Source: an uncultured bacterium
Lineage (GTDB): Bacteria > Chloroflexota > UBA5177 > JANWHV01
DNA: 64,000 bases
NCBI GenBank assembly: GCA_963729625.1
Contig: CAVSOU010000008.1
Coordinates: forward strand, 384,001 to 448,000
Reading direction: 5' to 3'
Shown: one piece after another, positions 1 through 64,000 of the stretch
Position numbering within the stretch: the first letter of the stretch is position 1
Layout of the letters: the number at the start of each line of letters is the position of its first letter
Notes under the pieces: model-generated
What the model was told of the DNA's origin: nothing
Database searches by the model: none
The model's input: the letters and a program-made list of their open reading frames with translations, nothing else
Translations under genes and position numbers: made by a program

Positions 1-1
1 G

Positions 2-487
2 AAGGACCCTGCCGCGGCCGGCGCGGTCGTGTCCAGTCTCCTCGGCCTGGCTGGCGGATCGAGCGCCGCGACCACGCTGAAGCCGACCAAATTGCCAGGT
101 GGCGCCATGCAGTACGCGAACGTTGCCGGGTACGGTTACGCGACCTTGCCGAACTGGCTGGTGGCTTCTACGTCTATCAAGAACGTGGTCGGTTTGATTC
201 GGGGCGTGTTGGCCAGCCCGAAACACAGCCTCGCGGCCAGCAGTGCCTACCAGCAGGCGGCGGCAACGCTGCCGCAGCACTCGTCCGCAACCGTGTACTT
301 AGACATCTCTGCCGTTCGCACGCTCGTGGAAGGCTTGGTCCTGGGAGGCATGTCCAAATCGGATCAGGCCGGGTATCAGCAGGCGCGGCCGTTGCTCATA
401 CCGTTGAAGGCATTGGAAGCCGGTAGCAGCGCGGCGGAAGACGGTAAGGCTCTTCGTACCGATGTCTTCCTGCTGATCGGCAAGTAA
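2..487 (+). CDS. C-terminal part of a hypothetical protein (DUF3352-like), truncated by window edge
   Basis: Open frame from window start to TAA 487; ends like DUF3352-type proteins (SLAASSAYQQAAATLP...VYLDI); followed by a terminator. Confidence 0.5.
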   Translation, partial: KDPAAAGAVVSSLLGLAGGSSAATTLKPTKLPGGAMQYANVAGYGYATLPNWLVASTSIKNVVGLIRGVLASPKHSLAASSAYQQAAATLPQHSSATVYLDISAVRTLVEGLVLGGMSKSDQAGYQQARPLLIPLKALEAGSSAAEDGKALRTDVFLLIGK

Positions 488-509
488 GCGCGTCAAGCAG
501 GTCACGCGA

Positions 510-541
510 AGAGAGCCCGGCGCACGTGCGCCGGGCTCTCT
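510..541. terminator. Bidirectional terminator hairpin between convergent genes
   Basis: Perfect 32-bp palindrome AGAGAGCCCGGCGCAC/GTGCGCCGGGCTCTCT. Confidence 0.8.
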
Positions 542-577
542 GTATCGTGTCTGCGAACGACCAATCCCCGCCAGGGA

Positions 578-1861
578 TCAGGCAGGCTCGTCCTGGACCA
601 AGAGGTCTTCTTCTTCGCGCGCTGGCAAACGCACGGGCTCGAGGATTGGGCTTTCTTCCTTGAGGATCACCTTCTCGGTAATCTTGCAGCGCCGAATGTC
701 CTGCCTGGAAGGTATCTCGTACATCACGTCGAGAAGCACTTCCTCGACGATAGTACGAAGGCCGCGCGCGCCCGTCTTGTGCTTGAGCGCTTCACGTGCC
801 GTGGCCCGAATCGCTTCCTGGGTGAAGACGAGCTCCACTTTGTCGAGGTCGAAGAACTTCTTGTATTGCTTGACGATGGCGTTCTTCGGCTCGGTCATGA
901 TCTTGATCAGGGTATCCTCGTCGAGTGCCTCGAGCATGACGACCACGGGCAAGCGGCCGACAAACTCGGGGATGAGGCCATACTGCAGCAGATCTTCAGG
1001 GATGACATGCTTCTGCGCCTCGCTCGGTTCTTCAGAGTTGTCGATCGTCTGAAAGCCGAGGCGCTTGTGCTTGTTCAGTCGCGTATCGATGATCTTGTCG
1101 AGCCCTTCGAACGCGCCGCCGCAAACGAAGAGGATATTCGACGTGTTGATCTGAATGAAGTCCTGGTGTGGATGCTTCCGGCCTCCCTGGGGGGGAACGT
1201 TCGCAATCGTTCCTTCGACGATCTTCAGCAGGGCCTGCTGCACACCTTCGCCGGAGACATCGCGCGTAATGGAAGGGTTGTCCGACTTTCGCGAGATCTT
1301 GTCGATTTCGTCGATGTAGACGATGCCCTTCTCGGCGCGCGGGATGTCGAAATCCGCTGCCTGGATCAGGCGAAGCAGGATGTTCTCCACGTCCTCGCCC
1401 ACATAGCCGGCTTCGGTAAGCGCCGTGGCGTCGGCAATGCAGAATGGGACGTCCAGCACGCGTGCCAGGGTTTGCGCGAGCAGGGTCTTGCCGCAGCCCG
1501 TGGGGCCGACGAGCAGGATATTGCTCTTTCCCAGCTCAACGTCGTCGATCTGCATTCCGGCCGCTACGCGCTTGTAGTGATTGTAGACGGCGACGGAAAG
1601 CACTCGCTTGGCGCGGTTCTGCCCTACGACATACTGGTTGAGCTGTTCGAAAATACGCTTGGGAGGGGGGATTTTCGTGATCGGAAGCTTCTGCTTGGGT
1701 GCGTTTGCCTGCTCTTCTTCGATGATCTCACGACACAGGTCGATACACTCGTCACATATGTAGACACCGCCGGGACCCGCGATAAGCCGGTGAACCTGCT
1801 CCTGGCTCTTGCCGCAGAATGAGCAGCGATACTGGACACGAGGCGGCTTCGTGTTGGCCAT
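578..1861 (-). CDS. clpX: ATP-dependent Clp protease ATP-binding subunit ClpX
   Basis: Zn finger [12 protein letters not shown], Walker [23 protein letters not shown]; start at MANTKPP just after clpP. Confidence 0.98.
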
Positions 1862-1866
1862 GGTAG

Positions 1867-2472
1867 TTAGTCCTCCGCGAGTTCCGGAAAGCTTGGGTCG
1901 ACGAGCACCTCGTCCACGATACCGTAGTCTTTGGCCTCTTTCGCGGTCATGTAGTAGTCGCGCTGCGTGTCCTTCGCTACCTTCTCGTATGGTTGGCCAC
2001 AGTGGTGTGCCAGGATCTGGTTCAACCGGTGAACAGAACGGATGATCCAGCGTGATTGTATCTCGATATCGGGTGTGGCGCCCTGGAAACCGGCGCTGCC
2101 TTGGTGAATCATCACTTCCGCGTTCGGAAGTGCATAGCGCTTCCCCTTCGCGCCGGCTGCCAGAAGAATCGACGCCATGCTCGCACACATGCCCATGCAG
2201 TACGTCGCGACGTCGGGCTTGATCTGGCGCATTGTGTCATAGATCGCCAAGCCGGCAGTCACCTGCCCTCCTGGGCTGCTGATATACATGCTGATATCGC
2301 GCTCTGCGTCTTCGCTTTGCAGGAAGAGGAGCTGAGCCACCACCAAGCTTGCCATCTGCGGCTCGATTGGGGTGGTGATGAAGATAATGCGATCTTTGAG
2401 CATGCGCGAGAAAATATCATAGGCACGCTCACCACGATTTGTGGATTCGACGACCATCGGCACAAGGCCCAT
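1867..2472 (-). CDS. clpP: ATP-dependent Clp protease proteolytic subunit
   Basis: [37 protein letters not shown]. Confidence 0.98.
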
Positions 2473-2474
2473 CG

Positions 2475-3929
2475 TCAGTTCTCCTCTTCGCTTTGCTGGA
2501 CCGGCGCCCGCTCCTCTTGAGCGCTCTCCGAGGCCGGCATGGAAACCGTTGCCTGCTCGGTAGCCGCCGTCACCGACGTGCCCAGAGCGGCGCTCTCTAC
2601 GCTTTCGGTCATGTCGCCGTGATCCTCGGGGCTGGCTATTTCGAGCAGTCGATTAATGACATACCGCTTCCGCAACTTGGTGGCAATTCGCTGCCGCAGA
2701 GAATCGGAGGCCAGCAGCCGGCGCCGTTCCTTATTACTGTACGCAGGCTGGCTGGCGACAAGATGAAGCTGCGCATCGATCTCACTGTTTGGCGCTTCAA
2801 TAGTCTCTGCCTTGGCAATAGCGTCGAGCACCAGATCGGTACGCACGCGCGTCTCGGCGCTCGATCGTGCATCCGCACGAATCTGCTCTACGGTCTTCCC
2901 TAGGATGCGGGCATAGGTATCCATAGAGATTTTGCGTTCACGCTCGACGTTTTCCTGAAGTTGTCGCATCATCTCGTCGAGCTCTTCCTCGACGAGCGGA
3001 GGTGGTACCGAGACGGCCGACAGCTTGACAACCTCTTCGATCACCTGCTCCACGTACTCGTCCATGGCCCGGCGTCGCGCCTGGGCCTGCATGCTCGAGG
3101 TGAGCCGTTCGCGGAGCAGGGCAAGAGAGTCGACCTTTGCAATCGTCTGAGCGAAGCTGTCGTCGATCTCCGGAGCATGCTTCCGCTCGACCTTCAGAAG
3201 TTCCACGTGCAGAGCCAGTTGCTTGCCGGCATAGGTAGTGGGAGCGTAGTTCTCAGGCAGATCGATAGTCTCATCCTTGACATCGCCCTTGCGCATGCCG
3301 ACAAGCCGTTGCGAGAGCCCCGGAATCGGCACAGTCGGAGCCTCGCCCTCGCGCAATTGGTAGTCCCACGCTTCCTGGTCGACGAGAGTCTCCTCGTCGA
3401 CGGTGGCAAGCAGGCGTAGCGTGGCCATGTCTCCCAACTCGGCGGCGCCGTCCTCGACAGGAGTCCAGGCCGCCTGTTGGTCCGCGAGCTCTTTCAGGAA
3501 CCGATCCACGTCACCCGGCGAGATTTCAGGCGTTTCGGGCGCCAGGCGAACTGACGAGTAATCACCAAGCTGAACCTCAGGGCGGACGTAGACTGTGGCT
3601 GTGAAACTCAGCGGTTTCTGCGCATCGATCTCGCCGGCCTTTGGAGATTGCACGTCCGGGTAGCCAAGTGGATGCAGGTCATGCTCTTTAATCGCCTGTG
3701 TATAGGCGTCATTGATGGCGATGTCTGCCGCCTCGGTCAACAGCACCTCCGGGCCGATCGCACGCTCGAGCACGGCGCGGGGCGCCTTACCGGGGCGAAA
3801 TCCCGGTACATGGTACTTTCCGGCCAGCCGCTGGTAGGCCCGGCCGACCGCTTGACCCAAGGCATCCGGATCGATCTCGATTTGGAGCTGGACTTGACTC
3901 TCTGGAAGACGCTCAACTTCAACCCGCAC
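2475..3929 (-). CDS. tig: Trigger factor
   Basis: Ribosome-binding motif [10 protein letters not shown]; tig-clpP-clpX synteny. Confidence 0.96.
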
Positions 3930-4083
3930 GGGCCCTCGACCTCACTCCCTGACAATGTGTGTGTATGCTTCTGCGTTTCACCGCGGCGACGCTACAAATC
4001 TGTTTGCTCATCGGGCCCGCATAAACCCACGAAGCGGGAAATGACCAAAATGCCGTGCATGGTACCTCGCCTCGGAGCCGTAG

Positions 4084-4165
4084 TGGGGAAGGAGGGACTC
4101 GAACCCTCACGCATTGCTGCACATGATCCTAAGTCATGCCCGTCTACCAATTCCGACACTTCCCC
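4084..4165 (-). tRNA. tRNA-Leu (anticodon TAG)
   Basis: Minus strand GGGGAAGTGTCGGAATTGGTAGACGGGCATGACTTAGGATCATG...GGTTCGAGTCCCTCCTTCCCCA; long variable arm; CCA not encoded. Confidence 0.95.
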
Positions 4166-4331
4166 CAGCGAAGCACTGGCATGAACGCGGGCTCTGACGA
4201 CCATGGGGAAGGCAAAGAGCCTTTGCCCCATGATATGCACAGCTTTCTGATGGTGTCAAATAGCCCAATTGAGGTAAGATCGCCGCGAAGCGATAGAAGA
4301 AAACAATCGCCCCAGAGGAGATTTACTCTTC

Positions 4332-5513
4332 GTGGACCTTGTACACCGTGCGTTCGGCGACGAGTACCTCGCGTTACAGTGTATCATCACGGCTGCTTTT
4401 GTCCTGGGGTTATCCCTCTGTCTTACACCTTTGCTTGCCACGTTTGCCCGCCGCTTCAACATCCTCGCGCCTGTTCGCGATCGTGATGTGCATGTGCGGC
4501 CTGTCCCATACCTCGGCGGCGTGGCCATATTTGCCGCCTTCGTCGCCGGTATGCTGCTGTTCATGCCCCTGGCCGGAACGCGGCACGATGTGCTGAACAC
4601 GTCATTTCTGATCGGCGAGCAAACGCTCAAGCAGTTCCGTGGGTTGCTCCTTGGCGCCACGCTTGCCGTGCTCGTGGGCGTGCTCGACGATATTCTTACC
4701 AGCCGCAACGGGCGGGGGTTGCGCCCGTCAGTCCATTTCCTCGGACAGCTGTTCGCCGCGGCGGCAGCGCTCTTTGGGGGGCTCGATCCGGTGCGCGGTG
4801 TATCCAATCCCCTGAGCAGCGTGCACTTCATCTACGCGCATCCGGAAAAGCACCTCCAGATTCTCCTGACCCCTTCGTTCCTGGGTGTCTCCCTGGGCAT
4901 GGCGTTTACCATATTCTGGATCGTCGGCATGATGAACACCGTCAACTTCATGGATGGCCTGGATGGTCTCGCGGGCGGCGTGGTGATGATCGTAGCCGTT
5001 CTGCTGGCGATCTGGAGTGGCTGGACACATGGCGAGGGCGCGACCACCCTCCTGGGCAGCCAGGTGCTGCTGCTGCCGCCGTTGATTCTCGCCGCAGCTC
5101 TGCTGGGATTCCTCGTCTACAACTGGGCGCCCGCGCATATCTTTATGGGCGATTCCGGCGCGCAGTTTGCGGGATTTACCCTTGGCGTGCTGGCCATTCT
5201 CGGGCCGGCAAAGATCGGCACGGCCCTCCTGATTCTGACCGTGCCGATACTTGATACCGCTTGGGTGTTCGTTCGCCGCCCGATCGAAGGGAAAGCGTTC
5301 TTCAGAGCGGACAGCGAGCACCTGCATCACCGGCTGCTCGAGCGCGGGTTCAGCCAGCAGCAAATTGTCCTTATCTTTTATGGCATGTGCACGGCGCTCG
5401 GTTTGATCGATCTGTCCGTCGACAGGGCCATCAAGCTGGTGGCCTTCCTTGTGGTGGTTGGGCTCACCATCGCCGTGTTGATCAGCATGACCGCCTGGAA
5501 GCCACAGGCATAG
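4332..5513 (+). CDS. MraY/WecA/TagO-family undecaprenyl-phosphate GlcNAc-1-phosphate transferase
   Basis: Multi-TM; PYLGGVAIF, GVLDD, NTVNFMDGLDGL, IFMGDSG, HLHHRLL. Confidence 0.92.
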   Translation: MDLVHRAFGDEYLALQCIITAAFVLGLSLCLTPLLATFARRFNILAPVRDRDVHVRPVPYLGGVAIFAAFVAGMLLFMPLAGTRHDVLNTSFLIGEQTLKQFRGLLLGATLAVLVGVLDDILTSRNGRGLRPSVHFLGQLFAAAAALFGGLDPVRGVSNPLSSVHFIYAHPEKHLQILLTPSFLGVSLGMAFTIFWIVGMMNTVNFMDGLDGLAGGVVMIVAVLLAIWSGWTHGEGATTLLGSQVLLLPPLILAAALLGFLVYNWAPAHIFMGDSGAQFAGFTLGVLAILGPAKIGTALLILTVPILDTAWVFVRRPIEGKAFFRADSEHLHHRLLERGFSQQQIVLIFYGMCTALGLIDLSVDRAIKLVAFLVVVGLTIAVLISMTAWKPQA

Positions 5514-5521
5514 GCTTTCAC

Positions 5522-6391
5522 TCAGGCGGACGGGTTGGCTTCATCAACCGCGCGCAGATCCTCAGCACTCAAGTGGAGACCCGCTGCTCCGAGATTCTCA
5601 CGCACACGTTCCGCGCGCGTGGTGCAGGGAATCGGCACGATGACCGGCGACTTGGTCAGCAGCCAGGCCAGCACCACCTGATATGGCGTCGCATTGTGCT
5701 TGCGCGCTACCTCGGCGACCGCCGCGATCTCGCCCAAGCGCTTTGCGCGGCCCCCACCGCCAAAGGGCGAGTAGGGAAGATAGGCGATGCCACGATCGGT
5801 GCAGGCTTGCAGCACGCCGTTGTGTTCGTCGTTGCGATGCCAGTGATGGAACTCGTTCTGCACGCTGACAACCTCGACCAGGCGTTGCGCCGTGTCGAGC
5901 TGGGCAACGGAGACGTTGGAGATGCCGACCATACGCACCTTGCCGGCGCGCTGCAGATCGGCGATCGCGCCGATAGACTCGTCATAAGGAACCTTGGGGT
6001 CGGGTCTATGATACTGGTAGAGATCGATCACCTCTACGCCAAGAGCCTTCAAGCTGGCGTCGCAGGCTTTCCGCAAGTAGTCCGGCCGGCCGTTCACGTC
6101 CCATCCGCCATCAGGCTGGCGTGTGTGGCCGCCTTTCGTGGCCACGAGGACCTCATCGCGTGACTTCCCTGCCGTTGCCAGGGCCATGGCGATCAGCCGC
6201 TCATTGTGCCCCACGTCGGCGTCGTTGAGGCAATAGGCGTCGGCGGTATCGATCAGCGTGATGCCGCCGTCGAGCACTGCCTTCAACGTCTGCAGGGCCT
6301 GTGCCTCCAACGGTCTGCCCTGTATCGACAAGTACATGCCTCCATAGCCAAGCTCGTTTACGCGGCGTGTGCCAATTGTCCGCTGCTCCAT
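5522..6391 (-). CDS. Aldo/keto reductase
   Basis: LGYGGM, IDTADAY, VATKGG, IDLYQYHRPDP, IGISN, YSPFGGG. Confidence 0.93.
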   Translation of the reverse strand: MEQRTIGTRRVNELGYGGMYLSIQGRPLEAQALQTLKAVLDGGITLIDTADAYCLNDADVGHNERLIAMALATAGKSRDEVLVATKGGHTRQPDGGWDVNGRPDYLRKACDASLKALGVEVIDLYQYHRPDPKVPYDESIGAIADLQRAGKVRMVGISNVSVAQLDTAQRLVEVVSVQNEFHHWHRNDEHNGVLQACTDRGIAYLPYSPFGGGGRAKRLGEIAAVAEVARKHNATPYQVVLAWLLTKSPVIVPIPCTTRAERVRENLGAAGLHLSAEDLRAVDEANPSA

Positions 6392-6660
6392 ATGCATCTC
6401 TCCTACAACCGCCGACCGGCGGTTCACTCGCAAGCCGATTCCTTCTCAAGATACCTTCTGGCCACAAATCTCGATACACGGGAGCGTCGATCCACTGTGA
6501 GAGATGCGCACGCGAGTGTCTTGACTGTAGGCGCATTCCAGAATGGTGGCGCTTAGCCCGACGATCAGGCAATTGCTCGAGCTTGGGCAGACCATGGCGC
6601 AGAGGACTCTCAGGAAGGAATCGGTAGCCTGCAATGCGGTGCTCGGACCGGACCTAAAGG

Positions 6661-6999
6661 CTACGAATCCGCAAGAGCCTGTGCCGCGGTAGTCAGGGTG
6701 TCCTCGATCCATGTGTTCATTGATTTGCCCTGTGCCTGAGCAGCGCGGACAATCTTGGCGTGCTGCTCCGGCGTGGTGCGCACGACGAACTTGCCTGAGT
6801 GTGGCTTACTGGGCGTCTTTCCTTGCTCAGCGCAGACTTCAAGGTAAACGTCTACTGAGATATGAAACTCACGGTCGAGGTCGGCGACTCGATCGGCTTG
6901 GAACATGACCACATCGTCAATGTCGAGCACGCGACCGATCAATAGTCCGGCTGTGTAGTCGATTTCCACGGATGCGGAGTAGCCCTTGTATGGCTTCAT
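6661..6999 (-). CDS. hicB: HicB-family antitoxin
   Basis: YKGYSASVEID..GRVLDIDDVV.F..SVDVYLE..KPHSGKFVVR (RHH); overlaps hicA. Confidence 0.9.
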   Translation of the reverse strand: MKPYKGYSASVEIDYTAGLLIGRVLDIDDVVMFQADRVADLDREFHISVDVYLEVCAEQGKTPSKPHSGKFVVRTTPEQHAKIVRAAQAQGKSMNTWIEDTLTTAAQALADS

Positions 7000-7250
7000 G
7001 GCATAACCCCTGCTCGCTCCAGGAAGTCTCGCACGCCGCGCACCGTGGCGTAGGGTGCGTGGCGATTCGGGTGCGGTTGATGAAACACGGCAACGACCCC
7101 GCTAAGCGAGAAGCTGACACGAGAGCCTTCACGCTGACCTACCTTGGCACCGGCGGCTTCTACCATGCTCACAATGTCGTTCCAGATGATGTCCGAACGG
7201 GTTGGTATTTCAAAGACCTTGGCGAGCGTGATGCTCTGCTTCTTGTTCAC
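6996..7250 (-). CDS. hicA: HicA-family mRNA interferase toxin
   Basis: MNKKQ..TL..F..P..I.W..I..GSRV..FHQPHP..VRDFL; GTG start, probably leaderless. Confidence 0.9.
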   Translation of the reverse strand: MNKKQSITLAKVFEIPTRSDIIWNDIVSMVEAAGAKVGQREGSRVSFSLSGVVAVFHQPHPNRHAPYATVRGVRDFLERAGVMP

Positions 7251-7256
7251 GCCTCT

Positions 7257-7285
7257 ATAGTATCACTTATCGATACTATTGTCGA
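7257..7285 (-). promoter_or_regulatory. hicAB promoter with overlapping inverted-repeat operator
   Basis: Minus strand TCGACA-17bp-TACTAT; IR ATAGTATC-N7-GATACTAT at 7257-7279. Confidence 0.7.
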
Positions 7286-7970
7286 ACCTGTTCCGTCGCT
7301 TCGGCGCTGAACTGGTCTTTCGAAGCGAGCCCGTGTGGTGACCGCCGAATGCCGCCGCCAGCCAATCGCGCGCGCTCGCCACCTCGCTGGCGCTGAGCGC
7401 GTGACCGCCAGGCGCCCAATGGAGTTGTACCGTGGCTCCCGCGTCTTGCAGTACGGTTGCCAGGCGCTGTGTCTGGTCAGGGCTGATCAGTGCGTCGGCC
7501 AACCCGCCGCTGAGAAACACGGGCAGGCCGGTGAGATCGGGCACGACGACCGGCTGACTCGGCAGCTGCGCATGGAACAGCACGGCGCCGGCGAGGACGC
7601 CCGGGTGTGTCACGATCAGGTTCGCGGCGACGTTAGCCCCATTTGAGTAGCCGGCAGCAATCACGCGGCCGGGATCAAATCCATAGATCCCGGCCGCGGC
7701 AACCACGAAGTCGGCAAGCTCACGGGTTTGCTGCTTAAGGTCCTCCAGATCGAACACTCCCGGCGCGAGCCGACGGAAGAAGCGCGGCATGCCCTGTTCC
7801 AACACCTTGCCGCGCGGGCTCAGGCGACCGGCGCCGGGCCACAGCATGTCGCCGAGATCGAGAAGATCGTGCTCATCTCCCCCGGTTCCATGCAGCAGCA
7901 GAAGGGTTGGCGCGTCCGGCCGCGCCGGCGGCACGAAGCGGTGTATGAAGGCGAGATCGGCGGCGGTCAC
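7263..7970 (-). CDS. Alpha/beta hydrolase (phospholipase/carboxylesterase, MhqD-like)
   Basis: LLLHGTGGDEHDL, SPRGKVLEQGMPRFFRR, GYSNGA. Confidence 0.9.
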   Translation of the reverse strand: MTAADLAFIHRFVPPARPDAPTLLLLHGTGGDEHDLLDLGDMLWPGAGRLSPRGKVLEQGMPRFFRRLAPGVFDLEDLKQQTRELADFVVAAAGIYGFDPGRVIAAGYSNGANVAANLIVTHPGVLAGAVLFHAQLPSQPVVVPDLTGLPVFLSGGLADALISPDQTQRLATVLQDAGATVQLHWAPGGHALSASEVASARDWLAAAFGGHHTGSLRKTSSAPKRRNRFDNSIDK

Positions 7971-8950
7971 TGTGCTGCTACCGGCTGCGTGTATCGCGGC
8001 GGGATCGAGGGGAGCGGGCGCAGTCCAGCCTCAATCGCCGCGCGCCGGGGCTCCAGGAACGGCGGCAGCGCGAGCCGTTCGCCCAGGTGCTCGGCGTCCT
8101 CATCGGTGGCAAAGCCCGGTCCATCCGTGGCAATCTCGAACAGCACGCCGCCGGGCTCGCGAAAGTAGAGCGAGCGGAAGTAGAAGCGGTCGATGACCGG
8201 GGTGGGGTGCAGGCCCGCGGCGGTCAGCCGCTGCTGCCATGCCAGGTGTTCGTCGCTGTTCGGCGTGCGGAATGCGACATGGTGCACGCCGCCGATCCCC
8301 ACGGTGCCATGAGGCGCATCCGGCCGCACCGCCACGTGCACTTCGGCGCCCGCTCCGGCCGCGCCTACGGAGAAGACGAGCACTACCTGCCCGTCTTCCG
8401 GCGCCGCGTACTCGCCGATCTGTTGGAAACCCATGGCCGTGGTCAGCGTGTGTGCGGTCGGCTCGAGGTGCATAACGGCCAGAGTAACGGCGCCCAGTCC
8501 GCGGATAGCCATGCCCACCGGCACAGGGCTGCCAGTCCACGGCGTACCGCCGGTATCTCCGTCGGCAATGAACTGCAGGCGCTGCCCCTCGGGATCGGAG
8601 AAGGCGAGCGTTTGGCGGCCGGCGCGCTCGGCAATATCGTCATGCGCCACGCCGTTTGCCTCGAGCCTCTCGACCCACCAGTCGAGCGAGGCAGCGGGCA
8701 CGCGCAGACCGGTAGCGGAGACCATGCCGGCGCCCGGGCGGCGACGAATCGCCTGCGGCCAATCAAAGAAGGTGAGATCGGTGCCGGGACTCCCGGCGGC
8801 ATCGGCGTAGAAGAGGTGATAGGCCGAGACATCGTCCTGGTTGACGGTCTTCTTGACCAGCCGCATGCCCAGCACCTGCGTGTAGAACGCGAGGTTGTCG
8901 GCTGCCCGGCCGGTGACGGCGGTGACGTGGTGAATGCCATGCAGGTTCAT
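7967..8950 (-). CDS. Ring-cleaving dioxygenase (VOC/glyoxalase, MhqO-like)
   Basis: GIHHVTA, LVKKTVNQDDVSAYHLFY, GVHHVAFR, DRFYFRSLYFREPGGVLFEIATDGPGF. Confidence 0.93.
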   Translation of the reverse strand: MNLHGIHHVTAVTGRAADNLAFYTQVLGMRLVKKTVNQDDVSAYHLFYADAAGSPGTDLTFFDWPQAIRRRPGAGMVSATGLRVPAASLDWWVERLEANGVAHDDIAERAGRQTLAFSDPEGQRLQFIADGDTGGTPWTGSPVPVGMAIRGLGAVTLAVMHLEPTAHTLTTAMGFQQIGEYAAPEDGQVVLVFSVGAAGAGAEVHVAVRPDAPHGTVGIGGVHHVAFRTPNSDEHLAWQQRLTAAGLHPTPVIDRFYFRSLYFREPGGVLFEIATDGPGFATDEDAEHLGERLALPPFLEPRRAAIEAGLRPLPSIPPRYTQPVAAQ

Positions 8951-9000
8951 GATGTGCTCCTTCAGCGGCTCAGTAGTGGAGAGGTTGAAAAGGGGGAGGC

Positions 9001-9453
9001 TCAGCGATAGGTGCGCGCCAGCTTGCGCAGCAGAGCGAGGAAGGCGCGCTGTTCCTCGAGATTGAGCACGGCTAGCCGGCTCGCGTGCCAGGCCTCCTGC
9101 CCCGGTACGACCTGCCTGAAGAGCGCGCGCCCGCATTCCGTCAGGAAAAGACGGTTGCAGCGTCCGTCCGCGCGGCGCTCCACCAGGCCACGCCGCGCCA
9201 GTCTATCAACGTGATATGTCACGTTTCCCTGGGTCACGAGGAGCGCGCGTGCGAGCTCTTGTTGCGTCAGGCCTTCACGGACCCCAACCTGTGCCAGAAT
9301 GTCGATCTCGGCGATCGAGAGCCCCATGGCGCGCAGGTGCCGTTCTTCGGCCCGCATCATGTCCCTCGCCAGGCGCATCAGCCGCACCCAGGCGATGGCG
9401 CCCAGCCGTGTGGCACGGGCTGTTGACCCTGCCGGTATTTTCATTGTGTCCAC
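9001..9453 (-). CDS. MarR-family transcriptional regulator
   Basis: GLTQQELARALLVTQGNVTYHVDRL..GLVERR..LFLT wHTH. Confidence 0.9.
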   Translation of the reverse strand: MDTMKIPAGSTARATRLGAIAWVRLMRLARDMMRAEERHLRAMGLSIAEIDILAQVGVREGLTQQELARALLVTQGNVTYHVDRLARRGLVERRADGRCNRLFLTECGRALFRQVVPGQEAWHASRLAVLNLEEQRAFLALLRKLARTYR

Positions 9454-9474
9454 ATCGCCTGCCTCCCTACTCTC

Positions 9475-9507
9475 AGTTTAATATTAAAGAGTGTTTATGT
9501 CAAACAC
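9475..9507 (-). promoter_or_regulatory. Promoter of marR-dioxygenase-hydrolase operon with palindromic operator
   Basis: Minus strand TTGACA-17bp-TAAACT; palindrome TTTAATATTAAA (9477-9488); IR GTGTTT-N5-AAACAC (9491-9507). Confidence 0.7.
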
Positions 9508-9574
9508 GGGTGGCGCATGCATTGGTATGTTGAGAATGTGCGGCGTGATGAGACTGAAGACTCAGAGGGAGATC

Positions 9575-10321
9575 ATGAAATACGAAGGGATGCTTGCCGA
9601 AACGATCCGCATCACCGGGCACGGCGGCGATGAGATTGGCGCTTACTTTGCTCGCCCCATCGGCAGCGGCCCCTACGCGGGCGTCGTGGTCATTCACCAT
9701 ATGCCGGGCTGGGATGAAGCTACCAAGGAAATCACGCGCAAGTTCGCTGCACACGGCTACGCCGCCATCTGCCCGCACCTGCACTATCGCGAGGGACCCG
9801 ACGCCAGTCCCGACGACGCGGCGGCGGCGGCCCGGGCGGCCGGCGGCGTGCCGGACGATCGCTTCGCGGGCGACGCGGCGGGCGCGGTTCACTACCTGCG
9901 CGCGCTGCCCTACTCGAATGGGAAGGTGGGCGTCATCGGCTACTGCTCGGGAGGCCGCCAGGCCTATCTGGCCGCCTGCCGGTTACCGCTGGACGCCGCC
10001 GTGGACTGTTACGGCGCGTTCGTGGCAGGCCAGCCGCCTGCCGGATCGATGTCCCGCATTCAGCCGATCGTCGGGTTGACTCCTTCGCTGTCGTGCCCGG
10101 TGCTGGGTCTCTTCGGCGCTGAGGATCAGCACCCCTCGCCCGAGGAGACCGCGCAGGTTGGGGCAGCGCTCAAGGCCCACAATAAGGTCTACGAATTCCA
10201 CACCTATGAGGGCGCCGGGCATGGGTTCTTCGCGCCGGACCGTGCCAACTATCGCCAGGCGGCTGCCGTTGAAGGTTGGCAGCGGATCTGGACCTGGTTC
10301 GATCGTTACCTGAGCGCTTGA
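9575..10321 (+). CDS. Dienelactone hydrolase family protein
   Basis: VVVIHHMPG, GVIGYCSGG, YEGAGHGF, AAVEGWQR. Confidence 0.92.
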   Translation: MKYEGMLAETIRITGHGGDEIGAYFARPIGSGPYAGVVVIHHMPGWDEATKEITRKFAAHGYAAICPHLHYREGPDASPDDAAAAARAAGGVPDDRFAGDAAGAVHYLRALPYSNGKVGVIGYCSGGRQAYLAACRLPLDAAVDCYGAFVAGQPPAGSMSRIQPIVGLTPSLSCPVLGLFGAEDQHPSPEETAQVGAALKAHNKVYEFHTYEGAGHGFFAPDRANYRQAAAVEGWQRIWTWFDRYLSA

Positions 10322-10332
10322 GGAGGGACGGC

Positions 10333-10659
10333 ATGTGCTCCTACGTCACCAGGAAGACTGCCATTGCCGGCAGCGGTAAGGGACCCGACGGCTGGTTTCG
10401 CCTTGGCACGGCCACGGTATACTTCGACCACCCGTATCACGCGCCGTACGAGCATACGCTCAACATCGACTTCGCCAACGAGGCACTGGGCCCCGGCAGC
10501 CGCGTGGCCGTAGAGCTCAGCGCCGATTCTGCCCGGGAGCTTGTCCGCTGTATCGAAGAAGCGCTGGTCGAGGCAGGACCGTCGGCCCTTCACGCCACGT
10601 CCCGCGACGTTCGCGAGGCGGACAGCAGACGACACGGCGAGAGGGTGGCTACTACCTAG
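10333..10659 (+). CDS. Small conserved protein (DUF6295-like)
   Basis: MCSY..GSGKGPDGWF..VYFDHPYHAPYEHTLNIDF..RVAVELS; AGGAGG RBS. Confidence 0.75.
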   Translation: MCSYVTRKTAIAGSGKGPDGWFRLGTATVYFDHPYHAPYEHTLNIDFANEALGPGSRVAVELSADSARELVRCIEEALVEAGPSALHATSRDVREADSRRHGERVATT

Positions 10660-10887
10660 CGCTGCGGCAACATTGCTAGGTGCCTTCAGGGGCCGCCTGC
10701 CGGATCCAGCTACCAGATTGGCAATTGACGGCCACGCCACACCTCCATACGATTCGCTTGAAGCGGAGTGGCGAGCGTCGCGCATCGGCAGCCGAAGTGG
10801 CGCCCGCTGCGGCGAGACCGCGATGCAGCCGATTCCGCCGGCAATCGAGGCGACGCCGGGACGGCGCCAAAAGGCAGACGATAGATT

Positions 10888-12057
10888 ATGCCCGGGCAGG
10901 CAGCAGCTTCCGTGGCTTCCGGCGCCACCGCGCCGGATGTACATACGGCTGCGCTTCGTGGTATTCCATGGCTCCGCATTGGCATGGCCGTGCTGGCATT
11001 GCGCGTGCTCATCAGCGCCGTGGGCGCCGGCATCGTCATCGTGCTTCCGAAGCCGCACCAGCTGCTCTCGGCCACAGGCTTGCTGCTGGATCCATGGCGT
11101 CAGTTTGACGCCTACCGCTTTATCGACATCGCCGCGAACGGCTACCAGGCAAACAGCTTGAACACCGCCTACATGCCACTCTATCCGCTGCTGCTGCGCG
11201 CAGTGACGTACCTCACCGGTGGTCACTATCTCACCGCCGGCCTGATTGTCTCGAACGTGGCCTGCGTGGCCGGCGTTGGGCTCTTCTGGCGCTGGGTCGC
11301 GGACTGCTTCGGGGAAGCCGTAGCGTGGCGGGCAGTAGCCGTGATGCTCTTCTTCCCCGATTCCTTCTACTTGCTTGGCGCTTACAGCGAGTCGCTCTTC
11401 CTTGCCTTCAGCGCCGGCTGCCTCCTGGCCTCGAGGCGGGGACATCCGGCCATAGCAGGAACATTGGGCGGGCTGGCCGTACTGACGCGGTTGCAGGGCC
11501 TGGTCCTGCTGGTCCCTATGGGTGTCGACGCGTGGCTGCGCGCCGGGCGGCAGGGCCGATTCAGTGCCGGTGACGCGTGCGTTGTCATTCCGCCCATTGC
11601 ACTGCTCATCTACCAGAGGCTGCTCACCGTCTCCGTTGGAGGCGCCGGCATCGTCGACACGTTTCAGCGCACCTGGCATATCACGCTACAGCCGCCCTGG
11701 ATGACGATCCGCCAATACCTCCAGGTAATCCATTCGCCGCAGTTCAGCTTCCTCCATTCCACAACCGCCAACTACGTGATGGTCTGGGACCTGCTGGTCG
11801 CGCTTCTCGTTCTCGGCGTTCTCCTGGGCGCCGCCAGGAGACTTGGCCCCGGGCTGTCGCTCTATGGCCTGGCCGCCTGGTGTTTCGCGCTCAGCCGGTG
11901 GTACTCGACCGGCCGGTACATGCTCGCGGTGCTGCCGTTCTTTGTCGCGGTGGCCCTGTTCGCGGACGCGAAGCGGATACAACGGGTCACGATCGTCAGC
12001 GCCCTGTTGATGGTCTTCTTCGCGTCGCAGTTCGCGCAGGGCAGCTGGATAGACTGA
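10888..12057 (+). CDS. Membrane mannosyltransferase-like (GT-C/PIG-V-type) glycosyltransferase
   Basis: WRQFDA.RF..IA.NGY, AYMPLYPLL, AYSESLFL, multi-TM. Confidence 0.8.
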   Translation: MPGQAAASVASGATAPDVHTAALRGIPWLRIGMAVLALRVLISAVGAGIVIVLPKPHQLLSATGLLLDPWRQFDAYRFIDIAANGYQANSLNTAYMPLYPLLLRAVTYLTGGHYLTAGLIVSNVACVAGVGLFWRWVADCFGEAVAWRAVAVMLFFPDSFYLLGAYSESLFLAFSAGCLLASRRGHPAIAGTLGGLAVLTRLQGLVLLVPMGVDAWLRAGRQGRFSAGDACVVIPPIALLIYQRLLTVSVGGAGIVDTFQRTWHITLQPPWMTIRQYLQVIHSPQFSFLHSTTANYVMVWDLLVALLVLGVLLGAARRLGPGLSLYGLAAWCFALSRWYSTGRYMLAVLPFFVAVALFADAKRIQRVTIVSALLMVFFASQFAQGSWID

Positions 12058-12548
12058 CGCGGTCAAGGCGTGCCTGAGTGAAATGGCCTTGCTCGAGGCT
12101 GTCTGGGAACGCTCTTGTATCCGCCCTCAGCCGGCACGCTCGCGCGCGGGCGCCCTGGTGCCTCCTCACCAGCCATCATGCCCTCTTGCGCAGTCACGCC
12201 GCCGTACGCTCAGCAGTCTATGGTTATGGCACGCGGCGATCGCGAGCAGGGCGGACAGCGCATGTCCGCGCTCCCAGGAGTCTGCGAGCACAGCGAATGA
12301 TCGCACGCCCCCAATTACTTCATCCAGATGCGCGGGCGCAGGCAGTCGCAGTGGTTGCGGACGGGAACAAGGCGTAGAATCCTAGCCGTGCATGCCGGGT
12401 GGCGCCGGCATGGCACGCCGGAGTCGTGCCGCGCAGGGCCCGTAGTCGTAGCGAGCGTTCCGGGCGCGTGTGCGGATAAGGTTATCTTCATAAGGGTAGG
12501 TGTTTGGCCTCCGGCCGCGGCCGGAGACCAAACGTCCAGGGAGATGGC

Positions 12549-13286
12549 ATGGGACGGCGCGAGCCAGATAGACATACCGCATATTTCGACCTGCTCGAAG
12601 CGTGCAAGCAGGAGGGCTGCCCTGTCTGTACGCTCACGCTCGTGGCAGTAGCCCACTACCTGGACGCCATCATCTATGAGAGTGTGAACGACCCTCCCAC
12701 GCGCCTGGAGCTCGTAGCGGCCTCGGGCTATTGCAACGAGCATTCCTGGCAGCTGCGCGACATGGGCGCCGCCCTGGGCGCGGCGATCATGTACCGCGAT
12801 GTGCTGCGCCAGGCGGCCGCGGCCTTCGATAGCCGGGCGCGCCGCGATGGGTTGCGGCTGTTTTCCGGCAGGCGCAGGGTAGGGTGGTCGCGGCGCTGGC
12901 TGCGTGGCAGGGCACGCATCACGGGCCGCGCCCTCGCCGATCCCCATACGGACTGCCCAGCCTGCCGGATGCGGGAACACGCCGAGCTGCTCTATCTGGG
13001 GGTCTTGCTCGAACACGTCGGCGAGACAGAGGCGACGGACGCCTTTCGCGGCAGCGCCGGCCTGTGCCTGGTACACCTCGATCGGGTAGCGGCGATCGCA
13101 CCCAAGAAAGCAGCGCTCGATCGCCTGCTGAAGCTGGAAGGAGAACTGCTGCGCGCGCTCGACGACGACCTGAGCGAGTTCGCACGCAAGCACGACTACC
13201 GGTTCCAGGGCGAGAAGATCGGGGCCGAGGGCGATGCCTGGATCCGCGCCATCGGTCTGGTCGCCGGCAAACCGGGCATTCGCTGA
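12549..13286 (+). CDS. DUF6062-like Cys/His-rich protein
   Basis: Two repeats of CPxC...G(Y/L)CxxH. Confidence 0.75.
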   Translation: MGRREPDRHTAYFDLLEACKQEGCPVCTLTLVAVAHYLDAIIYESVNDPPTRLELVAASGYCNEHSWQLRDMGAALGAAIMYRDVLRQAAAAFDSRARRDGLRLFSGRRRVGWSRRWLRGRARITGRALADPHTDCPACRMREHAELLYLGVLLEHVGETEATDAFRGSAGLCLVHLDRVAAIAPKKAALDRLLKLEGELLRALDDDLSEFARKHDYRFQGEKIGAEGDAWIRAIGLVAGKPGIR

Positions 13287-13606
13287 ACACGGACGCCAAC
13301 ACCGGCTGGCTCATCGACAAGGGCATCCAGGTCATTCATTGCCAGCAGCCAAGCAGCGACTTCCGCTTGCACGCACAGCCCACGGAGCAGGTCAGGGAGC
13401 AGGCTCAAGCGGGTATCATCGCGGAGGTTTCCCGGACCCTGCCATAAAGCAGTAGAGTAGTGGCATGTGTGGACAACCAGGCTGAAATGCCCGGCGCTAC
13501 ATCCGGCCACAGCCGGCCCCGGCCCTGCCATCCGCCGCAGCTGGAGGTCATATGCATGGGAAGTCGGGCCGGAGGCTCAATAGTTACCCTTACAGGGAGG
13601 CGCGCC

Positions 13607-16420
13607 GTGGCTGAATACCGCAAGAAGCTGATCGAGGTGGCGCTGCCGCTCGAAGCCATCAACGTTGCGTCGGCGCGCGAGAAGAGCATCCGGCATGGCC
13701 ACCCCTCCACGCTCCACCTCTGGTGGGCGCGCCGGCCGCTCGCCGCCTGTCGCGCCGTCCTGTTTGCCTCACTGGTTGATGACCCCAGCTCGCTTCCCGA
13801 GCAGTTTCCCACCCTCGAAGCGCAGGAAACAGAAAGGCAGCGCCTGTTCCGCATCATCGAGAAGCTGGTGTTGTGGGAGAACACCACCAACGAGGGGGTG
13901 CTGGACGAGGCGCGCGCCGAGATCATGCGATCGACTGGCGGCCATCCGCCCCCGGTGCTCGACCCCTTCTGCGGCGGCGGCTCCATTCCACTGGAGGCCC
14001 AGAGGCTGGGCCTGGAAGCGCACGCCAGCGACCTCAACCCGGTGGCCGTGCTGATTACCAAGGCGCTGATCGAGATCCCGCCGAAGTTCGCCAACATGCC
14101 GCCCGTGCATCCGGGCGAGCGCATGGCCCGGTCGTGGAAAGGCGCGCAGGGACTGGCTGAGGACGTCCGCTATTACGGCAAGTGGATGCGCGACGAGGCG
14201 TTCAAGCGTATCGGCCATCTTTACCCGAAGGCCCAGCTGCCCAAGGAGCACGGCGGGGGCGAGGCCACGGTGATCGCCTGGCTGTGGGCGCGCACCGTCA
14301 CCTGTCCAAATCCCGCGTGTGGTGCCAGGATGCCCCTAACACGTTCCTTTTGGCTTTCGACAAAGCCAGGCAATCGGGCGTTTATCGAGTATGCTGTCGA
14401 TCGCACCACGAAGGAAGTTGGGTTCAAGGTATTCATCGGGCAGGGAACCCCGCCCGATGGCACTCTGGATCGCCGTGGCGCGCGCTGCGTTGTCTGCGAC
14501 GCTCCAATTCCATTCGACGTTGTGCGGGCAGAAGGAAATGCTGGACGATTGGGCGCACAACTCATGGCGATCGCCGCTGAAGGAAATCGCGGGCGGATTT
14601 TTCTGTCGCCTACACCCGAGCATGAACTCGTGGCCAAGAACGCAACGCCCACTTGGAAGCCCGATTCTCAGTTGCCGGAACATGGGTTAGGTTTCCGGGT
14701 TCAACCATATGGACTGACAAGACACTCGGACCTCTTCACAGATCGCCAACTCGTAGCACTAACTACGTTCAGCGACCTTATCAGTGAGGCGCGTGGGAAG
14801 ATACTTTCTGACATGGCGACGTCTCACGATTTGGCAGGTCGAATCGCACCTGTAGCTGAAAGCGTCGATGGACCGACTGACTATGTTGACGCACTTTCGA
14901 CATACCTTGCGCTGTCGGTCAGCAAAGCAGCCGACCTGGCTTCGACACTTTGCCACTGGCAGCCGAATCCACAACACCTGAAGATTGCGCCAACTTTCTC
15001 TAGGCATGCGGTCCCAATGTCTTGGGATTACGCGGAGGGAAACCCGTTCAGCGGCTCATCTGGAAACTTCAGCAGGCAGTGGGAGTTGATAGCTGAACTC
15101 CTTGATGAGACTTATTCCGAGATCCCGTCCGTTGTCCAGCAACAGGATGCAATGACATACCGACAGGATGAACCCAAAGTATTGGTCTCGACAGATCCAC
15201 CTTACTATGACAACATCGGATACGCTGACCTTTCGGACTTCTTCTATATTTGGCTGCGTGCCGTGCTCGAGAGAACTCATCCAGCCTTGTTCACAACCTT
15301 GCTCGTCCCCAAGAGCAACGAGCTTATAGCTGATCAGCACCGACACGCCGGTAGGGCTGGGGCTCATCAGTTCTTCGAAAATGGACTGGCAACGGTGTTC
15401 AGCGGGCTCCGGCGGGTGCAGGATTCGAACGTCCCGATGACGGTCTTCTACGCATTCAGGCAGGTTGAAAATGATAACAATCTAGGCGAGTCGGGCGACG
15501 ATCAATTGGTCGTGGCATCTACCGGCTGGGAAACCATGCTGGAGGGTTTGCTCAGCGGCGGATTCACAGTTCTTGGTACATGGCCGATGCGCACCGAGCG
15601 CTCCGGCCGCCTGCGAGAGAACGGGAGCAACGCCTTAGCCTCCTCAATCGTGCTCGTCTGTCGTCCTCGGTCGGAGGCGGCAACCGTCGGGACACGCCGT
15701 GAGTTCCTTCAGACTCTAAAGCACGAACTGCCCGAGGCGCTGCGATTGATGCAACACGGCAATATCGCGCCGGTGGACCTGGCGCAAGCGGCCATCGGCC
15801 CCGGCATGGCAGTGTATTCGCGCTACTTGAAGGTGCTCGAGCCCGACGGCAGCCCCCTGCCCGTACGTGCCGCCCTTGCGCTGATCAACCAGACCCTCGA
15901 CGAGGTTCTGGCCGAGCAGGAAGGTGAGTTCGACGCCGATACGCGCTGGGCGCTGGCCTGGTTTCAGCAGTTCGGTGTTGACGAAGGACCCTACGGCACC
16001 GCGGAGACGCTCTCCACCGCCAAGAACACCAGCGTGGCCGGCATGGTGCAGGCCGGCATCGTCCAGGCTAGCGGCGGCAAGGTGCGATTGCTCAAGCGCG
16101 AGGAGCTATCAGCAGATTGGAATCCGGCGAACGATGCACGCCTCACGGTGTGGGAGACCTGCCAGCACCTGATCCGTACACTGCAGGATGAAGGCGAGCA
16201 GGCGGCTGCCGCGCTCCTGGCTGCATCAGGGCAGGCGGGCGAGAATGCCCGCGACCTTGCATACCGGCTCTACGTGATCTGCGAGCGGAAGGGCTGGGCC
16301 TCCGAGGCGCTTGCCTACAACAGCCTGGTGACGACATGGTCGGCGCTGGGCAGGACGGCGGCGCAAGCGGAGGAGCGGAAGCGCGCGCCGGTGCAGGGTA
16401 CTTTGCAAGGAATGGCCTAG
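13607..16420 (+). CDS. DUF1156 adenine-specific DNA methyltransferase of a restriction-like/BREX-related system
   Basis: KKLIEVALPL..HLWWARRPLAACRA, SAM motif DPFCGGGSIP, catalytic TDPPYYDNIGYADLSDFF; GTG start after GGGAGG. Confidence 0.95.
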   Translation: MAEYRKKLIEVALPLEAINVASAREKSIRHGHPSTLHLWWARRPLAACRAVLFASLVDDPSSLPEQFPTLEAQETERQRLFRIIEKLVLWENTTNEGVLDEARAEIMRSTGGHPPPVLDPFCGGGSIPLEAQRLGLEAHASDLNPVAVLITKALIEIPPKFANMPPVHPGERMARSWKGAQGLAEDVRYYGKWMRDEAFKRIGHLYPKAQLPKEHGGGEATVIAWLWARTVTCPNPACGARMPLTRSFWLSTKPGNRAFIEYAVDRTTKEVGFKVFIGQGTPPDGTLDRRGARCVVCDAPIPFDVVRAEGNAGRLGAQLMAIAAEGNRGRIFLSPTPEHELVAKNATPTWKPDSQLPEHGLGFRVQPYGLTRHSDLFTDRQLVALTTFSDLISEARGKILSDMATSHDLAGRIAPVAESVDGPTDYVDALSTYLALSVSKAADLASTLCHWQPNPQHLKIAPTFSRHAVPMSWDYAEGNPFSGSSGNFSRQWELIAELLDETYSEIPSVVQQQDAMTYRQDEPKVLVSTDPPYYDNIGYADLSDFFYIWLRAVLERTHPALFTTLLVPKSNELIADQHRHAGRAGAHQFFENGLATVFSGLRRVQDSNVPMTVFYAFRQVENDNNLGESGDDQLVVASTGWETMLEGLLSGGFTVLGTWPMRTERSGRLRENGSNALASSIVLVCRPRSEAATVGTRREFLQTLKHELPEALRLMQHGNIAPVDLAQAAIGPGMAVYSRYLKVLEPDGSPLPVRAALALINQTLDEVLAEQEGEFDADTRWALAWFQQFGVDEGPYGTAETLSTAKNTSVAGMVQAGIVQASGGKVRLLKREELSADWNPANDARLTVWETCQHLIRTLQDEGEQAAAALLAASGQAGENARDLAYRLYVICERKGWASEALAYNSLVTTWSALGRTAAQAEERKRAPVQGTLQGMA

Positions 16421-16471
16421 ACAAGCCTCGATAAACCTGTCCATCACGTTGTGGGTGTATGCCTAGTTTGA

Positions 16472-17644
16472 ATGCGTAGGGCGATGAATAGCGGAGTGCT
16501 GGCAGCACTCGTCGTGCGCGGCGACGGTCTATTCGCACGTGCCGGCGGACTTGACCCAATAGCGGATGGTTTGCAGGCGTATTGCGCCGACTGTGGTGTG
16601 GTCATGCTGCTCCTGGCTCGCGACTGGGGTGCCATGCCAGTGCTCTCACAGGCTCGCCTGTCTCGTCCGCACGAGATCCTGCAAGTTTCGAGCACAGCCG
16701 ATTCTGCGCGTCGACTTCAGGAGCGCCTCAGCACGATGGGAGTGCCCCTCTCGCACGTTGTGTATATCGGCTACGGTGTGCACGACGCCGACGATGCCCG
16801 GCACCTACGTGTTCCCTATCTGTCAGCCGCATGGGCGGGCAAGAGTCCGGGATCGGGAGTGCAGTTGGATAGCGCCGACCACCTGACCGAGTATTTGCGA
16901 ACCTTCCTTGCAAAGCAGCGTCTGTGGCTTCAAGAAAACGCTGTAGCTGGCAGCTGCGGCCTTGCTGACTTTGCGTGGCTGAGCGTAGCCGCTGAAAGTG
17001 AAGGATCGCGGGCTTTTCGGTTGGCGTTCTTCTGCGAGCACTTGTTCACGAGTCTTGCGCTTAGTGACCTTGGGCGTTGGGCAGACGTATGGACGGTCGA
17101 CGGCGACTCTGACGGATCTGATCGACTGCTGAAGTTGGCACGCGCCCGAAGCTGCCTGTTTGGTGCGCCTGTGGTGCGACTGCCTCTGACATCACACTTG
17201 CCAGAAGGCCGCTCGCTCGCCGGCAAGAAGGCATTGCTGCTGCAGTATTGCCCTAGTCGACATGACCAGGACGTTGCCACAGCCGAATTGACTCACTCGG
17301 GTGCGACTTCTGTTCGTTGTGCGAGTCTGTTCACGACACGAGACGACAACTCCCAGCTCGACTTTGACGCCGATTGTGCTCGGTATGCTGATGAAATGCT
17401 CGCTGCGGCGGACCGGTTCGTCCAGCGTTACACTGAGCGACGGCGTAGACGTCAAGGTACGGCTGAGGAAAGAGCATGGGAGTCAGATGACGCAGACGGT
17501 GAGCATTGGATGGCGCACTGGAGCGACGCCAACCGCCATGAGACGAGATTTGGAGACAAGCGTCTCGGATGGCTAGCGCATGAGGGGGGTGCCTTTGGCT
17601 CTGTCTCGCTCTACGATGACTACAGTGACGAAGGCGAGGCATAG
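16472..17644 (+). CDS. Hypothetical protein; degenerate HAD-like plus phosphoribosyltransferase-like fusion
   Basis: VVYIGYGVHDADDAR..AAW resembles HAD motif IV; LAGKKALLL....SGATSV resembles a PRTase core lacking DD. Confidence 0.45.
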   Translation: MRRAMNSGVLAALVVRGDGLFARAGGLDPIADGLQAYCADCGVVMLLLARDWGAMPVLSQARLSRPHEILQVSSTADSARRLQERLSTMGVPLSHVVYIGYGVHDADDARHLRVPYLSAAWAGKSPGSGVQLDSADHLTEYLRTFLAKQRLWLQENAVAGSCGLADFAWLSVAAESEGSRAFRLAFFCEHLFTSLALSDLGRWADVWTVDGDSDGSDRLLKLARARSCLFGAPVVRLPLTSHLPEGRSLAGKKALLLQYCPSRHDQDVATAELTHSGATSVRCASLFTTRDDNSQLDFDADCARYADEMLAAADRFVQRYTERRRRRQGTAEERAWESDDADGEHWMAHWSDANRHETRFGDKRLGWLAHEGGAFGSVSLYDDYSDEGEA

Positions 17645-17715
17645 TCCAAGCATGGCAGCTCGAGGCTGGAGGGGGGTTCCCTCGCAACACCGCATTCAAA
17701 GTGGACTGCAAGTAG

Positions 17716-17979
17716 ATGACTGTAACCGCCGATATGGTTCGGGATGCATACGAGGCAGATCGCCTTGCCAGACATACAGGGACCCGGAGGATGTCGGTTC
17801 CGCAGTTCCTCAAGTTGACGAAGTCCGGTGCAGCCCTCATTGATGCACTCGCTCAATTCGAGAGAGGTCGCCTGGTGCTCCGGACTTATCAGCTCATGAG
17901 AACTTCAGCCGAGGGTGTCGGCGCCGAAGCGAGATCTGCGAATGAAGGGTGTGTCTGGGCCAATCTGGTCCGTCAATGA
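17716..17979 (+). CDS. Small hypothetical protein (cassette cargo)
   Basis: 87-aa ATG ORF co-oriented with upstream cargo; no recognised motif. Confidence 0.35.
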   Translation: MTVTADMVRDAYEADRLARHTGTRRMSVPQFLKLTKSGAALIDALAQFERGRLVLRTYQLMRTSAEGVGAEARSANEGCVWANLVRQ

Positions 17980-18180
17980 GTACCTAACCGAATCGCCGTG
18001 GACTACAACGGCGGTTGGACTTCGACCATACGATGACGCCGATGAGCCTGGCTAGGCCCATGCTACCGTGTAGACAAAGCGTCCCACTTCCGGCTTCTGC
18101 CTTTGGGTATAGAGTCTAGTGCGGAAAGCAGCGAAACTGCGCAGATTAGCGACAAACATGCCGCCATGAAGGGTTGATGC

Positions 18181-18262
18181 ATGGCTACCTAAAACTATGA
18201 ACGTGTCGGCCGAACCCTTGAAGTCCTGAAGGACGCGCTCCGCCCATATATCAAGCGCGAGC
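18181..18262 (+). pseudogene. Relic copy of the 5' start of the DUF499 gene
   Basis: MAT*NYERVGRTLEVLKDALRPYIKRE vs MATSNYERVGRTLELLKDALRPYIERE at 25510; premature TAA. Confidence 0.9.
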
Positions 18263-18268
18263 GTCCCG

Positions 18269-18397
18269 ACCGCGCGGCACATCGATAGTGACACACCAGC
18301 TTCTTGTTCAGGACTGAGATGCCAAACGCTACCAGGAGCGCGACATCCGCAACGCGCTACGCCGAATCCAAGAGGCCGGTCAAGGGACGGGCGCAAA
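18269..18397 (+). repeat. 129-bp direct repeat, copy A (copy B at 20774-20902)
   Basis: Identical except one A/G difference. Confidence 0.95.
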
Positions 18398-18851
18398 GAT
18401 CCCTGGCCCTCCTGGTCGCGCTCCTGGCCGGCGCAGAGTCCGATGCGAACCGTGGGCGCAGTCTCATCCTGCTGGAGGAGCTGGAGACTGCGCTGCACCC
18501 AGGGGCCACGAGAGTGCTGCTGGATGCGATGTCCGAGGCCAGCGAACACTCGCAAGTAGTAGTCACGACGCACAGCCCGGACCTTCTCGACCAGAAAGAC
18601 ATCCCCGAAGATTCCGTCCTCGCGGTCGAAGCCGAGGAGGGAGTCGCGAGGATCGGCCCGATCGATGAGGTGGGACGTTCGGCCATTCGCGACCGCCTGT
18701 TCACAGCCGGCGACCTCTTGCGAACCGCGGGCCTGCACCCCACTGGCGCCGAGGCAGGCGGAGCCAGCCTAGATGGGCGAATGGGCCAGGCCAGTGTGCA
18801 TTGCCTGCATCGTCGAGGGCGCTGGCGAGGCAGAGGCAGTCCCGGAGCTCG
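18397..18851 (+). pseudogene. Duplicated fragment of ABC ATPase 3' end plus DUF4276 5' start (copy of 22027-22489)
   Basis: Near-identical sequence with scattered SNPs and an 8-bp deletion (GAGGCGCC). Confidence 0.93.
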
Positions 18852-19079
18852 CTCAGCGCCGGCGGGCTGGTGGCGGCGCCGGGTGAGCAACCTGCACTGT
18901 AGGGTGACCCCCAGGCCGCGCGGCAGAAGCGACTGACCGCGGTGCTGCAGGCACACGCGCAGCGGCATGGAAAGACGGCCTTCCACCACTGGCAGGTCGA
19001 CCCGCTGGCGGACGATGAATGGCAACAGGAGGATGGCATCGCATGACTCGGCGTCTGCGCCGAAAGCAGCCTGGTCGAG

Positions 19080-20186
19080 TTAATACGGCGTTGCTGAGGG
19101 AATCACTGTCGGATATGCAAGGGAAGTGGGTGATGGAGCAAAGGTAGGCACGGCGGTCGGCGAGGCAATCACTGTCGGATATGCAAGGGAAGTGGGTGAC
19201 GGAGCAAAGGTAGGCACGGCGGTCGGCGAGGCAGTCGCGGTCGATGGGGCAGCGAGGACCGGAGTCGCGATCAATGCGGCAGTGGAGTTCGGCAACTTCA
19301 ACACCCACCGCACCCGAGCCTGCACATCCACTGTTTTCGGCGAGGTGGGCGGCAAGTCCCCGACCACAGTCGTTTGCATCCCGGCGGGCACGAGGACAGA
19401 GTACTTCCCGTTGGTGACAAGCATTAATCCCTCGATGACTGTGACCACCACGGTGCGGGAGCGCTGGGCATAGCGAATGTCGAAGCGCGTGCCCTTGGTT
19501 GCGGCCACGGCAGTACCAGCCTGCACTGTATGGCTCACTGCGCCGTGAACGACTGCCCAAAAAAGGTCGCCACCGCTCATCGAAGAATGCAGGGGGTCCC
19601 GAATCTGCACATCGCTGTTGCTGTTGAGGTCGATCAGAGTCCCATCACGCAAGCCGATAGAGGCCAGCTGGCCCTGAGCCGTGAATGCATGATAATCCTG
19701 AAACAGATCGCTGCCTACGGTTCCGCTGCGCCCCGGCGCGTTCGGCGGCAGAATAGTGATACCGTGCACGAGGGAAACGACACTGGCCGGCGGACCAGGC
19801 ACGATCGGGATACTCAATGAGGCCGGCGGGAATCCAGGGGATGCGGCCTGCACCTCCGCCTTGCCCAGCGTCGTGGCATGGACAGTCAGTGCGATGGTGC
19901 CATGCGCTGCCATGCCGCCGACCGTCGTACCGGTGCCGACGACATGTACTTGCGCCGGTACCAGCTCACCTGCTGAGCTGCGCACGGTTACAGTCAGCAC
20001 CACGTCGCGGCCGACGTTGATCTGCGCAGGTGTCACGGCAATACGCAGCGTGGCGGCGGCCTTTGCGGGCGGCGGAGTCGATGCAGCGAGAAACAGGATG
20101 ACTGCGAGAGAGAGCAGGCGGCCGACGATATGCACGATCACTCCTGTCCATGGGTGGGCGTTGGCGCAAGCATGAATGCACGTCAC
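19080..20186 (-). CDS. Secreted FecR-domain protein with Ig-like N-terminus and Pro/Thr tail
   Basis: Signal peptide; IGLRDGTLIDLNSNS, AVAATKGTRF, VTVIEG FecR motifs. Confidence 0.75.
   Translation of the reverse strand: MTCIHACANAHPWTGVIVHIVGRLLSLAVILFLAASTPPPAKAAATLRIAVTPAQINVGRDVVLTVTVRSSAGELVPAQVHVVGTGTTVGGMAAHGTIALTVHATTLGKAEVQAASPGFPPASLSIPIVPGPPASVVSLVHGITILPPNAPGRSGTVGSDLFQDYHAFTAQGQLASIGLRDGTLIDLNSNSDVQIRDPLHSSMSGGDLFWAVVHGAVSHTVQAGTAVAATKGTRFDIRYAQRSRTVVVTVIEGLMLVTNGKYSVLVPAGMQTTVVGDLPPTSPKTVDVQARVRWVLKLPNSTAALIATPVLAAPSTATASPTAVPTFAPSPTSLAYPTVIASPTAVPTFAPSPTSLAYPTVIPSATPY
19101..19232 (-). repeat. 66-bp tandem repeat x2 (22-aa Pro/Thr linker)
   Basis: SPTAVPTFAPSPTSLAYPTVI repeated. 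Confidence 0.9.
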
Positions 20187-20465
20187 GCTACAGCAGCCTG
20201 ATCATGGCGTCAAGTGGCAGCGCCTGAAAGGAGAGCACCTATAACTCGGGGGTGTTGTCCTATCTTCGCGCGACGTCACGCGTAGCCGCTGACACAGTTG
20301 CGTGTTTGGTCACAGCGCCGAAGTCCTGTTTCCGGATTTGCCCGGGAACGGAACCAAGACGGCCGCGCGCAACCGCTTATGCTCTTGCACGGTTATCACC
20401 TGATGTCCCGGCAAGAGCCGACCAAGTCGGCGCGGCAAGCACTCGTCGAGTACAATGCGCACGGA

Positions 20466-20729
20466 TCAGCGGCGACCAGTGACCCTGGTCTGCGGCGGCA
20501 CGTGGTGGGATTGTTGACGCGCAAGTGATTCCACGGTGTCATCAGCTATGTGAATAACCGCAGCGGCGCTCTCCGCTGAGACCCTGGGGAAATCTTCGAG
20601 AAATTCCGCCAGTGGCTGCCCCGCGGCGAGATAGTCGAAGAGATTGCGCACGGGTACCCGAGTACCGGAAAAACATACTTCGCCGTCAAGACGCTCGGGG
20701 TCGCTGTCAATTATGGTTGAGATGTCCAT
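20466..20729 (-). CDS. DUF433-family protein (orphan antitoxin-like)
   Basis: IDSDPERLDGEVCFSGTRVPVRNLFDYL..G..L.EFLEDFP.VS. Confidence 0.88.
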   Translation of the reverse strand: MDISTIIDSDPERLDGEVCFSGTRVPVRNLFDYLAAGQPLAEFLEDFPRVSAESAAAVIHIADDTVESLARQQSHHVPPQTRVTGRR

Positions 20730-20773
20730 CTGTCCTGTCTCTCCCTATGCCGTGCAGGGTTCTATTCCAAGAT

Positions 20774-20902
20774 ACCGCGCGGCACATCGATAGTGACACA
20801 CCAGCTTCTTGTTCGGGACTGAGATGCCAAACGCTACCAGGAGCGCGACATCCGCAACGCGCTACGCCGAATCCAAGAGGCCGGTCAAGGGACGGGCGCA
20901 AA
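20774..20902 (+). repeat. 129-bp direct repeat, copy B
   Basis: Matches 18269-18397. Confidence 0.95.
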
Positions 20903-20936
20903 CCCACCACCTTCAACAGCGCGAGACGGGCAGGCT

Positions 20937-21092
20937 AGACTCCACGCGATCCGTGAGCGGAAGGGCTGGGCCTCCGAGGTGCCGGCGTGCAACAGCGTGG
21001 TCACGACGTGGCCGGCGCTCGGCAGGGCGGCGGCGCAGGCGGAGGAGCGGAAGCAGGCGCCGGTGCAAGGGACGTTTGTAGGGATGGGGTAA
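20937..21092 (+). pseudogene. Relic copy of the 3' end of the DUF1156 methylase
   Basis: RLHAIRERKGWASEVPACNSVVTTWPALGRAAAQAEERKQAPVQGTFVGMG* vs RLYVICERKGWASEALAYNSLVTTWSALGRTAAQAEERKRAPVQGTLQGMA* (16265-16420); same length. Confidence 0.93.
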
Positions 21093-21156
21093 GACTCGGA
21101 CGAATAGTCCGCATCATATTTCCTGATATCGGGCTTGCGGAGTCTGGGGTGTTACA

Positions 21157-22410
21157 ATGCCGTCAAAAGCGTCGCAAGAACCGGAGGATCTCAAGATGGC
21201 GCCGGCTAAGCAGATCACGCGCCTCGTGCTCGAAAACTACAAGAGCATTGCCGGATGCGACGTGCGGCTGCAGGCGCTTACGCTCCTGGTCGGACGGAAC
21301 GGCGCCGGGAAGTCCAACTTCCTCGATAGCCTCCGGTTTGTGAACGACGTGCTCTTGAGCGGATTTCAGCAGCCGATAGCCGAGCGTGGTGGAATCGAAG
21401 AGCTGATGTGCCACGCCCCGGGCATGCTGCGAACTGGGCTGAGGCGTGAGTTGGCCGTCGGACTGGAAATGCGGTTAGGCGACAAGACCGACGTGCAGTT
21501 CTCCTTCAAGTTGGTGTCTCGCTCACCGGGCAGCTACGTACTTGACCGGGAAGAGTGCACGATCGACGAGCACAGGGACGGGCATCTGCCGGTCCACTAC
21601 CGCAACGAGATGGGTAAGGTCGACACGAACGTCACCCTTGCAGCAGGCCTCCGGCTGCTTCCAGATCGGCTGTACCTACAGGGTGCGGCTGGGCTGGACC
21701 AGTTTCAGTCTGTCTACGACGCGCTGACTCACGCGCGCTCCTACCGCGTGGATCCCGCTGCTATGCGCATCCCTCGCACATTCGCTGCAAGCAATGAGCT
21801 AGCAACCGATGCTTCGAATATTGCGAGTGTTCTGTGGCAGTTACAGCAAACAGATCGCCTGCTACTGGATCGCATCGAGAGATATCTGGAAGCCATCGTG
21901 CCGGGTCTGCACAGCATCGAGATCAAACAGATAGGCTCATTTCTTATACCTCACTTCCGCACAGCGACCGACGACGGAAGAAGAACCACAGAGTTCCCGA
22001 TCGCCAGTATGTCTGACGGTACTCTCAGATCCCTGGCCCTCCTGGTCGCGCTCCTGGCCGGCGTAGAGTCCGATGCGAACCGCGGGCGCAGTCTCATCCT
22101 GCTCGAGGAGCCGGAGACCGCATTACACCCAGGCGCTACCAGAGTGCTGCTGGATGCGATGTCTGAGGCCAGCGAACACTCGCAAGTAGTAGTCACGACG
22201 CACAGCCCGGACCTTCTCGACCAGAAAGACATCCCCGGAGATTCCGTCCTCGCGGTCGAAGCCGAGGAGGGAGTCACGAGGATCGGCCCGATCGACGAGG
22301 TAGGACGTTCGGCCATGCGCGACCGGCTGTTCACAGCTGGCGAGCTCTTGCGAACCGCGGGCCTGCACCCCACTGGCGCCGAGGCGCCGAGGCAGGCGGA
22401 GCCAGCCTAG
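21157..22410 (+). CDS. ABC-type ATPase (AAA_21/AAA_15 family, defence-associated)
   Basis: LENYKSI, Walker A GRNGAGKSN, signature MSDGT, Walker B LLEEPE..LHP, VTTHSP. Confidence 0.92.
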   Translation: MPSKASQEPEDLKMAPAKQITRLVLENYKSIAGCDVRLQALTLLVGRNGAGKSNFLDSLRFVNDVLLSGFQQPIAERGGIEELMCHAPGMLRTGLRRELAVGLEMRLGDKTDVQFSFKLVSRSPGSYVLDREECTIDEHRDGHLPVHYRNEMGKVDTNVTLAAGLRLLPDRLYLQGAAGLDQFQSVYDALTHARSYRVDPAAMRIPRTFAASNELATDASNIASVLWQLQQTDRLLLDRIERYLEAIVPGLHSIEIKQIGSFLIPHFRTATDDGRRTTEFPIASMSDGTLRSLALLVALLAGVESDANRGRSLILLEEPETALHPGATRVLLDAMSEASEHSQVVVTTHSPDLLDQKDIPGDSVLAVEAEEGVTRIGPIDEVGRSAMRDRLFTAGELLRTAGLHPTGAEAPRQAEPA

Positions 22411-23028
22411 ATGAGCGAATGGGCCAGGCCTGTGTGCATTGCCTGCATCGTTGAGGGCGCTGGCGAGGCAGAGGCAGTCCCGGAGCTCGTGCGCCGAATC
22501 GCGCACCATCTGGAGCCGCCGGTTACGGTGGACCCCGTCCTGTCCCAACGCATCTCCAGGAGCAGACTGGCCGGAAAGCCTCCATACCTGGAGAGGGCAA
22601 TCGAATTCGCTGCACGCAGGGCCGGGAGCGGCGGAGCAATTCTGTTGGTTCTGGATGCAGACGACGACTGTCCTAAGACTCTTGCGCCATCACTGCTCGA
22701 GCGGGCACGCGCCGTGAGAGGCGATATGCGGGTAGCGGTAGTGCTGGCCAAGTGCGAGTACGAAGCCTGGTTCCTTGCCGCCGCCTCCTCCTTGCGCGGG
22801 CAGCATGGGCTGGCAGCAGATCTGGTGCCGCCTGCTGAGCCCGAGGCCGTCAGGGACGCAAAGGGCTGGCTTACCAGACACATGCCGATCGGGGCTCCAT
22901 ACAAGGAAACGCTCCATCAGCTGCAGCTCACTCGATACTTCGATCTGGCGCTAGCGCGATCGGCCGGCTCGTTTGACAAGCTCTGGCGAGATATCCAGGT
23001 ATTGGTCGGCGCTGTAAACCAGAGCTGA
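22411..23028 (+). CDS. DUF4276-like TOPRIM-fold protein (putative nuclease partner)
   Basis: IVEGAGE, LVLDADDDCP, EYEAWFLA, SFDKL; abuts the ATPase stop. Confidence 0.8.
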   Translation: MSEWARPVCIACIVEGAGEAEAVPELVRRIAHHLEPPVTVDPVLSQRISRSRLAGKPPYLERAIEFAARRAGSGGAILLVLDADDDCPKTLAPSLLERARAVRGDMRVAVVLAKCEYEAWFLAAASSLRGQHGLAADLVPPAEPEAVRDAKGWLTRHMPIGAPYKETLHQLQLTRYFDLALARSAGSFDKLWRDIQVLVGAVNQS

Positions 23029-23066
23029 TGTTCGACTTCCGGACCCAGCTGTCGGATGTAGAGTAG

Positions 23067-23179
23067 ATGGCGACACCGCATTTCTTCCCGGGCCGTGCAG
23101 CGACCGTCAGCAGCAAGGGTGATTCATGTGGCTACTGAAGGATGCGCTTCGCCCTCATATCGAGCGCGAGCATGTGGCG
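23067..23179 (+). pseudogene. Second relic of the DUF499 5' start
   Basis: ATGGCGACA (MAT) followed by LLKDALRPHIEREH vs LLKDALRPYIEREY. Confidence 0.8.
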
Positions 23180-23282
23180 CGGTTGCCGACGAACCGGCCA
23201 GGCGGCAGTACCGTTGAGACAAGCACCGGGCTGCATGACCGTACTCAGCACAAATGTCTGCCGATCCTTGGCTTTTCGTGTA

Positions 23283-23350
23283 GGCAGGACGGCGGCGCAG
23301 GCGGAGGGGCGGAAGCGGGCGCCGGCGCAGGGCACGATGGCGGAGTTGGG
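23283..23350 (+). pseudogene. Second relic of the DUF1156 3' end
   Basis: GRTAAQAEGRKRAPAQGTM vs GRTAAQAEERKRAPVQGTL. Confidence 0.88.
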
Positions 23351-23399
23351 ATCGCCGCTGCTGGAGGTCTGGCTTCTAACCGGCTTATTACACCCCAGA

Positions 23400-23445
23400 T
23401 TGACACCTTACGGTTACAAGCATAGCATGTAACCGTAAGGTGTCA
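23400..23445 (+). promoter_or_regulatory. hipBA promoter within an 18-bp perfect inverted-repeat operator
   Basis: TTGACA-17bp-TAGCAT; arms TGACACCTTACGGTTACA (23401-23418) and TGTAACCGTAAGGTGTCA (23428-23445). Confidence 0.85.
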
Positions 23446-23456
23446 GGGGAGATCGC

Positions 23457-23738
23457 ATGAGGATCGGGTCCATACGAGACATGGCGGCGGCTATGCGAGG
23501 CCGTCGCACGGACCTCGGGCTGAGCCAGGCAGCGTTGGCTCGACGCGCGCGCGTTTCTCGCAAGTGGATCAGTGAATTTGAAGCAGGCAAACCGACTGCC
23601 GAGCTTGGCCTGGTGATTCGCGTGTTGGATGAGCTTGGCATTGTGCTCGACTTGAACAGCGGCGAAGAGGCAGCGCCGTCCGGGGCTGCGAAGCGGGTGG
23701 ATCTCGATGCTCTCCTCGATGAGCAGCGCGTCAGATGA
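23457..23738 (+). CDS. hipB: HipB-like XRE HTH antitoxin
   Basis: RRTDLGLSQAALARRARVSRKWISEFEAGKPTAEL; ATGA overlap with hipA. Confidence 0.88.
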   Translation: MRIGSIRDMAAAMRGRRTDLGLSQAALARRARVSRKWISEFEAGKPTAELGLVIRVLDELGIVLDLNSGEEAAPSGAAKRVDLDALLDEQRVR

Positions 23739-25015
23739 CCGATTCGCTCATCGTGGTCCTCGACAACGCTATCGCCGGCGTACTGACCCGCCTGTCTGGA
23801 GGCAAGCTTCGCTTCGACTACCACGACGACTATCGTGGCCGACCGAGCTCTACGCCTCTCTCGATCTCCATGCCGGTCCAGGTGCGCTCCCATCCCGACC
23901 GCGTTGTCACCCCATGGCTGTGGGGTCTGCTCCCCGACAACGAAGCGGTACTCGCACGCTGGGCGCGACAATTCCAGGCCTCGGCATCGTCCCCATTCTC
24001 ATTGCTGGCCACTCCCATCGGACATGACTGTGCGGGGGCAGTACGTTTCGTCACGCCGGATGCCGTCGACCAGCTGGCGGACCGGCCCGGCGACGTCACC
24101 TGGCTCACGGAGGATGAGGTAGCACAGCGCCTGCGGGAGCTGCGAGAGGACGGCACGACCTGGTTGGGTCGCTCGTACACGGGACAATTCAGCCTGGCGG
24201 GCGCGCAGGCCAAGACCGCGCTCTTATTGCAAAATGGCCGCTGGGGAGAACCCTCCGGCCGCACTGCAACCAGTCACATTCTCAAGCCTGCCGTGGCCGG
24301 TCTCGACGACCATGACCTCAATGAGCACATCTGCCTTGATGCAGCGCATAGGGCCGGCCTTCTCGTGGTTCGGACGCATGTCGCGCGTTTCGGCGAAGAG
24401 ACGGCAATCGTCGTGGACCGTTACGACCGGCGGGGCCTCGACGGCGGCGTGATCCGCATTCATCAAGAAGACCTCTGCCAGGCACTTGGCATTCTTCCAT
24501 CGCGCAAGTATCAAAACGAAGGCGGCCCTGGGCCGATGGATATAGCGAGAGTCTTTCGTCAGGCCATGCCGTACCGCGCCGCCGTCGACGCGGTCTGGCG
24601 ATTCGTCGAGGCGCTCGCCTGGAACTGGCTGATTGCCGGCACGGATGCGCACGCAAAGAACTATTCACTGCTCTTGGCCGCCGACCAGATTCGTCTGGCT
24701 CCCCTCTATGACATCGCATCTGCTCTTCCCTATGGCATGCACGAGAAGAAGCTTCGGTTCGCGATGAAGATAGGGGGCGATTACCGCGTATTCCCGCATC
24801 GCAATACGTGGAGAGAAGCTGCACTCGAGCTCGATATCGATGCCGACGAGACAGTCGCGCGGGTCGAGACCCTTGCGGCGCGCGCACCGGATGCCTTCGC
24901 GGCCGCGGCCTCATCCCACGACATCGTCTCTCTGAAGCGTGACTTGCCTGGACGGCTGGTCGACCTCGTCGCTGCCCGTGCCGCTCGATGTGTTCAACTT
25001 CTTCGCGCGACTTGA
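23735..25015 (+). CDS. hipA: HipA-family Ser/Thr kinase toxin
   Basis: GLLPDN, DCAGAV, SLAGAQAK, RIHQEDLCQALG, GTDAHAKNYS, LAPLYDI. Confidence 0.95.
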   Translation: MTDSLIVVLDNAIAGVLTRLSGGKLRFDYHDDYRGRPSSTPLSISMPVQVRSHPDRVVTPWLWGLLPDNEAVLARWARQFQASASSPFSLLATPIGHDCAGAVRFVTPDAVDQLADRPGDVTWLTEDEVAQRLRELREDGTTWLGRSYTGQFSLAGAQAKTALLLQNGRWGEPSGRTATSHILKPAVAGLDDHDLNEHICLDAAHRAGLLVVRTHVARFGEETAIVVDRYDRRGLDGGVIRIHQEDLCQALGILPSRKYQNEGGPGPMDIARVFRQAMPYRAAVDAVWRFVEALAWNWLIAGTDAHAKNYSLLLAADQIRLAPLYDIASALPYGMHEKKLRFAMKIGGDYRVFPHRNTWREAALELDIDADETVARVETLAARAPDAFAAAASSHDIVSLKRDLPGRLVDLVAARAARCVQLLRAT

Positions 25016-25029
25016 ATGGTGCATCCGGC

Positions 25030-25345
25030 AAGTTCGCCGGACCTTGAAGCGCCCGTGTGTGTCGTTTCACCGCGCCGCTGCTGCCACGATATACTCGATT
25101 ACCGCGGCGCCTTTCACGCCGCGCTATCCGAATGGGGTAGCAATTCCGGTGGGCGAAGCCGGCCGGACCCGAGCCGGCGTCATCCTCTGCCACCAGGTCC
25201 GTACGATCTCGCTTGCGCGTAGAGGCAACTCACTCACCCCGATCGGTTATCTCACCGATCCGGATCTGCGGAACAAGGTGCGTGGCGCACTGGCACGGCA
25301 GCTGGGGCTCGACATCCCGTCAAGCGCTGACGGCGCAACGGGGCG
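25030..25345 (+). pseudogene. PemK/MazF-family toxin remnant lacking its N-terminus
   Basis: P.GV.IP.GEAG...GVILCHQVRTISL.R....IGYL....L..V..AL..LGL. Confidence 0.7.
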
Positions 25346-25509
25346 CCGCGTCTTCGAGATCCGCAGGGTGTCTACCCGTTGCCTGTGGTTCCGGCTTGCC
25401 GGTCCGTTCGCAGGCTACCTGCCCTACTCGTTGGGTGTAGAGTATAAGGCGATAACAGAACGCTTCTCACGCCGCAGACCGGCGCCGCGCACGAAAGGCG
25501 GAGGGTGAA

Positions 25510-28500
25510 TTGGCTACATCGAACTACGAACGTGTTGGCCGAACGCTCGAGTTGCTGAAGGACGCGCTCCGCCCCTACATCGAGCGCGAGTACGAGGCGA
25601 AGTACGGGCCGAGCTGGATGGGGCAAGCCGCGCAGGTGCTGCGCAACGATCGCAGCCTGACGGTCGAGGAGGGCCAGCCGCATCTGGACGTGCAGGCGCT
25701 CCTCAACCTGATGACCTACCAGTGGAACGAGGTGTTCGCCGGTACGCTCGGCCAGGCGGAGCGCAGCCTGGCCTTCGAGCTGCGCGACATCCGCAATCGC
25801 TGGGCGCACCAGCACGCGTTCAGCAGCGACGACACCTACCGCGCGATGGATACCGCGCACCGCCTGCTCACGGCGATCTCCGCACCCGATGAAGCGCGTG
25901 AAGTGGACCGGCAACGCCAGGAGATCCTGCGCGTCCGTTTCGCCGAGCAGGAGCGCAGCGAGGTGCGCCGCGTGACCAGGCAGACCACCGAAGGCACGCC
26001 GCTAGCCGGACTGAAGCCCTGGCGCGAAGTGATCACGCCGCATCGCGACGTGGCCAGCGGCCGCTACCAGCAGGCGGAATTCGCCGCCGACCTCGGCCAG
26101 GTCTATCGCGACGAGGGATCGGACGAGTACCGGGACCCGCGTGAATTCTTCCGGCGTACCTACGTGACCGAGGGCCTGCACCACCTGCTGACCGGCGCCC
26201 TGCTACGGCTGACCGGCGCCGGCGGAGACCCGGTGATCGAGCTGCAGACGAACTTCGGCGGCGGCAAGACTCACTCCATGCTGGCGCTGTTTCACCTGTT
26301 CTCCGGCACGCCCGCCGGCGATCTGGCCGGTATCGAGGCGGTTCTGCGCGAGACCGGCGGATTTCAACCGCCAAAGGCGCGGCGAGCCGTGCTCGTGGGC
26401 ACCGCGCTCTCGCCGTCCCAGCCGCACACCACGCCGGAAGGCCTGACCGTTCGCACGCTGTGGGGCGAGCTGGCCTATCAGCTGCTCGGCGTCGAAGGCT
26501 ACGCATTGGTCGCCGCAGCCGACGCCGAGAGCGTGAGCCCCGGATCCGACGCCCTGCGCGAGCTGTTCAGCAAAGCCGCGCCCTGCCTGATCTTGATCGA
26601 CGAGTGGGTGGCCTATGTCCGCCAGCTCTATCACGTGCAACATCTGCCGGCCGGCTCTTTCGAGGCCAATCTTACGTTCGCTCAGGCGTTGACCGAAGCG
26701 GCGAAGGCGGCGCCCAAGACACTCGTGGTGGCCAGTATTCCGGCGTCAAACATCGAGATCGGCGGCGAAGGCGGGCAGGCGGCCCTCGAGCGCATCAAGA
26801 ACACTTTTGGGCGCGTGGAATCGGCGTGGCGGCCTGCGACCGCGGAGGAGGGCTTCGAGATCGTGCGCCGCCGCCTCTTCCAGCCGATCGACGATCCGGC
26901 GCGTTTCGCGGCGCGCGACGCGGTGGTGAGCGCGTTTGCCAACCTCTACCGCGACCAGGCGCAGGAGTTTCCGGTTGCGGCGCGCGAGGGCGCCTATCGC
27001 CGCCGCCTGGAAGCGGCCTACCCCATCCATCCCGAGCTGTTCGACCGCCTGTACAACGACTGGTCCGCGCTCGACAAGTTCCAGCGCACCCGCGGCGTGC
27101 TGCGCCTGATGGCGGCGGTGATCCACGAGCTATGGGAGCGGCAGGATGGCAGCCTGTTGATCATGCCGGGTAATCTGCCGATCGACGCCCAGCCGGTGCA
27201 ACGCGAGCTGACCCATTATCTGGACGACAACTGGCTGCCGGTAATCGAGAAGGATGTCGACGGGCCGCACTCGCTGCCGCTGACGATCGATCGCGAGAAC
27301 ACCAATCTCGGCCGCTACTCCGCCTGCCGCCGCGTGGCACGCACCCTGTTCATGGGCTCAGCGCCCACTCTTCGAGGCGCCAACAAGGGGCTCGACGACC
27401 GCAGCATCAAGCTCGGCTGTGCCCAGCCCGGCGAGGCGGTGCCCACGTTTGGCGACGCGCTGCGCCGGTTGACCGACGCGGCGACCTTCCTCTTCGTCGA
27501 CGGCACACGCTACTGGCTCTCTACCCAGCCGAGCGTGAACCGTCTGGCGCAGGACCGCGCGGCCCAGCAGCCGATCGACAGGGTATGGCTGGAATTGCGC
27601 ACGCGACTGAAGGCGAACAAAGACGAGCGCGGCCTCTTCGCGGCAGTGCACCCAACGCCGGCCGGCAGTCTCGACATACCGGACGAGCCGGCTGCGCGCC
27701 TGGTGATCCTCGATCCCGAGAAGGTTCACAGTTTGCGCGCCACTGATAGCGATGCGTTGAAGACCGCGGCGAACTGGCTCGACCACCACGGAAACGGCGC
27801 CCGCAACTTCCGCAACATGGTGGTCTTCCTGGCACCCGACAAGGCGCGGCGAGATGACCTCGAAGTGGCGGTTCGCCAGTACCTGGCCTGGCAGTCCATC
27901 GCTTCCGAGAGCCAGACGCTGAATCTCGATCCCTTTTCACTCGGCCAGGCCCAGACCAGGCTCAGGGAAGCGAACGGCGCCGTCGACGCGCGCATCAAGG
28001 AGACCTACTTCTGGCTGCTGGCGCCCGCACAGCCCGACCCGCTCGGCCCGGTCGAGTGGCTGGAGCTGCGGCTGCAGGGCCAGGAAGCGCTGGCCGTGCG
28101 GGCCGGGAACAAGCTGAAGAACGAGGGACTGCTGATCGTCGAGCTCGGCGGCGTGCCGCTGCGCATGGAGCTGGACAAATACCTCTGGCGTGACAGGGAT
28201 TATCTGTCGATCAAGCAGCTGTGGGACTATTTCGCTCGCTACATCTACCTGTCTCGGCTCAAGGACCAACAGGTGCTGCTTGGCGCGATCAAGCAGGGTG
28301 TCGGTACCCTGGCCGGCGATACCTTTGCCTATGCCCAGAGCTTTGACGGAGCGACCGGACGGTACCTGGGACTGGCGACCAATCAAATCGTGAGTCCTAT
28401 CCTGGATGGTTCCAGCGTGATCGTCAAGCCCGCTGCCGCACAGCGCCAGATCGACGCCGACGGGGCAGCCGAGCAGGCGAAGAAGGCGCGACAGCCGGAG

Positions 28501-28851
28501 CCTGGGGGCAGCTACGGTGTGCCCACGGAGCCACCGCAGCCTGCCAACGGCGTGCGGGAGTCCGGCGCCGCCCTGGCCGAACGTCCCGCGGCAGCGCCGG
28601 CCGAGCGCGCACGGACGCCGCGCCGCTACCACGGCAGCGTGGAGACCGGGTCGCAGCGATTGGGCGTGTTCGCCGGGAACATCGCCAACGAGATCGTGCA
28701 GCACCTCGCGTTGCTGCCAGGCGCTGAGGTGACGATCACGATCGAGATCCAAGCGACCGTGCCGGACGGCGTGCCCGACAACGTGGTGCGCACCGTGGCC
28801 GAGAACAGCCGGACGCTGCACTTCAGCTCCAGCAGCTTCGAGGAAGAGTAA
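25510..28851 (+). CDS. Swt1-like HEPN plus DUF499 AAA+ ATPase (BrxC-related)
   Basis: HEPN RNRWAH; LKPWREVITPH.DV..EFAADL; Walker A TNFGGGKTHS; LILIDEW; FQRTRGVLR; TTG start after GGAGG. Confidence 0.95.
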   Translation: MATSNYERVGRTLELLKDALRPYIEREYEAKYGPSWMGQAAQVLRNDRSLTVEEGQPHLDVQALLNLMTYQWNEVFAGTLGQAERSLAFELRDIRNRWAHQHAFSSDDTYRAMDTAHRLLTAISAPDEAREVDRQRQEILRVRFAEQERSEVRRVTRQTTEGTPLAGLKPWREVITPHRDVASGRYQQAEFAADLGQVYRDEGSDEYRDPREFFRRTYVTEGLHHLLTGALLRLTGAGGDPVIELQTNFGGGKTHSMLALFHLFSGTPAGDLAGIEAVLRETGGFQPPKARRAVLVGTALSPSQPHTTPEGLTVRTLWGELAYQLLGVEGYALVAAADAESVSPGSDALRELFSKAAPCLILIDEWVAYVRQLYHVQHLPAGSFEANLTFAQALTEAAKAAPKTLVVASIPASNIEIGGEGGQAALERIKNTFGRVESAWRPATAEEGFEIVRRRLFQPIDDPARFAARDAVVSAFANLYRDQAQEFPVAAREGAYRRRLEAAYPIHPELFDRLYNDWSALDKFQRTRGVLRLMAAVIHELWERQDGSLLIMPGNLPIDAQPVQRELTHYLDDNWLPVIEKDVDGPHSLPLTIDRENTNLGRYSACRRVARTLFMGSAPTLRGANKGLDDRSIKLGCAQPGEAVPTFGDALRRLTDAATFLFVDGTRYWLSTQPSVNRLAQDRAAQQPIDRVWLELRTRLKANKDERGLFAAVHPTPAGSLDIPDEPAARLVILDPEKVHSLRATDSDALKTAANWLDHHGNGARNFRNMVVFLAPDKARRDDLEVAVRQYLAWQSIASESQTLNLDPFSLGQAQTRLREANGAVDARIKETYFWLLAPAQPDPLGPVEWLELRLQGQEALAVRAGNKLKNEGLLIVELGGVPLRMELDKYLWRDRDYLSIKQLWDYFARYIYLSRLKDQQVLLGAIKQGVGTLAGDTFAYAQSFDGATGRYLGLATNQIVSPILDGSSVIVKPAAAQRQIDADGAAEQAKKARQPEPGGSYGVPTEPPQPANGVRESGAALAERPAAAPAERARTPRRYHGSVETGSQRLGVFAGNIANEIVQHLALLPGAEVTITIEIQATVPDGVPDNVVRTVAENSRTLHFSSSSFEEE

Positions 28852-31800
28852 TGGCTCGGCTCGAGGATCTGCGGCCCGGCTCCGCCATCCGGGGTATCGT
28901 GCCCGACGCCTTGGTCACCGTGCTGAACGTTAACTGGTACGGCGACAACGTGGTCGAGCTGACCTACAAGGATGCACAGGGCAAACCGGGCATCGAGCTG
29001 CTGTACCGCGATCGCGAGGCCTCGCTCGAGGTCGCCGTCACCGGCCGCCCCTGGAGCTTCGACGCCGACGGCGGGTTGCTTCGCCTGGTGTCCGAGGCCT
29101 ACCGCATCCGTCTTGCCTATCTGTTCGACCCGGTACTGGCCGTCCACACCTCCCTGGTCGATCCGCTCCCGCACCAGATCACCGCCGTCTACCACGAGAT
29201 GCTCACACGGCAGCCGCTGCGCTTCCTCCTTGCCGACGACCCCGGCGCCGGCAAGACGATCATGGCCGGTCTGCTGATCAAAGAGCTGCTGATCCGGGGT
29301 GACCTGCGTCGCTGTCTGATCGTCTGCCCCGGCAACCTGGTGGAGCAGTGGCAGGATGAGCTATACCGCCGCTTCCACCTGCCCTTCGAGATCCTCACGA
29401 ACGACAAGCTGGAGTCGGCGCGCACCGGCAACTGGCTCGCCGAGACGTCGCTGGCCATCTGCCGCCTGGACAAGCTCAGTCGCGACGAGGATTTGCAGGA
29501 GAAGCTCGGCGTGACGGACTGGGATCTGGTGGTCTGCGACGAGGCGCATAAGCTCTCAGCCAGCTACTTCGGTGGCGAGGTCAAGTACACCAAGCGCTAC
29601 CTGCTCGGCCAGAAGCTCTCCGGACTGACCCGCAACTTCTTGCTGATGACGGCGACGCCGCACAACGGGAAGGAAGCCGACTTTCAGCTCTTCATGGCCT
29701 TGATCGACAGCGACCGCTTCGAGGGGAAGTATCGCGAGGGCGTGCACGAGACCGATGCCTCGGACCTGATGCGCCGTCTGGTGAAAGAGAAGCTGCTCAA
29801 GTTCGACGGCACGCCTCTCTTCCCCGAGCGCATGGCCTACACGGTGAACTACGCCCTGTCGCCGGCCGAAGCCGTGCTGTACAAGCAGGTCACGGACTAT
29901 GTGAAGGACGAGTTCAACCGGGCCGACGACCTGGACAAGAGTCGCAGGGGCACGGTCGGCTTCGCTCTTACCATTCTGCAGCGACGTTTGGCCTCCTCAC
30001 CGGAAGCGATCTACCAGTCGCTTTGCCGGCGGCGGGAGCGCCTGGAAAAGCGTCTGCGCGAGGAGCAACTGCTCAAGCGCGGCGCCGACGCGCGCATCGA
30101 CCTGACGCAGGATCTGCCGCTGCTGGACGACGACGACCTGGACGATCTCGACGATGCGCCGGAAACAGAAGTCGAGGCGGCCGAAGAACGTGTGGTCGAT
30201 CAGGCTTCGGCAGCGCGGACTATCCAGGAGCTGCAGGCGGAGATTGCTACGCTCAAGCGCCTGGAAGACCTGGCGCAGCAGCTCAGGGTCAGCCGCGCGG
30301 ACAAGAAATGGGACGAGCTGTCTCGCGTGATCCAGGATGAAGTCAATTCTCCATCGCCGCTACGTGGCGAGACCGCAAGCGCCTCGCAGGAGGGCAGCCA
30401 CCGCAAGCTGGTGATCTTCACCGAGCACCGTGACACCCTTACCTATCTGTGCCTTCGTATCCGCGCGCTGCTCGGACGGGCTGAAGCCGTGGCGACCATT
30501 CACGGCGGCATGAGCCGGGAGGAGCGGCGCCACGCGCAGGAGGCCTTCACCCAGGACAGGGAGGTGCAGATACTGGTGGCGACCGACGCGGCGGGCGAAG
30601 GCATCAACCTGCAGCGCGCCTATTTGATGGTCAACTACGACCTGCCCTGGAATCCCAACCGTCTGGAGCAGCGCTTCGGCCGCATCCACCGTATCGGGCA
30701 GACCGAAGTGTGCCACCTCTGGAACATCGTGGCCAAGGAGACCCAGGAAGGCCACGTCTACACCACGCTGCTCAAGAAGCTCGAGCAGGAACGCGATACG
30801 CTGGGCGGCCAGGTCTTCGACGTGCTGGGCAAAGTGACGTTCGACAACCGGCCGTTGCGCGAGCTGCTGGTCGAAGCTATCCGCTATGGCGATCGGCCGG
30901 ACGTGCAGGCGAGATTGACCCAAATCGTCGACACGGCGCTCGACCACGAGCAGCTCATCACGCTGCTCGACGAGCGGGCGCTGGCGGACGAGACTATGGA
31001 CGTGGGGCGGGTGCAGCAGATCCGGGAAGAGATGGAGCGCGCCGACGCCAGGCGCTTGCAGCCTCACTACATCGCCAGCTTCTTCCTGGAAGCCTTCCGA
31101 CAGCTGGGAGGCACCGTGCACGAGCGCGAGTCACACCGCTACGAGATCACGCACGTGCCGGCGATCATCCGCAATCGCGATCGGCAGATCGGCACAGGCC
31201 AGCCGGTGCTGCAACGATACGAGCGCATCACCTTTGAGAAGCCGTTGATCAGCCTGCACGGCAAGCCCGTGGCCTCGTTTGTCTGTCCGGGTCACCCGCT
31301 GCTCGACGCCACCATCGACATTCTCCGCGAGCGGCACCGCGACCTGCTCAAGCGCGGCGCGGTGCTCGTCAATCCGAGCGACGGCGGCGACGGCCTGCGC
31401 GTGCTTTTCTATCTGGAGCACGCGATCCAGGATGCGCGCATCGGACTTGATGGGAATCGCCGCGTCATCTCGCGCCGCCTGCAGTTCGTGGAGATCGACG
31501 GGCAAGGCAACGCTCGCGCGGCCGGCTATGCGCCTTACCTCGACTACCGGCCGCTGCACGACGACGAACGCGAGCTGCTGGCCGGCACGCTCGAGGCCCC
31601 GTGGCTGCGGGCCGACCTGGAGAAGCAGGCCATGAGCTACGCGATCCAGCAGCTGGTACCGCAACATTTCGAAGAAGTGAAGAAGCGCAAGGAAGCGCTG
31701 CTCGACCGCACGATTGCCGCCGTCAAAGAACGGCTCACCAAGGAAGTCAACTACTGGGATCTGCGTGCCCAGGAGCTGAAGCTGCTGGAGGAAGCCGGCC

Positions 31801-32381
31801 GCACGCCCAAGCTCAATTCGGCTCGTGCCCAGCAGCGTGCCGGCGATCTCGAGGCGCGCATGCAGAAGCGGCTGACCGAGCTGGAGCAGGAGCGGCATCT
31901 GTCCGCTGCGCCGCCGGTAGTGGTCGGCGGGGCCGCGATCGTGCCTGCCGGCCTGCTCGCGCTACTGCGCGGCGAGGCAGCCGATTCCACGTACGCGTAT
32001 GACACCACCAGAAGCGAGCAGCTGGCGATGGCGGCGGTCATGGCGGCCGAGGAGTCCCTGGGCTACCAGCCGCGGAGCGTGGCGGCGGACAAGTGCGGCT
32101 ACGACGTCGAGTCCCGCGTGCCGAGCACCGGCCGCCTTCGCTTCATCGAGGTCAAGGGTCGGGCGGCGGGCGCCACGACCGTCACGCTCACCCGCAACGA
32201 GATCCTGACCGCGCTCAACAAGCCAGACGACTTCATCCTGGCAGTGGTCGAGATCGATGGCGACACGGCGCGCGCGCCTCGGTACATTCGTCAACCATTC
32301 CATCGCGAGCCCGATTTCAGCGCCACGAGTGTGAACTACAGTTTGGCTGAGTTGCTGCAACTTGGGGCGCTGCCAGGCTAG
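28851..32381 (+). CDS. SNF2-family helicase with C-terminal DUF3883 PD-(D/E)xK nuclease
   Basis: LLADDPGAGKT, DEAH, TATPH, EQRFGRIHRIGQ; C-terminal GYDVES..FIEVKGR; translationally coupled to the DUF499 gene. Confidence 0.95.
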   Translation: MARLEDLRPGSAIRGIVPDALVTVLNVNWYGDNVVELTYKDAQGKPGIELLYRDREASLEVAVTGRPWSFDADGGLLRLVSEAYRIRLAYLFDPVLAVHTSLVDPLPHQITAVYHEMLTRQPLRFLLADDPGAGKTIMAGLLIKELLIRGDLRRCLIVCPGNLVEQWQDELYRRFHLPFEILTNDKLESARTGNWLAETSLAICRLDKLSRDEDLQEKLGVTDWDLVVCDEAHKLSASYFGGEVKYTKRYLLGQKLSGLTRNFLLMTATPHNGKEADFQLFMALIDSDRFEGKYREGVHETDASDLMRRLVKEKLLKFDGTPLFPERMAYTVNYALSPAEAVLYKQVTDYVKDEFNRADDLDKSRRGTVGFALTILQRRLASSPEAIYQSLCRRRERLEKRLREEQLLKRGADARIDLTQDLPLLDDDDLDDLDDAPETEVEAAEERVVDQASAARTIQELQAEIATLKRLEDLAQQLRVSRADKKWDELSRVIQDEVNSPSPLRGETASASQEGSHRKLVIFTEHRDTLTYLCLRIRALLGRAEAVATIHGGMSREERRHAQEAFTQDREVQILVATDAAGEGINLQRAYLMVNYDLPWNPNRLEQRFGRIHRIGQTEVCHLWNIVAKETQEGHVYTTLLKKLEQERDTLGGQVFDVLGKVTFDNRPLRELLVEAIRYGDRPDVQARLTQIVDTALDHEQLITLLDERALADETMDVGRVQQIREEMERADARRLQPHYIASFFLEAFRQLGGTVHERESHRYEITHVPAIIRNRDRQIGTGQPVLQRYERITFEKPLISLHGKPVASFVCPGHPLLDATIDILRERHRDLLKRGAVLVNPSDGGDGLRVLFYLEHAIQDARIGLDGNRRVISRRLQFVEIDGQGNARAAGYAPYLDYRPLHDDERELLAGTLEAPWLRADLEKQAMSYAIQQLVPQHFEEVKKRKEALLDRTIAAVKERLTKEVNYWDLRAQELKLLEEAGRTPKLNSARAQQRAGDLEARMQKRLTELEQERHLSAAPPVVVGGAAIVPAGLLALLRGEAADSTYAYDTTRSEQLAMAAVMAAEESLGYQPRSVAADKCGYDVESRVPSTGRLRFIEVKGRAAGATTVTLTRNEILTALNKPDDFILAVVEIDGDTARAPRYIRQPFHREPDFSATSVNYSLAELLQLGALPG

Positions 32382-32390
32382 TCAGACCTG

Positions 32391-32452
32391 TTGACTTCGG
32401 CTAACACCCGTGCTAATCTGGTTAAGCAAATCGATTTAGTAAACCGTTTACT
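32391..32452 (+). promoter_or_regulatory. Promoter and two LacI-type operators
   Basis: TTGACT-17bp-TAATCT with extended TG; palindromes AAATCGATTT (32428-32437) and AGTAAACCGTTTACT (32438-32452). Confidence 0.7.
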
Positions 32453-32471
32453 GGTCCGGCGGAGGGTGCCT

Positions 32472-33533
32472 GTGCCTACGATTGGCGATGTCGCCCGGAA
32501 GGCCGGCGTATCTCGAACGGCTGTTTCGTTTGCCTTCAATGATCCCTCGCGCATCGCGAAAGGGACGCATGAGCGTATCCTGGCTATTGCCGACGAGCTC
32601 GGATACTACCCCAATCCCATCGCCCGTTCCTTGACCGGCAAGCACGTCGGCGTGTTGGGTCTGCTGATCCCTCAGCGCACGGCCAAGCTCTTCGCGAATC
32701 CCTTCTTCGCCGACCTTCTGCGTGGCATCGGCCACATCTGCGACCGCCACGACTACTCTGTATTGCTGGTGCCACCAATGCAGGGCTCGCTTACCTATGC
32801 GCTCCGCCGTGCGGTTGTCGACGGCTTCGTGGTAGTCGGACTGGACGAGGATCACCCGGCAATCAGCATGCTGCTGCGGCGAAAACTTCCCTTCGTGACC
32901 ATCGACGGCCCTGCGCTGCCTGGAATTTCGGCCGTGAATATCGACGAGGAAGACGGCGCGAGCCAGGCTGCTCGCCATCTGCTCGAGCTTGGGCATCGGG
33001 ACGTGCTCACGGTGGTTATTCGACCGGCACAAGGGGAGAACTACGGCGATGCCGTGCATCCCCTCTCCTCTGTCGCCGCCCGACGACTGTCGGGATACCG
33101 AACGGCATTCGAGCAGGCCGGCGTGCCATTCCCCGAGGATCTGGTGATTCCTGCCGACTCGACGCACGAGGGAGGCTTCCAGGCGCTGCGCACCGTTTGG
33201 CTGGCCGGCGGCCGGCCCACGGCGGTGCTGGCGATGAGCGATATCATGGCCCTCGGCACGATCGACGCAGCGCGGAGCCTGGATCTTTCCGTTCCTAACC
33301 ATATTTCCGTCGTGGGGTTTGACGATTGCCAGCTCGCCCAGTGGACACGCCCGCCGCTGACCACGGTGCGCCAGCCCGGACTGGACAAGGGTATGCGCGC
33401 CGCTCGCCTGCTGATCGAGAACCAGATCGGTAACGAAGCGTTCGAACACCAGGTGTTGCCCGCCACGCTGATCGTTCGCGGCACCACGGCGCCGCCGCCC
33501 AGCAATCTCTTGAAGACCACCCATCCAATCTAA
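32472..33533 (+). CDS. LacI-family transcriptional regulator
   Basis: PTIGDVARKAGVSRTAVS..LGYYPN..ARSL; SVVGFDD..PPLTTVRQP. Confidence 0.95.
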   Translation: MPTIGDVARKAGVSRTAVSFAFNDPSRIAKGTHERILAIADELGYYPNPIARSLTGKHVGVLGLLIPQRTAKLFANPFFADLLRGIGHICDRHDYSVLLVPPMQGSLTYALRRAVVDGFVVVGLDEDHPAISMLLRRKLPFVTIDGPALPGISAVNIDEEDGASQAARHLLELGHRDVLTVVIRPAQGENYGDAVHPLSSVAARRLSGYRTAFEQAGVPFPEDLVIPADSTHEGGFQALRTVWLAGGRPTAVLAMSDIMALGTIDAARSLDLSVPNHISVVGFDDCQLAQWTRPPLTTVRQPGLDKGMRAARLLIENQIGNEAFEHQVLPATLIVRGTTAPPPSNLLKTTHPI

Positions 33534-33647
33534 TTCGCCATGCTCGTAGACCCGCCGAGCCCAGGACTTGGCCGCGCATGAAATCGCTGCCGGCCGGTGA
33601 TAGAATGAAGACGCCGAGCGCCGGCTGTTGGGAGGTGAGAACAGGCA

Positions 33648-33830
33648 ATGGCACTCTCGTGGCGCAAGCCCCCACTGACGCAGGCTGAAGAAGACGACCT
33701 CTTGATGCCGACGCTGGAGGACGATACAGAGGATGCTCCCTGGATGGTCATGGGCGATTTGCTGTTCGACGCGGCCAGCGGCTTCAAGCACAGCCTGCGG
33801 GAATATGCACGCGCCCACGAACTGGTCTGA
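33648..33830 (+). pseudogene. Truncated protein, probably a Uma2-family endonuclease N-terminus
   Basis: DTEDAPWMVMGD...SLREYAR, then early stop; good RBS. Confidence 0.45.
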
Positions 33831-33899
33831 TTCGTGGCCGTTTCACCGCGTCCTCTACTTCTACACGTCCACCCGTACCGTCCCTGGCGACACCGCCTC

Positions 33900-36363
33900 A
33901 TGCGCACGGCTCTCATGCTGCTGTGCCTGGGCGCGGGCGCGCCTGGCGCGGCGCGAGCCGGCGTCGCTCTTTCCGTTGCCGCCCCAGGCAGCCCCGGCGT
34001 AACGCCATACTGGGCAATCGGCAGGAAGGACGGCGTGGGCAGCGCCTTCGGCACTGCCTCAAACGTCTGGTATACGCTTGCGGCCGGCCAGATGACTGAG
34101 GTGTTCTACCCCACTACCGATACGCCGGACGTCACGTCACTTTCCTTCATCGTCACGGACGGCAAAACGTTCGCCGACCGGCAGGCCGTCGACACGCCCT
34201 GCGTCACGAGCCACCCCGATCCGCGGTCAGAGCAGTACGTCGTCACCTGCGACGACCGGCTTCATCTGTACACCCTGACCACAACCTACCTCTCGGACCC
34301 GCGGCGGCCGACCGTGCTCATCCATCTGCGCCTCAGCCGGCCGGCTGGAGCGCATGTGCCGTTGCGCGTCTACGTACGCTACGACCCCGCGCTGAACGGC
34401 AACGGCACTCACGACAGCGGCCGTGTCGCCGGCTCTGTGCTGCTGGCCCACGACGATACCGGCCACTATGGCCCTGTAGCCTCGGCGTTGCTCGGCAGCC
34501 CGCCGCTTGTCGCCGGAACCACAGGCTACGCCGGCACTGCAAGTGATCCAGCGCTCTCGTTCCGCGCGAATTATGTGTCCGGCGCGGCATATGCCTCGGC
34601 TGGGCCGGGCAATATCGTGCAGGGAGCGTACCTGGGGCTGCGGAAAGACGGCACCGCCGACCTCGGCCTGGGCTTCGCGGCGTCAGAGGCTGTCGCCGCG
34701 CGGACAGCCGGCGCCGGCCTCTCGCAGCCGTTTGGCGCCACCGAAGCAGTTCTTCACCGCCGCATGGCGCCGCTATGCCGCCGGCCTGCATCAGCCCGAT
34801 GGCCGGTTCAGCCAGGCTGAACGCGATCAGTATTTCGATGCCGCGCTGGCGCTCAAAGCGTCCGAGGACAAGCGGTTCCCCGGCGCCATCGTGGCCTCGC
34901 TGAGCACGCCATGGGGCCAGTCGGTCGCCGCGGACCAGAACAGCGGACAGGGCTACCACCGGGTCTGGAGCCGCGATTTGTACGAGATGGCTACCGGCTT
35001 CGCCGCGGCAGGCGATTCGGCCACGGCGCACGACATCCTGCGCTATATGCTCACGACCCTGGTAGGGCCAGATGGCAGCGTGCCGCAGGACGCTTTGGTC
35101 GATGGGGATCCCGTCGAAAGCGGCATACAGCTGGACGAGGTCGCCTACCCTTTGATTCTGGCCTGGAGCTTGGGCGTGGACGATCGCGCCACCTATGTGG
35201 ATCGGCTGCGCCCGCTCGCCGACTATTTGGTGGGCAAGGGCCCAAGTACCGACCAGGAGCGCTGGGAAGAAGATCCCGGCTACTCGCCCTCGACCATCGC
35301 GGCCGAGATAGCGGGCCTGGTGGCCGCTGCCGAGTTCGCCGAGAAGAACGGCGACGCGGCGCGCGCGCTGGTCTATCGCGCCGTGGCCGACGAGTGGCAG
35401 CGGAGCGTGAAGGCCTGGACGATCACGTCGACCGGCCCTCTGGCACGCCATCCATACTTTATTCGTCTTGACGACAACACCAATCCGAACGACGGCGGGT
35501 TCTTGCAGATTGCCGGTAGTACCGCGCGAGACGAGCGATCGGTGGTCGATGCCGGTTTCCTGGAGCTTGCGCGGTTGGGCGTGCTCGCGCCCGACGACAA
35601 GGACGTCATTGCATCGCTCGCCGTCGTCGATTCGGCGATCAGAGTCGTGACTGCCAACGGCCCGGCCTGGTACCGCTACAACCACGACACCTACGGTGAT
35701 GCGGCGAACGGCGCCCCCTGGAACTCCAACGCGCTGCAGGGTGAGGGACATCCCTGGCCGGTGCTTGGCGGCGAGCGCGGCGAGTACGACCTGAGCGAAG
35801 GCCGCGTACTGGAGGCCCGTGCCGCGCTGCAGACGATGCAGCGTTTCGCCACAGTCACGGGTCTTATCCCGGAGCAGATATGGGAGAGGAAGTCGGTGCC
35901 GCCCTCTCCTGCCGGCACGCCACCCCTCACAGCGTCCATCGGTATGGCTGCTGGGCGACCAGATGGATCCGCTACGCCGCTTAACTGGGCGCTGGGACAG
36001 TATCTCCGTCTGCTGATGGATATCCAGTCCGGGGCATTGCTCGACCAACCCGCCGTCACTCGTGACCGCTACGTGACGCATCCGGTCAAGCAGGCGCGCC
36101 TGGCCGTCATATCTCCCAGCGCGGATATCGCGGGCAACACGGCGCGGAGCCTCGTCCTCCAGGGTACTGCCGCACCGGGGGCCCATGTTGCCGTTCTCGT
36201 GACCAGCACGCAAAACGCCGCCATGTTCAGTACGACGGCAGATACCGGCGGCACATTCAGCCTTCGCATTGCCATACCGACCGCCTTTGTGACGCGACTG
36301 AATGTAGCCACGCAGGATTCAGCCGGCAATACCGCGCTGGTGGTGCGCAGAATCCGGCAGTGA
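33900..36363 (+). pseudogene. Secreted GH15 glucoamylase/glucodextranase split by a frameshift near 34745
   Basis: Frame 1: signal peptide, glucodextranase N-domain (APGSPG..W..KDGVG..TEVFYPT). Frame 2: IVASLSTPWG, YHRVWSRD, QLDE, QERWEE, PEQIW, SATPLNWA. Could be a sequencing error. Confidence 0.85.
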
Positions 36364-36495
36364 GGCGGGCTGCCGACTGGTCAATCGAGAAGGCTATGCC
36401 GGCCTCTTGCGTCGACGTGGTCTGGGGGCAACGTAGCTGACATAACACGCGCCGGCCTGCTATTGTTAACAGTACGACACTAAGGAGGCGGCTGG

Positions 36496-38664
36496 ATGAG
36501 TACTGACGTGGGGTTGGGGAGCGGTGATGTGGGCGTGAAGGACCCCCCTGAAGCCGCCGTGGCGCTTGATTCGGCCGCCCCGCCCGTCAATGATGAGGCT
36601 CCGCGCTACATCAACCGGGAACTGAGCTGGCTCGATTTCAACCGGCGCGTCCTGGAGAATGCTGCCGATCTCAGGCATCCGTTGTTGGAACGAGTCAAGT
36701 TTCTCTCCATCTTTAACTCGAACCTCGACGAGTTCTTCATGATTCGGGTTTCCGGCCTCAAGGAGCAGATCCAGGCTGGATTGAGCGAAGAGGGCCCGGA
36801 CGGCCTTACGGTCAGCGAGCAGTTACGCGAGATCCGCAAGGTGATTACGCAGGACGTCGCGGAGCAGCGACGGTTGTTCTCTCTGGATCTGCTTCCGCTA
36901 TTAGCTGAGCAAGGCATTCGCGTTGTCGATTATGTCGAGCTACAGGATCATGAGCGCGACACGCTGAGAGACTATTTCGAGCGCGAGGTTTTCCCGATAT
37001 TGACGCCGCTGGCATTCGATCCGGGGCATCCATTTCCGCACATCTCAAACCTCAGCCTGAACCTGGCCGTCACCGTGTCCAATCCCGAGGAGGGTGAGCG
37101 TTTCGCCCGGGTGAAGATGCCCGACATGCTGCCGCGTCTGGTGCCGACGCAGTCACCGGGATCGGACAGCCTGCTGGCGGGCACGCCCAGGCAGCCACAG
37201 AACCTCGTCTGGCTCGAGCAACTGGTTGCCGCAAACCTGGAGAAGCTCTTTCCCGGCCTCGAGGTGACGGAATCGTATGCCTTCAGAGTGATTCGCGATG
37301 CCGATATCGAAATCCAGGAAGACGAGGCCGCGGATCTGTCGCGGACCATCGAGGCCAGCTTGCTCGAGCGGCGATTCGGCTCCGTGGTGCAACTCACAGT
37401 GGATAGCGCCATGCCGCAGCGCCTGCGCAGCCTGCTTATGAGCAATCTGCAGATTGGCCCGGACGACATCTATGCCGAAGACGGCCCGCTGGGCTTGGCT
37501 GATGTCCGCCAGCTTTTGAAGATAGACCGGCCGGATCTCAAGGATGCACCATTCGCGCCGCGCGTGCCGGCCACGTTGCGCACGTCTGGTGAAGATTTCT
37601 TTGCCGTGCTGCGAAGTCAGGATGTGTTTCTGCATCACCCGTATGACTCCTTCACGCCGGTCATCGATTTCCTCCAGACGGCAGCCCACGATCCCCAGGT
37701 GCTGGCCATCAAGCAAACGCTCTACCGCGTGGGGAGCCACGCGCCTGTAGTTGCGTCTCTGATGGATGCGGCAGCGCAGGGCAAGCAGGTCGCGGTGCTC
37801 GTCGAGCTGAAGGCTCGATGGGATGAAGAGAACAATCTTGAGTGGGCGCGAGCGCTTGAGAAAGCGGGCGTGCATGTCGCTTATGGCATGTTGGGGTTGA
37901 AGACGCACGCCAAGATTGCCCTGGTTGTGCGCAAGGAGCCGGACGGTATCCGTCGCTACGTGCACCTTGGCACCGGCAACTATAATTCGACCACCGCGCG
38001 CCTGTACACCGACATGGGACTCATGACCTCTCGACCGGAGATCGGCGCCGATGCCACGGAGCTTTTCAACTACCTGACTGGATACTCGACGCAGTCGACC
38101 TTCCGCAAGTTGCTCGTGGGGCCGGTAAGCTTGCGGTCAAGCCTGCTCGAGCGGATCGACCGTGAAATCGAGAGCCACGTGAAGCATGGCGATGGACGGT
38201 TGATCTTCAAGATGAACTCGTTGGTCGACCGTGCTATGATCAAGGCGATTTACCGTGCTGCTCAGGCAGGCGTGCGCGTCGATCTGCTGATACGCGGGGT
38301 CTGCTGCTTGCGTCCGGGCGTGCCGGGCATCAGCGATGGCGTGCGGGTCACCAGCGTTGTCGGTAGGTATCTCGAGCACAGTCGTATCTACTACTTTCAT
38401 AACGGCGGGGATGAGGAGATTTACCTGGGCAGCGCCGACCTCATGCCGCGCAACCTGGACCGCAGGGTTGAGGTGTTGTTCCCCATCGATGATCCCAGCT
38501 TGCGCGCGTACCTGCGAAACGACGTACTCGAGGCATGCATGCACGACACCGTTAATGCCCGCGAGTTACGCGCCGACGGCACGTATGTGCGCGTGCGGCC
38601 CGTGCCCGGCGAACAGCCGTTCGACAGCCAGGCATACTTCATGCTGCAGCCAAAAACGGTGTAG
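36496..38664 (+). CDS. ppk1: Polyphosphate kinase 1
   Basis: YINRELSWLDFNRRVL, HHPYDSF, LKTHAK, GTGNYN, YLEHSRI, GSADLMPRNLDRRVE. Confidence 0.98.
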   Translation: MSTDVGLGSGDVGVKDPPEAAVALDSAAPPVNDEAPRYINRELSWLDFNRRVLENAADLRHPLLERVKFLSIFNSNLDEFFMIRVSGLKEQIQAGLSEEGPDGLTVSEQLREIRKVITQDVAEQRRLFSLDLLPLLAEQGIRVVDYVELQDHERDTLRDYFEREVFPILTPLAFDPGHPFPHISNLSLNLAVTVSNPEEGERFARVKMPDMLPRLVPTQSPGSDSLLAGTPRQPQNLVWLEQLVAANLEKLFPGLEVTESYAFRVIRDADIEIQEDEAADLSRTIEASLLERRFGSVVQLTVDSAMPQRLRSLLMSNLQIGPDDIYAEDGPLGLADVRQLLKIDRPDLKDAPFAPRVPATLRTSGEDFFAVLRSQDVFLHHPYDSFTPVIDFLQTAAHDPQVLAIKQTLYRVGSHAPVVASLMDAAAQGKQVAVLVELKARWDEENNLEWARALEKAGVHVAYGMLGLKTHAKIALVVRKEPDGIRRYVHLGTGNYNSTTARLYTDMGLMTSRPEIGADATELFNYLTGYSTQSTFRKLLVGPVSLRSSLLERIDREIESHVKHGDGRLIFKMNSLVDRAMIKAIYRAAQAGVRVDLLIRGVCCLRPGVPGISDGVRVTSVVGRYLEHSRIYYFHNGGDEEIYLGSADLMPRNLDRRVEVLFPIDDPSLRAYLRNDVLEACMHDTVNARELRADGTYVRVRPVPGEQPFDSQAYFMLQPKTV

Positions 38665-38732
38665 CCGGAAACGACCTGGTCCGGCGCAATGCCTGGGATC
38701 CACTCTGCCGCGGCTGGAGGCTCATTTTCACC

Positions 38733-39854
38733 TCAGGTATGCACGAAGAACGCCACGGCCAGTATGGCGTAGATCGCCAGCAATTGCGCGCCCTCCAGCC
38801 AGGTGCTCTCGCCATCGGCGATGAGCAGGTTCGCCAGGCTCACGGAAATGATCACGGCGGCCACTTCAAAGGTATCGAACAGCAGGTCCAGAGGATGCCC
38901 GATGAGCGATCCCGCGATCACCAACACCGGCGCCACGAACAAGGCGATCTGCGTCGCGCTGCCAAGCGCAATGGTCAGTGCGAGATCCATCTGGTCGTGG
39001 ATGGCCGCGCTCACCGCGCTGGTGTGCTCGGCTGCGTTGCCGAGCAGCGCGATCAGGATCACACCCACAAACATTTGCGTCCAGCCCAGATGCACCGTGA
39101 CGCCCTTGACTCCGTCGACGAGCAGTTCCGACAAAACGGCCACGACCACAGTGGAGATAAGCAAGACGATCACTGCCCGCTGCACACTCCAGCTGCTCCC
39201 ATGCAGCTCCTTGACTTGTTCTTCAGTAAAGAGGTGGGCGTGCGTCCGTAACGTGAAGAAGAGGCCGGCAGTGTAGGCAACGATGAGTACAATCGCAGTC
39301 AATGTGCTCAGATGGCTCATCGTGAGGCTGGAGACCGGAGAGGTTGCCGCCAGTACAGCTGGGACCAGGAGAGCACCGCCCGCGAGAGTCAATTGCGCCC
39401 CGGCCGCGCTCGCGGCCGTGCGGTTGAAATACTGCCGTTCACGATTCCAGCCGCCCATAAGAAAAGAGAACCCGAGCACGACCAGAATGTTGCCCAAAAT
39501 CGAGCCGACCAAAGAGGCTTTAACCACCTCATACAGGCCGGCCCGCAGCGCGAAGACGCCGATGATCAGCTCGGTAGCGTTGCCGAACGTCGCGTTCAGC
39601 AGGCCGCCCGCGGCCGGCCCGACAGAGCCCGCCAATTCCTCGGTGGACACGCCGATGTATCGCGCCAGAGGCACGATGGCGAAGCCGCTGGCAAAGAAGA
39701 GCACCGCGGGGCTCCAATGAAGTACCTCTGCGAGTATCGCCAGCGGCGCGCCAATGAGCAGGGCATCGAGCGGATGGAACCGCCACCTTGCGGCCGTGAG
39801 CGGCGGCAACACTGGGGGACGATGGTTGCTCTGCTCCTCAGGCGCGGTGTCCAC
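38733..39854 (-). CDS. Calcium/proton exchanger (CAX/ChaA)
   Basis: GGLLNATFGNATE, SLVGSILGN, GNAAEH, QIALFVAP, WLEGAQLL. Confidence 0.93.
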   Translation of the reverse strand: MDTAPEEQSNHRPPVLPPLTAARWRFHPLDALLIGAPLAILAEVLHWSPAVLFFASGFAIVPLARYIGVSTEELAGSVGPAAGGLLNATFGNATELIIGVFALRAGLYEVVKASLVGSILGNILVVLGFSFLMGGWNRERQYFNRTAASAAGAQLTLAGGALLVPAVLAATSPVSSLTMSHLSTLTAIVLIVAYTAGLFFTLRTHAHLFTEEQVKELHGSSWSVQRAVIVLLISTVVVAVLSELLVDGVKGVTVHLGWTQMFVGVILIALLGNAAEHTSAVSAAIHDQMDLALTIALGSATQIALFVAPVLVIAGSLIGHPLDLLFDTFEVAAVIISVSLANLLIADGESTWLEGAQLLAIYAILAVAFFVHT

Positions 39855-40013
39855 GCCGGTGATTCCTTCCTTGGGCAGGCGGAAAAGACACGCCCCAATC
39901 ACTCTCATCCGGATCGTGCCCGGAGGGAGGTGGGCATAGCATTGCCCCGGATCTAACTATAGGGGATCTGCCGCCACGAGGCCCACGCAGGTATGCGGCT
40001 GCGCGCCGTGCAG

Positions 40014-40042
40014 TTGACACTTAGTACCACCGGCAGTACTAT
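40014..40042 (+). promoter_or_regulatory. Second hicAB promoter/operator
   Basis: TTGACA-17bp-TACTAT; IR TAGTAC-N8-GTACTA. Confidence 0.8.
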
Positions 40043-40071
40043 GGCAGCGTGGACGAAAGCAACGCGGACAC

Positions 40072-40305
40072 ATGAGTCAGCGAGAGAAGCTCATTGCACG
40101 AATCCGCCAACGGCCTCCCCAGGCGGAGTTTTCCGACGTGGAGCACTTACTCGAGTTGTTTGGCTGGACATGTGCTCGCAAGAAAGGAAGCCACAGAGCA
40201 TTCACGAAATCTGGGCAGCGCACTATCGTAGTCCCTATTAAGAGCGGGAAGGTGGCACGCGTCTACCTCGATCGGCTCTGCGATCGGCTTGGTCTGGACG
40301 ACTAG
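40072..40305 (+). CDS. hicA: HicA-family toxin
   Basis: KLIARI..FSDV..LLELFGW...KGSHRAFTK..IVVP. Confidence 0.88.
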   Translation: MSQREKLIARIRQRPPQAEFSDVEHLLELFGWTCARKKGSHRAFTKSGQRTIVVPIKSGKVARVYLDRLCDRLGLDD

Positions 40306-40331
40306 GAATCGTCACTACGGAGAAACCCACC

Positions 40332-40859
40332 ATGGCAACCTCTTTTTCTACGCTTGAAGATTACCTCGCACGCGCATACCCGTTCACGGTGCATGCGGAC
40401 CCAGTAGGCGGTTATGTGGTTGTGTATCCGGACCTCCCGGGATGCATGACGCAAGTGGACACACTAGACGAAATCGGCGCGATGGCGGACGAAGCGCGTC
40501 GCCTGTGGATCGAAACCGAGTATGAGCAGGGCCATCAGATTCCCGAACCGTCCAAGCAAGAAGGTCCGAGCGGCAAGTTCGTTGTCCGTATGCCGCGATC
40601 ACTGCATCGCAGCTTGGTAGAAGCGGCCGCCCAGGAGAATGTGAGCCTCAACCAGTACGTTTGCACCGTTCTGGCACGCGGGGACGCGCAGGCGCGCGTC
40701 GAATCCAAACTCGATGCTGTCTGCTCGCCGTGGCACGCGCTTTTTCCAGCGCACCTGCCACAATTTCCTGAGCATACCATGCAGCAACTTGCCCACGTGC
40801 TCGAACTCGGGAGCAAGCCGGCCGCTTCTTCCTCTACCGAGGACCCACGCTCCACCTGA
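40332..40859 (+). CDS. hicB: HicB-family antitoxin
   Basis: YPDLPGCMT..A..LWIE..G..IPEP; SGKFVVRMPRSLH..A..ENVSLNQY. Confidence 0.92.
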   Translation: MATSFSTLEDYLARAYPFTVHADPVGGYVVVYPDLPGCMTQVDTLDEIGAMADEARRLWIETEYEQGHQIPEPSKQEGPSGKFVVRMPRSLHRSLVEAAAQENVSLNQYVCTVLARGDAQARVESKLDAVCSPWHALFPAHLPQFPEHTMQQLAHVLELGSKPAASSSTEDPRST

Positions 40860-40998
40860 CACGGTCACCCAGCCACAATAGTGTGAGAACCGGTCGGTGC
40901 GGCACATATATCCGCCCTCACTGCCAGGGCAGGTGTAGTAACGCGCCCGGATAGGAGCCGATGCCAACCGGCAATCGGGGCGACAGTGCTACGATACA

Positions 40999-42171
40999 GT
41001 GGCGAGGAACGTTATCCAGGAGGACGATCGCTTGAGCGCGCCCGGCAATCTGCTGCTTATCTCCGAGAGCTTTCACAACGCCGACATGTACTACGCCATA
41101 GGCTTCCTCTTTGGCGATGCCGTCATGTACCTGCGGCATGCAACGGGAGAGACGCTGGTGTGCTCCAACTTCGAGCGCGACGAGGCCGCTCGACATGGCA
41201 AGATTCGCGAGGTGATTACGCCGGAGGATCTCGGCTATCTGGACCTTTCCAGGCAGGAAGCCAATCCGCACCGGGTTTACGCAGAGCTCGTGCTTCAGCT
41301 GTTGCGGCAGTACGGCGTCTCCGACGTGACCATCACCCCGGCAACGCCCGTACACGTGGTCGATCATCTGCGGGCCGCAGGGATCGCGGTCACCTGCGAT
41401 CCCGCGGCAGTCGAGGATGCGCGCGGGGTCAAGAACGGGGATGAGGTTGCTGCCATCGAGACGGCGCAACGCGCAACGGAGCAGGCGGTGCGGACGGCAG
41501 TCGATATCGTGGCGGGCAGCACGTCACAGGGCGGCGTGCTGACCCATGACGGTGCCGTTCTGACGTCGGAGCGGCTGCGCGCAATTGTGGACATTGCTTT
41601 GCTCGAGCAAGGCTGCTTCGGAGAGGGCACCATTATATCCTGCGGCACCGATTCTGCCTCCCCGCACAACCGCGGCGCCGGGCCGTTGCGGCCCAACCAA
41701 CCGATCATCATGGATGTTTTTCCACGCCATCGCGAGCTTCGCTACTTCGCGGACATGACCCGTACCGTGAGTAAGGGCGATCCAGGGCCGGAGATCTGTC
41801 ATATGTATGACGCGACTATCGCGGCGCAGGAGCTGGCGCTGAGACTGATTCGACCTGGCGCCAACGGCAGAGAGATCTACGAAGCGGTGTGCAAGCACTA
41901 TGAGGGGGCCGGGTACGCCACCTCCCTGCGCACCGGCGCCTTTCCGGCCAGCGGCTTCATCCATGGCCTGGGCCATGGAGTGGGACTGGAGGTACACGAG
42001 CGACCGAGCTTGAACAGAGCCGACGATGTGCTGGAGACCGGCCACGTGGTCACCGTCGAGCCGGGTCTCTACGATCAACGTGTCGGCGGCGTGCGGATAG
42101 AGGATTTCGTGGTCGTGACCGGGGACGGGTGTCGTAACCTCACACGATTCGAAAAGCGTCTGGTCTATTAA
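40999..42171 (+). CDS. Xaa-Pro aminopeptidase (M24 family)
   Basis: SPH, IMDVFP, YFADMTRT, HGLGHGVGLEVHE, TVEPGLY, GVRIED. Confidence 0.93.
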   Translation: MARNVIQEDDRLSAPGNLLLISESFHNADMYYAIGFLFGDAVMYLRHATGETLVCSNFERDEAARHGKIREVITPEDLGYLDLSRQEANPHRVYAELVLQLLRQYGVSDVTITPATPVHVVDHLRAAGIAVTCDPAAVEDARGVKNGDEVAAIETAQRATEQAVRTAVDIVAGSTSQGGVLTHDGAVLTSERLRAIVDIALLEQGCFGEGTIISCGTDSASPHNRGAGPLRPNQPIIMDVFPRHRELRYFADMTRTVSKGDPGPEICHMYDATIAAQELALRLIRPGANGREIYEAVCKHYEGAGYATSLRTGAFPASGFIHGLGHGVGLEVHERPSLNRADDVLETGHVVTVEPGLYDQRVGGVRIEDFVVVTGDGCRNLTRFEKRLVY

Positions 42172-42174
42172 GCC

Positions 42175-42747
42175 GTGCTCAAGAAGCTGCTCACCTTTTA
42201 CTTCCGGAACATGCGCGTGGGTCCGGAACCGCATGCTAGCCGCAGGTTCGTGGCGGCCCGCCTCGACCGCGCTGCGTTACCGCGGACGGCGCTTACCCTG
42301 CTGACACTGCTCTGCGTGCTCGTGCTGATCTTCTTTTTGCACGAGTTGGTGCCATTGCTGATCATCATGTGCGCGCCAATCGTCGCCGTACCGGCCATGG
42401 CGTTTGCTGCATCGCCTCTAGGGTACGCCATAGACAACCGTGGGCTCTACGTAGAGCGAAAGGCGCTCAAGACCTTGAAGATCCCGCTCAGTCAAATCAC
42501 GAGCGTGCGCTATCTTCCGCGCCCTGCCCTCCAGGGGGCTATACGGATCTATGGAACGGGAGGGCTGTTCGGCTGGGCGGGCCGCTATCGAATCCCCGGC
42601 CTGGGTACCGTGTCCATGCACGCGACAAACCTGGACCGGCTGATCGTCATTCAACGACGCTATCGCAAGGCGATCGTGATCAGCCCTGCAGATTCCGAAG
42701 CCTTCCTAGCGGGCCTGCGGCAGCAGTACAAGACGATACAGCAGTAG
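42175..42747 (+). CDS. Membrane protein with bacterial PH domain
   Basis: Two TM helices, then RIYGTGGLFGWAG...VISP. Confidence 0.7.
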   Translation: MLKKLLTFYFRNMRVGPEPHASRRFVAARLDRAALPRTALTLLTLLCVLVLIFFLHELVPLLIIMCAPIVAVPAMAFAASPLGYAIDNRGLYVERKALKTLKIPLSQITSVRYLPRPALQGAIRIYGTGGLFGWAGRYRIPGLGTVSMHATNLDRLIVIQRRYRKAIVISPADSEAFLAGLRQQYKTIQQ

Positions 42748-42887
42748 CCCAGCCCGACCGGCATCCCACGGGCCGATTCATGGACCGCCTGGATGGTTTC
42801 GCACGATACATCGCCCTGTCGTGCGCGGTGGTAGGATGGTTGAGGCAGAAACGTGAGCCGATTCCATCCTGTGAATGAGGTGGCCGG

Positions 42888-44273
42888 ATGAGGGACGTCG
42901 CGGTGGAGCAGGGCCGGACGGCAGATCTATCACTGGCCGACCAAGCGTACCAGCGGAATCTGGGCGATGGATTGCGCCTGCGCTGGTCGACGCCGGGCGA
43001 CCTTGACCGGCTCGTCGCCATGTATCAAAGTGTCTTCCGGCCAAGAGAGGATGCTCCGCCCAACTCGGTCATCGGGTACTGGGTCCGCGACATGATGAGT
43101 GGTCGCCATGCACATATCACCGGCTACGACTTTGCCCTGGTCGAAGACATCAAGACGCGAAGGATTGTCGCCGCGACCTGCCTTCTTGCCAACGAGGTAA
43201 CCTACGAGCACATTCCATTCATGCTGGGCCGGCCTGAAATCGTGGCTACCGAGATTCCATACCGCAATCGGTCCTTGCAGCGCGCGATCTTTGGCCTTAT
43301 TCACGCGCGCAGCTCGGCACGCGGGCACCTGGTACAGGGGATCACAGGCATACCAAATTTCTACCGGCAATTTGGCTACGAATTCGCCGTCGATCTGGAG
43401 GCTGCCCGACACGTCTACTTCTCCGCGCTTGCGCTGAAGAAACCGGGGGGGCCGGTTCCGTACACCCTGCACCCCGCTGTAGAGGACGACCTCCCTTTGT
43501 TGCTCGCGCTTTCCGCTCGCGAGCGCGCGTGCTGGCAGATAGCAACCGTGGTGGACGAAGCGGCGTGGCGTTGGATGGCCTTCGCATGTGATCCGGCGGC
43601 GCGCAATGTCGGCGCGACCTATATGATCACGGCAGCCGACGACACGGCCATCGGCTACATCCTGCTCAGCAGGATACGCAGCGACGACTCTGTCGGTATC
43701 TGGGGCATTGCGGTCAGAGAGGGGCGTTCGCTTGCCGAGGTCGCTCCTCACGCCCTGCGCGCAGCGCAAGATATTGTTGCTGCCTTCCCCTGCCGCCCGG
43801 AAGATTCGCCGCCGCCCTCGCGCTTCCGGTTGGAGATGGGACCTGGACATGCGATCTTCGATGCGCTCGGATCGGACATGGCCCCGTTCATCGGCAGCCG
43901 CTATGCCTGGTGGATGCGGATACCGGACCTGCCGGCGTTCGTCTTGCACATCGCGCCCGTGCTGGAGCGACGCCTGGAGCAATCGGTCATGGCCGGCTAC
44001 ACCGGGGAATTCTGCATCGATTTTTACCGCGGCGGACTGCGTCTTGCCTTCGCGCAAGGCAAGCTGGTCACGGTAGAGCCCTGGCAAAAGCCACTCTGGG
44101 GGGAAAGTCAGGCCGCGTTTCCGCAGCCGATTTTCACACAGCTACTGCTTGGCTACCGCAGCTTTGCCGATCTCGCCTACGCGCATATTGATGTCCGAGC
44201 AGACGGAATAGAGCGGATTCTGCTCGAGACGCTCTTCCCAGCCAGACCGTCGTATATGTTGCCGCTTGACTAG
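42888..44273 (+). CDS. GNAT acetyltransferase (Eis-like architecture)
   Basis: PEIVAT..YRNR.LQR, GIPNFYRQFGYE, SCP-like C-terminus (QLLLGYRS). Confidence 0.8.
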   Translation: MRDVAVEQGRTADLSLADQAYQRNLGDGLRLRWSTPGDLDRLVAMYQSVFRPREDAPPNSVIGYWVRDMMSGRHAHITGYDFALVEDIKTRRIVAATCLLANEVTYEHIPFMLGRPEIVATEIPYRNRSLQRAIFGLIHARSSARGHLVQGITGIPNFYRQFGYEFAVDLEAARHVYFSALALKKPGGPVPYTLHPAVEDDLPLLLALSARERACWQIATVVDEAAWRWMAFACDPAARNVGATYMITAADDTAIGYILLSRIRSDDSVGIWGIAVREGRSLAEVAPHALRAAQDIVAAFPCRPEDSPPPSRFRLEMGPGHAIFDALGSDMAPFIGSRYAWWMRIPDLPAFVLHIAPVLERRLEQSVMAGYTGEFCIDFYRGGLRLAFAQGKLVTVEPWQKPLWGESQAAFPQPIFTQLLLGYRSFADLAYAHIDVRADGIERILLETLFPARPSYMLPLD

Positions 44274-44367
44274 CAGCTTGTCACAGGCCATTCGTTTCGG
44301 TGTCAGGTAGCCGAGAACACTGATGGTTGACAGGCTACTTGCCACTACCAGTAAATCGGAGCGGTTC

Positions 44368-45567
44368 TTACATCTCCGCGAGATCAGTGCCTGTCAGGGC
44401 GAGCGCCAGGAGGGCATTGCCGGCCAGGGCGCGCTCCATCTGCGCGATGCTGATACGCTCATCGGCAATGTGACAGTGCTCTTCCAGGCCGGGACCATAG
44501 CCCAAAGGCGGTATGCCCGCGGCGTACAGGTGTCCTCCGTCGGTAGCGAAGCGCCAGAATCCGGCCGGCTCGCTATCAAGCGCCTCTTCCGCGCGCCGTA
44601 CCATCCAGTGGTCCGGTGGTAGAGCATAGGAACGGAATATAGACGGGAGGCTCATGCGCATGCCTGCGTAGCTGAGCATATCGTCTTGCTCGACTGCCAC
44701 TGTGCCGCGGCTGCCAGGCAGCAACGCTGCATCGAGTCGTCCCTGCAAGATCCGCACCATGTCGTCCGCCGATTCTCCGGGTACGGTGCGCCAATCCAGG
44801 TGCATGCTCACGCTCTCAGGTATGACGTTGATGCTTTCATTATCGGAGCGGTAAATGGTAGGCGCGAGGGTTGCGGCCGCGAACTCGGCATGCGAGGCCA
44901 TCGGAAGGTCGCGCAGGGAGAGCAGGAATGCCGCGGCGACAAGGTGCGGATTGACGGCACGATCGGGCGTGCTGGCGTGTCCGGCGCGACCGGTAATGGT
45001 CACGCGCAGGCCCGTACGACCGCGATGCCCGCGCTTGAGCAGGCAATTGCTGGGCTCGCCAACCACCGCGCAGTCTGCTCTCAAATGCGAAACCAGGTGC
45101 TGTGTACCCAGGCCGCCAACCTCCTCCATGACCACGCCGGTGACATAGATATCCCCAGCCGGAAGCATGCCTGCCGCGCGCAATATCGGCACGACATAGA
45201 CCTGGCAGGCGAGCGGTCCCTTCATGTCGGCGGCAGCCCGTCCCCAGAGGTAGCCATCAGCTACGTGGCCGGAGAACGGGTCTGCATGCCAGTGCGCGCG
45301 ATCTCCCGCCGAGACCATGTCCATATGCCCGTTGAACAGCAGGCTGCGTCCCGAGCCCGAGCCCTTCAAGAAGCCGATCACGTTACCCGCGGCATCTACC
45401 TGCACGTCGTCGTATGCCAGGCTCTCCATTTCTTTCCGCAGCAGCTCCGCAACGCCGCCTTCCTCGCCGGGCATACTGGGGGTCTGGACCATCCGCGCGG
45501 CGAAATGGACGGCGGCATCGCGCTGTGCTGCCGCGCAGATACGGATATGTGCTACCGCCGGGATCAC
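44368..45567 (-). CDS. M20 metallopeptidase (ArgE/DapE/YgeY-like)
   Basis: FNGHMDMV, GRAAADMKG, VMEE, GEPS, GHAS, TDG, HIADE. Confidence 0.92.
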   Translation of the reverse strand: MIPAVAHIRICAAAQRDAAVHFAARMVQTPSMPGEEGGVAELLRKEMESLAYDDVQVDAAGNVIGFLKGSGSGRSLLFNGHMDMVSAGDRAHWHADPFSGHVADGYLWGRAAADMKGPLACQVYVVPILRAAGMLPAGDIYVTGVVMEEVGGLGTQHLVSHLRADCAVVGEPSNCLLKRGHRGRTGLRVTITGRAGHASTPDRAVNPHLVAAAFLLSLRDLPMASHAEFAAATLAPTIYRSDNESINVIPESVSMHLDWRTVPGESADDMVRILQGRLDAALLPGSRGTVAVEQDDMLSYAGMRMSLPSIFRSYALPPDHWMVRRAEEALDSEPAGFWRFATDGGHLYAAGIPPLGYGPGLEEHCHIADERISIAQMERALAGNALLALALTGTDLAEM

Positions 45568-45760
45568 GGGTTCTCCTCACTCGCGCATCTCATAGAGTGA
45601 GTATAAGGCGGCTACGGAGACAGGACACGATGGCTCTGGCGAATAGGCGAGCAATAAGGTTGTCCACTTCCCTTTACGTGCGCGTAAAGCAGTGAAATAC
45701 TGAGAGTAGCCGGACTCCGCACACGTCGGGCTGAGCTATGAGCGGGAGGGGATCCGAGCA

Positions 45761-46249
45761 ATGAAGACGGCAGGTACTCTTGTCATCGCAATTGAAGACA
45801 CGTCGACGATTCAGTGCGTGGGCAAAGAAGGGACGCACGTCGCGATCGAGGTTGGTGCAACGAAGCTTGTTCTGTTGCACGTGCTCGATCAACACCCGCT
45901 GTCAGGCGCCGCGGTAGCGATGAGCGGCTACTATTTGCCGATTGCCGAATCAACCGAAGATGGCGCGGTGCTGCTCAAGCGCGCTGAGGCCGCCATACAG
46001 GCCGAGTTTGATCGGCTAGGACTGCCCCGTCCCGAGATAGAGCTGTTGGTAGGTCAGGGCAACCCCAGCACGGTGATTGAGGACGTGATCAGAGATCGCA
46101 GTGCCGAGGACGTTGTGCTGGGAGCACGACACCGGCATCTATTTGGGCGCTTGATGTACAGCGACGTGCGAGCACATCTCAAGTGCCTCGATGCACATCA
46201 CATCCATGTGGCGCCGCTGCAGGAACCTACGGCCACGAGCCGCGAGTAG
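45761..46249 (+). CDS. Universal stress protein
   Basis: LVLLHV, G.P..VI, VVLGAR..GRLMYS. Confidence 0.75.
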   Translation: MKTAGTLVIAIEDTSTIQCVGKEGTHVAIEVGATKLVLLHVLDQHPLSGAAVAMSGYYLPIAESTEDGAVLLKRAEAAIQAEFDRLGLPRPEIELLVGQGNPSTVIEDVIRDRSAEDVVLGARHRHLFGRLMYSDVRAHLKCLDAHHIHVAPLQEPTATSRE

Positions 46250-46388
46250 TTAGCGGCCCGGCATCCACAGATAGGCGTCTGTTCCTACTGAGACCACGCG
46301 CTTGCCATCCCCAATCACCCACACTTGTAGGTATCCGGTCAGGGCCGCGGTGGCCGTTTTGAGGCCGTAACTAGTGGCCGAATGGGCC

Positions 46389-46418
46389 TTGACATCAAGG
46401 CTCGAGTCGGTCTATACT
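46389..46418 (+). promoter_or_regulatory. Sigma70-type promoter for glpX-rho
   Basis: TTGACA-18bp-TATACT. Confidence 0.7.
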
Positions 46419-46664
46419 CCATCATCCCATACGACTTCCCCGTTTTCTCTTGCCCCGGGCAGCGAGTTTCCACGCGTCTGAGCCGCATGGGGATGCCTGC
46501 ATGCACTACGTCTCTCTGGCTGCCGGCATGTGGTGCCTTTGGAGGATTGGTAACTACTCAAGTCCCATATCGCGCGCATCGATTATTTTTGCCGGCATGG
46601 GAGCGCGTTGCCATTGGTGTGGGCTGAGTCGGCACGGCGCTAAGGAGCGCTGAGGACTTCATCT

Positions 46665-47391
46665 GTGAGTGACCTGCTCGATCGCAATCTTGGACTGGAG
46701 CCCGTGCGCGTGACTGAAGCCGCCGCACCGGCGGCCGGCCACTGGATGGACAAGAGTGCGAAAGAGGCTGCCGACCAGGTAGCAGTGGATGCCATGCGCT
46801 GTGCGCTGGCCGTAGCCCGCGACTGTGCTGTAAGCGATCCTACCGTGGGCATGCTGGAACGGCCACGTACTGAGGAGTTGGCACGGAAGTTACGTGCTGG
46901 CCGCGCCCGGCCGATGCGCGTTCCAGATAGAGATGTCACCAGCGCGTTGACCGATGCGATGGAAGACTGTTTTGGCGCCGATATGCCGATGGGTGTTGGC
47001 AGATCGGCTGGAACCGTGCATGCGATATGTGCGCTGAGATGCTTGAGGGGAGAGATTCAATGCCGATTGTGGCCACGAAATGAAGAGGAGAAACAGAGAG
47101 CGCTGAGTGCCTGCTTGGATGCCGGCGTATCTCAGCGGATTTTGACGTCCGATGATCGTAGTGAAGCGCGACAATGTTTTCTTTACCGCAAGCGACAGTA
47201 CAACGGAGAATTGTTTCGCGGCGTGCAGTATTCCGGTCATGGCGCGCGCCCATAGTGTATCTATGCGGTCGCGATCGGGCACGACGCGTTGGATTGAGGC
47301 GGTGCACCATTGGACGAGATTGACGGATATCGACACAATGATCTGCGATCCCCAGATCTCACGGGATCGCGCGAGGGAAGGGAAGGCGTAG
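46665..47391 (+). pseudogene. glpX: Decayed class II fructose-1,6-bisphosphatase
   Basis: DRNLGLE.VRVTEAAA..ADQ.AVDAMR jumps directly to LERPR (catalytic GEGE..DPxxGT segment missing); GEIQCRLWPRNEEE; frameshifted C-terminal pieces NVFF, GELFRGV, HSVSMRSRSGT.RWIEAVH. Confidence 0.88.
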
Positions 47392-48863
47392 AGACGAACG
47401 GCCATGCGGCTCCGGTCGCGTTGGCGGAACCGCCGCATGCTGTACACGATGCTGAGCCTCTGCTTCCTGACTTGATTCCCTGCGACTCGCCGGACCTGGT
47501 AGATGTGTCTCATGAACCGGTCGACGTCGACCAGGGGGTAGTCAACCTCGATCGTGAGACACGCGAACAGGATCGCGGCGCCAGCGCAGTAAACGGCAAG
47601 CGCGCGAATCTGGCCGAGCTCGAGGCCAAGACGCTACACGAGCTGCGTGAAATGGCCAAGAGCCTTGAGGTAACTGGCTACACCAGCCTCAAAAAAGGGG
47701 ACCTGATCTTCAGGCTCTTGCAAGCGCAGACGGAACAGCAGGGAAATCTTTTCCGAGCCGGCGTGCTGGACATCGTGGAAGAAGGCTTTGGTTTCCTTCG
47801 CAAAGATCGCTACTTGCCCGGTAGCGATGACATCTACGTCTCCCTCTCCCAGATCCGGCGCTTTGGTCTGCGCACCGGAGATCGCGTCAGCGGGCAGGTG
47901 CGAGCGCCTAAGGAAAGCGAGAAGTACTACGGCCTGCTGCGCGTGGAAGCCGTCAACGGCGTGGATCCCGAGACAGCCAAGCGCCGGCCGCACTTCGACC
48001 GGCTGACTCCTATCTACCCCAATCAGCAACTCTTTCTGGAGACCACGCCCAGCATCGTCGCCACACGGCTGTTGGATCTCGTAGCGCCTATCGGACGGGG
48101 CCAGCGGGGCATGATCGTGGCGCCGCCCAAGGCCGGCAAGACGGTGATCCTCAAGCAGATCGCCAACGCTATCAACACCAACTACCCGGATGTGCACCTG
48201 ATGGTCGTGCTGGTTGGCGAGCGCCCCGAGGAAGTCACCGATATGGAGCGCTCGGTCAAGGTCGCCGAGGTGCTCAGCGCGACGTTTGACGAGCAGGCCG
48301 ATCACCACACGCGCGTGGCAGAGATGGCCCTGGAACGGGCGAAGCGCCTGGTCGAAAGCGGTAAAGACGTCGTCTTGCTGCTCGACAGTATCACCCGCCT
48401 TACCCGTGCCTACAACACGGCCATTCCGTCGAGCGGACGCACGCTGTCCGGCGGTATCGATCCCAATGCTATCTTCCCACCCAAGCGCTTTTTCGGCGCT
48501 GCGCGCAAGATCGAGGGCGCCGGTAGCCTCACGATCATCGCCACCTGTCTGATCGAGACCGGTAGCCGCATGGACGATGTGATCTACGAGGAGTTCAAGG
48601 GCACCGGCAACATGGAAGTGATCCTGGAGCGCAAACTGGCAGAAAAGCGCGTCTTTCCTGCCGTCGACGTGCTTCGCTCGGGCACACGGCATGAAGAGCT
48701 GCTGATGGATGAACAGATGCTTCAGCGCGTCTGGCTCATGCGCAGAATGGTCAGTGCCCTGGGCGCCACCGAGGGTACCGAGCTACTACTCAATCATCTG
48801 GCGAAGACCGCGTCAAATAAGGAGTTTCTTGCTTCACTGCATAAGGGGGATATACAGCCGTAG
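47310..48863 (+). CDS. rho: Transcription termination factor Rho (start uncertain)
   Basis: [50 protein letters not shown]. Confidence 0.98.
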
Positions 48864-48892
48864 GATGGTGGCCTTCGCCCAGGCCCGTGCTG

Positions 48893-49372
48893 TCACATGT
48901 CCCGATACATCATTGGAGGCTCTTCGACCAGATTGAATTTCTCGCCCAGGGCGTTGCACTCCGTGCAATGATCGGGAGGGGTCGCGCCGTACTGTTGGGC
49001 ACCGCAGATCGTGCAGGTCCAGCGCTGCGCGATGCGTTTGAGCAGGTCCGCGTGGCTGATGAGGCCCACCAGTTTCCCAGCCTGTACCACGAGGACGCGA
49101 TGCACGCGCCTCAAGATGTAGCTGACCTCGTCGAGATCGTTCTCCGGAGAGACGGTGATCACCTGGGCAGTCATGATGTCTCCGACTGTTTGACCTTGCT
49201 TGCCGATCATATCGGAATCGCTGACGGTCCCCACGATGCTGCCGTCCGCGATGACGACCGGCAGGTAGGTGAGATGGTGACGCACGAGCTCGGCGGCTGC
49301 CGCTTCGATAGAAGTCTCTGGTGCAACGGTGATCACTTCCGGGGTCATGACATCTTGAGCGGTAAGGTTCAT
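48893..49372 (-). CDS. CBS-pair protein with C-terminal rubredoxin-like domain
   Basis: Two CBS repeats; WTCTICG....PPDHCTEC..F. Confidence 0.85.
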   Translation of the reverse strand: MNLTAQDVMTPEVITVAPETSIEAAAAELVRHHLTYLPVVIADGSIVGTVSDSDMIGKQGQTVGDIMTAQVITVSPENDLDEVSYILRRVHRVLVVQAGKLVGLISHADLLKRIAQRWTCTICGAQQYGATPPDHCTECNALGEKFNLVEEPPMMYRDM

Positions 49373-49616
49373 GGTTCCTCTACTTTATGAAAACGACACA
49401 TCACGCCTGAAGGTTGGGCGCCGGCCTCTCGCGGTGTGATTCCGGCCCATCCGGCGATCGTATTGCCAGCCGACTACGAAGCAGGATACCGCACTGGCGA
49501 TGCGCCGGAATGGACATGTATCGATGCGGAGATGAAGGGCTGAGACTGCGGCGGGGCCAGGTCGGTACACTAACAGGTGGAGGTCTGTACGAGTTTGCTA
49601 AGAAGGAGCCGGCCGG

Positions 49617-51179
49617 TTGCGTATTTTTGATACCAGGAGCGCCCAAAAACTGGAGTTCGAGCCGGAGCACGATCCGGTCTTGATGTATATGTGCGGTCTG
49701 ACACCGAAGAATGAACCGCACATTGGGCACGCGAAGCTGTTTGTTACGGCCGACCTCATCCGCCGGCATTTGGAATATCGCGGCTATAGGGTGCGCTATA
49801 TCCAAAACGTGACTGATATAGATGATAAGATCATCGCCCGCGCGCAGACGGAGGGGATTACTCCGGAGGAAGTAGCTACCAAGTACAGCGCCTCCTACTT
49901 CGCCAGTGTAGATGCCCTCTATTGCCGGCCAGCCGATCACTACCCAACTGTCACGACTGCCATGCCCAAGATCATCATGATGATCGAGGGTTTAGTGACA
50001 AACGGCCATGCCTACCGCGTTGGCGGCGACGTCTACTTTCGCGTGGCGAGCTTCCCCGACTATGGGAAGCTATCCAAGCGGAATACAGCCGTCGACAACA
50101 CGGCGGGCCGTGGCCTGCAGGCCCGCGGCAAGGAGGCGATTCCCACTGCCGTGGACGGTGGCGGCTCAGAAGAGGGCGAGCACGGCAAGGGGGACCCGCG
50201 GGACTTCGCTCTCTGGAAAGCAGCCAAGCCGGGAGAGCCCCAGTGGGAGAGTCCTTGGGGATTCGGCCGCCCCGGCTGGCACATCGAATGCTCGGCGATG
50301 GTAAGGGCGGAGCTTGCCGACAGCATCGATATCCATGGCGGCGGGTCGGATCTCATCTTTCCGCACCACGAGAATGAGATTGCACAGAGCGAATCGTTTA
50401 CCGGCAAGGCCCCTTTCGTCAAGTACTGGGCACACATTGGCGCGCTGATGGTCTATGTCACCGAAGCGAGCGGCGAGCAGGTGCTGCAGAAGATGTCGCA
50501 CTCTCTCGGCAACTTCGTGGCGGTCAAAGACATTCTCGCCCGCTACGAGTCGTCCGTTCTCCGGCTGTATCTCCTATCTCAGCACTACCGCTCTCCCGTG
50601 GCCTACACGGAAGAGTCCCTGTCTGAGGTGGAGGTCGGCTGGGAGCGGCTCTGCACCGCGGCGAGGAATCTCGATCTGCTGCTGAATTGGCAGCCGGTGC
50701 GGGCGGTGCAGCCGGATGAGCCTGTGGAGTTGGAGATGCGGAAAGAGACGCGCCAGCTTCTCGTCCAGATCGACGCTTCTCTTGAAGCGTTCAACGCTGG
50801 CATGGACGACGATTTCAACACTGCTCAGGCCATAGCCGCTCTCTATGATCTGGCAGCACAGATCAACCGGTATAAGGATTTCCTCCGCGATCCCAAGCTG
50901 GTGAACCCCACGGTCAAAGGAGCGCTCGTGCGCGCTCAGGAAGCGTTGAGCACGATAATGGACGTGCTGGGGTTAGTGGTAGCGCCGGAAGGACCGGCAG
51001 TCGAGTCCCCCGAATTCACCGCGATGGTGGAGGGGATGATCGAGCGGCGGCGCGAGTTGCGCACGGCACGGGACTTTGCCGGTGCGGACGCCGTTCGCGA
51101 TGAGCTGAAGGGAATGGGCGTGATCGTAGAAGATCACCCACAGGGCGTGCGGTGGCGAAGACATCGGCATGCCAAATAG
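49617..51179 (+). CDS. cysS: Cysteine--tRNA ligase
   Basis: MCGLT..HIGH, NVTDIDDKII, DFALWK, RPGWHIECS, FPHHENE, KMSHS. Confidence 0.97.
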   Translation: MRIFDTRSAQKLEFEPEHDPVLMYMCGLTPKNEPHIGHAKLFVTADLIRRHLEYRGYRVRYIQNVTDIDDKIIARAQTEGITPEEVATKYSASYFASVDALYCRPADHYPTVTTAMPKIIMMIEGLVTNGHAYRVGGDVYFRVASFPDYGKLSKRNTAVDNTAGRGLQARGKEAIPTAVDGGGSEEGEHGKGDPRDFALWKAAKPGEPQWESPWGFGRPGWHIECSAMVRAELADSIDIHGGGSDLIFPHHENEIAQSESFTGKAPFVKYWAHIGALMVYVTEASGEQVLQKMSHSLGNFVAVKDILARYESSVLRLYLLSQHYRSPVAYTEESLSEVEVGWERLCTAARNLDLLLNWQPVRAVQPDEPVELEMRKETRQLLVQIDASLEAFNAGMDDDFNTAQAIAALYDLAAQINRYKDFLRDPKLVNPTVKGALVRAQEALSTIMDVLGLVVAPEGPAVESPEFTAMVEGMIERRRELRTARDFAGADAVRDELKGMGVIVEDHPQGVRWRRHRHAK

Positions 51180-51345
51180 GCCCTACAGCAGCGAGACCCA
51201 CCGCGCATGAGCGCGGGCGGTATGGATGATTGAACGAATCCGCGCATGAACGCGGACCCGGCGCGCGCAAAGAGCGTGAGGCGCGCCGGCTGATAATACA
51301 GCCGTGTTTCTAGAGAATGAACGGCTGAAAGAATAGGCAGATTCC

Positions 51346-53332
51346 ATGGCACATGATGATACACGAGGACGCCGCGGCTTCGAGAGCCGTGGTGGGCGAG
51401 ACGATCGCCCCTACAGTGGCTTCCAAAAGCGCGAGCGCGACGCCCGCGCCGGCCAGCCGGCGTATGATGCCGGCCAACGCGAACACACGCCCCGGCGTGA
51501 CGATGATGCCGGCCGCGGCACCGGCGGCAGTGATGCGCGCCCTGGCCGCTCCTATCGCCCACCGTTCGCGCGTGAGCCACGCGACGACGGTTCGACGACC
51601 TTTCAGGGCCGCGGTGCACGCGGCTTCGAGCGCGGCGAGAAGCAATCCGACGACGAGCGCGGCTTCCGCGGCGGACCCGGCGGTGAGCGACCGCCCTTCC
51701 GGCGGACGCACCTGTGACCGGCCGCCCTTCCGCAGCGCACCCGGCGGTGACCGGCCGCCCTTCCGCGGCGCACCCGGCGGTGACCGGCCGCCCTTCCGCA
51801 GCGCACCCGGCGGTGACCGGCCGCCCTTCCGCAGCGCACCCGGCGGTGACCGGCCGCCCTTCCGCGGCGGTGACCGGCCACCTTTCCGATCCAATCGTCC
51901 TTCCTTCCAGGAGACGAGAGGTGAGAATGATCGCCCCTGGCAGAGGGAGCGCCACGACGAAGGCAGACCCAGCTTTGCGGACCGCGGCCAGGGTTCCGGG
52001 AGAGATGAGCGACCTACCTACCGGCAGGGCCGTGGTGGGTACCGTTCATTCGATCAGGACCTTTCGCAGCGGGAGAGGCCGGCCTCGCCCTATCGCGGTG
52101 ACCGGCCATACCAGGGTCGTCGCGACGACAGCGACCGCGGCTTCCGTCGTCCGGATGGCGACCGACCCGCCTTCCAGGATCGGCGGCCGTTCCCTGGCGG
52201 CGAGCGCTCATTCGAGCGACGCGAGCCGGATTTTGCGAACGCCGGCCGGCCGCTCGGCACCGTCACCCGAGCAGGTCATAGCCCGGTCAGCCAATTTGAG
52301 CGGATTCAGGCAGACGTCTATGGGCGCTGGCCCGTGCTGGAGTCTTTGCGGGCAGGAAACGTCGTCAAGATCTACTTCGCGGCCGGGGTGAAGGATTCCG
52401 CCGATCACTTGCAAGAGATTCAGGCGATCGCCGCGGAAAAGCACATCACCATTGTGCGCGTCGATCGCTTCGATCTCGATCGCGTCCTGGGCAACGTCAA
52501 TCATCAGGGTATCGCCGCCGCCTGCCGTCCATTCCAGTACACGGATTTCGCCGATATCGTGACGGCTGCCGGCAAGTCGGGTGAGCAACCACTGGTCCTG
52601 CTCTTCGACGGCGTGCAGGATCCACAGAATCTGGGGTCGATTCTTCGCACCGGTGAGGCAGTGGGGATCGACGGAGCCGTGTTGGCCAAGCATAACCAGG
52701 CGGCAGTCACCCCGGCTGTCGTACGAGCCTCGGCGGGAGCGGTCGAGCACCTGGCTGTTGCCGAGGTGGCGAACCTTCGCCAAAGCGTCGCCACGCTGAA
52801 GGAAGCAGGTTACTGGATCGTCGGTCTCGACATGGATGGGGGCACTGACTACGACAACTTCGACGTCGATAGTCCGATAGCCCTGATCGTGGGCGGCGAA
52901 GGCCGCGGCCTGAGCCGGATGATTTCGGAGGAGTGCGATTACCTGGTACGACTGCCCATGCGCGGCAAGATTAGCAGCCTCAACGCCTCCGTCGCCGCCG
53001 GCATCGTGCTCTACGAGATCGGGCGCCGCCGTGGTACTGCCGGGACGCCCAAGACAAGCAGCAATGAGGATGCTGTCGAGATGGAAATCGAGGCAGCGAT
53101 CACGGAAGCCTTCGTCGTCGAAGATGCAGTGCTACAGGACCAGCTCGAGGCGGAAGCAGACTTCGAGGACACTGAGGAGGCGGAGGATATCGCCTTTGAG
53201 GAGATCTTCGTGGACGATTCCGAAGAGAATGAGCTCGACGACGACGCTACCCCGACCGATGACACGCTCGATAGCGACGATCCGGGAGCAGCCGGGCACG
53301 ATGCTACCGATGTAGCCACTACCGCCGAGTAG
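51346..53332 (+). CDS. rlmB: 23S rRNA Gm2251 methyltransferase (TrmH family) with long disordered termini; frameshift at ~51700-51715
   Basis: NHQGI, DGVQDPQNLGSILR, RASAGA, GGEGRG, LPMRGKISSLNASVA; cysS-rlmB synteny; N-terminal ORF 51346-51717 is in another frame. Confidence 0.88.
51685..51889 (+). repeat. 33-bp tandem repeat (DRPPFRSAPGG) x4 plus degenerate units
   Basis: GACCGGCCGCCCTTCCGC(A/G)GCGCACCCGGCGGT at 51716, 51749, 51782, 51815. Confidence 0.95.
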
Positions 53333-53393
53333 CCCTCAAAGGAGAATGTGTCGTAGTCTGTGCCGGCCTTCCTGAGGCTGGTAACGTTGCACC

Positions 53394-53432
53394 GGAGAGG
53401 GTGTTCCAGATGGAATGCCCTCTCTCGTTTTT
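53394..53432 (+). terminator. Rho-independent terminator after rlmB
   Basis: GAGAGGGTGTTCC/GGAATGCCCTCTC stem followed by a T-run. Confidence 0.8.
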
Positions 53433-53533
53433 CCGTTCTCTCTACTACTCGCTTCTAGCGATTATGGCCTGGAGTATGTGCTGAGCGCCGCTCAAGCTGC
53501 GCGGCGACAAGAATTCCCCTACAAGGAGGATGC

Positions 53534-54103
53534 GTGACACGAGCAGAGGCACTGGCCATCGTGCGGGAGTATGTCCAGAATGAAGGGTTGATCCGGCATT
53601 GCCTGGCCGTCGAAGCAGCTATGAGAGCCTATGCTGCGAGATACGACGGAGATGCAGAAGCGTGGGGCCTGGCAGGATTGCTCCACGACTTTGACTGGGA
53701 GATACATCCCAATGCCGCTACGCATCCGCACATGGGCACACCTATTCTGCGCGAGCGCGGAGTGCCGGAGCAGATCATCCATTGCATCCTCACCCACGCC
53801 GACTACCTGGGCTATCCCCGCGTCACCCCTATGGAGAAAGCTCTTTCTGCCGTCGACGAGCTGACCGGGTTGATCACCGCGGCCGTCCTGGTCCGGCCGA
53901 CAAAATCCATTCAAGACATCGAAGCTCCGGCCGTGCGCAAGAAGATGAAGGATAAGGCCTTCGCACGCCAGGTAAGCCGTGAGGAGATCGTGCGTGGCGC
54001 CGAGGAGTTGGGTGTTGACCTGGACGAGCACATCGCGTTCGTGATCGTGGCTATGCGCTCTATCGCTCCCGAGCTGGGCCTCGACGGTTCTCTTGCCGGC
54101 TGA
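53534..54103 (+). CDS. HD-superfamily (HDIG) metal-dependent phosphohydrolase
   Basis: HCLAVEAAM, GLLHDFDWE, DELTGLI..VRP, FARQVSREEI. Confidence 0.9.
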   Translation: MTRAEALAIVREYVQNEGLIRHCLAVEAAMRAYAARYDGDAEAWGLAGLLHDFDWEIHPNAATHPHMGTPILRERGVPEQIIHCILTHADYLGYPRVTPMEKALSAVDELTGLITAAVLVRPTKSIQDIEAPAVRKKMKDKAFARQVSREEIVRGAEELGVDLDEHIAFVIVAMRSIAPELGLDGSLAG

Positions 54104-54430
54104 AGTTATCCCGGTCTCTACCTCGTATACGATCTGATCCACGAGTAGAGATGAAGAGATCGCAGTAGTGGTAGTAGGCCGGGGGGAGACTGGGGATAAA
54201 CGGTAGATTACCGGAGAGAACAAGGCTGTTGGTAATCTCGATGATCTGTGGAGTATGTGCGGATGAGAGCACGACGGTCTGGGGATAATTGGGGATAGTT
54301 TGGGCAGCGGAATACGGCGTTAGCCAACTTGCCGAATTCTTTCCCCAGGCCATGCCAGGTTCACCCCCGGATTTGTCCGCCATATGGGCAGGATATCCGC
54401 AGAGAAATACAGGATTTCCACAGATCGTTT
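54104..54430. other. Putative replication origin (oriC): DnaA-box cluster and DnaA-trio unwinding element
   Basis: Minus-strand TTATCCCCA at 54191-54199 and 54280-54288, CTATCCCCA 54290-54298, TCATCCGCA, TACTCCACA; plus-strand ATATCCGCA, ATTTCCACA, CTTTCCCCA; box-GGCC-TAC TAC CAC TAC module; non-coding region. Confidence 0.75.
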
Positions 54431-54517
54431 TCTCTCGGTCCGCATCCCGTACCATGAGAAGTGGTCACGGCCGTATGCGGCGCGAGGAGTGAATGAGACA
54501 TAACGTCATGAGTATCT

Positions 54518-55963
54518 GTGTCTGAGCCACTATTTGCCGGCATCGACCTGGGGACGGCGAGGGTGAAGGTGGGCATCTTCGACGCTGCCGGCCGGCAGCA
54601 TGCCATGCGCATCCTCCCGCACGCGGGACTACTCACGGCAGAGCGAGGCGAGGTCACGCAAGATGCGGCGCTGTGGTGGCGCGCCGTATGCAAGGCTCTG
54701 CGCGGCGTCTGCGCCGAGATTGACGTGGCCGCCGTGAAAGCGGTTGCCGTCTGCGGGCAGGGTCCGACGCTTGTCACAACCGATGCCCGGCTCCATCCGC
54801 GCGGCCCCGCTCTCACCTGGATGGACAAGGAAAGCGCGGGCGTGGAGGCGGCACTGCTCGGCAAGCAGATCGGTCACGCCGTAGATCCCGGCCACCTGAT
54901 CGCCAAGGCGTCTTATCTCAACCACGCCGATCCGGATCCGCGCCGATGCTGGTACTTCCAGGCGTGGGACTATATTGCCACGCGGCTGTGCGGGGTGCCG
55001 CATACCTCCGCCCCTTGGTTCGAGGATGAGCTGGCCGCCTCCGGCCTGCCGCGCGATCAATTCCCGCCCTACGTGCCGCCCGGGCAGGTGATTGGATCCG
55101 TGAGCGAGGAAGCGTCGGAAGTCTGCAGGCTGTATCGCGGCATTCCTGTCGTGTCGGGCACCAACGATAGCATCGCCTCTTGCATCGGCAGCGGCCTGAC
55201 CGAGCGGGGCGACTCGGTGATTCTCGGCGGCACCTCAGGCGGCTTCGTCCTGTGCTGGGATCCCGTGCCGGGCGCCTGGACTCCTCCACCAAATGCCTAT
55301 CCCGAACCGCCCGGGCGTCGCTATCTTGGCGCGGCCATTTCCTCCAGCGGCCTGGCGCTCGATTGGCTGGCCTCGCTCTTCGGCGCTCACGACCTGGAGG
55401 CGTTGCTCGTTCATGCCGCCGAGGCCCCGGCAGGGAGTGACGGTCTTCTGCTTCTCCCCTACATTGGCGGCCTCTTCCTGCCCTATACCATCGATGAGCG
55501 CGCGCCGCTTGCGGACCCGTCGGCCCGCGGCGTCTTCTTTGGGCTGCGGGCAGGCCATGGGAGGGCACATCTGGTACGTGCCGTACTGGAGGGAGTCGCC
55601 CTTGCGATACGGCAGGTGCGTGACGTGACCATTGCTCAGGGCGGGACGACCGCTGCCACGCTGACGGTAGGCGGGCAGGCGCACAGCCTGCTGTGGAATC
55701 AAATCAAGGCCGCCGTGCTTGGCGTGCCTCTGCTGGTACCGGCGGTGGTTGAGGCCGGCGCCCTCGGCGCGGCCTGCCTTGCAGCCACCGGCAGTGGCTA
55801 CCATCCAGACGTGTGGACGGCCGCGCGGAGCATGGTGCGCGTCGCCGCCAAGCTGGAACCCGACCCCGTGATGCAGGAACGCTACAATCGCCTCTACAAT
55901 GACGTCTTCATTCCTCTGTATCCGCGCGTGAAGGATCTATTTCCGCAACATAGTACGCCATAG
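54518..55963 (+). CDS. FGGY-family carbohydrate kinase (xylulokinase-like)
   Basis: GIDLGT, GQGP, TWMD, GTND, LLLPY..ERAP..ARGVFFGL, RAVLEGVA. Confidence 0.92.
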   Translation: MSEPLFAGIDLGTARVKVGIFDAAGRQHAMRILPHAGLLTAERGEVTQDAALWWRAVCKALRGVCAEIDVAAVKAVAVCGQGPTLVTTDARLHPRGPALTWMDKESAGVEAALLGKQIGHAVDPGHLIAKASYLNHADPDPRRCWYFQAWDYIATRLCGVPHTSAPWFEDELAASGLPRDQFPPYVPPGQVIGSVSEEASEVCRLYRGIPVVSGTNDSIASCIGSGLTERGDSVILGGTSGGFVLCWDPVPGAWTPPPNAYPEPPGRRYLGAAISSSGLALDWLASLFGAHDLEALLVHAAEAPAGSDGLLLLPYIGGLFLPYTIDERAPLADPSARGVFFGLRAGHGRAHLVRAVLEGVALAIRQVRDVTIAQGGTTAATLTVGGQAHSLLWNQIKAAVLGVPLLVPAVVEAGALGAACLAATGSGYHPDVWTAARSMVRVAAKLEPDPVMQERYNRLYNDVFIPLYPRVKDLFPQHSTP

Positions 55964-56006
55964 AGTACACGTCCCTACCATGTCAGCGCCTCAGGGATCG
56001 GCAGTG

Positions 56007-56618
56007 TCAGAAGATGCCGAGCCAGCGCCTGCGGCTCCGGCCTTGCGCGGCCTGGCTCTCCTTCTGTGCCTCCATCATCGATCGAGCAAGCGCCACAGCT
56101 TCCTCATGCTGCTTGAGCGATTGCGCGAGCATTTCCTCGATGCGGCCCTGCAGTGTGTCAATACGCTGCTCGAGCTGCAGGACCCGCCCTTCTCTCTCCT
56201 CCAAACGGGTGCGGTACTGGCTCGCCAGATCGCGCCATGCATCGGCTGCCTGGCTAAGCGGAGCCAACAATGCCTGGAGCTGATCGCTGAGGACTAGCGA
56301 TGTACCTTGATCTCTTGCCACCGCAACCTCACGGCTTTGCTCGCCGGTGTCCTCCTGCTGCTCCACGGAGTGGGCTCCTTGCGCCAGCCGCTCCTTGATT
56401 TCGCCGTAGGGAAGGTGGTTGAGCCGAAGGTCTCGCACCGTACGAAGCACCTGCATGTCGTCTTCGGTGAAGAACCGAGGCTTGCCTGACTCAGGGTTGG
56501 CGGAACTGCCGAGGAAGTTCTTGAACTCTTCAACCCAACTGCGCAGCGTGTTGCTGTTCTTGTCTTGTAGGCCGAGTTGCGCCGAAGCCTCGCCGATTCT
56601 ATAGAGCACGGGCTCCAT
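56007..56618 (-). CDS. MerR-type HTH plus coiled-coil protein with amphipathic C-terminus (RacA-like)
   Basis: YRIGEASAQLG..NTLRSW..EF...R.FTEDD..L; heptad coiled coil; ends RRRWLGIF. Confidence 0.75.
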   Translation of the reverse strand: MEPVLYRIGEASAQLGLQDKNSNTLRSWVEEFKNFLGSSANPESGKPRFFTEDDMQVLRTVRDLRLNHLPYGEIKERLAQGAHSVEQQEDTGEQSREVAVARDQGTSLVLSDQLQALLAPLSQAADAWRDLASQYRTRLEEREGRVLQLEQRIDTLQGRIEEMLAQSLKQHEEAVALARSMMEAQKESQAAQGRSRRRWLGIF

Positions 56619-57011
56619 GTGCCTGAATACTCCTTCGCTTCCTATGTCTCAGCGAGTATAGCATAGGCGGCTATAGGTAGAGGTAGATCCGCGACACCAG
56701 CGTCGCACGTGACACTGGCGATCAACGGTACGCAGTCGTCGGCAAGGAATCGGGCATCGTGTCCGCTCCGTTTTCGGGAGCGCGTGGCGCCGGGAGCAGG
56801 GGTTGCTGCGCTGGAGCCAGGCGTGCGTGGGCGGGCACCGCGGCAGTCGCGGTGGCGCCGGGACACGCGTGCCGGCGCCCAGGGCAGGCGGACACGATGT
56901 GCACGCCCCCGGGATCCCGGTGATCCCACTATGCCGCACGCCCTATACAGGGAGGTAGGGGGCACCGTGCCGACGGAGGAGGCGCCATGTAGTGCAGTTG
57001 GTGGTGCTGGA

Positions 57012-57027
57012 CGTTTCACGTGGAACG
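57012..57027. promoter_or_regulatory. parS centromere site
   Basis: CGTTTCACGTGGAACG vs consensus TGTTTCACGTGAAACA; intergenic. Confidence 0.78.
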
Positions 57028-57126
57028 AGAATTATCGTGGCGGGCAGGGGCGTTGTACTATTGGAGATGGCGAACTGTCATGCTATAGTTGATGCGATTC
57101 TTATACTCGCGGCAGAAGGAGGCTTC

Positions 57127-57585
57127 ATGGCTGCCCGTATCCTCGTGGTCGACGATGATGAGCTTATATGTGATCTTGTAAGCGAGACCCTTAATTTTGA
57201 GGGATACGACGTTGAGGCAGCGTACAGCGGTGAGCAAGCGCTCAAGCGGCTGGAGACGAGCAAGCCCGATCTTATTCTGTTGGATATCATGATGTCCGGC
57301 ATCGATGGTTTCGAGGTATGCCGAAGGGTGCTGAATAACGGGGCCACGAGGAACATTCCGATCATTTTCCTCACAGCGAAGGGCCAGTTCGAAGATGAGC
57401 TCCGCGGCTATGAAGAAGGCGCCTTCGACTACATCACGAAGCCGTTCCATCCCCTGAGCCTGGCGCCCACGATTCGCGAGACGTTGGAGGCCCAGGGTCA
57501 GAGCGAGCTGGAGGGAAAGCGGCAGAACAGGATTGAGAAATTGCGCAGCCTGCTCAATCTGCGTGGCAGCGGCGAGGCCGGCTAG
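57127..57585 (+). CDS. Stand-alone response regulator receiver protein
   Basis: ILVVDDD, LLDIMM..DG, FLTAK, DYITKPF. Confidence 0.93.
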   Translation: MAARILVVDDDELICDLVSETLNFEGYDVEAAYSGEQALKRLETSKPDLILLDIMMSGIDGFEVCRRVLNNGATRNIPIIFLTAKGQFEDELRGYEEGAFDYITKPFHPLSLAPTIRETLEAQGQSELEGKRQNRIEKLRSLLNLRGSGEAG

Positions 57586-57709
57586 TCCTCCCGGGTTCGC
57601 ATGGCGCCGAACGCGAGCAGTCCCATTGGGCATGGATTGAGCGAAGTCCACTGGAACGCCTGTAGAACACGGTGGTCTTTGCCGCCGCCGCGGTGGGAGG
57701 TACGGAAAT

Positions 57710-58990
57710 ATGGTCGTTGCAGCTCCTGAAGAAGTCCAGGAAATGATTCCTCCGCGTGTCAACTCGATCGAGGACACCGGCATCGACAGCAGTTTCATCT
57801 CCGAGCTGCTGCTCAAGCACATCTACTATGGCGGCGTCATCGCCGGTGCGACCGTGGCCGCCAACATGTGTCTCCCGTTCTACCAGGTCGTGGAAACCCT
57901 GCTCGAAAACCTCAAGACGCAGAACTACATCGAGGTGCGCGGCAGCACCGGCGTCCTTTCCACGACCTATCGGTATGCCCTGACCGATAAGGGGCAGAAC
58001 AAGGTCAAAGAAGCATTCGAGCGCAACACATACGCCGGCCCTTGCCCGGTCACCCTGCAAGACTACAGCTTCGCCGTGAAACGGCAATCGATTCGGAATG
58101 TCCTGGTCACACGGGAGCAGTTGGCGGTCGCGTTCAGCGGGCTGGTGTTCAGCCAGCAGACGCTCGATCAGATTGGCCCGGCGATCAACTCTGGGCGCTC
58201 GATCTTCCTCTTTGGCCCGCCTGGTAACGGCAAGACAACCATCGCCGAAGTGTCGGCGACGCTGCTCGGCGGTAATGTCTACGTGCCGTACGCGGTCCTC
58301 GTTGAGGGCCAGATCATCCGCGTTTTTGACGAGGCGCACCATCATCGCATGTCGGAGACCGATCCGGAGCTGGTAGATCAGCGATGGGTGCTGTCCAAGC
58401 GGCCGGTGGTGGTCGTGGGCGGCGAGCTCACACTCAGCGAGCTCGACTTGCAGCTGTCCGAGGAAAGCAGAGTCTACGAGGCGCCACTGCAGATGAAAGC
58501 CAACGCCGGCATGTTCTTGATTGACGATTTTGGCCGGCAGCAGATCTCCCCTCGAGCGCTATTGAACCGGTGGATCATTCCCCTCGAACGCCGGGTGGAC
58601 TATCTGACGTTGATCACGGGCAACAAGCTGCAAATACCCTTCGACGAGTTGCTCATCTTTTCCACCAACCTCGATCCGAAGGATCTCATGGATGACGCGT
58701 TCCTGCGCCGCATTCGCTACAAGATACACATCACACCGCCGACGATCGACGAGTTCCGCGAGATCTTCAAGCGCACCTGCGCGCAACGCAGCATAGAGTA
58801 CAACGAAGCGGCGCTGGGTTACATCTATAACGAGTATTACGTAAAGCTCGGTCTCCAGCTCAGATCGTGTCATCCACGCGATCTGCTCGACCAGCTCATG
58901 GACATCGCCCGCTACCTGCGCGTCAAGCCCATGCTGGCCAAAGAGCTGATCGACCTCGCCTGTAAGAGCTATTTCGTCAAGCTGGGATAA
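57710..58990 (+). CDS. AAA+ ATPase of unknown function with N-terminal wHTH-like region
   Basis: FGPPGNGKT, GGEL, FLIDDFGRQ, FSTNL, AFLRRI. Confidence 0.88.
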   Translation: MVVAAPEEVQEMIPPRVNSIEDTGIDSSFISELLLKHIYYGGVIAGATVAANMCLPFYQVVETLLENLKTQNYIEVRGSTGVLSTTYRYALTDKGQNKVKEAFERNTYAGPCPVTLQDYSFAVKRQSIRNVLVTREQLAVAFSGLVFSQQTLDQIGPAINSGRSIFLFGPPGNGKTTIAEVSATLLGGNVYVPYAVLVEGQIIRVFDEAHHHRMSETDPELVDQRWVLSKRPVVVVGGELTLSELDLQLSEESRVYEAPLQMKANAGMFLIDDFGRQQISPRALLNRWIIPLERRVDYLTLITGNKLQIPFDELLIFSTNLDPKDLMDDAFLRRIRYKIHITPPTIDEFREIFKRTCAQRSIEYNEAALGYIYNEYYVKLGLQLRSCHPRDLLDQLMDIARYLRVKPMLAKELIDLACKSYFVKLG

Positions 58991-59008
58991 TACCGCTCAG
59001 ACAAAAGT

Positions 59009-60307
59009 CTATGCTGTCGCCAAGCCCAACCGTCGATACGCCTCGTCCACATATTGCAGGTGATACTGCACGTCGAACAACTCGTCGAGCGACTTCTCGT
59101 CCAGGTGCTCGGCAATCGCCGGGTCATCGCCCAGCAGCTGGCGGAAACTGCACCCCTCGTCCCAGGCGTGCAGCGCATGCTGCTGTACGAGCTTGTATGC
59201 CTCCTGGCGGCCGACGCCGTGCTCGATCAGCGCCAGCAGCACGCGTTGCGAGAAGATGAGTCCCCCCGACGAATCCAAATTGCGCTGCATATGCCCCGCG
59301 TCGACGCGCAGCGAGGCGATCACGCCGCGCAGCACGTCCAGCATGTAGTCGGTTACCAGGCATGCATCCGGGAAGATCACGCGTTCGGCGGACGAGTGGC
59401 TGATGTCTCGCTCGTGCCAGAGAGTCACGTTCTCCAGCGCCGTCAGCGCGTAGCCGCGCACAAGTCGAGCCATGCCGCTGACGCGCTCGCAGAGAATCGG
59501 GTTGCGCTTGTGCGGCATGGCCGACGACCCCTGCTGCCCCTCGGTAAACGGCTCCGCCGCCTCCCGCACCTCCGTGCGCTGGAGATGGCGAATCTCGGTC
59601 GCGAAATTGTCGAGCGTGGAGGCCAGCACTGCCAGCACCGCAAGGAAGTTCGCGTGTCGATCGCGCCCAATGACCTGTGTGCCGACCGGCAGCGTGCGCA
59701 GGCTGAGCGCGGCCAGCGCCTGTTCTTCCACTACGGGCGGCACGTTCGCGTGGGTCCCCACGGCCCCGGCGAGCTTGCCGACGCGCAACTCGTCGATCGC
59801 AGCCAGGAGCCGCTGCCTGGCATTGCGCAGCGCGTCGACCCATACCAAAAGCTTGAAGCCGAACGTCGTCGGCTCCGCGTGGATACCGTGCGTGCGTCCA
59901 ATCATCACGGTATGGCGGTGCGCCAACGCCTGAGTGGTGATCGCTGCCTCGAGCTTGTCTATATCGCGTACGAGCAACTCGCCTGACTGCACGATCTGCA
60001 AGGCGAGCGCGGTATCGACCACGTCCGAGCTGGTCAGGCCAAGATGGATGAAGCGGGACTCCTTGCCGATACTCTCGCCGACCGCGCGCAGGAATGCGAT
60101 CAGGTCGTGTCCGGTCTCCTGCTCGATCGTACGCATACGCTCGATGTCCAGGCGCGCGCGCCGGATCTCCGTCAGTGCTTCCTCAGGAATGGCGCCCTGC
60201 GTTGCCCATGCTTCGCAAACGGCGATCTCGACCCGCAGCCATTGGTCGAACTTCGCTTGCTCAGACCAGATAGCCGCCATCTCGGGGCGGCTGTAGCGTT
60301 CGATCAC
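59009..60307 (-). CDS. purB: Adenylosuccinate lyase
   Basis: MIERYSRPEM, HLGLTSSD, GRTHGIHAEP, SSAMPHKRNP. Confidence 0.97.
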   Translation of the reverse strand: MIERYSRPEMAAIWSEQAKFDQWLRVEIAVCEAWATQGAIPEEALTEIRRARLDIERMRTIEQETGHDLIAFLRAVGESIGKESRFIHLGLTSSDVVDTALALQIVQSGELLVRDIDKLEAAITTQALAHRHTVMIGRTHGIHAEPTTFGFKLLVWVDALRNARQRLLAAIDELRVGKLAGAVGTHANVPPVVEEQALAALSLRTLPVGTQVIGRDRHANFLAVLAVLASTLDNFATEIRHLQRTEVREAAEPFTEGQQGSSAMPHKRNPILCERVSGMARLVRGYALTALENVTLWHERDISHSSAERVIFPDACLVTDYMLDVLRGVIASLRVDAGHMQRNLDSSGGLIFSQRVLLALIEHGVGRQEAYKLVQQHALHAWDEGCSFRQLLGDDPAIAEHLDEKSLDELFDVQYHLQYVDEAYRRLGLATA

Positions 60308-60475
60308 GATGGCTCCTCACTTGGTAGTACAGATAATAACGGCAATAACTCCGTGTTTGAGTGTAACGCCGCCGCAACGGGCACATCAGCAGGGATGTCC
60401 ACCAGGCGACCTCCCTGCCGAGGTCACCCAAAGTTCACGCTCCTGTTGCGATCGCCGGGTCCTCGTGCGGACGAA

Positions 60476-60988
60476 TCAATCCGGCTCGGCCAGGATCGAG
60501 CGCACGGTTTCCAGCGTGATCATCAGTGTCATCGGCCGCAGTGGCGATTCCACGAAACCACGCGACAGATAGAATCGCCTGGCTGGTTCCGAAAGGGCAT
60601 GGACCAGAAGCGCAAACACTCCTGCGTCACCGGCCACACTGACAGCACGGATCATCGCGTCACGCAACAAAGCCTGGCCGAGGCCCTGATTGTGATAACG
60701 GCGGTCGATCGCTAGCCGGCCAAGCAGCAGCACCGGCAACGGATCGGGCATATTGCGCCGCATCGCCTTCGGCGCCACTTCGTGGCTGATAGCGCCGGCA
60801 GACAGACAATAGTACCCGATGACGGTTGCGCCAGTGCAGAGCACGAAACAGCGCGAAGCGCCCGACGCGTGATTCTTGAGCGCCCGCTTCTTGAGCCACT
60901 CGTCGAGTGACGGCTCGCCACACGCGAAATCCGCCAGATCATGGTCGGCCGTTATCGGCGCTGGCCGTGAGAGGTTGAGCACGCTCAC
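60476..60988 (-). CDS. GNAT toxin (TacT/AtaT-like tRNA acetyltransferase)
   Basis: FACGEPSLDEWL, GYYCL, P..LLGRLAID..GLG..LL.DA, LVHAL..A..FY..GF. Confidence 0.92.
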   Translation of the reverse strand: MSVLNLSRPAPITADHDLADFACGEPSLDEWLKKRALKNHASGASRCFVLCTGATVIGYYCLSAGAISHEVAPKAMRRNMPDPLPVLLLGRLAIDRRYHNQGLGQALLRDAMIRAVSVAGDAGVFALLVHALSEPARRFYLSRGFVESPLRPMTLMITLETVRSILAEPD

Positions 60989-61266
60989 TCCACCCAGGGC
61001 GCTTTTGTCTTGAGCAGGCGACGGAGCTTGTCGGTCGCCGGCAGCGGCCGATCAAGCAGCGCCTGAAACTGCGCGAACGTACCGTGATCGACCGTGAAGA
61101 ACGCTTGATCGAGCAGCACATCTTCCGCCCTGAGACAGGCAGCTTCGAGCATGAAATCCGAGCGGCTACGACCGAGCCGTTCGGCGGCCAGGTCAATCAG
61201 GTCGCGTTGCCGCGCCTTGGCGCGGATGTTGATCGAAACAGCCTCTTGAACGTGTGTGTGTTCCAT
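60985..61266 (-). CDS. DUF1778 RHH antitoxin (TacA-like)
   Basis: INIRA..QRDLIDLAA..G.SRSDFMLEAA..AEDVLLDQ..F...LD.P..LRRLL..APW. Confidence 0.92.
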   Translation of the reverse strand: MEHTHVQEAVSINIRAKARQRDLIDLAAERLGRSRSDFMLEAACLRAEDVLLDQAFFTVDHGTFAQFQALLDRPLPATDKLRRLLKTKAPWVE

Positions 61267-61542
61267 CCCAGGCCCTTCTGCTTTCCAAGCACGCAGGCGT
61301 ACCCCATCAATACATTGTATATACATCAGTGTGTAGCATAGTACAACATACCGGCGAGCAAACCGTGCACATGTGCTCAAAGCCGACACTGGCCCCCGCA
61401 CTCGGGCTGGGCGGATACGGCCACGCGATTATGCGCCCATCCACCCCATGTCAATCCGGTAACGCATGCGAACAGTGACGGCGTTTCCGGACGGCAGCGC
61501 CCTCAACGCATCGGCGGGCGGTCACCCAGGGGCAGCCAGCGC

Positions 61543-62427
61543 CTACTCGCCTGGATCGTCGCCCTCGCGGCCGCCACGAAGGAACTCCTCGATCTCGGAG
61601 ACGATAGCCTCAGCGTTGGGAAGCCCTTCGGCAGGCGCCTGCTTATCGTACTGTCGCTCGTAGCTGTAGACCTGCTGCTGGAGATCGGTATCCGACTCCA
61701 CCAGCCGATCCAGGAGATGGTCGACCTGGGTGGCCTGGTCGCGCAATTCCTGAAGGTCGAGATCGAGGTCCAGGAGCCCAAGCACGGTCTCGAGAAGAGC
61801 CAGTGTCGCGCGAGGATTCCAGCCGAGCTGCGCATAGGCGGGCACGTGTCCCCAGAAGCTCGCGGCTGGAATACGCTTGCCGCGGCACGCCTGCAGCAAC
61901 GCGGTGTGCACGCTGCTCGGGCCTTCGTAGTGGATGAGCGCCAACCCCAGATGCGCGAGCGCGCGCCGCAGTTCTCCCTGGGCGACGGCCATCGAGATGC
62001 GCGGCGGCCGCGTGTGCGGCACGGCGTCGAAGAGGCTGCCGAAGCTGTAAACAGCCTCCACCTCGCAGCGCCGCACCAGCTCCGTAATCGTAGCTGTATA
62101 CGTGGGCCAGCGGAGGCTGGGCTCCGCCGCCTCCAGGAGGAGGAGATCACGACCCGAGTCCCGTGGATTGCGCCACGCGTACAGTGTCGTGCCGGGGTAT
62201 TCCAGCGAGCGCAACACGCCACCCGTCAGCACCGCTCGCGGGCGCGTGCTTCCCAGATCATAGAAGTCATCGGACCGGATGCTGCCGACACGCGTGGCCG
62301 GCAAAGTATCGCGCAGGAAGCCAATCACGCGGCTCGACACTTCCATGGCGTCGCACCAGCCGGTAAAGGTCGCGAGGAGGACGGGGCGCCTGAGCTGCGG
62401 ATCGACGTCAAGAATGAGATCGCTCAT
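61543..62427 (-). CDS. PAC2-family (proteasome assembly chaperone-like) protein
   Basis: FTGWCDA, FYD..TRP, EP.LRW, VPHTRP, YEGP, W.HVP.Y, EIEEFLR. Confidence 0.9.
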   Translation of the reverse strand: MSDLILDVDPQLRRPVLLATFTGWCDAMEVSSRVIGFLRDTLPATRVGSIRSDDFYDLGSTRPRAVLTGGVLRSLEYPGTTLYAWRNPRDSGRDLLLLEAAEPSLRWPTYTATITELVRRCEVEAVYSFGSLFDAVPHTRPPRISMAVAQGELRRALAHLGLALIHYEGPSSVHTALLQACRGKRIPAASFWGHVPAYAQLGWNPRATLALLETVLGLLDLDLDLQELRDQATQVDHLLDRLVESDTDLQQQVYSYERQYDKQAPAEGLPNAEAIVSEIEEFLRGGREGDDPGE

Positions 62428-64000
62428 TCGGCAGCCGTGTTTGGCTCGGCCCAACGTCCGTGGGCGCGGATCAGGTCGATCAGCCGCTGATCGGCTTCCG
62501 ACTCGGGCACGCTCCGCTCCACGCACTCCTTGCCGACGTACAGGTTGACGTGGCCGGGGCTGCCGCCCATGTAGCCAAAGTCGGCGTCAGCCATCTCGCC
62601 CGGTCCGTTGACCACACAGCCCATCACGGCGATCTTCACGCCCTGCAGGTGCGACGTGCGCGTCTTGATGCGATCGGTGGTAGTCTGCAGGTCAAACAGG
62701 GTCCGTCCACACGAGGGGCAGGCGACGTAATCGGTCCGTGTCAGGCGTGCCCCCGCACCCTGCAGCAGATCGAATGCCAGCGGGACCGACGCCGCCTGCA
62801 CGACATCGCCGATCCCGTCGCACAGCAGCGAGCCGAGTGCCGCCGCGCCCGCGAGCATCGCGTCCCCGTCCGAGGGCGCCTGCAGCGCGATTGGGCAGCA
62901 CAGGCCCGTTGCGGCAAGCCATGCCGCCAGCAGGCGCGTGCCGCGCACGACTGCTACCGCCTCCGCCGCGCGCACGCCGGCGATCACGTTGGGTTGCCCG
63001 GCGGTCACACAGGCTCTGGCCAGCGCGGCCGTGGCGGCGATTGGCTCGCCGAGCGTGCCCTGCACATCAGCCTGCAGCCAGAGCGCCACGCCCCGCGCGG
63101 CGCTCTGGCGTGCCAGGTTCTCTACCGCCGCGCGGTCGACGCGCTCGTCACATACCAGCCGCACGGCCTGCACCAGACCCAGGGCCTCCAGAAGCAGATC
63201 GATCCGCCTGGAGGCAGCAATCAGCGCGCGCGGAGCCGGCCCCTCGCCCTTCCAGGAAAGCTCCTCCAGCCGCGCCAGGTCCCCGTTATCCGCCAGGTCC
63301 CAGATCAGCAGCTCGGGCCGCTGTGCCTTCAGGCCACGCGTGCTCGCATCGGGCAGCGCAGGCGCGTTCTGGACGGGCACCAGTCCGGCAACGGCAACCG
63401 GTGCGTCGCCGCCGGCGGTCGCGGCGCCGAGATGGATGGGCAGCGAGCTACGCCGCTGGTAGTGAAAGGGATCGTAGGGCAGCCCGGGATCCGCATCGGC
63501 CTCCCTCCACGGCGAGCCGTCAACGCCGCCTACCGCGGCAAACGGCTGGGCGCAGAGCGTGACGATCTGCCGTGCCACCGGGATCTCTGCCTCCGGCTCC
63601 TCGGCCAGCGAGACACGAATGGTATCGCCCAATCCGTCAAGCAGCAGGCTGCCAATGCCGGTAGCGGACTTGATGCGCGCATCATCGCCGTTTCCAGCCT
63701 CCGTCACACCCAGATGGAGCGGATAGTCCATGCCCTCGGCGTCCATACGCGCTACCAGGAGGCGATAGGCGGCGACCATCACTTTTGGGTTCGACGCCTT
63801 CATGGACAGAATGATCTGGTGGAAATCCAGTCGCTCGCAGATACGCACGAACTCCAGGGCCGACTCGACCATGCCCTCGGGTGTATCGCCGAAGCGATTC
63901 ATCACGCGATCGCTCAGCGATCCGTGATTGGTGCCGATGCGCAGCGCCACGCCGCGCTCCTTGCAGGCCAGGACGACCGGAGTAAAGCGTGCCGCCACGC
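62424..64000 (-). CDS. ispG: HMBPP synthase, long form with insert domain (5' end outside window)
   Basis: RIGTNHGSLS, YPLHLGVTEAG, GDTIRVSL, CPSCGRT, MGCVVNGPGE. Confidence 0.96.
   Translation of the reverse strand, partial: VAARFTPVVLACKERGVALRIGTNHGSLSDRVMNRFGDTPEGMVESALEFVRICERLDFHQIILSMKASNPKVMVAAYRLLVARMDAEGMDYPLHLGVTEAGNGDDARIKSATGIGSLLLDGLGDTIRVSLAEEPEAEIPVARQIVTLCAQPFAAVGGVDGSPWREADADPGLPYDPFHYQRRSSLPIHLGAATAGGDAPVAVAGLVPVQNAPALPDASTRGLKAQRPELLIWDLADNGDLARLEELSWKGEGPAPRALIAASRRIDLLLEALGLVQAVRLVCDERVDRAAVENLARQSAARGVALWLQADVQGTLGEPIAATAALARACVTAGQPNVIAGVRAAEAVAVVRGTRLLAAWLAATGLCCPIALQAPSDGDAMLAGAAALGSLLCDGIGDVVQAASVPLAFDLLQGAGARLTRTDYVACPSCGRTLFDLQTTTDRIKTRTSHLQGVKIAVMGCVVNGPGEMADADFGYMGGSPGHVNLYVGKECVERSVPESEADQRLIDLIRAHGRWAEPNTAAE

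Follow-up and report, generated by a model that had tools for sequence, protein, structure and literature searches.

Layers of cargo separated by copies of the bordering gene ends in the hmaB-hmaC slot of a predicted Hma anti-phage locus

Introduction

How do accessory genes come to be embedded between the core genes of an anti-phage system, and what could allow one cargo to be added to another at the same place? According to the available text of two surveys, embedded genes are present in 62.7% and 66.5% of Hma loci (Payne et al., 2024, 10.1101/2024.01.29.577857; Liu et al., 2024, PMC11232893), and one of the two studies describes embedding in BREX, DISARM and type I R-M loci as well. In both surveys, pseudogenes were left out and no more than three embedded genes were admitted in any one gap. 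In the same text, the route of embedding is left open and the sole idea offered is that of a 'genomic sink'; the word 'recombination' occurs 0 times in that of Payne et al. (2024) and once, in a figure legend, in that of Liu et al. (2024).

The locus analyzed here, in a 64,000-nt stretch of DNA from an uncultured bacterium (hereinafter, the window), keeps its joints: stumps left by both bordering genes, a cassette present in two alleles and a natural stump-to-stump variant all point to general recombination between allelic Hma loci and provide a mechanistic clue to how embedding happens. The explanation that we favor, with a probability of roughly 0.6, is that the copies of gene ends between the cargo layers are scars of recombination between Hma loci, the cargo having been added through one long and one short homology arm, with no enzyme sites involved.

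An intact core around an enlarged slot

The core of the locus consists of three ORFs, all open and all on the + strand, in the order hmaB-hmaC-hmaA. The first of these (13460..16420), the upstream border of the slot, encodes a DUF1156 adenine methyltransferase (PADLOC HmaB, PDLC00660, 1159.1 bits; Pfam DUF1156, 2.4e-31); the second (25510..28851), the downstream border, combines a Swt1-like HEPN domain with a DUF499 ATPase (PADLOC HmaC, PDLC00662, 1072.8 bits; Pfam HEPN_Swt1 and DUF499); and the third (28851..32381) encodes an SNF2 helicase with a NOV_C nuclease-type C-terminus (PADLOC HmaA, PDLC00659, 1736.8 bits, the match spanning model positions 1-1167 of 1176; Pfam SNF2-rel_dom, Helicase_C and NOV_C). 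Judging by these matches, the locus is an intact Hma (helicase, methylase, ATPase) predicted anti-phage system. We take Hma, as defined in PADLOC, to be the system also named Type-1 DUF499-centred BREX-related.

The slot between hmaB and hmaC spans 9093 nt, compared with at most 3412 nt in 66 other loci. It holds three intact cargo modules, namely an orphan 390-aa ORF with an 87-aa ORF, a HEC-01 ATPase/DUF4276 pair and hipBA, together with at least five broken pieces: a second HEC-01 allele, the 3' end of imuB, a PIN stub beside a DUF433 gene, a 5'-truncated mazF and an element denoted X. The B-C-A gene order holds in this genus; the same slot contains different cargo in the congeners G003 and G004, including cargo of toxin-antitoxin type in both of these examined congeners, and no genes downstream of hmaA common to the window and G003 were found by tblastx. 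The known embedding hotspot between hmaB and hmaC has here grown, layer by layer, to 9.1 kb, and the view that cargo accumulated rather than being replaced, put forward in an earlier note made from the sequence alone, is supported.

Three copies of each bordering gene end

There are three copies each of the 3' end of hmaB and of the 5' start of hmaC, all on the + strand and in the strictly alternating order B (real), C, B, C, B, C (real). On this arrangement, recognized already in the earlier note, self-comparison of 12000-34000 by blastn, a repeat search and tblastn all agree, and a control scan for relics on reversed slot sequences gave 0 matches. The part of hmaB that is copied in the relics is its last 179 nt (16242-16420). 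By blastn, the hmaB end at 16268-16411 matches 20940-21084 (84.1% over 145 nt, E 1.4e-38) and, at 16349-16401, 23283-23335 (90.6% over 53 nt, E 3.8e-14); the hmaC start at 25511-25590 matches 18182-18261 (83.8% over 80 nt, E 6e-18) and, at 25555-25599, 23135-23179 (82.2% over 45 nt, E 5e-6).

The first relic of the hmaC start (18167..18262, + strand; 85% aa identity by tblastn) comprises 14 nt upstream of the start codon and codons 1-27, with TAA at codon 4. The second copy of the hmaB end (hmaB relic 2; + strand) corresponds to about the last 59 codons including the stop and is placed at 20913..21091 by a profile of 64 HmaB C-termini (E 1.1e-11). The second hmaC-start relic (23115..23182, + strand; 86.5% to relic 1 over 37 nt) is secure over 23135-23182, whereas its segment 23115-23134, a 20-nt match to the ribosome-binding/start region with approximately 38 nt missing before the secure part, was read from the alignment by eye. 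Thus, the repeats perceived in the earlier note are real, but its limits for hmaB relic 2 had to be redrawn and its start of hmaC relic 2 at 23067 is unsupported. The third copy of the hmaB end (hmaB relic 3; 23283..23350, + strand; 88.9% to relic 2) comprises the final 22 codons and has lost its stop codon. Direct abutment of hmaB relic 3 on hmaC relic 2 was considered and rejected, the 100 nt between them being unassignable and failing to align. Altogether, the relic arms are 45-180 nt long and decayed.

Did these copies arise in place? The distance between relics and resident genes (~16%) is close to that between the resident genes and those of G003 (~17%), which shows that the scars are not recent local copies. 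The differences between relics and resident genes fall on third codon positions in 10 of 15, 5 of 10, 13 of 25 and 7 of 16 cases, a moderate bias that is suggestive only, and some bias of this kind would also arise if an old local copy lay next to a resident gene that kept evolving. The earlier note envisaged relics closer to donor alleles than to the resident gene; no such donor was found among 80 genome loci, 14 metagenome loci and the congeners, and the closest known relative of every relic is the resident gene (84-91%), ahead of G003 (78-79%). This last fact is in line with a purely local origin, whereby slippage or unequal crossing-over produced local copies of the gene ends, these copies decayed, and the cargo arrived independently by illegitimate recombination into a tolerant 'genomic sink', the published default idea; the arms would then carry no information on donors. 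We consider such an origin quite unlikely. Random duplication is not expected to produce strict alternation of B and C around cargo; the relics are as divergent as genes of different species, yet the congeners lack them; and the upstream ATG...ATG layout of hmaC relic 1 resembles that of G003 and G004 rather than that of the resident gene.

What lies between the scars

The first cargo layer (16472..17979, + strand) consists of the 390-aa ORF (16472-17644) and the 87-aa ORF (17716-17979), with no Pfam, NCBIfam or PADLOC match. The larger protein is possibly HAD/PRTase-like, a weakly supported assignment suggested by sub-threshold matches in 3 of 6 distant relatives; it has 7 matches at E<=1e-3 among 1.84 billion proteins, a word-index search returned only the ORF itself, its Atlas score is 0.88, and its single-sequence AlphaFold (AF2) model is poor (pLDDT 37.3). 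The expectation that this cargo would occur singly in the same slot elsewhere was not borne out, given that neither the other slots nor any of 400 further genomes of the phylum yielded a match.

Beyond hmaC relic 1, the stretch 18263-20912, which was left unexplained when the slot was divided into three units in the earlier note, is composed of element X, a truncated HEC-01 copy, the imuB 3' end, a FecR-like ORF and the DUF433 gene with its stub. The first copy of X (18269..18397, + strand), at the left edge of the truncated HEC-01, is identical in 128 of 129 positions to the second (20774..20902, + strand), which lies 10 nt upstream of hmaB relic 2. The identification of X as diverged hmaB was rejected: a tblastn alignment stretches across it, but with the profile of 64 C-termini the alignment starts no earlier than 20913 and X goes undetected. 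The joints are not clean hmaC::hmaB fusions because X, which is not detectably hmaB, follows hmaC relic 1 and the 100-nt spacer follows relic 2.

The truncated second HEC-01 allele (18397..18856, + strand) consists of the 3'-terminal third of HEC-01A followed by the initial 28 codons of HEC-01B and is 93% identical to 22027-22489 of the intact pair (tblastn, 95% and 89% aa). In HEC-01A, 20 of 348 nt differ, and since 15 of these 20 differences are at third codon positions (P 1.7e-4), two separate working alleles, rather than one allele and its fresh local duplicate, entered the slot. This divergence under purifying selection speaks against a purely local origin. Given that the copies of X are 99% identical compared with 94% for the adjoining HEC-01A (P 0.004), an extra event such as gene conversion is needed for the conservation of X.

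The intact HEC-01 (21157..23028, + strand) shows the arrangement that defines Hma-embedded candidate 1, that is, an ABC ATPase followed by an adjacent DUF4276/TOPRIM-type partner inside the hmaB-hmaC gap: HEC-01A (21157-22410) is matched by PADLOC with 406.7 bits (6-390 of 399) and by Pfam AAA_21, and HEC-01B (22411-23028) with 230.4 bits (3-193 of 197) and by Pfam DUF4276. In the available text of the published 'guilt by embedding' work, HEC-01 is itself such an embedded candidate (10.1101/2024.01.29.577857; PMC11232893). A search of 401 genomes of the phylum for a donor of HEC-01A yielded 11 genomes at E<=1e-30 (G000 included), with a best non-self identity of 44%, and none of 62 pattern matches in metagenome contigs was a relative.

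Between the truncated HEC-01 and the second copy of X lie pieces of a different kind. The 3' end of an imuB-like Y-family polymerase gene with the first bases of the next gene (18857..19059, + strand) is a stray chromosomal fragment, 83% identical over 210 nt to genome G001 (L104 7745-7954), where the matching ORF contains a Pfam IMS domain and adjoins a RecA-like gene. It is followed by a 368-aa FecR-domain ORF (19080..20186, - strand; Pfam FecR 2.3e-9), which contains a 66-nt tandem duplication at 19096-19227 (repeat family D8) and has paralogues at 67-71% elsewhere in the genome, and by a broken toxin-antitoxin-like pair (20310..20729, - strand) made up of the DUF433 gene (20466-20729; Pfam 6.6e-16) and a 50-aa PIN/DUF5615 stub (20310-20462; PIN_10 and DUF5615 below cut-offs).

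Downstream of the last hmaB-end relic, the hipBA module (23377..25015, + strand) comprises an operator palindrome (23401-23445; 21-nt arms, 95% complementary), hipB (23457-23738; Pfam HTH_31 5.4e-9) and hipA (23735-25015; Couple_hipA 1.1e-21, HipA_C 2.9e-47), the two genes overlapping by 4 nt, and thus has the predicted makeup of a type II toxin-antitoxin hipBA. The adjacent mazF relic (25035..25359, + strand; PemK match below cut-off), within an ORF (24939-25508) that stops 1 nt short of hmaC, was correctly called as such in the earlier note: it is 70% identical to residues 31-137 of the full-length MazF of G001, which has an antitoxin, whereas here about the first 30 codons and the antitoxin are absent.

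The hipBA region (23377-25009) is 83% identical at the nucleotide level to G003, and in two congeners hipBA sits among ordinary chromosomal genes, outside the Hma slot. The proposal that the cassettes came from DNA once situated between an hmaB and an hmaC is supported by the scars for at least the HEC-01 layer and for whatever came with hmaB relic 3, but not for hipBA. The imuB fragment, the FecR-like gene and the DUF433 gene have no arms, and together with hipBA they probably entered without them; such armless capture favors the local origin considered above.

A dedicated cassette system?

Could the stack be the work of an unrecognized cassette system, a true integron analogue in which a recombinase encoded elsewhere recognizes X or the gene-end copies as its sites and the cassettes travel in circular form? 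Compatible with this idea, the two hmaC relics end within 11 nt of each other (+81 and +92), and X lies, nearly unchanged, at the left edge of both HEC-01 copies. Nevertheless, we regard it as very unlikely. Integrase, transposase or recombinase domains were found in none of the slot ORFs of at least 70 aa (52 of 52) and, elsewhere in the window, in none of 45 of the 46 ORFs of at least 230 aa, and no IntI tyrosine recombinase, as required of an integron, lies beside the array. Rfam matches in the slot number 0, and the inverted-repeat and Rfam searches detected no attC-like hairpins at the cassette borders and no recurrent or conserved hairpins in the slot, where the sole strong one of 5 short inverted repeats is the hipB operator. 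The absence of an integrase and of attC-like sites, stated in the earlier note, is thereby supported. Furthermore, X was found nowhere else in the genome or in 40 relatives, and relics in other loci end at different points (codon 78 in L056, codons 39-64 in L069).

A natural variant joined inside the scars

The arm-to-arm variant predicted in the earlier note exists in another study's soil metagenome (run X3), in the form of one 208-nt contig, with a depth of 2.7, that joins 18106-18225 to 23135-23222 and skips 4909 nt. The joint falls inside both hmaC-start relics, and its two sides share 8 letters. The contig differs from the window at 11 positions in the 120 nt on the left and at 2 in the 88 nt on the right, so that the recently shared tract would begin exactly inside the hmaC-start scar. 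Further contigs of this run over 23222-24730 show 1-10 differences each (97.5-99.7% identity), the hmaB end shows 13 in 151 (91%), and codon 4 of the scar is TCA, compared with TAA in the window. The jump in identity from 91% to 98% at the joint argues that scars are used as crossover points, and a boundary of the shared tract inside a scar is another feature at odds with purely local duplication.

Might the locus instead be an assembly chimera, in which the assembler strung together several strains that differ in the cargo of this slot? The assembly consists of 21 contigs, is 87% complete and 5% contaminated, and the congeners do differ in the slot. However, a 181-nt contig of run X1, perhaps the source sample, spans junction 18262/18269 with 0 differences, and contigs of run X3, which belongs to a separate study, cover 23135-23617; therefore, the joints that can be checked are not assembly artefacts. 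Moreover, arms just 84% alike would not merge, and concatenation cannot create truncated hmaC::X joints because no single-cargo strain has them. A chimera, which the earlier note had also raised, is accordingly extremely improbable. Contig cover is absent for the joints between 20726 and 22452 and at 23055-23134; a 30-bin depth table for runs X1-X4 has five bins without cover (17296-17619, 20860-21183, 21508-22155, which is two bins, and 25072-25395), with wider uncovered stretches around them among the contig pieces listed (22 further pieces exist).

Scars in other Hma loci

In a survey of 36 slots of at least 200 nt, hmaC-start relics separate or precede cargo in two further, unrelated loci. 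Locus L056 reads hmaB, MNT+HEPN, a 78-codon hmaC-start relic (87% identical to its own hmaC), MNT, hmaC; locus L069 reads hmaB, a fragment of hmaC codons 39-64, HEC-01AB, hmaC; and L059 has a weak hmaC-start match. Relics of the hmaB end were found in this window only. The 37 hmaA-hmaB slots contain no relic arms, the only matches being a whole extra hmaB in L120, a 15-aa match beside the real start in L033 and a weak minus-strand match in L054. Among metagenome contigs, 14 loci were retrieved with a degenerate pattern built on the ERKGWASE motif in the hmaB end, and their full-length Hma proteins are 40-67% identical to those of the window; the best metagenome match to hmaB relic 2 is 81% over 63 nt.

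These comparisons bear on a further scenario, under which a complete additional Hma locus was inserted beside the existing one, for instance through one crossover with a circular molecule, and the redundant core was then lost in a deletion that started near codon 30 of the upstream hmaC, took in hmaA and reached as far as the last 60 codons of the downstream hmaB, with both cargos kept, the whole sequence of events occurring two or three times. A single deletion of this kind gives an hmaC-start::hmaB-end joint, the B-C-A order in the genus fits, and tandem hmaB pairs exist in L013 and L120. Still, the scenario is unlikely: it takes more steps each time, neither X nor the 100-nt spacer at the joints consists of hmaB sequence, the hmaC-start relics of L056 and L069 come without an hmaB-end relic, and no locus with two full hmaC-hmaA sets is present among the 98 sequences examined.

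How cargo might be added

Under the preferred reading, recombination between Hma loci, we infer both the direction and order of events and the combination of a long and a short arm. DNA of another Hma locus would enter the cell and undergo one crossover in the long homologous body of hmaC, whereas its other end would be joined at a point some dozens of codons inside the recipient hmaC, through homology that is short or imperfect. The donor would provide a new, complete hmaC start, and the old one would stay upstream as a stump behind the resident cargo; a donor fragment reaching back into hmaB would also leave a donor hmaB-end stump ahead of the new cargo. The net outcome would be addition, not replacement. 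Existing stumps could then serve as homology, with whole blocks gained or lost between them, and a cassette flanked by a stump and hmaC could move into a related locus by a plain double crossover.

A broader, tentative possibility, which we think holds with appreciably less than even odds, is that cargo in Hma hotspots travels with portable stumps of bordering genes and stacks itself without a recombinase, perhaps in BREX and type I R-M hotspots as well: a cassette with an hmaC-start stump on its left and hmaC on its right could recombine into any related locus through an ordinary double crossover, would land just inside hmaC and would therefore add to the resident cargo. If true, this would be a general, recombinase-free, self-stacking cassette system, with stumps that also let blocks drop out, and would explain defence-system embedding. 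Should the pattern hold across loci, it would provide a testable rule for stacking and shuffling defence repertoires without mobile-element genes, and surveys that discard pseudogene fragments would remove the evidence.

Relation to known systems

In homology-facilitated illegitimate recombination, a long homologous anchor and a short or illegitimate joint add foreign DNA, and in 'minimal mobile elements', conserved flanking genes are arms for cassette exchange without mobility genes; the cases involve laboratory transformation and single-cassette replacement. We know of no description of stacking with retained arm stumps inside a defence operon. Chromosomal integrons stack small accessory cassettes in one direction at a single fixed locus, and many of these cassettes are toxin-antitoxin or defence genes. 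The present locus resembles them as a stack of accessory cassettes at a fixed place, but has no intI, attI or attC, includes minus-strand and broken genes, and has irregular cassette borders; gain and loss here are most simply explained by general recombination. The term 'integron-like array' used in the earlier note is an overstatement, with no donor found, armless pieces present and hipBA lying outside Hma in congeners; it claims more order than the locus displays because the arms are short and decayed.

The locus has the same three core genes as published Hma loci with embedded genes, and likewise carries cargo between them, but differs in its 9.1-kb, multi-layered gap with scars of the bordering genes. 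New here are the slot size, the layers separated by such scars, the second HEC-01 allele, the stray fragments, the joint in run X3 and the relics in L056 and L069.

A parallel to the variant is insertion with long target duplication, in which, according to the available text, R-M units of <20 kb that lack mobility genes have direct repeats of >30 bp on both sides, and an 'empty-site' sequence shows one copy against which these repeats can be aligned (Furuta, Abe and Kobayashi, 2010, PMC2853133). Similarly, block 18226-23134 (4909 nt) contains no mobility genes and lies between hmaC-start relics alignable over 37 nt at 86.5%, and a possible counterpart of the empty site is the 208-nt contig, from the metagenome of a related strain rather than a genome, with one hybrid copy of the repeat that may reflect either an insertion or a deletion. 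Unlike those near-identical repeats, the ones described here are 37-45 nt long and 82-86% alike, and they are pieces of a bordering defence gene that recur as a stack.

An intact Hma system at a known insertion hotspot

The Hma anti-phage system of the window is intact by PADLOC and Pfam and shows the gene order hmaB-hmaC-hmaA: hmaB at 13460-16420 (PADLOC 1159 bits; Pfam DUF1156), hmaC at 25510-28851 (1073 bits; HEPN_Swt1 and DUF499) and hmaA at 28851-32381 (1737 bits; SNF2, Helicase_C and NOV_C), with 9093 nt separating hmaB from hmaC. In Payne et al. (2024, bioRxiv 10.1101/2024.01.29.577857), 931 of 1,485 Hma systems contained embedded genes, the commonest cargo being named HEC, 'Hma-embedded candidate'; in Liu et al. 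(2024, PMC11232893), 66.5% of hma loci had insertions, and every Halomonas locus carried an AAA_21 ATPase pair in its hmaB-hmaC gap. The gap between hmaB and hmaC having already been published as an insertion hotspot in these two papers, the presence of cargo is not new. Both the system and its hotspot are known, and the locus preserves the recombination joints.

The middle of hmaB (14400-15400) has 53-56% G+C compared with 63-69% across the remaining hma genes and may be a swapped target-recognition region. The order hmaB-hmaC-hmaA is shared with the congener genome G003, whereas most of the other loci have hmaA placed upstream of hmaB (comparison with L001-L080). A tblastx comparison of window positions 32300-40000 with positions 10147-14000 of the G003 locus revealed no common genes downstream of hmaA, and the whole Hma locus may occupy differing chromosomal sites within the genus.

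Relics of the bordering genes

The earlier note had described, from inspection of the sequence, repeated hmaB ends and hmaC starts in alternation, and blastn self-comparison bears this out, with every copy on the plus strand. The resident hmaB end recurs at 20940-21084 (relic 2; against 16268-16411, 84.1% over 145 nt, E 1.4e-38; left edge at 20913 in a profile of 64 HmaB C-termini) and at 23283-23335 (relic 3; against 16349-16401, 90.6% over 53 nt, E 3.8e-14), and the resident hmaC start recurs at 18182-18261 (relic 1; against 25511-25590, 83.8% over 80 nt, E 6e-18) and at 23135-23179 (relic 2; against 25555-25599, 82.2% over 45 nt, E 5e-6). The control scan of reversed slot sequences gave no matches.

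Could the relics be local duplications of the resident genes or an artefact of assembly? Identity of each relic to the resident gene is 84-91%, and to the G003 gene 78-79%, the resident and G003 genes themselves being 83% identical; this comparable divergence implies that the relic alleles split approximately as long ago as the species. Furthermore, hmaC relic 1, which has a TAA at codon 4, shares its upstream ATG...ATG layout with G003 and with another congener, G004, and differs in this respect from the resident gene; the hmaB-hmaC gaps of both these congeners lack relics. As for assembly, the joint at 18262/18269 falls, with 0 differences, within a single contig of the metagenome run X1, which may be the source sample, and 23135-23617 is covered by contigs of X3, a soil metagenome run of another study. 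Judging from these comparisons, the relics appear to be neither local copies nor an artefact.

A scar-to-scar joint in another metagenome

A variant joining one arm to another had been predicted, and one was found, in a single 208-nt contig at depth 2.7 (record 18) from X3. This contig runs through 18106-18225 and continues at 23135-23222, omitting 4909 nt, with 8 letters common to both sides of a joint that falls inside both hmaC-start relics. To the left of the joint, X3 differs from the window at 11 of 120 nt (91% identity), and at the hmaB end at 13 of 151 nt (91%), whereas to the right there are 2 differences in 88 nt (97.7%) and identity across hipBA is 97.5-99.7%. Identity to the window thus jumps at the joint, that is, the recently shared tract starts exactly in a scar. 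The scar in X3 reads M-A-S-S-N where the window has its TAA at codon 4, and lacks the gap read in hmaC relic 2 of the window; it is therefore the less decayed copy. Whether the block was gained by the window or lost by X3, the reaction is the same, between the same repeats.

A layered deposit

The three tidy cassettes of the earlier note do not hold: the slot is built up in layers, with three modules that are whole and at least five that are broken. hmaC relic 1 is directly followed by X (18269-18397), an element of 129 nt that matches 20774-20902 at 128 of 129 positions and, according to a profile of HmaB C-termini, is not hmaB. Fused to X is a truncated second copy of HEC-01, the known embedded pair of an ABC ATPase (HEC-01A) and its DUF4276 partner (HEC-01B); this copy (18397-18856) retains the final third of HEC-01A with the opening 28 codons of HEC-01B, and its identity to 22027-22489 is 93%. 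Between the truncated HEC-01A and the intact one there are 20 differences in 348 nt, of which 15 fall at third codon positions (P 1.7e-4), showing that each was a functioning gene until one of them was truncated. Next are the 3' end of an imuB-like polymerase gene (18857-19059), 83% identical to a gene that adjoins a RecA-like gene in the congener G001, where a full imuA/imuB-like pair is present, then, on the minus strand, a FecR-domain ORF followed by a DUF433 gene with a PIN/DUF5615 stub. Finally, 3' of hipA, there is a mazF relic without about 30 N-terminal codons and without an antitoxin.

When the slot was used as a 9.7-kb query, only the slot copy matched over the imuB-like fragment in the window's own genome (assembly 87% complete). 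Other contigs of the genome carry 67-71% paralogues of the FecR-domain ORF, at whose 3' end there is a 66-nt tandem duplication in exact register (19096-19227, 97% identical). The frame of the mazF relic (24939-25508) is open for 189 codons, shares 77 nt with the hipA end and terminates 1 nt short of the hmaC start codon.

The 390-aa ORF of the first cargo had been labelled 'HAD/PRTase-like', which is plausible but unproven: HAD and PRTase matches appear below threshold in 3 of 6 distant relatives, and an atlas score of 0.88 points the same way. With 7 matches at E<=1e-3 among 1.84 billion proteins, the best non-self one 32% identical, it is close to an orphan.

Recurrence in other Hma loci

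The survey covered 98 sequences: the window, 80 loci from genomes, 14 from metagenomes and 3 from congeners; the hmaB end lies upstream of the hmaC start in 67, and in the 66 other than the window the gap is -33 to 3412 nt, against 9093 nt. Among the 36 such gaps of at least 200 nt that were scanned, hmaB-end relics occur only in the window. In locus L056, hmaB is followed by MNT+HEPN, then by a 78-codon hmaC-start relic with 87% identity to the hmaC of that locus, and then by MNT and hmaC; in L069 a fragment of hmaC codons 39-64 stands between hmaB and HEC-01AB, which is followed by hmaC; L059 yields a weak match, and L013 and L120 contain whole second hmaB genes. No relic arms were found in 37 hmaA-hmaB gaps. 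Relics of bordering genes thus recur in unrelated lineages, though seldom, with the window as the most elaborate example.

In L056, the MNT-type nucleotidyltransferase gene directly upstream of hmaC (10303-10860) is a lone one, a complete MNT+HEPN pair lying one layer upstream; it might pair with the Swt1-like HEPN domain at the N-terminus of HmaC. The G003 gap (positions 1003-3280 of its locus) contains a Gp49-type toxin with an HTH partner as well as an IS200-like gene for a Y1 transposase; translation of several reading frames in this gap gives a repeated 'HPALAGG' peptide, suggestive of REP-like repeats. In G004 the gap cargo is a Fic-like ORF and a Gp49/HTH pair.

In the literature on defence hotspots, flanks and cassettes, so far as its text was accessible, no account of stumps of bordering genes lying between embedded cassettes came to light, although one may exist. 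The words 'recombination', 'remnant' and 'truncated' do not occur in Payne et al. (2024); Liu et al. (2024) have 'recombin' a single time, in the legend of a figure, and neither 'pseudogene' nor 'remnant'; 'homologous recombination' and 'pseudogen' are absent from Rakesh and Krishnan (2026).

A possible mechanism

So how might such stumps have arisen? The proposed absence of an integrase stands: no integrase, transposase or recombinase domains were detected in any of the 52 ORFs of 70 aa or longer in the slot or, in the rest of the window, in the 45 scanned out of 46 ORFs of 230 aa or longer (all except the ORF at 8087-9010). The neighbouring genes are housekeeping ones (ClpX, trigger factor, PPK, Rho, CysS), the one tRNA-Leu is 9 kb away, Rfam gave no matches, and the sole strong hairpin is the hipB operator.

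We infer a first crossover within the long body of hmaC and a second joint some dozens of codons inside the recipient's hmaC, made through homology that is short or imperfect. The old hmaC-start stump would then remain behind the resident cargo, and a donor hmaB-end stump could precede the new one. These two joints would account for the retained hmaC stump, the donor hmaB stump, the wholeness of both core genes bordering the slot and the differing stump lengths across loci (27-31, 64 and 78 codons). In its length, flanking direct repeats and lack of mobility genes, the middle block of the window also formally fits 'insertion with long target duplication' of restriction-modification units, as set out by Furuta, Abe and Kobayashi (2010, PMC2853133); the X3 contig has a single hybrid copy of the repeat.

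Several findings do not fit a clean model, and the interpretation of the earlier note, its observation being confirmed, is supported in part. X follows hmaC relic 1, yet is not hmaB; 100 unassignable nt lie between hmaC relic 2 and hmaB relic 3; and the X copies are far more alike than the adjoining gene (P 0.004). In G003 and G004, hipBA sits among ordinary genes outside the Hma slot, so it was probably inserted, without arms, into a mazEF layer that was already there.
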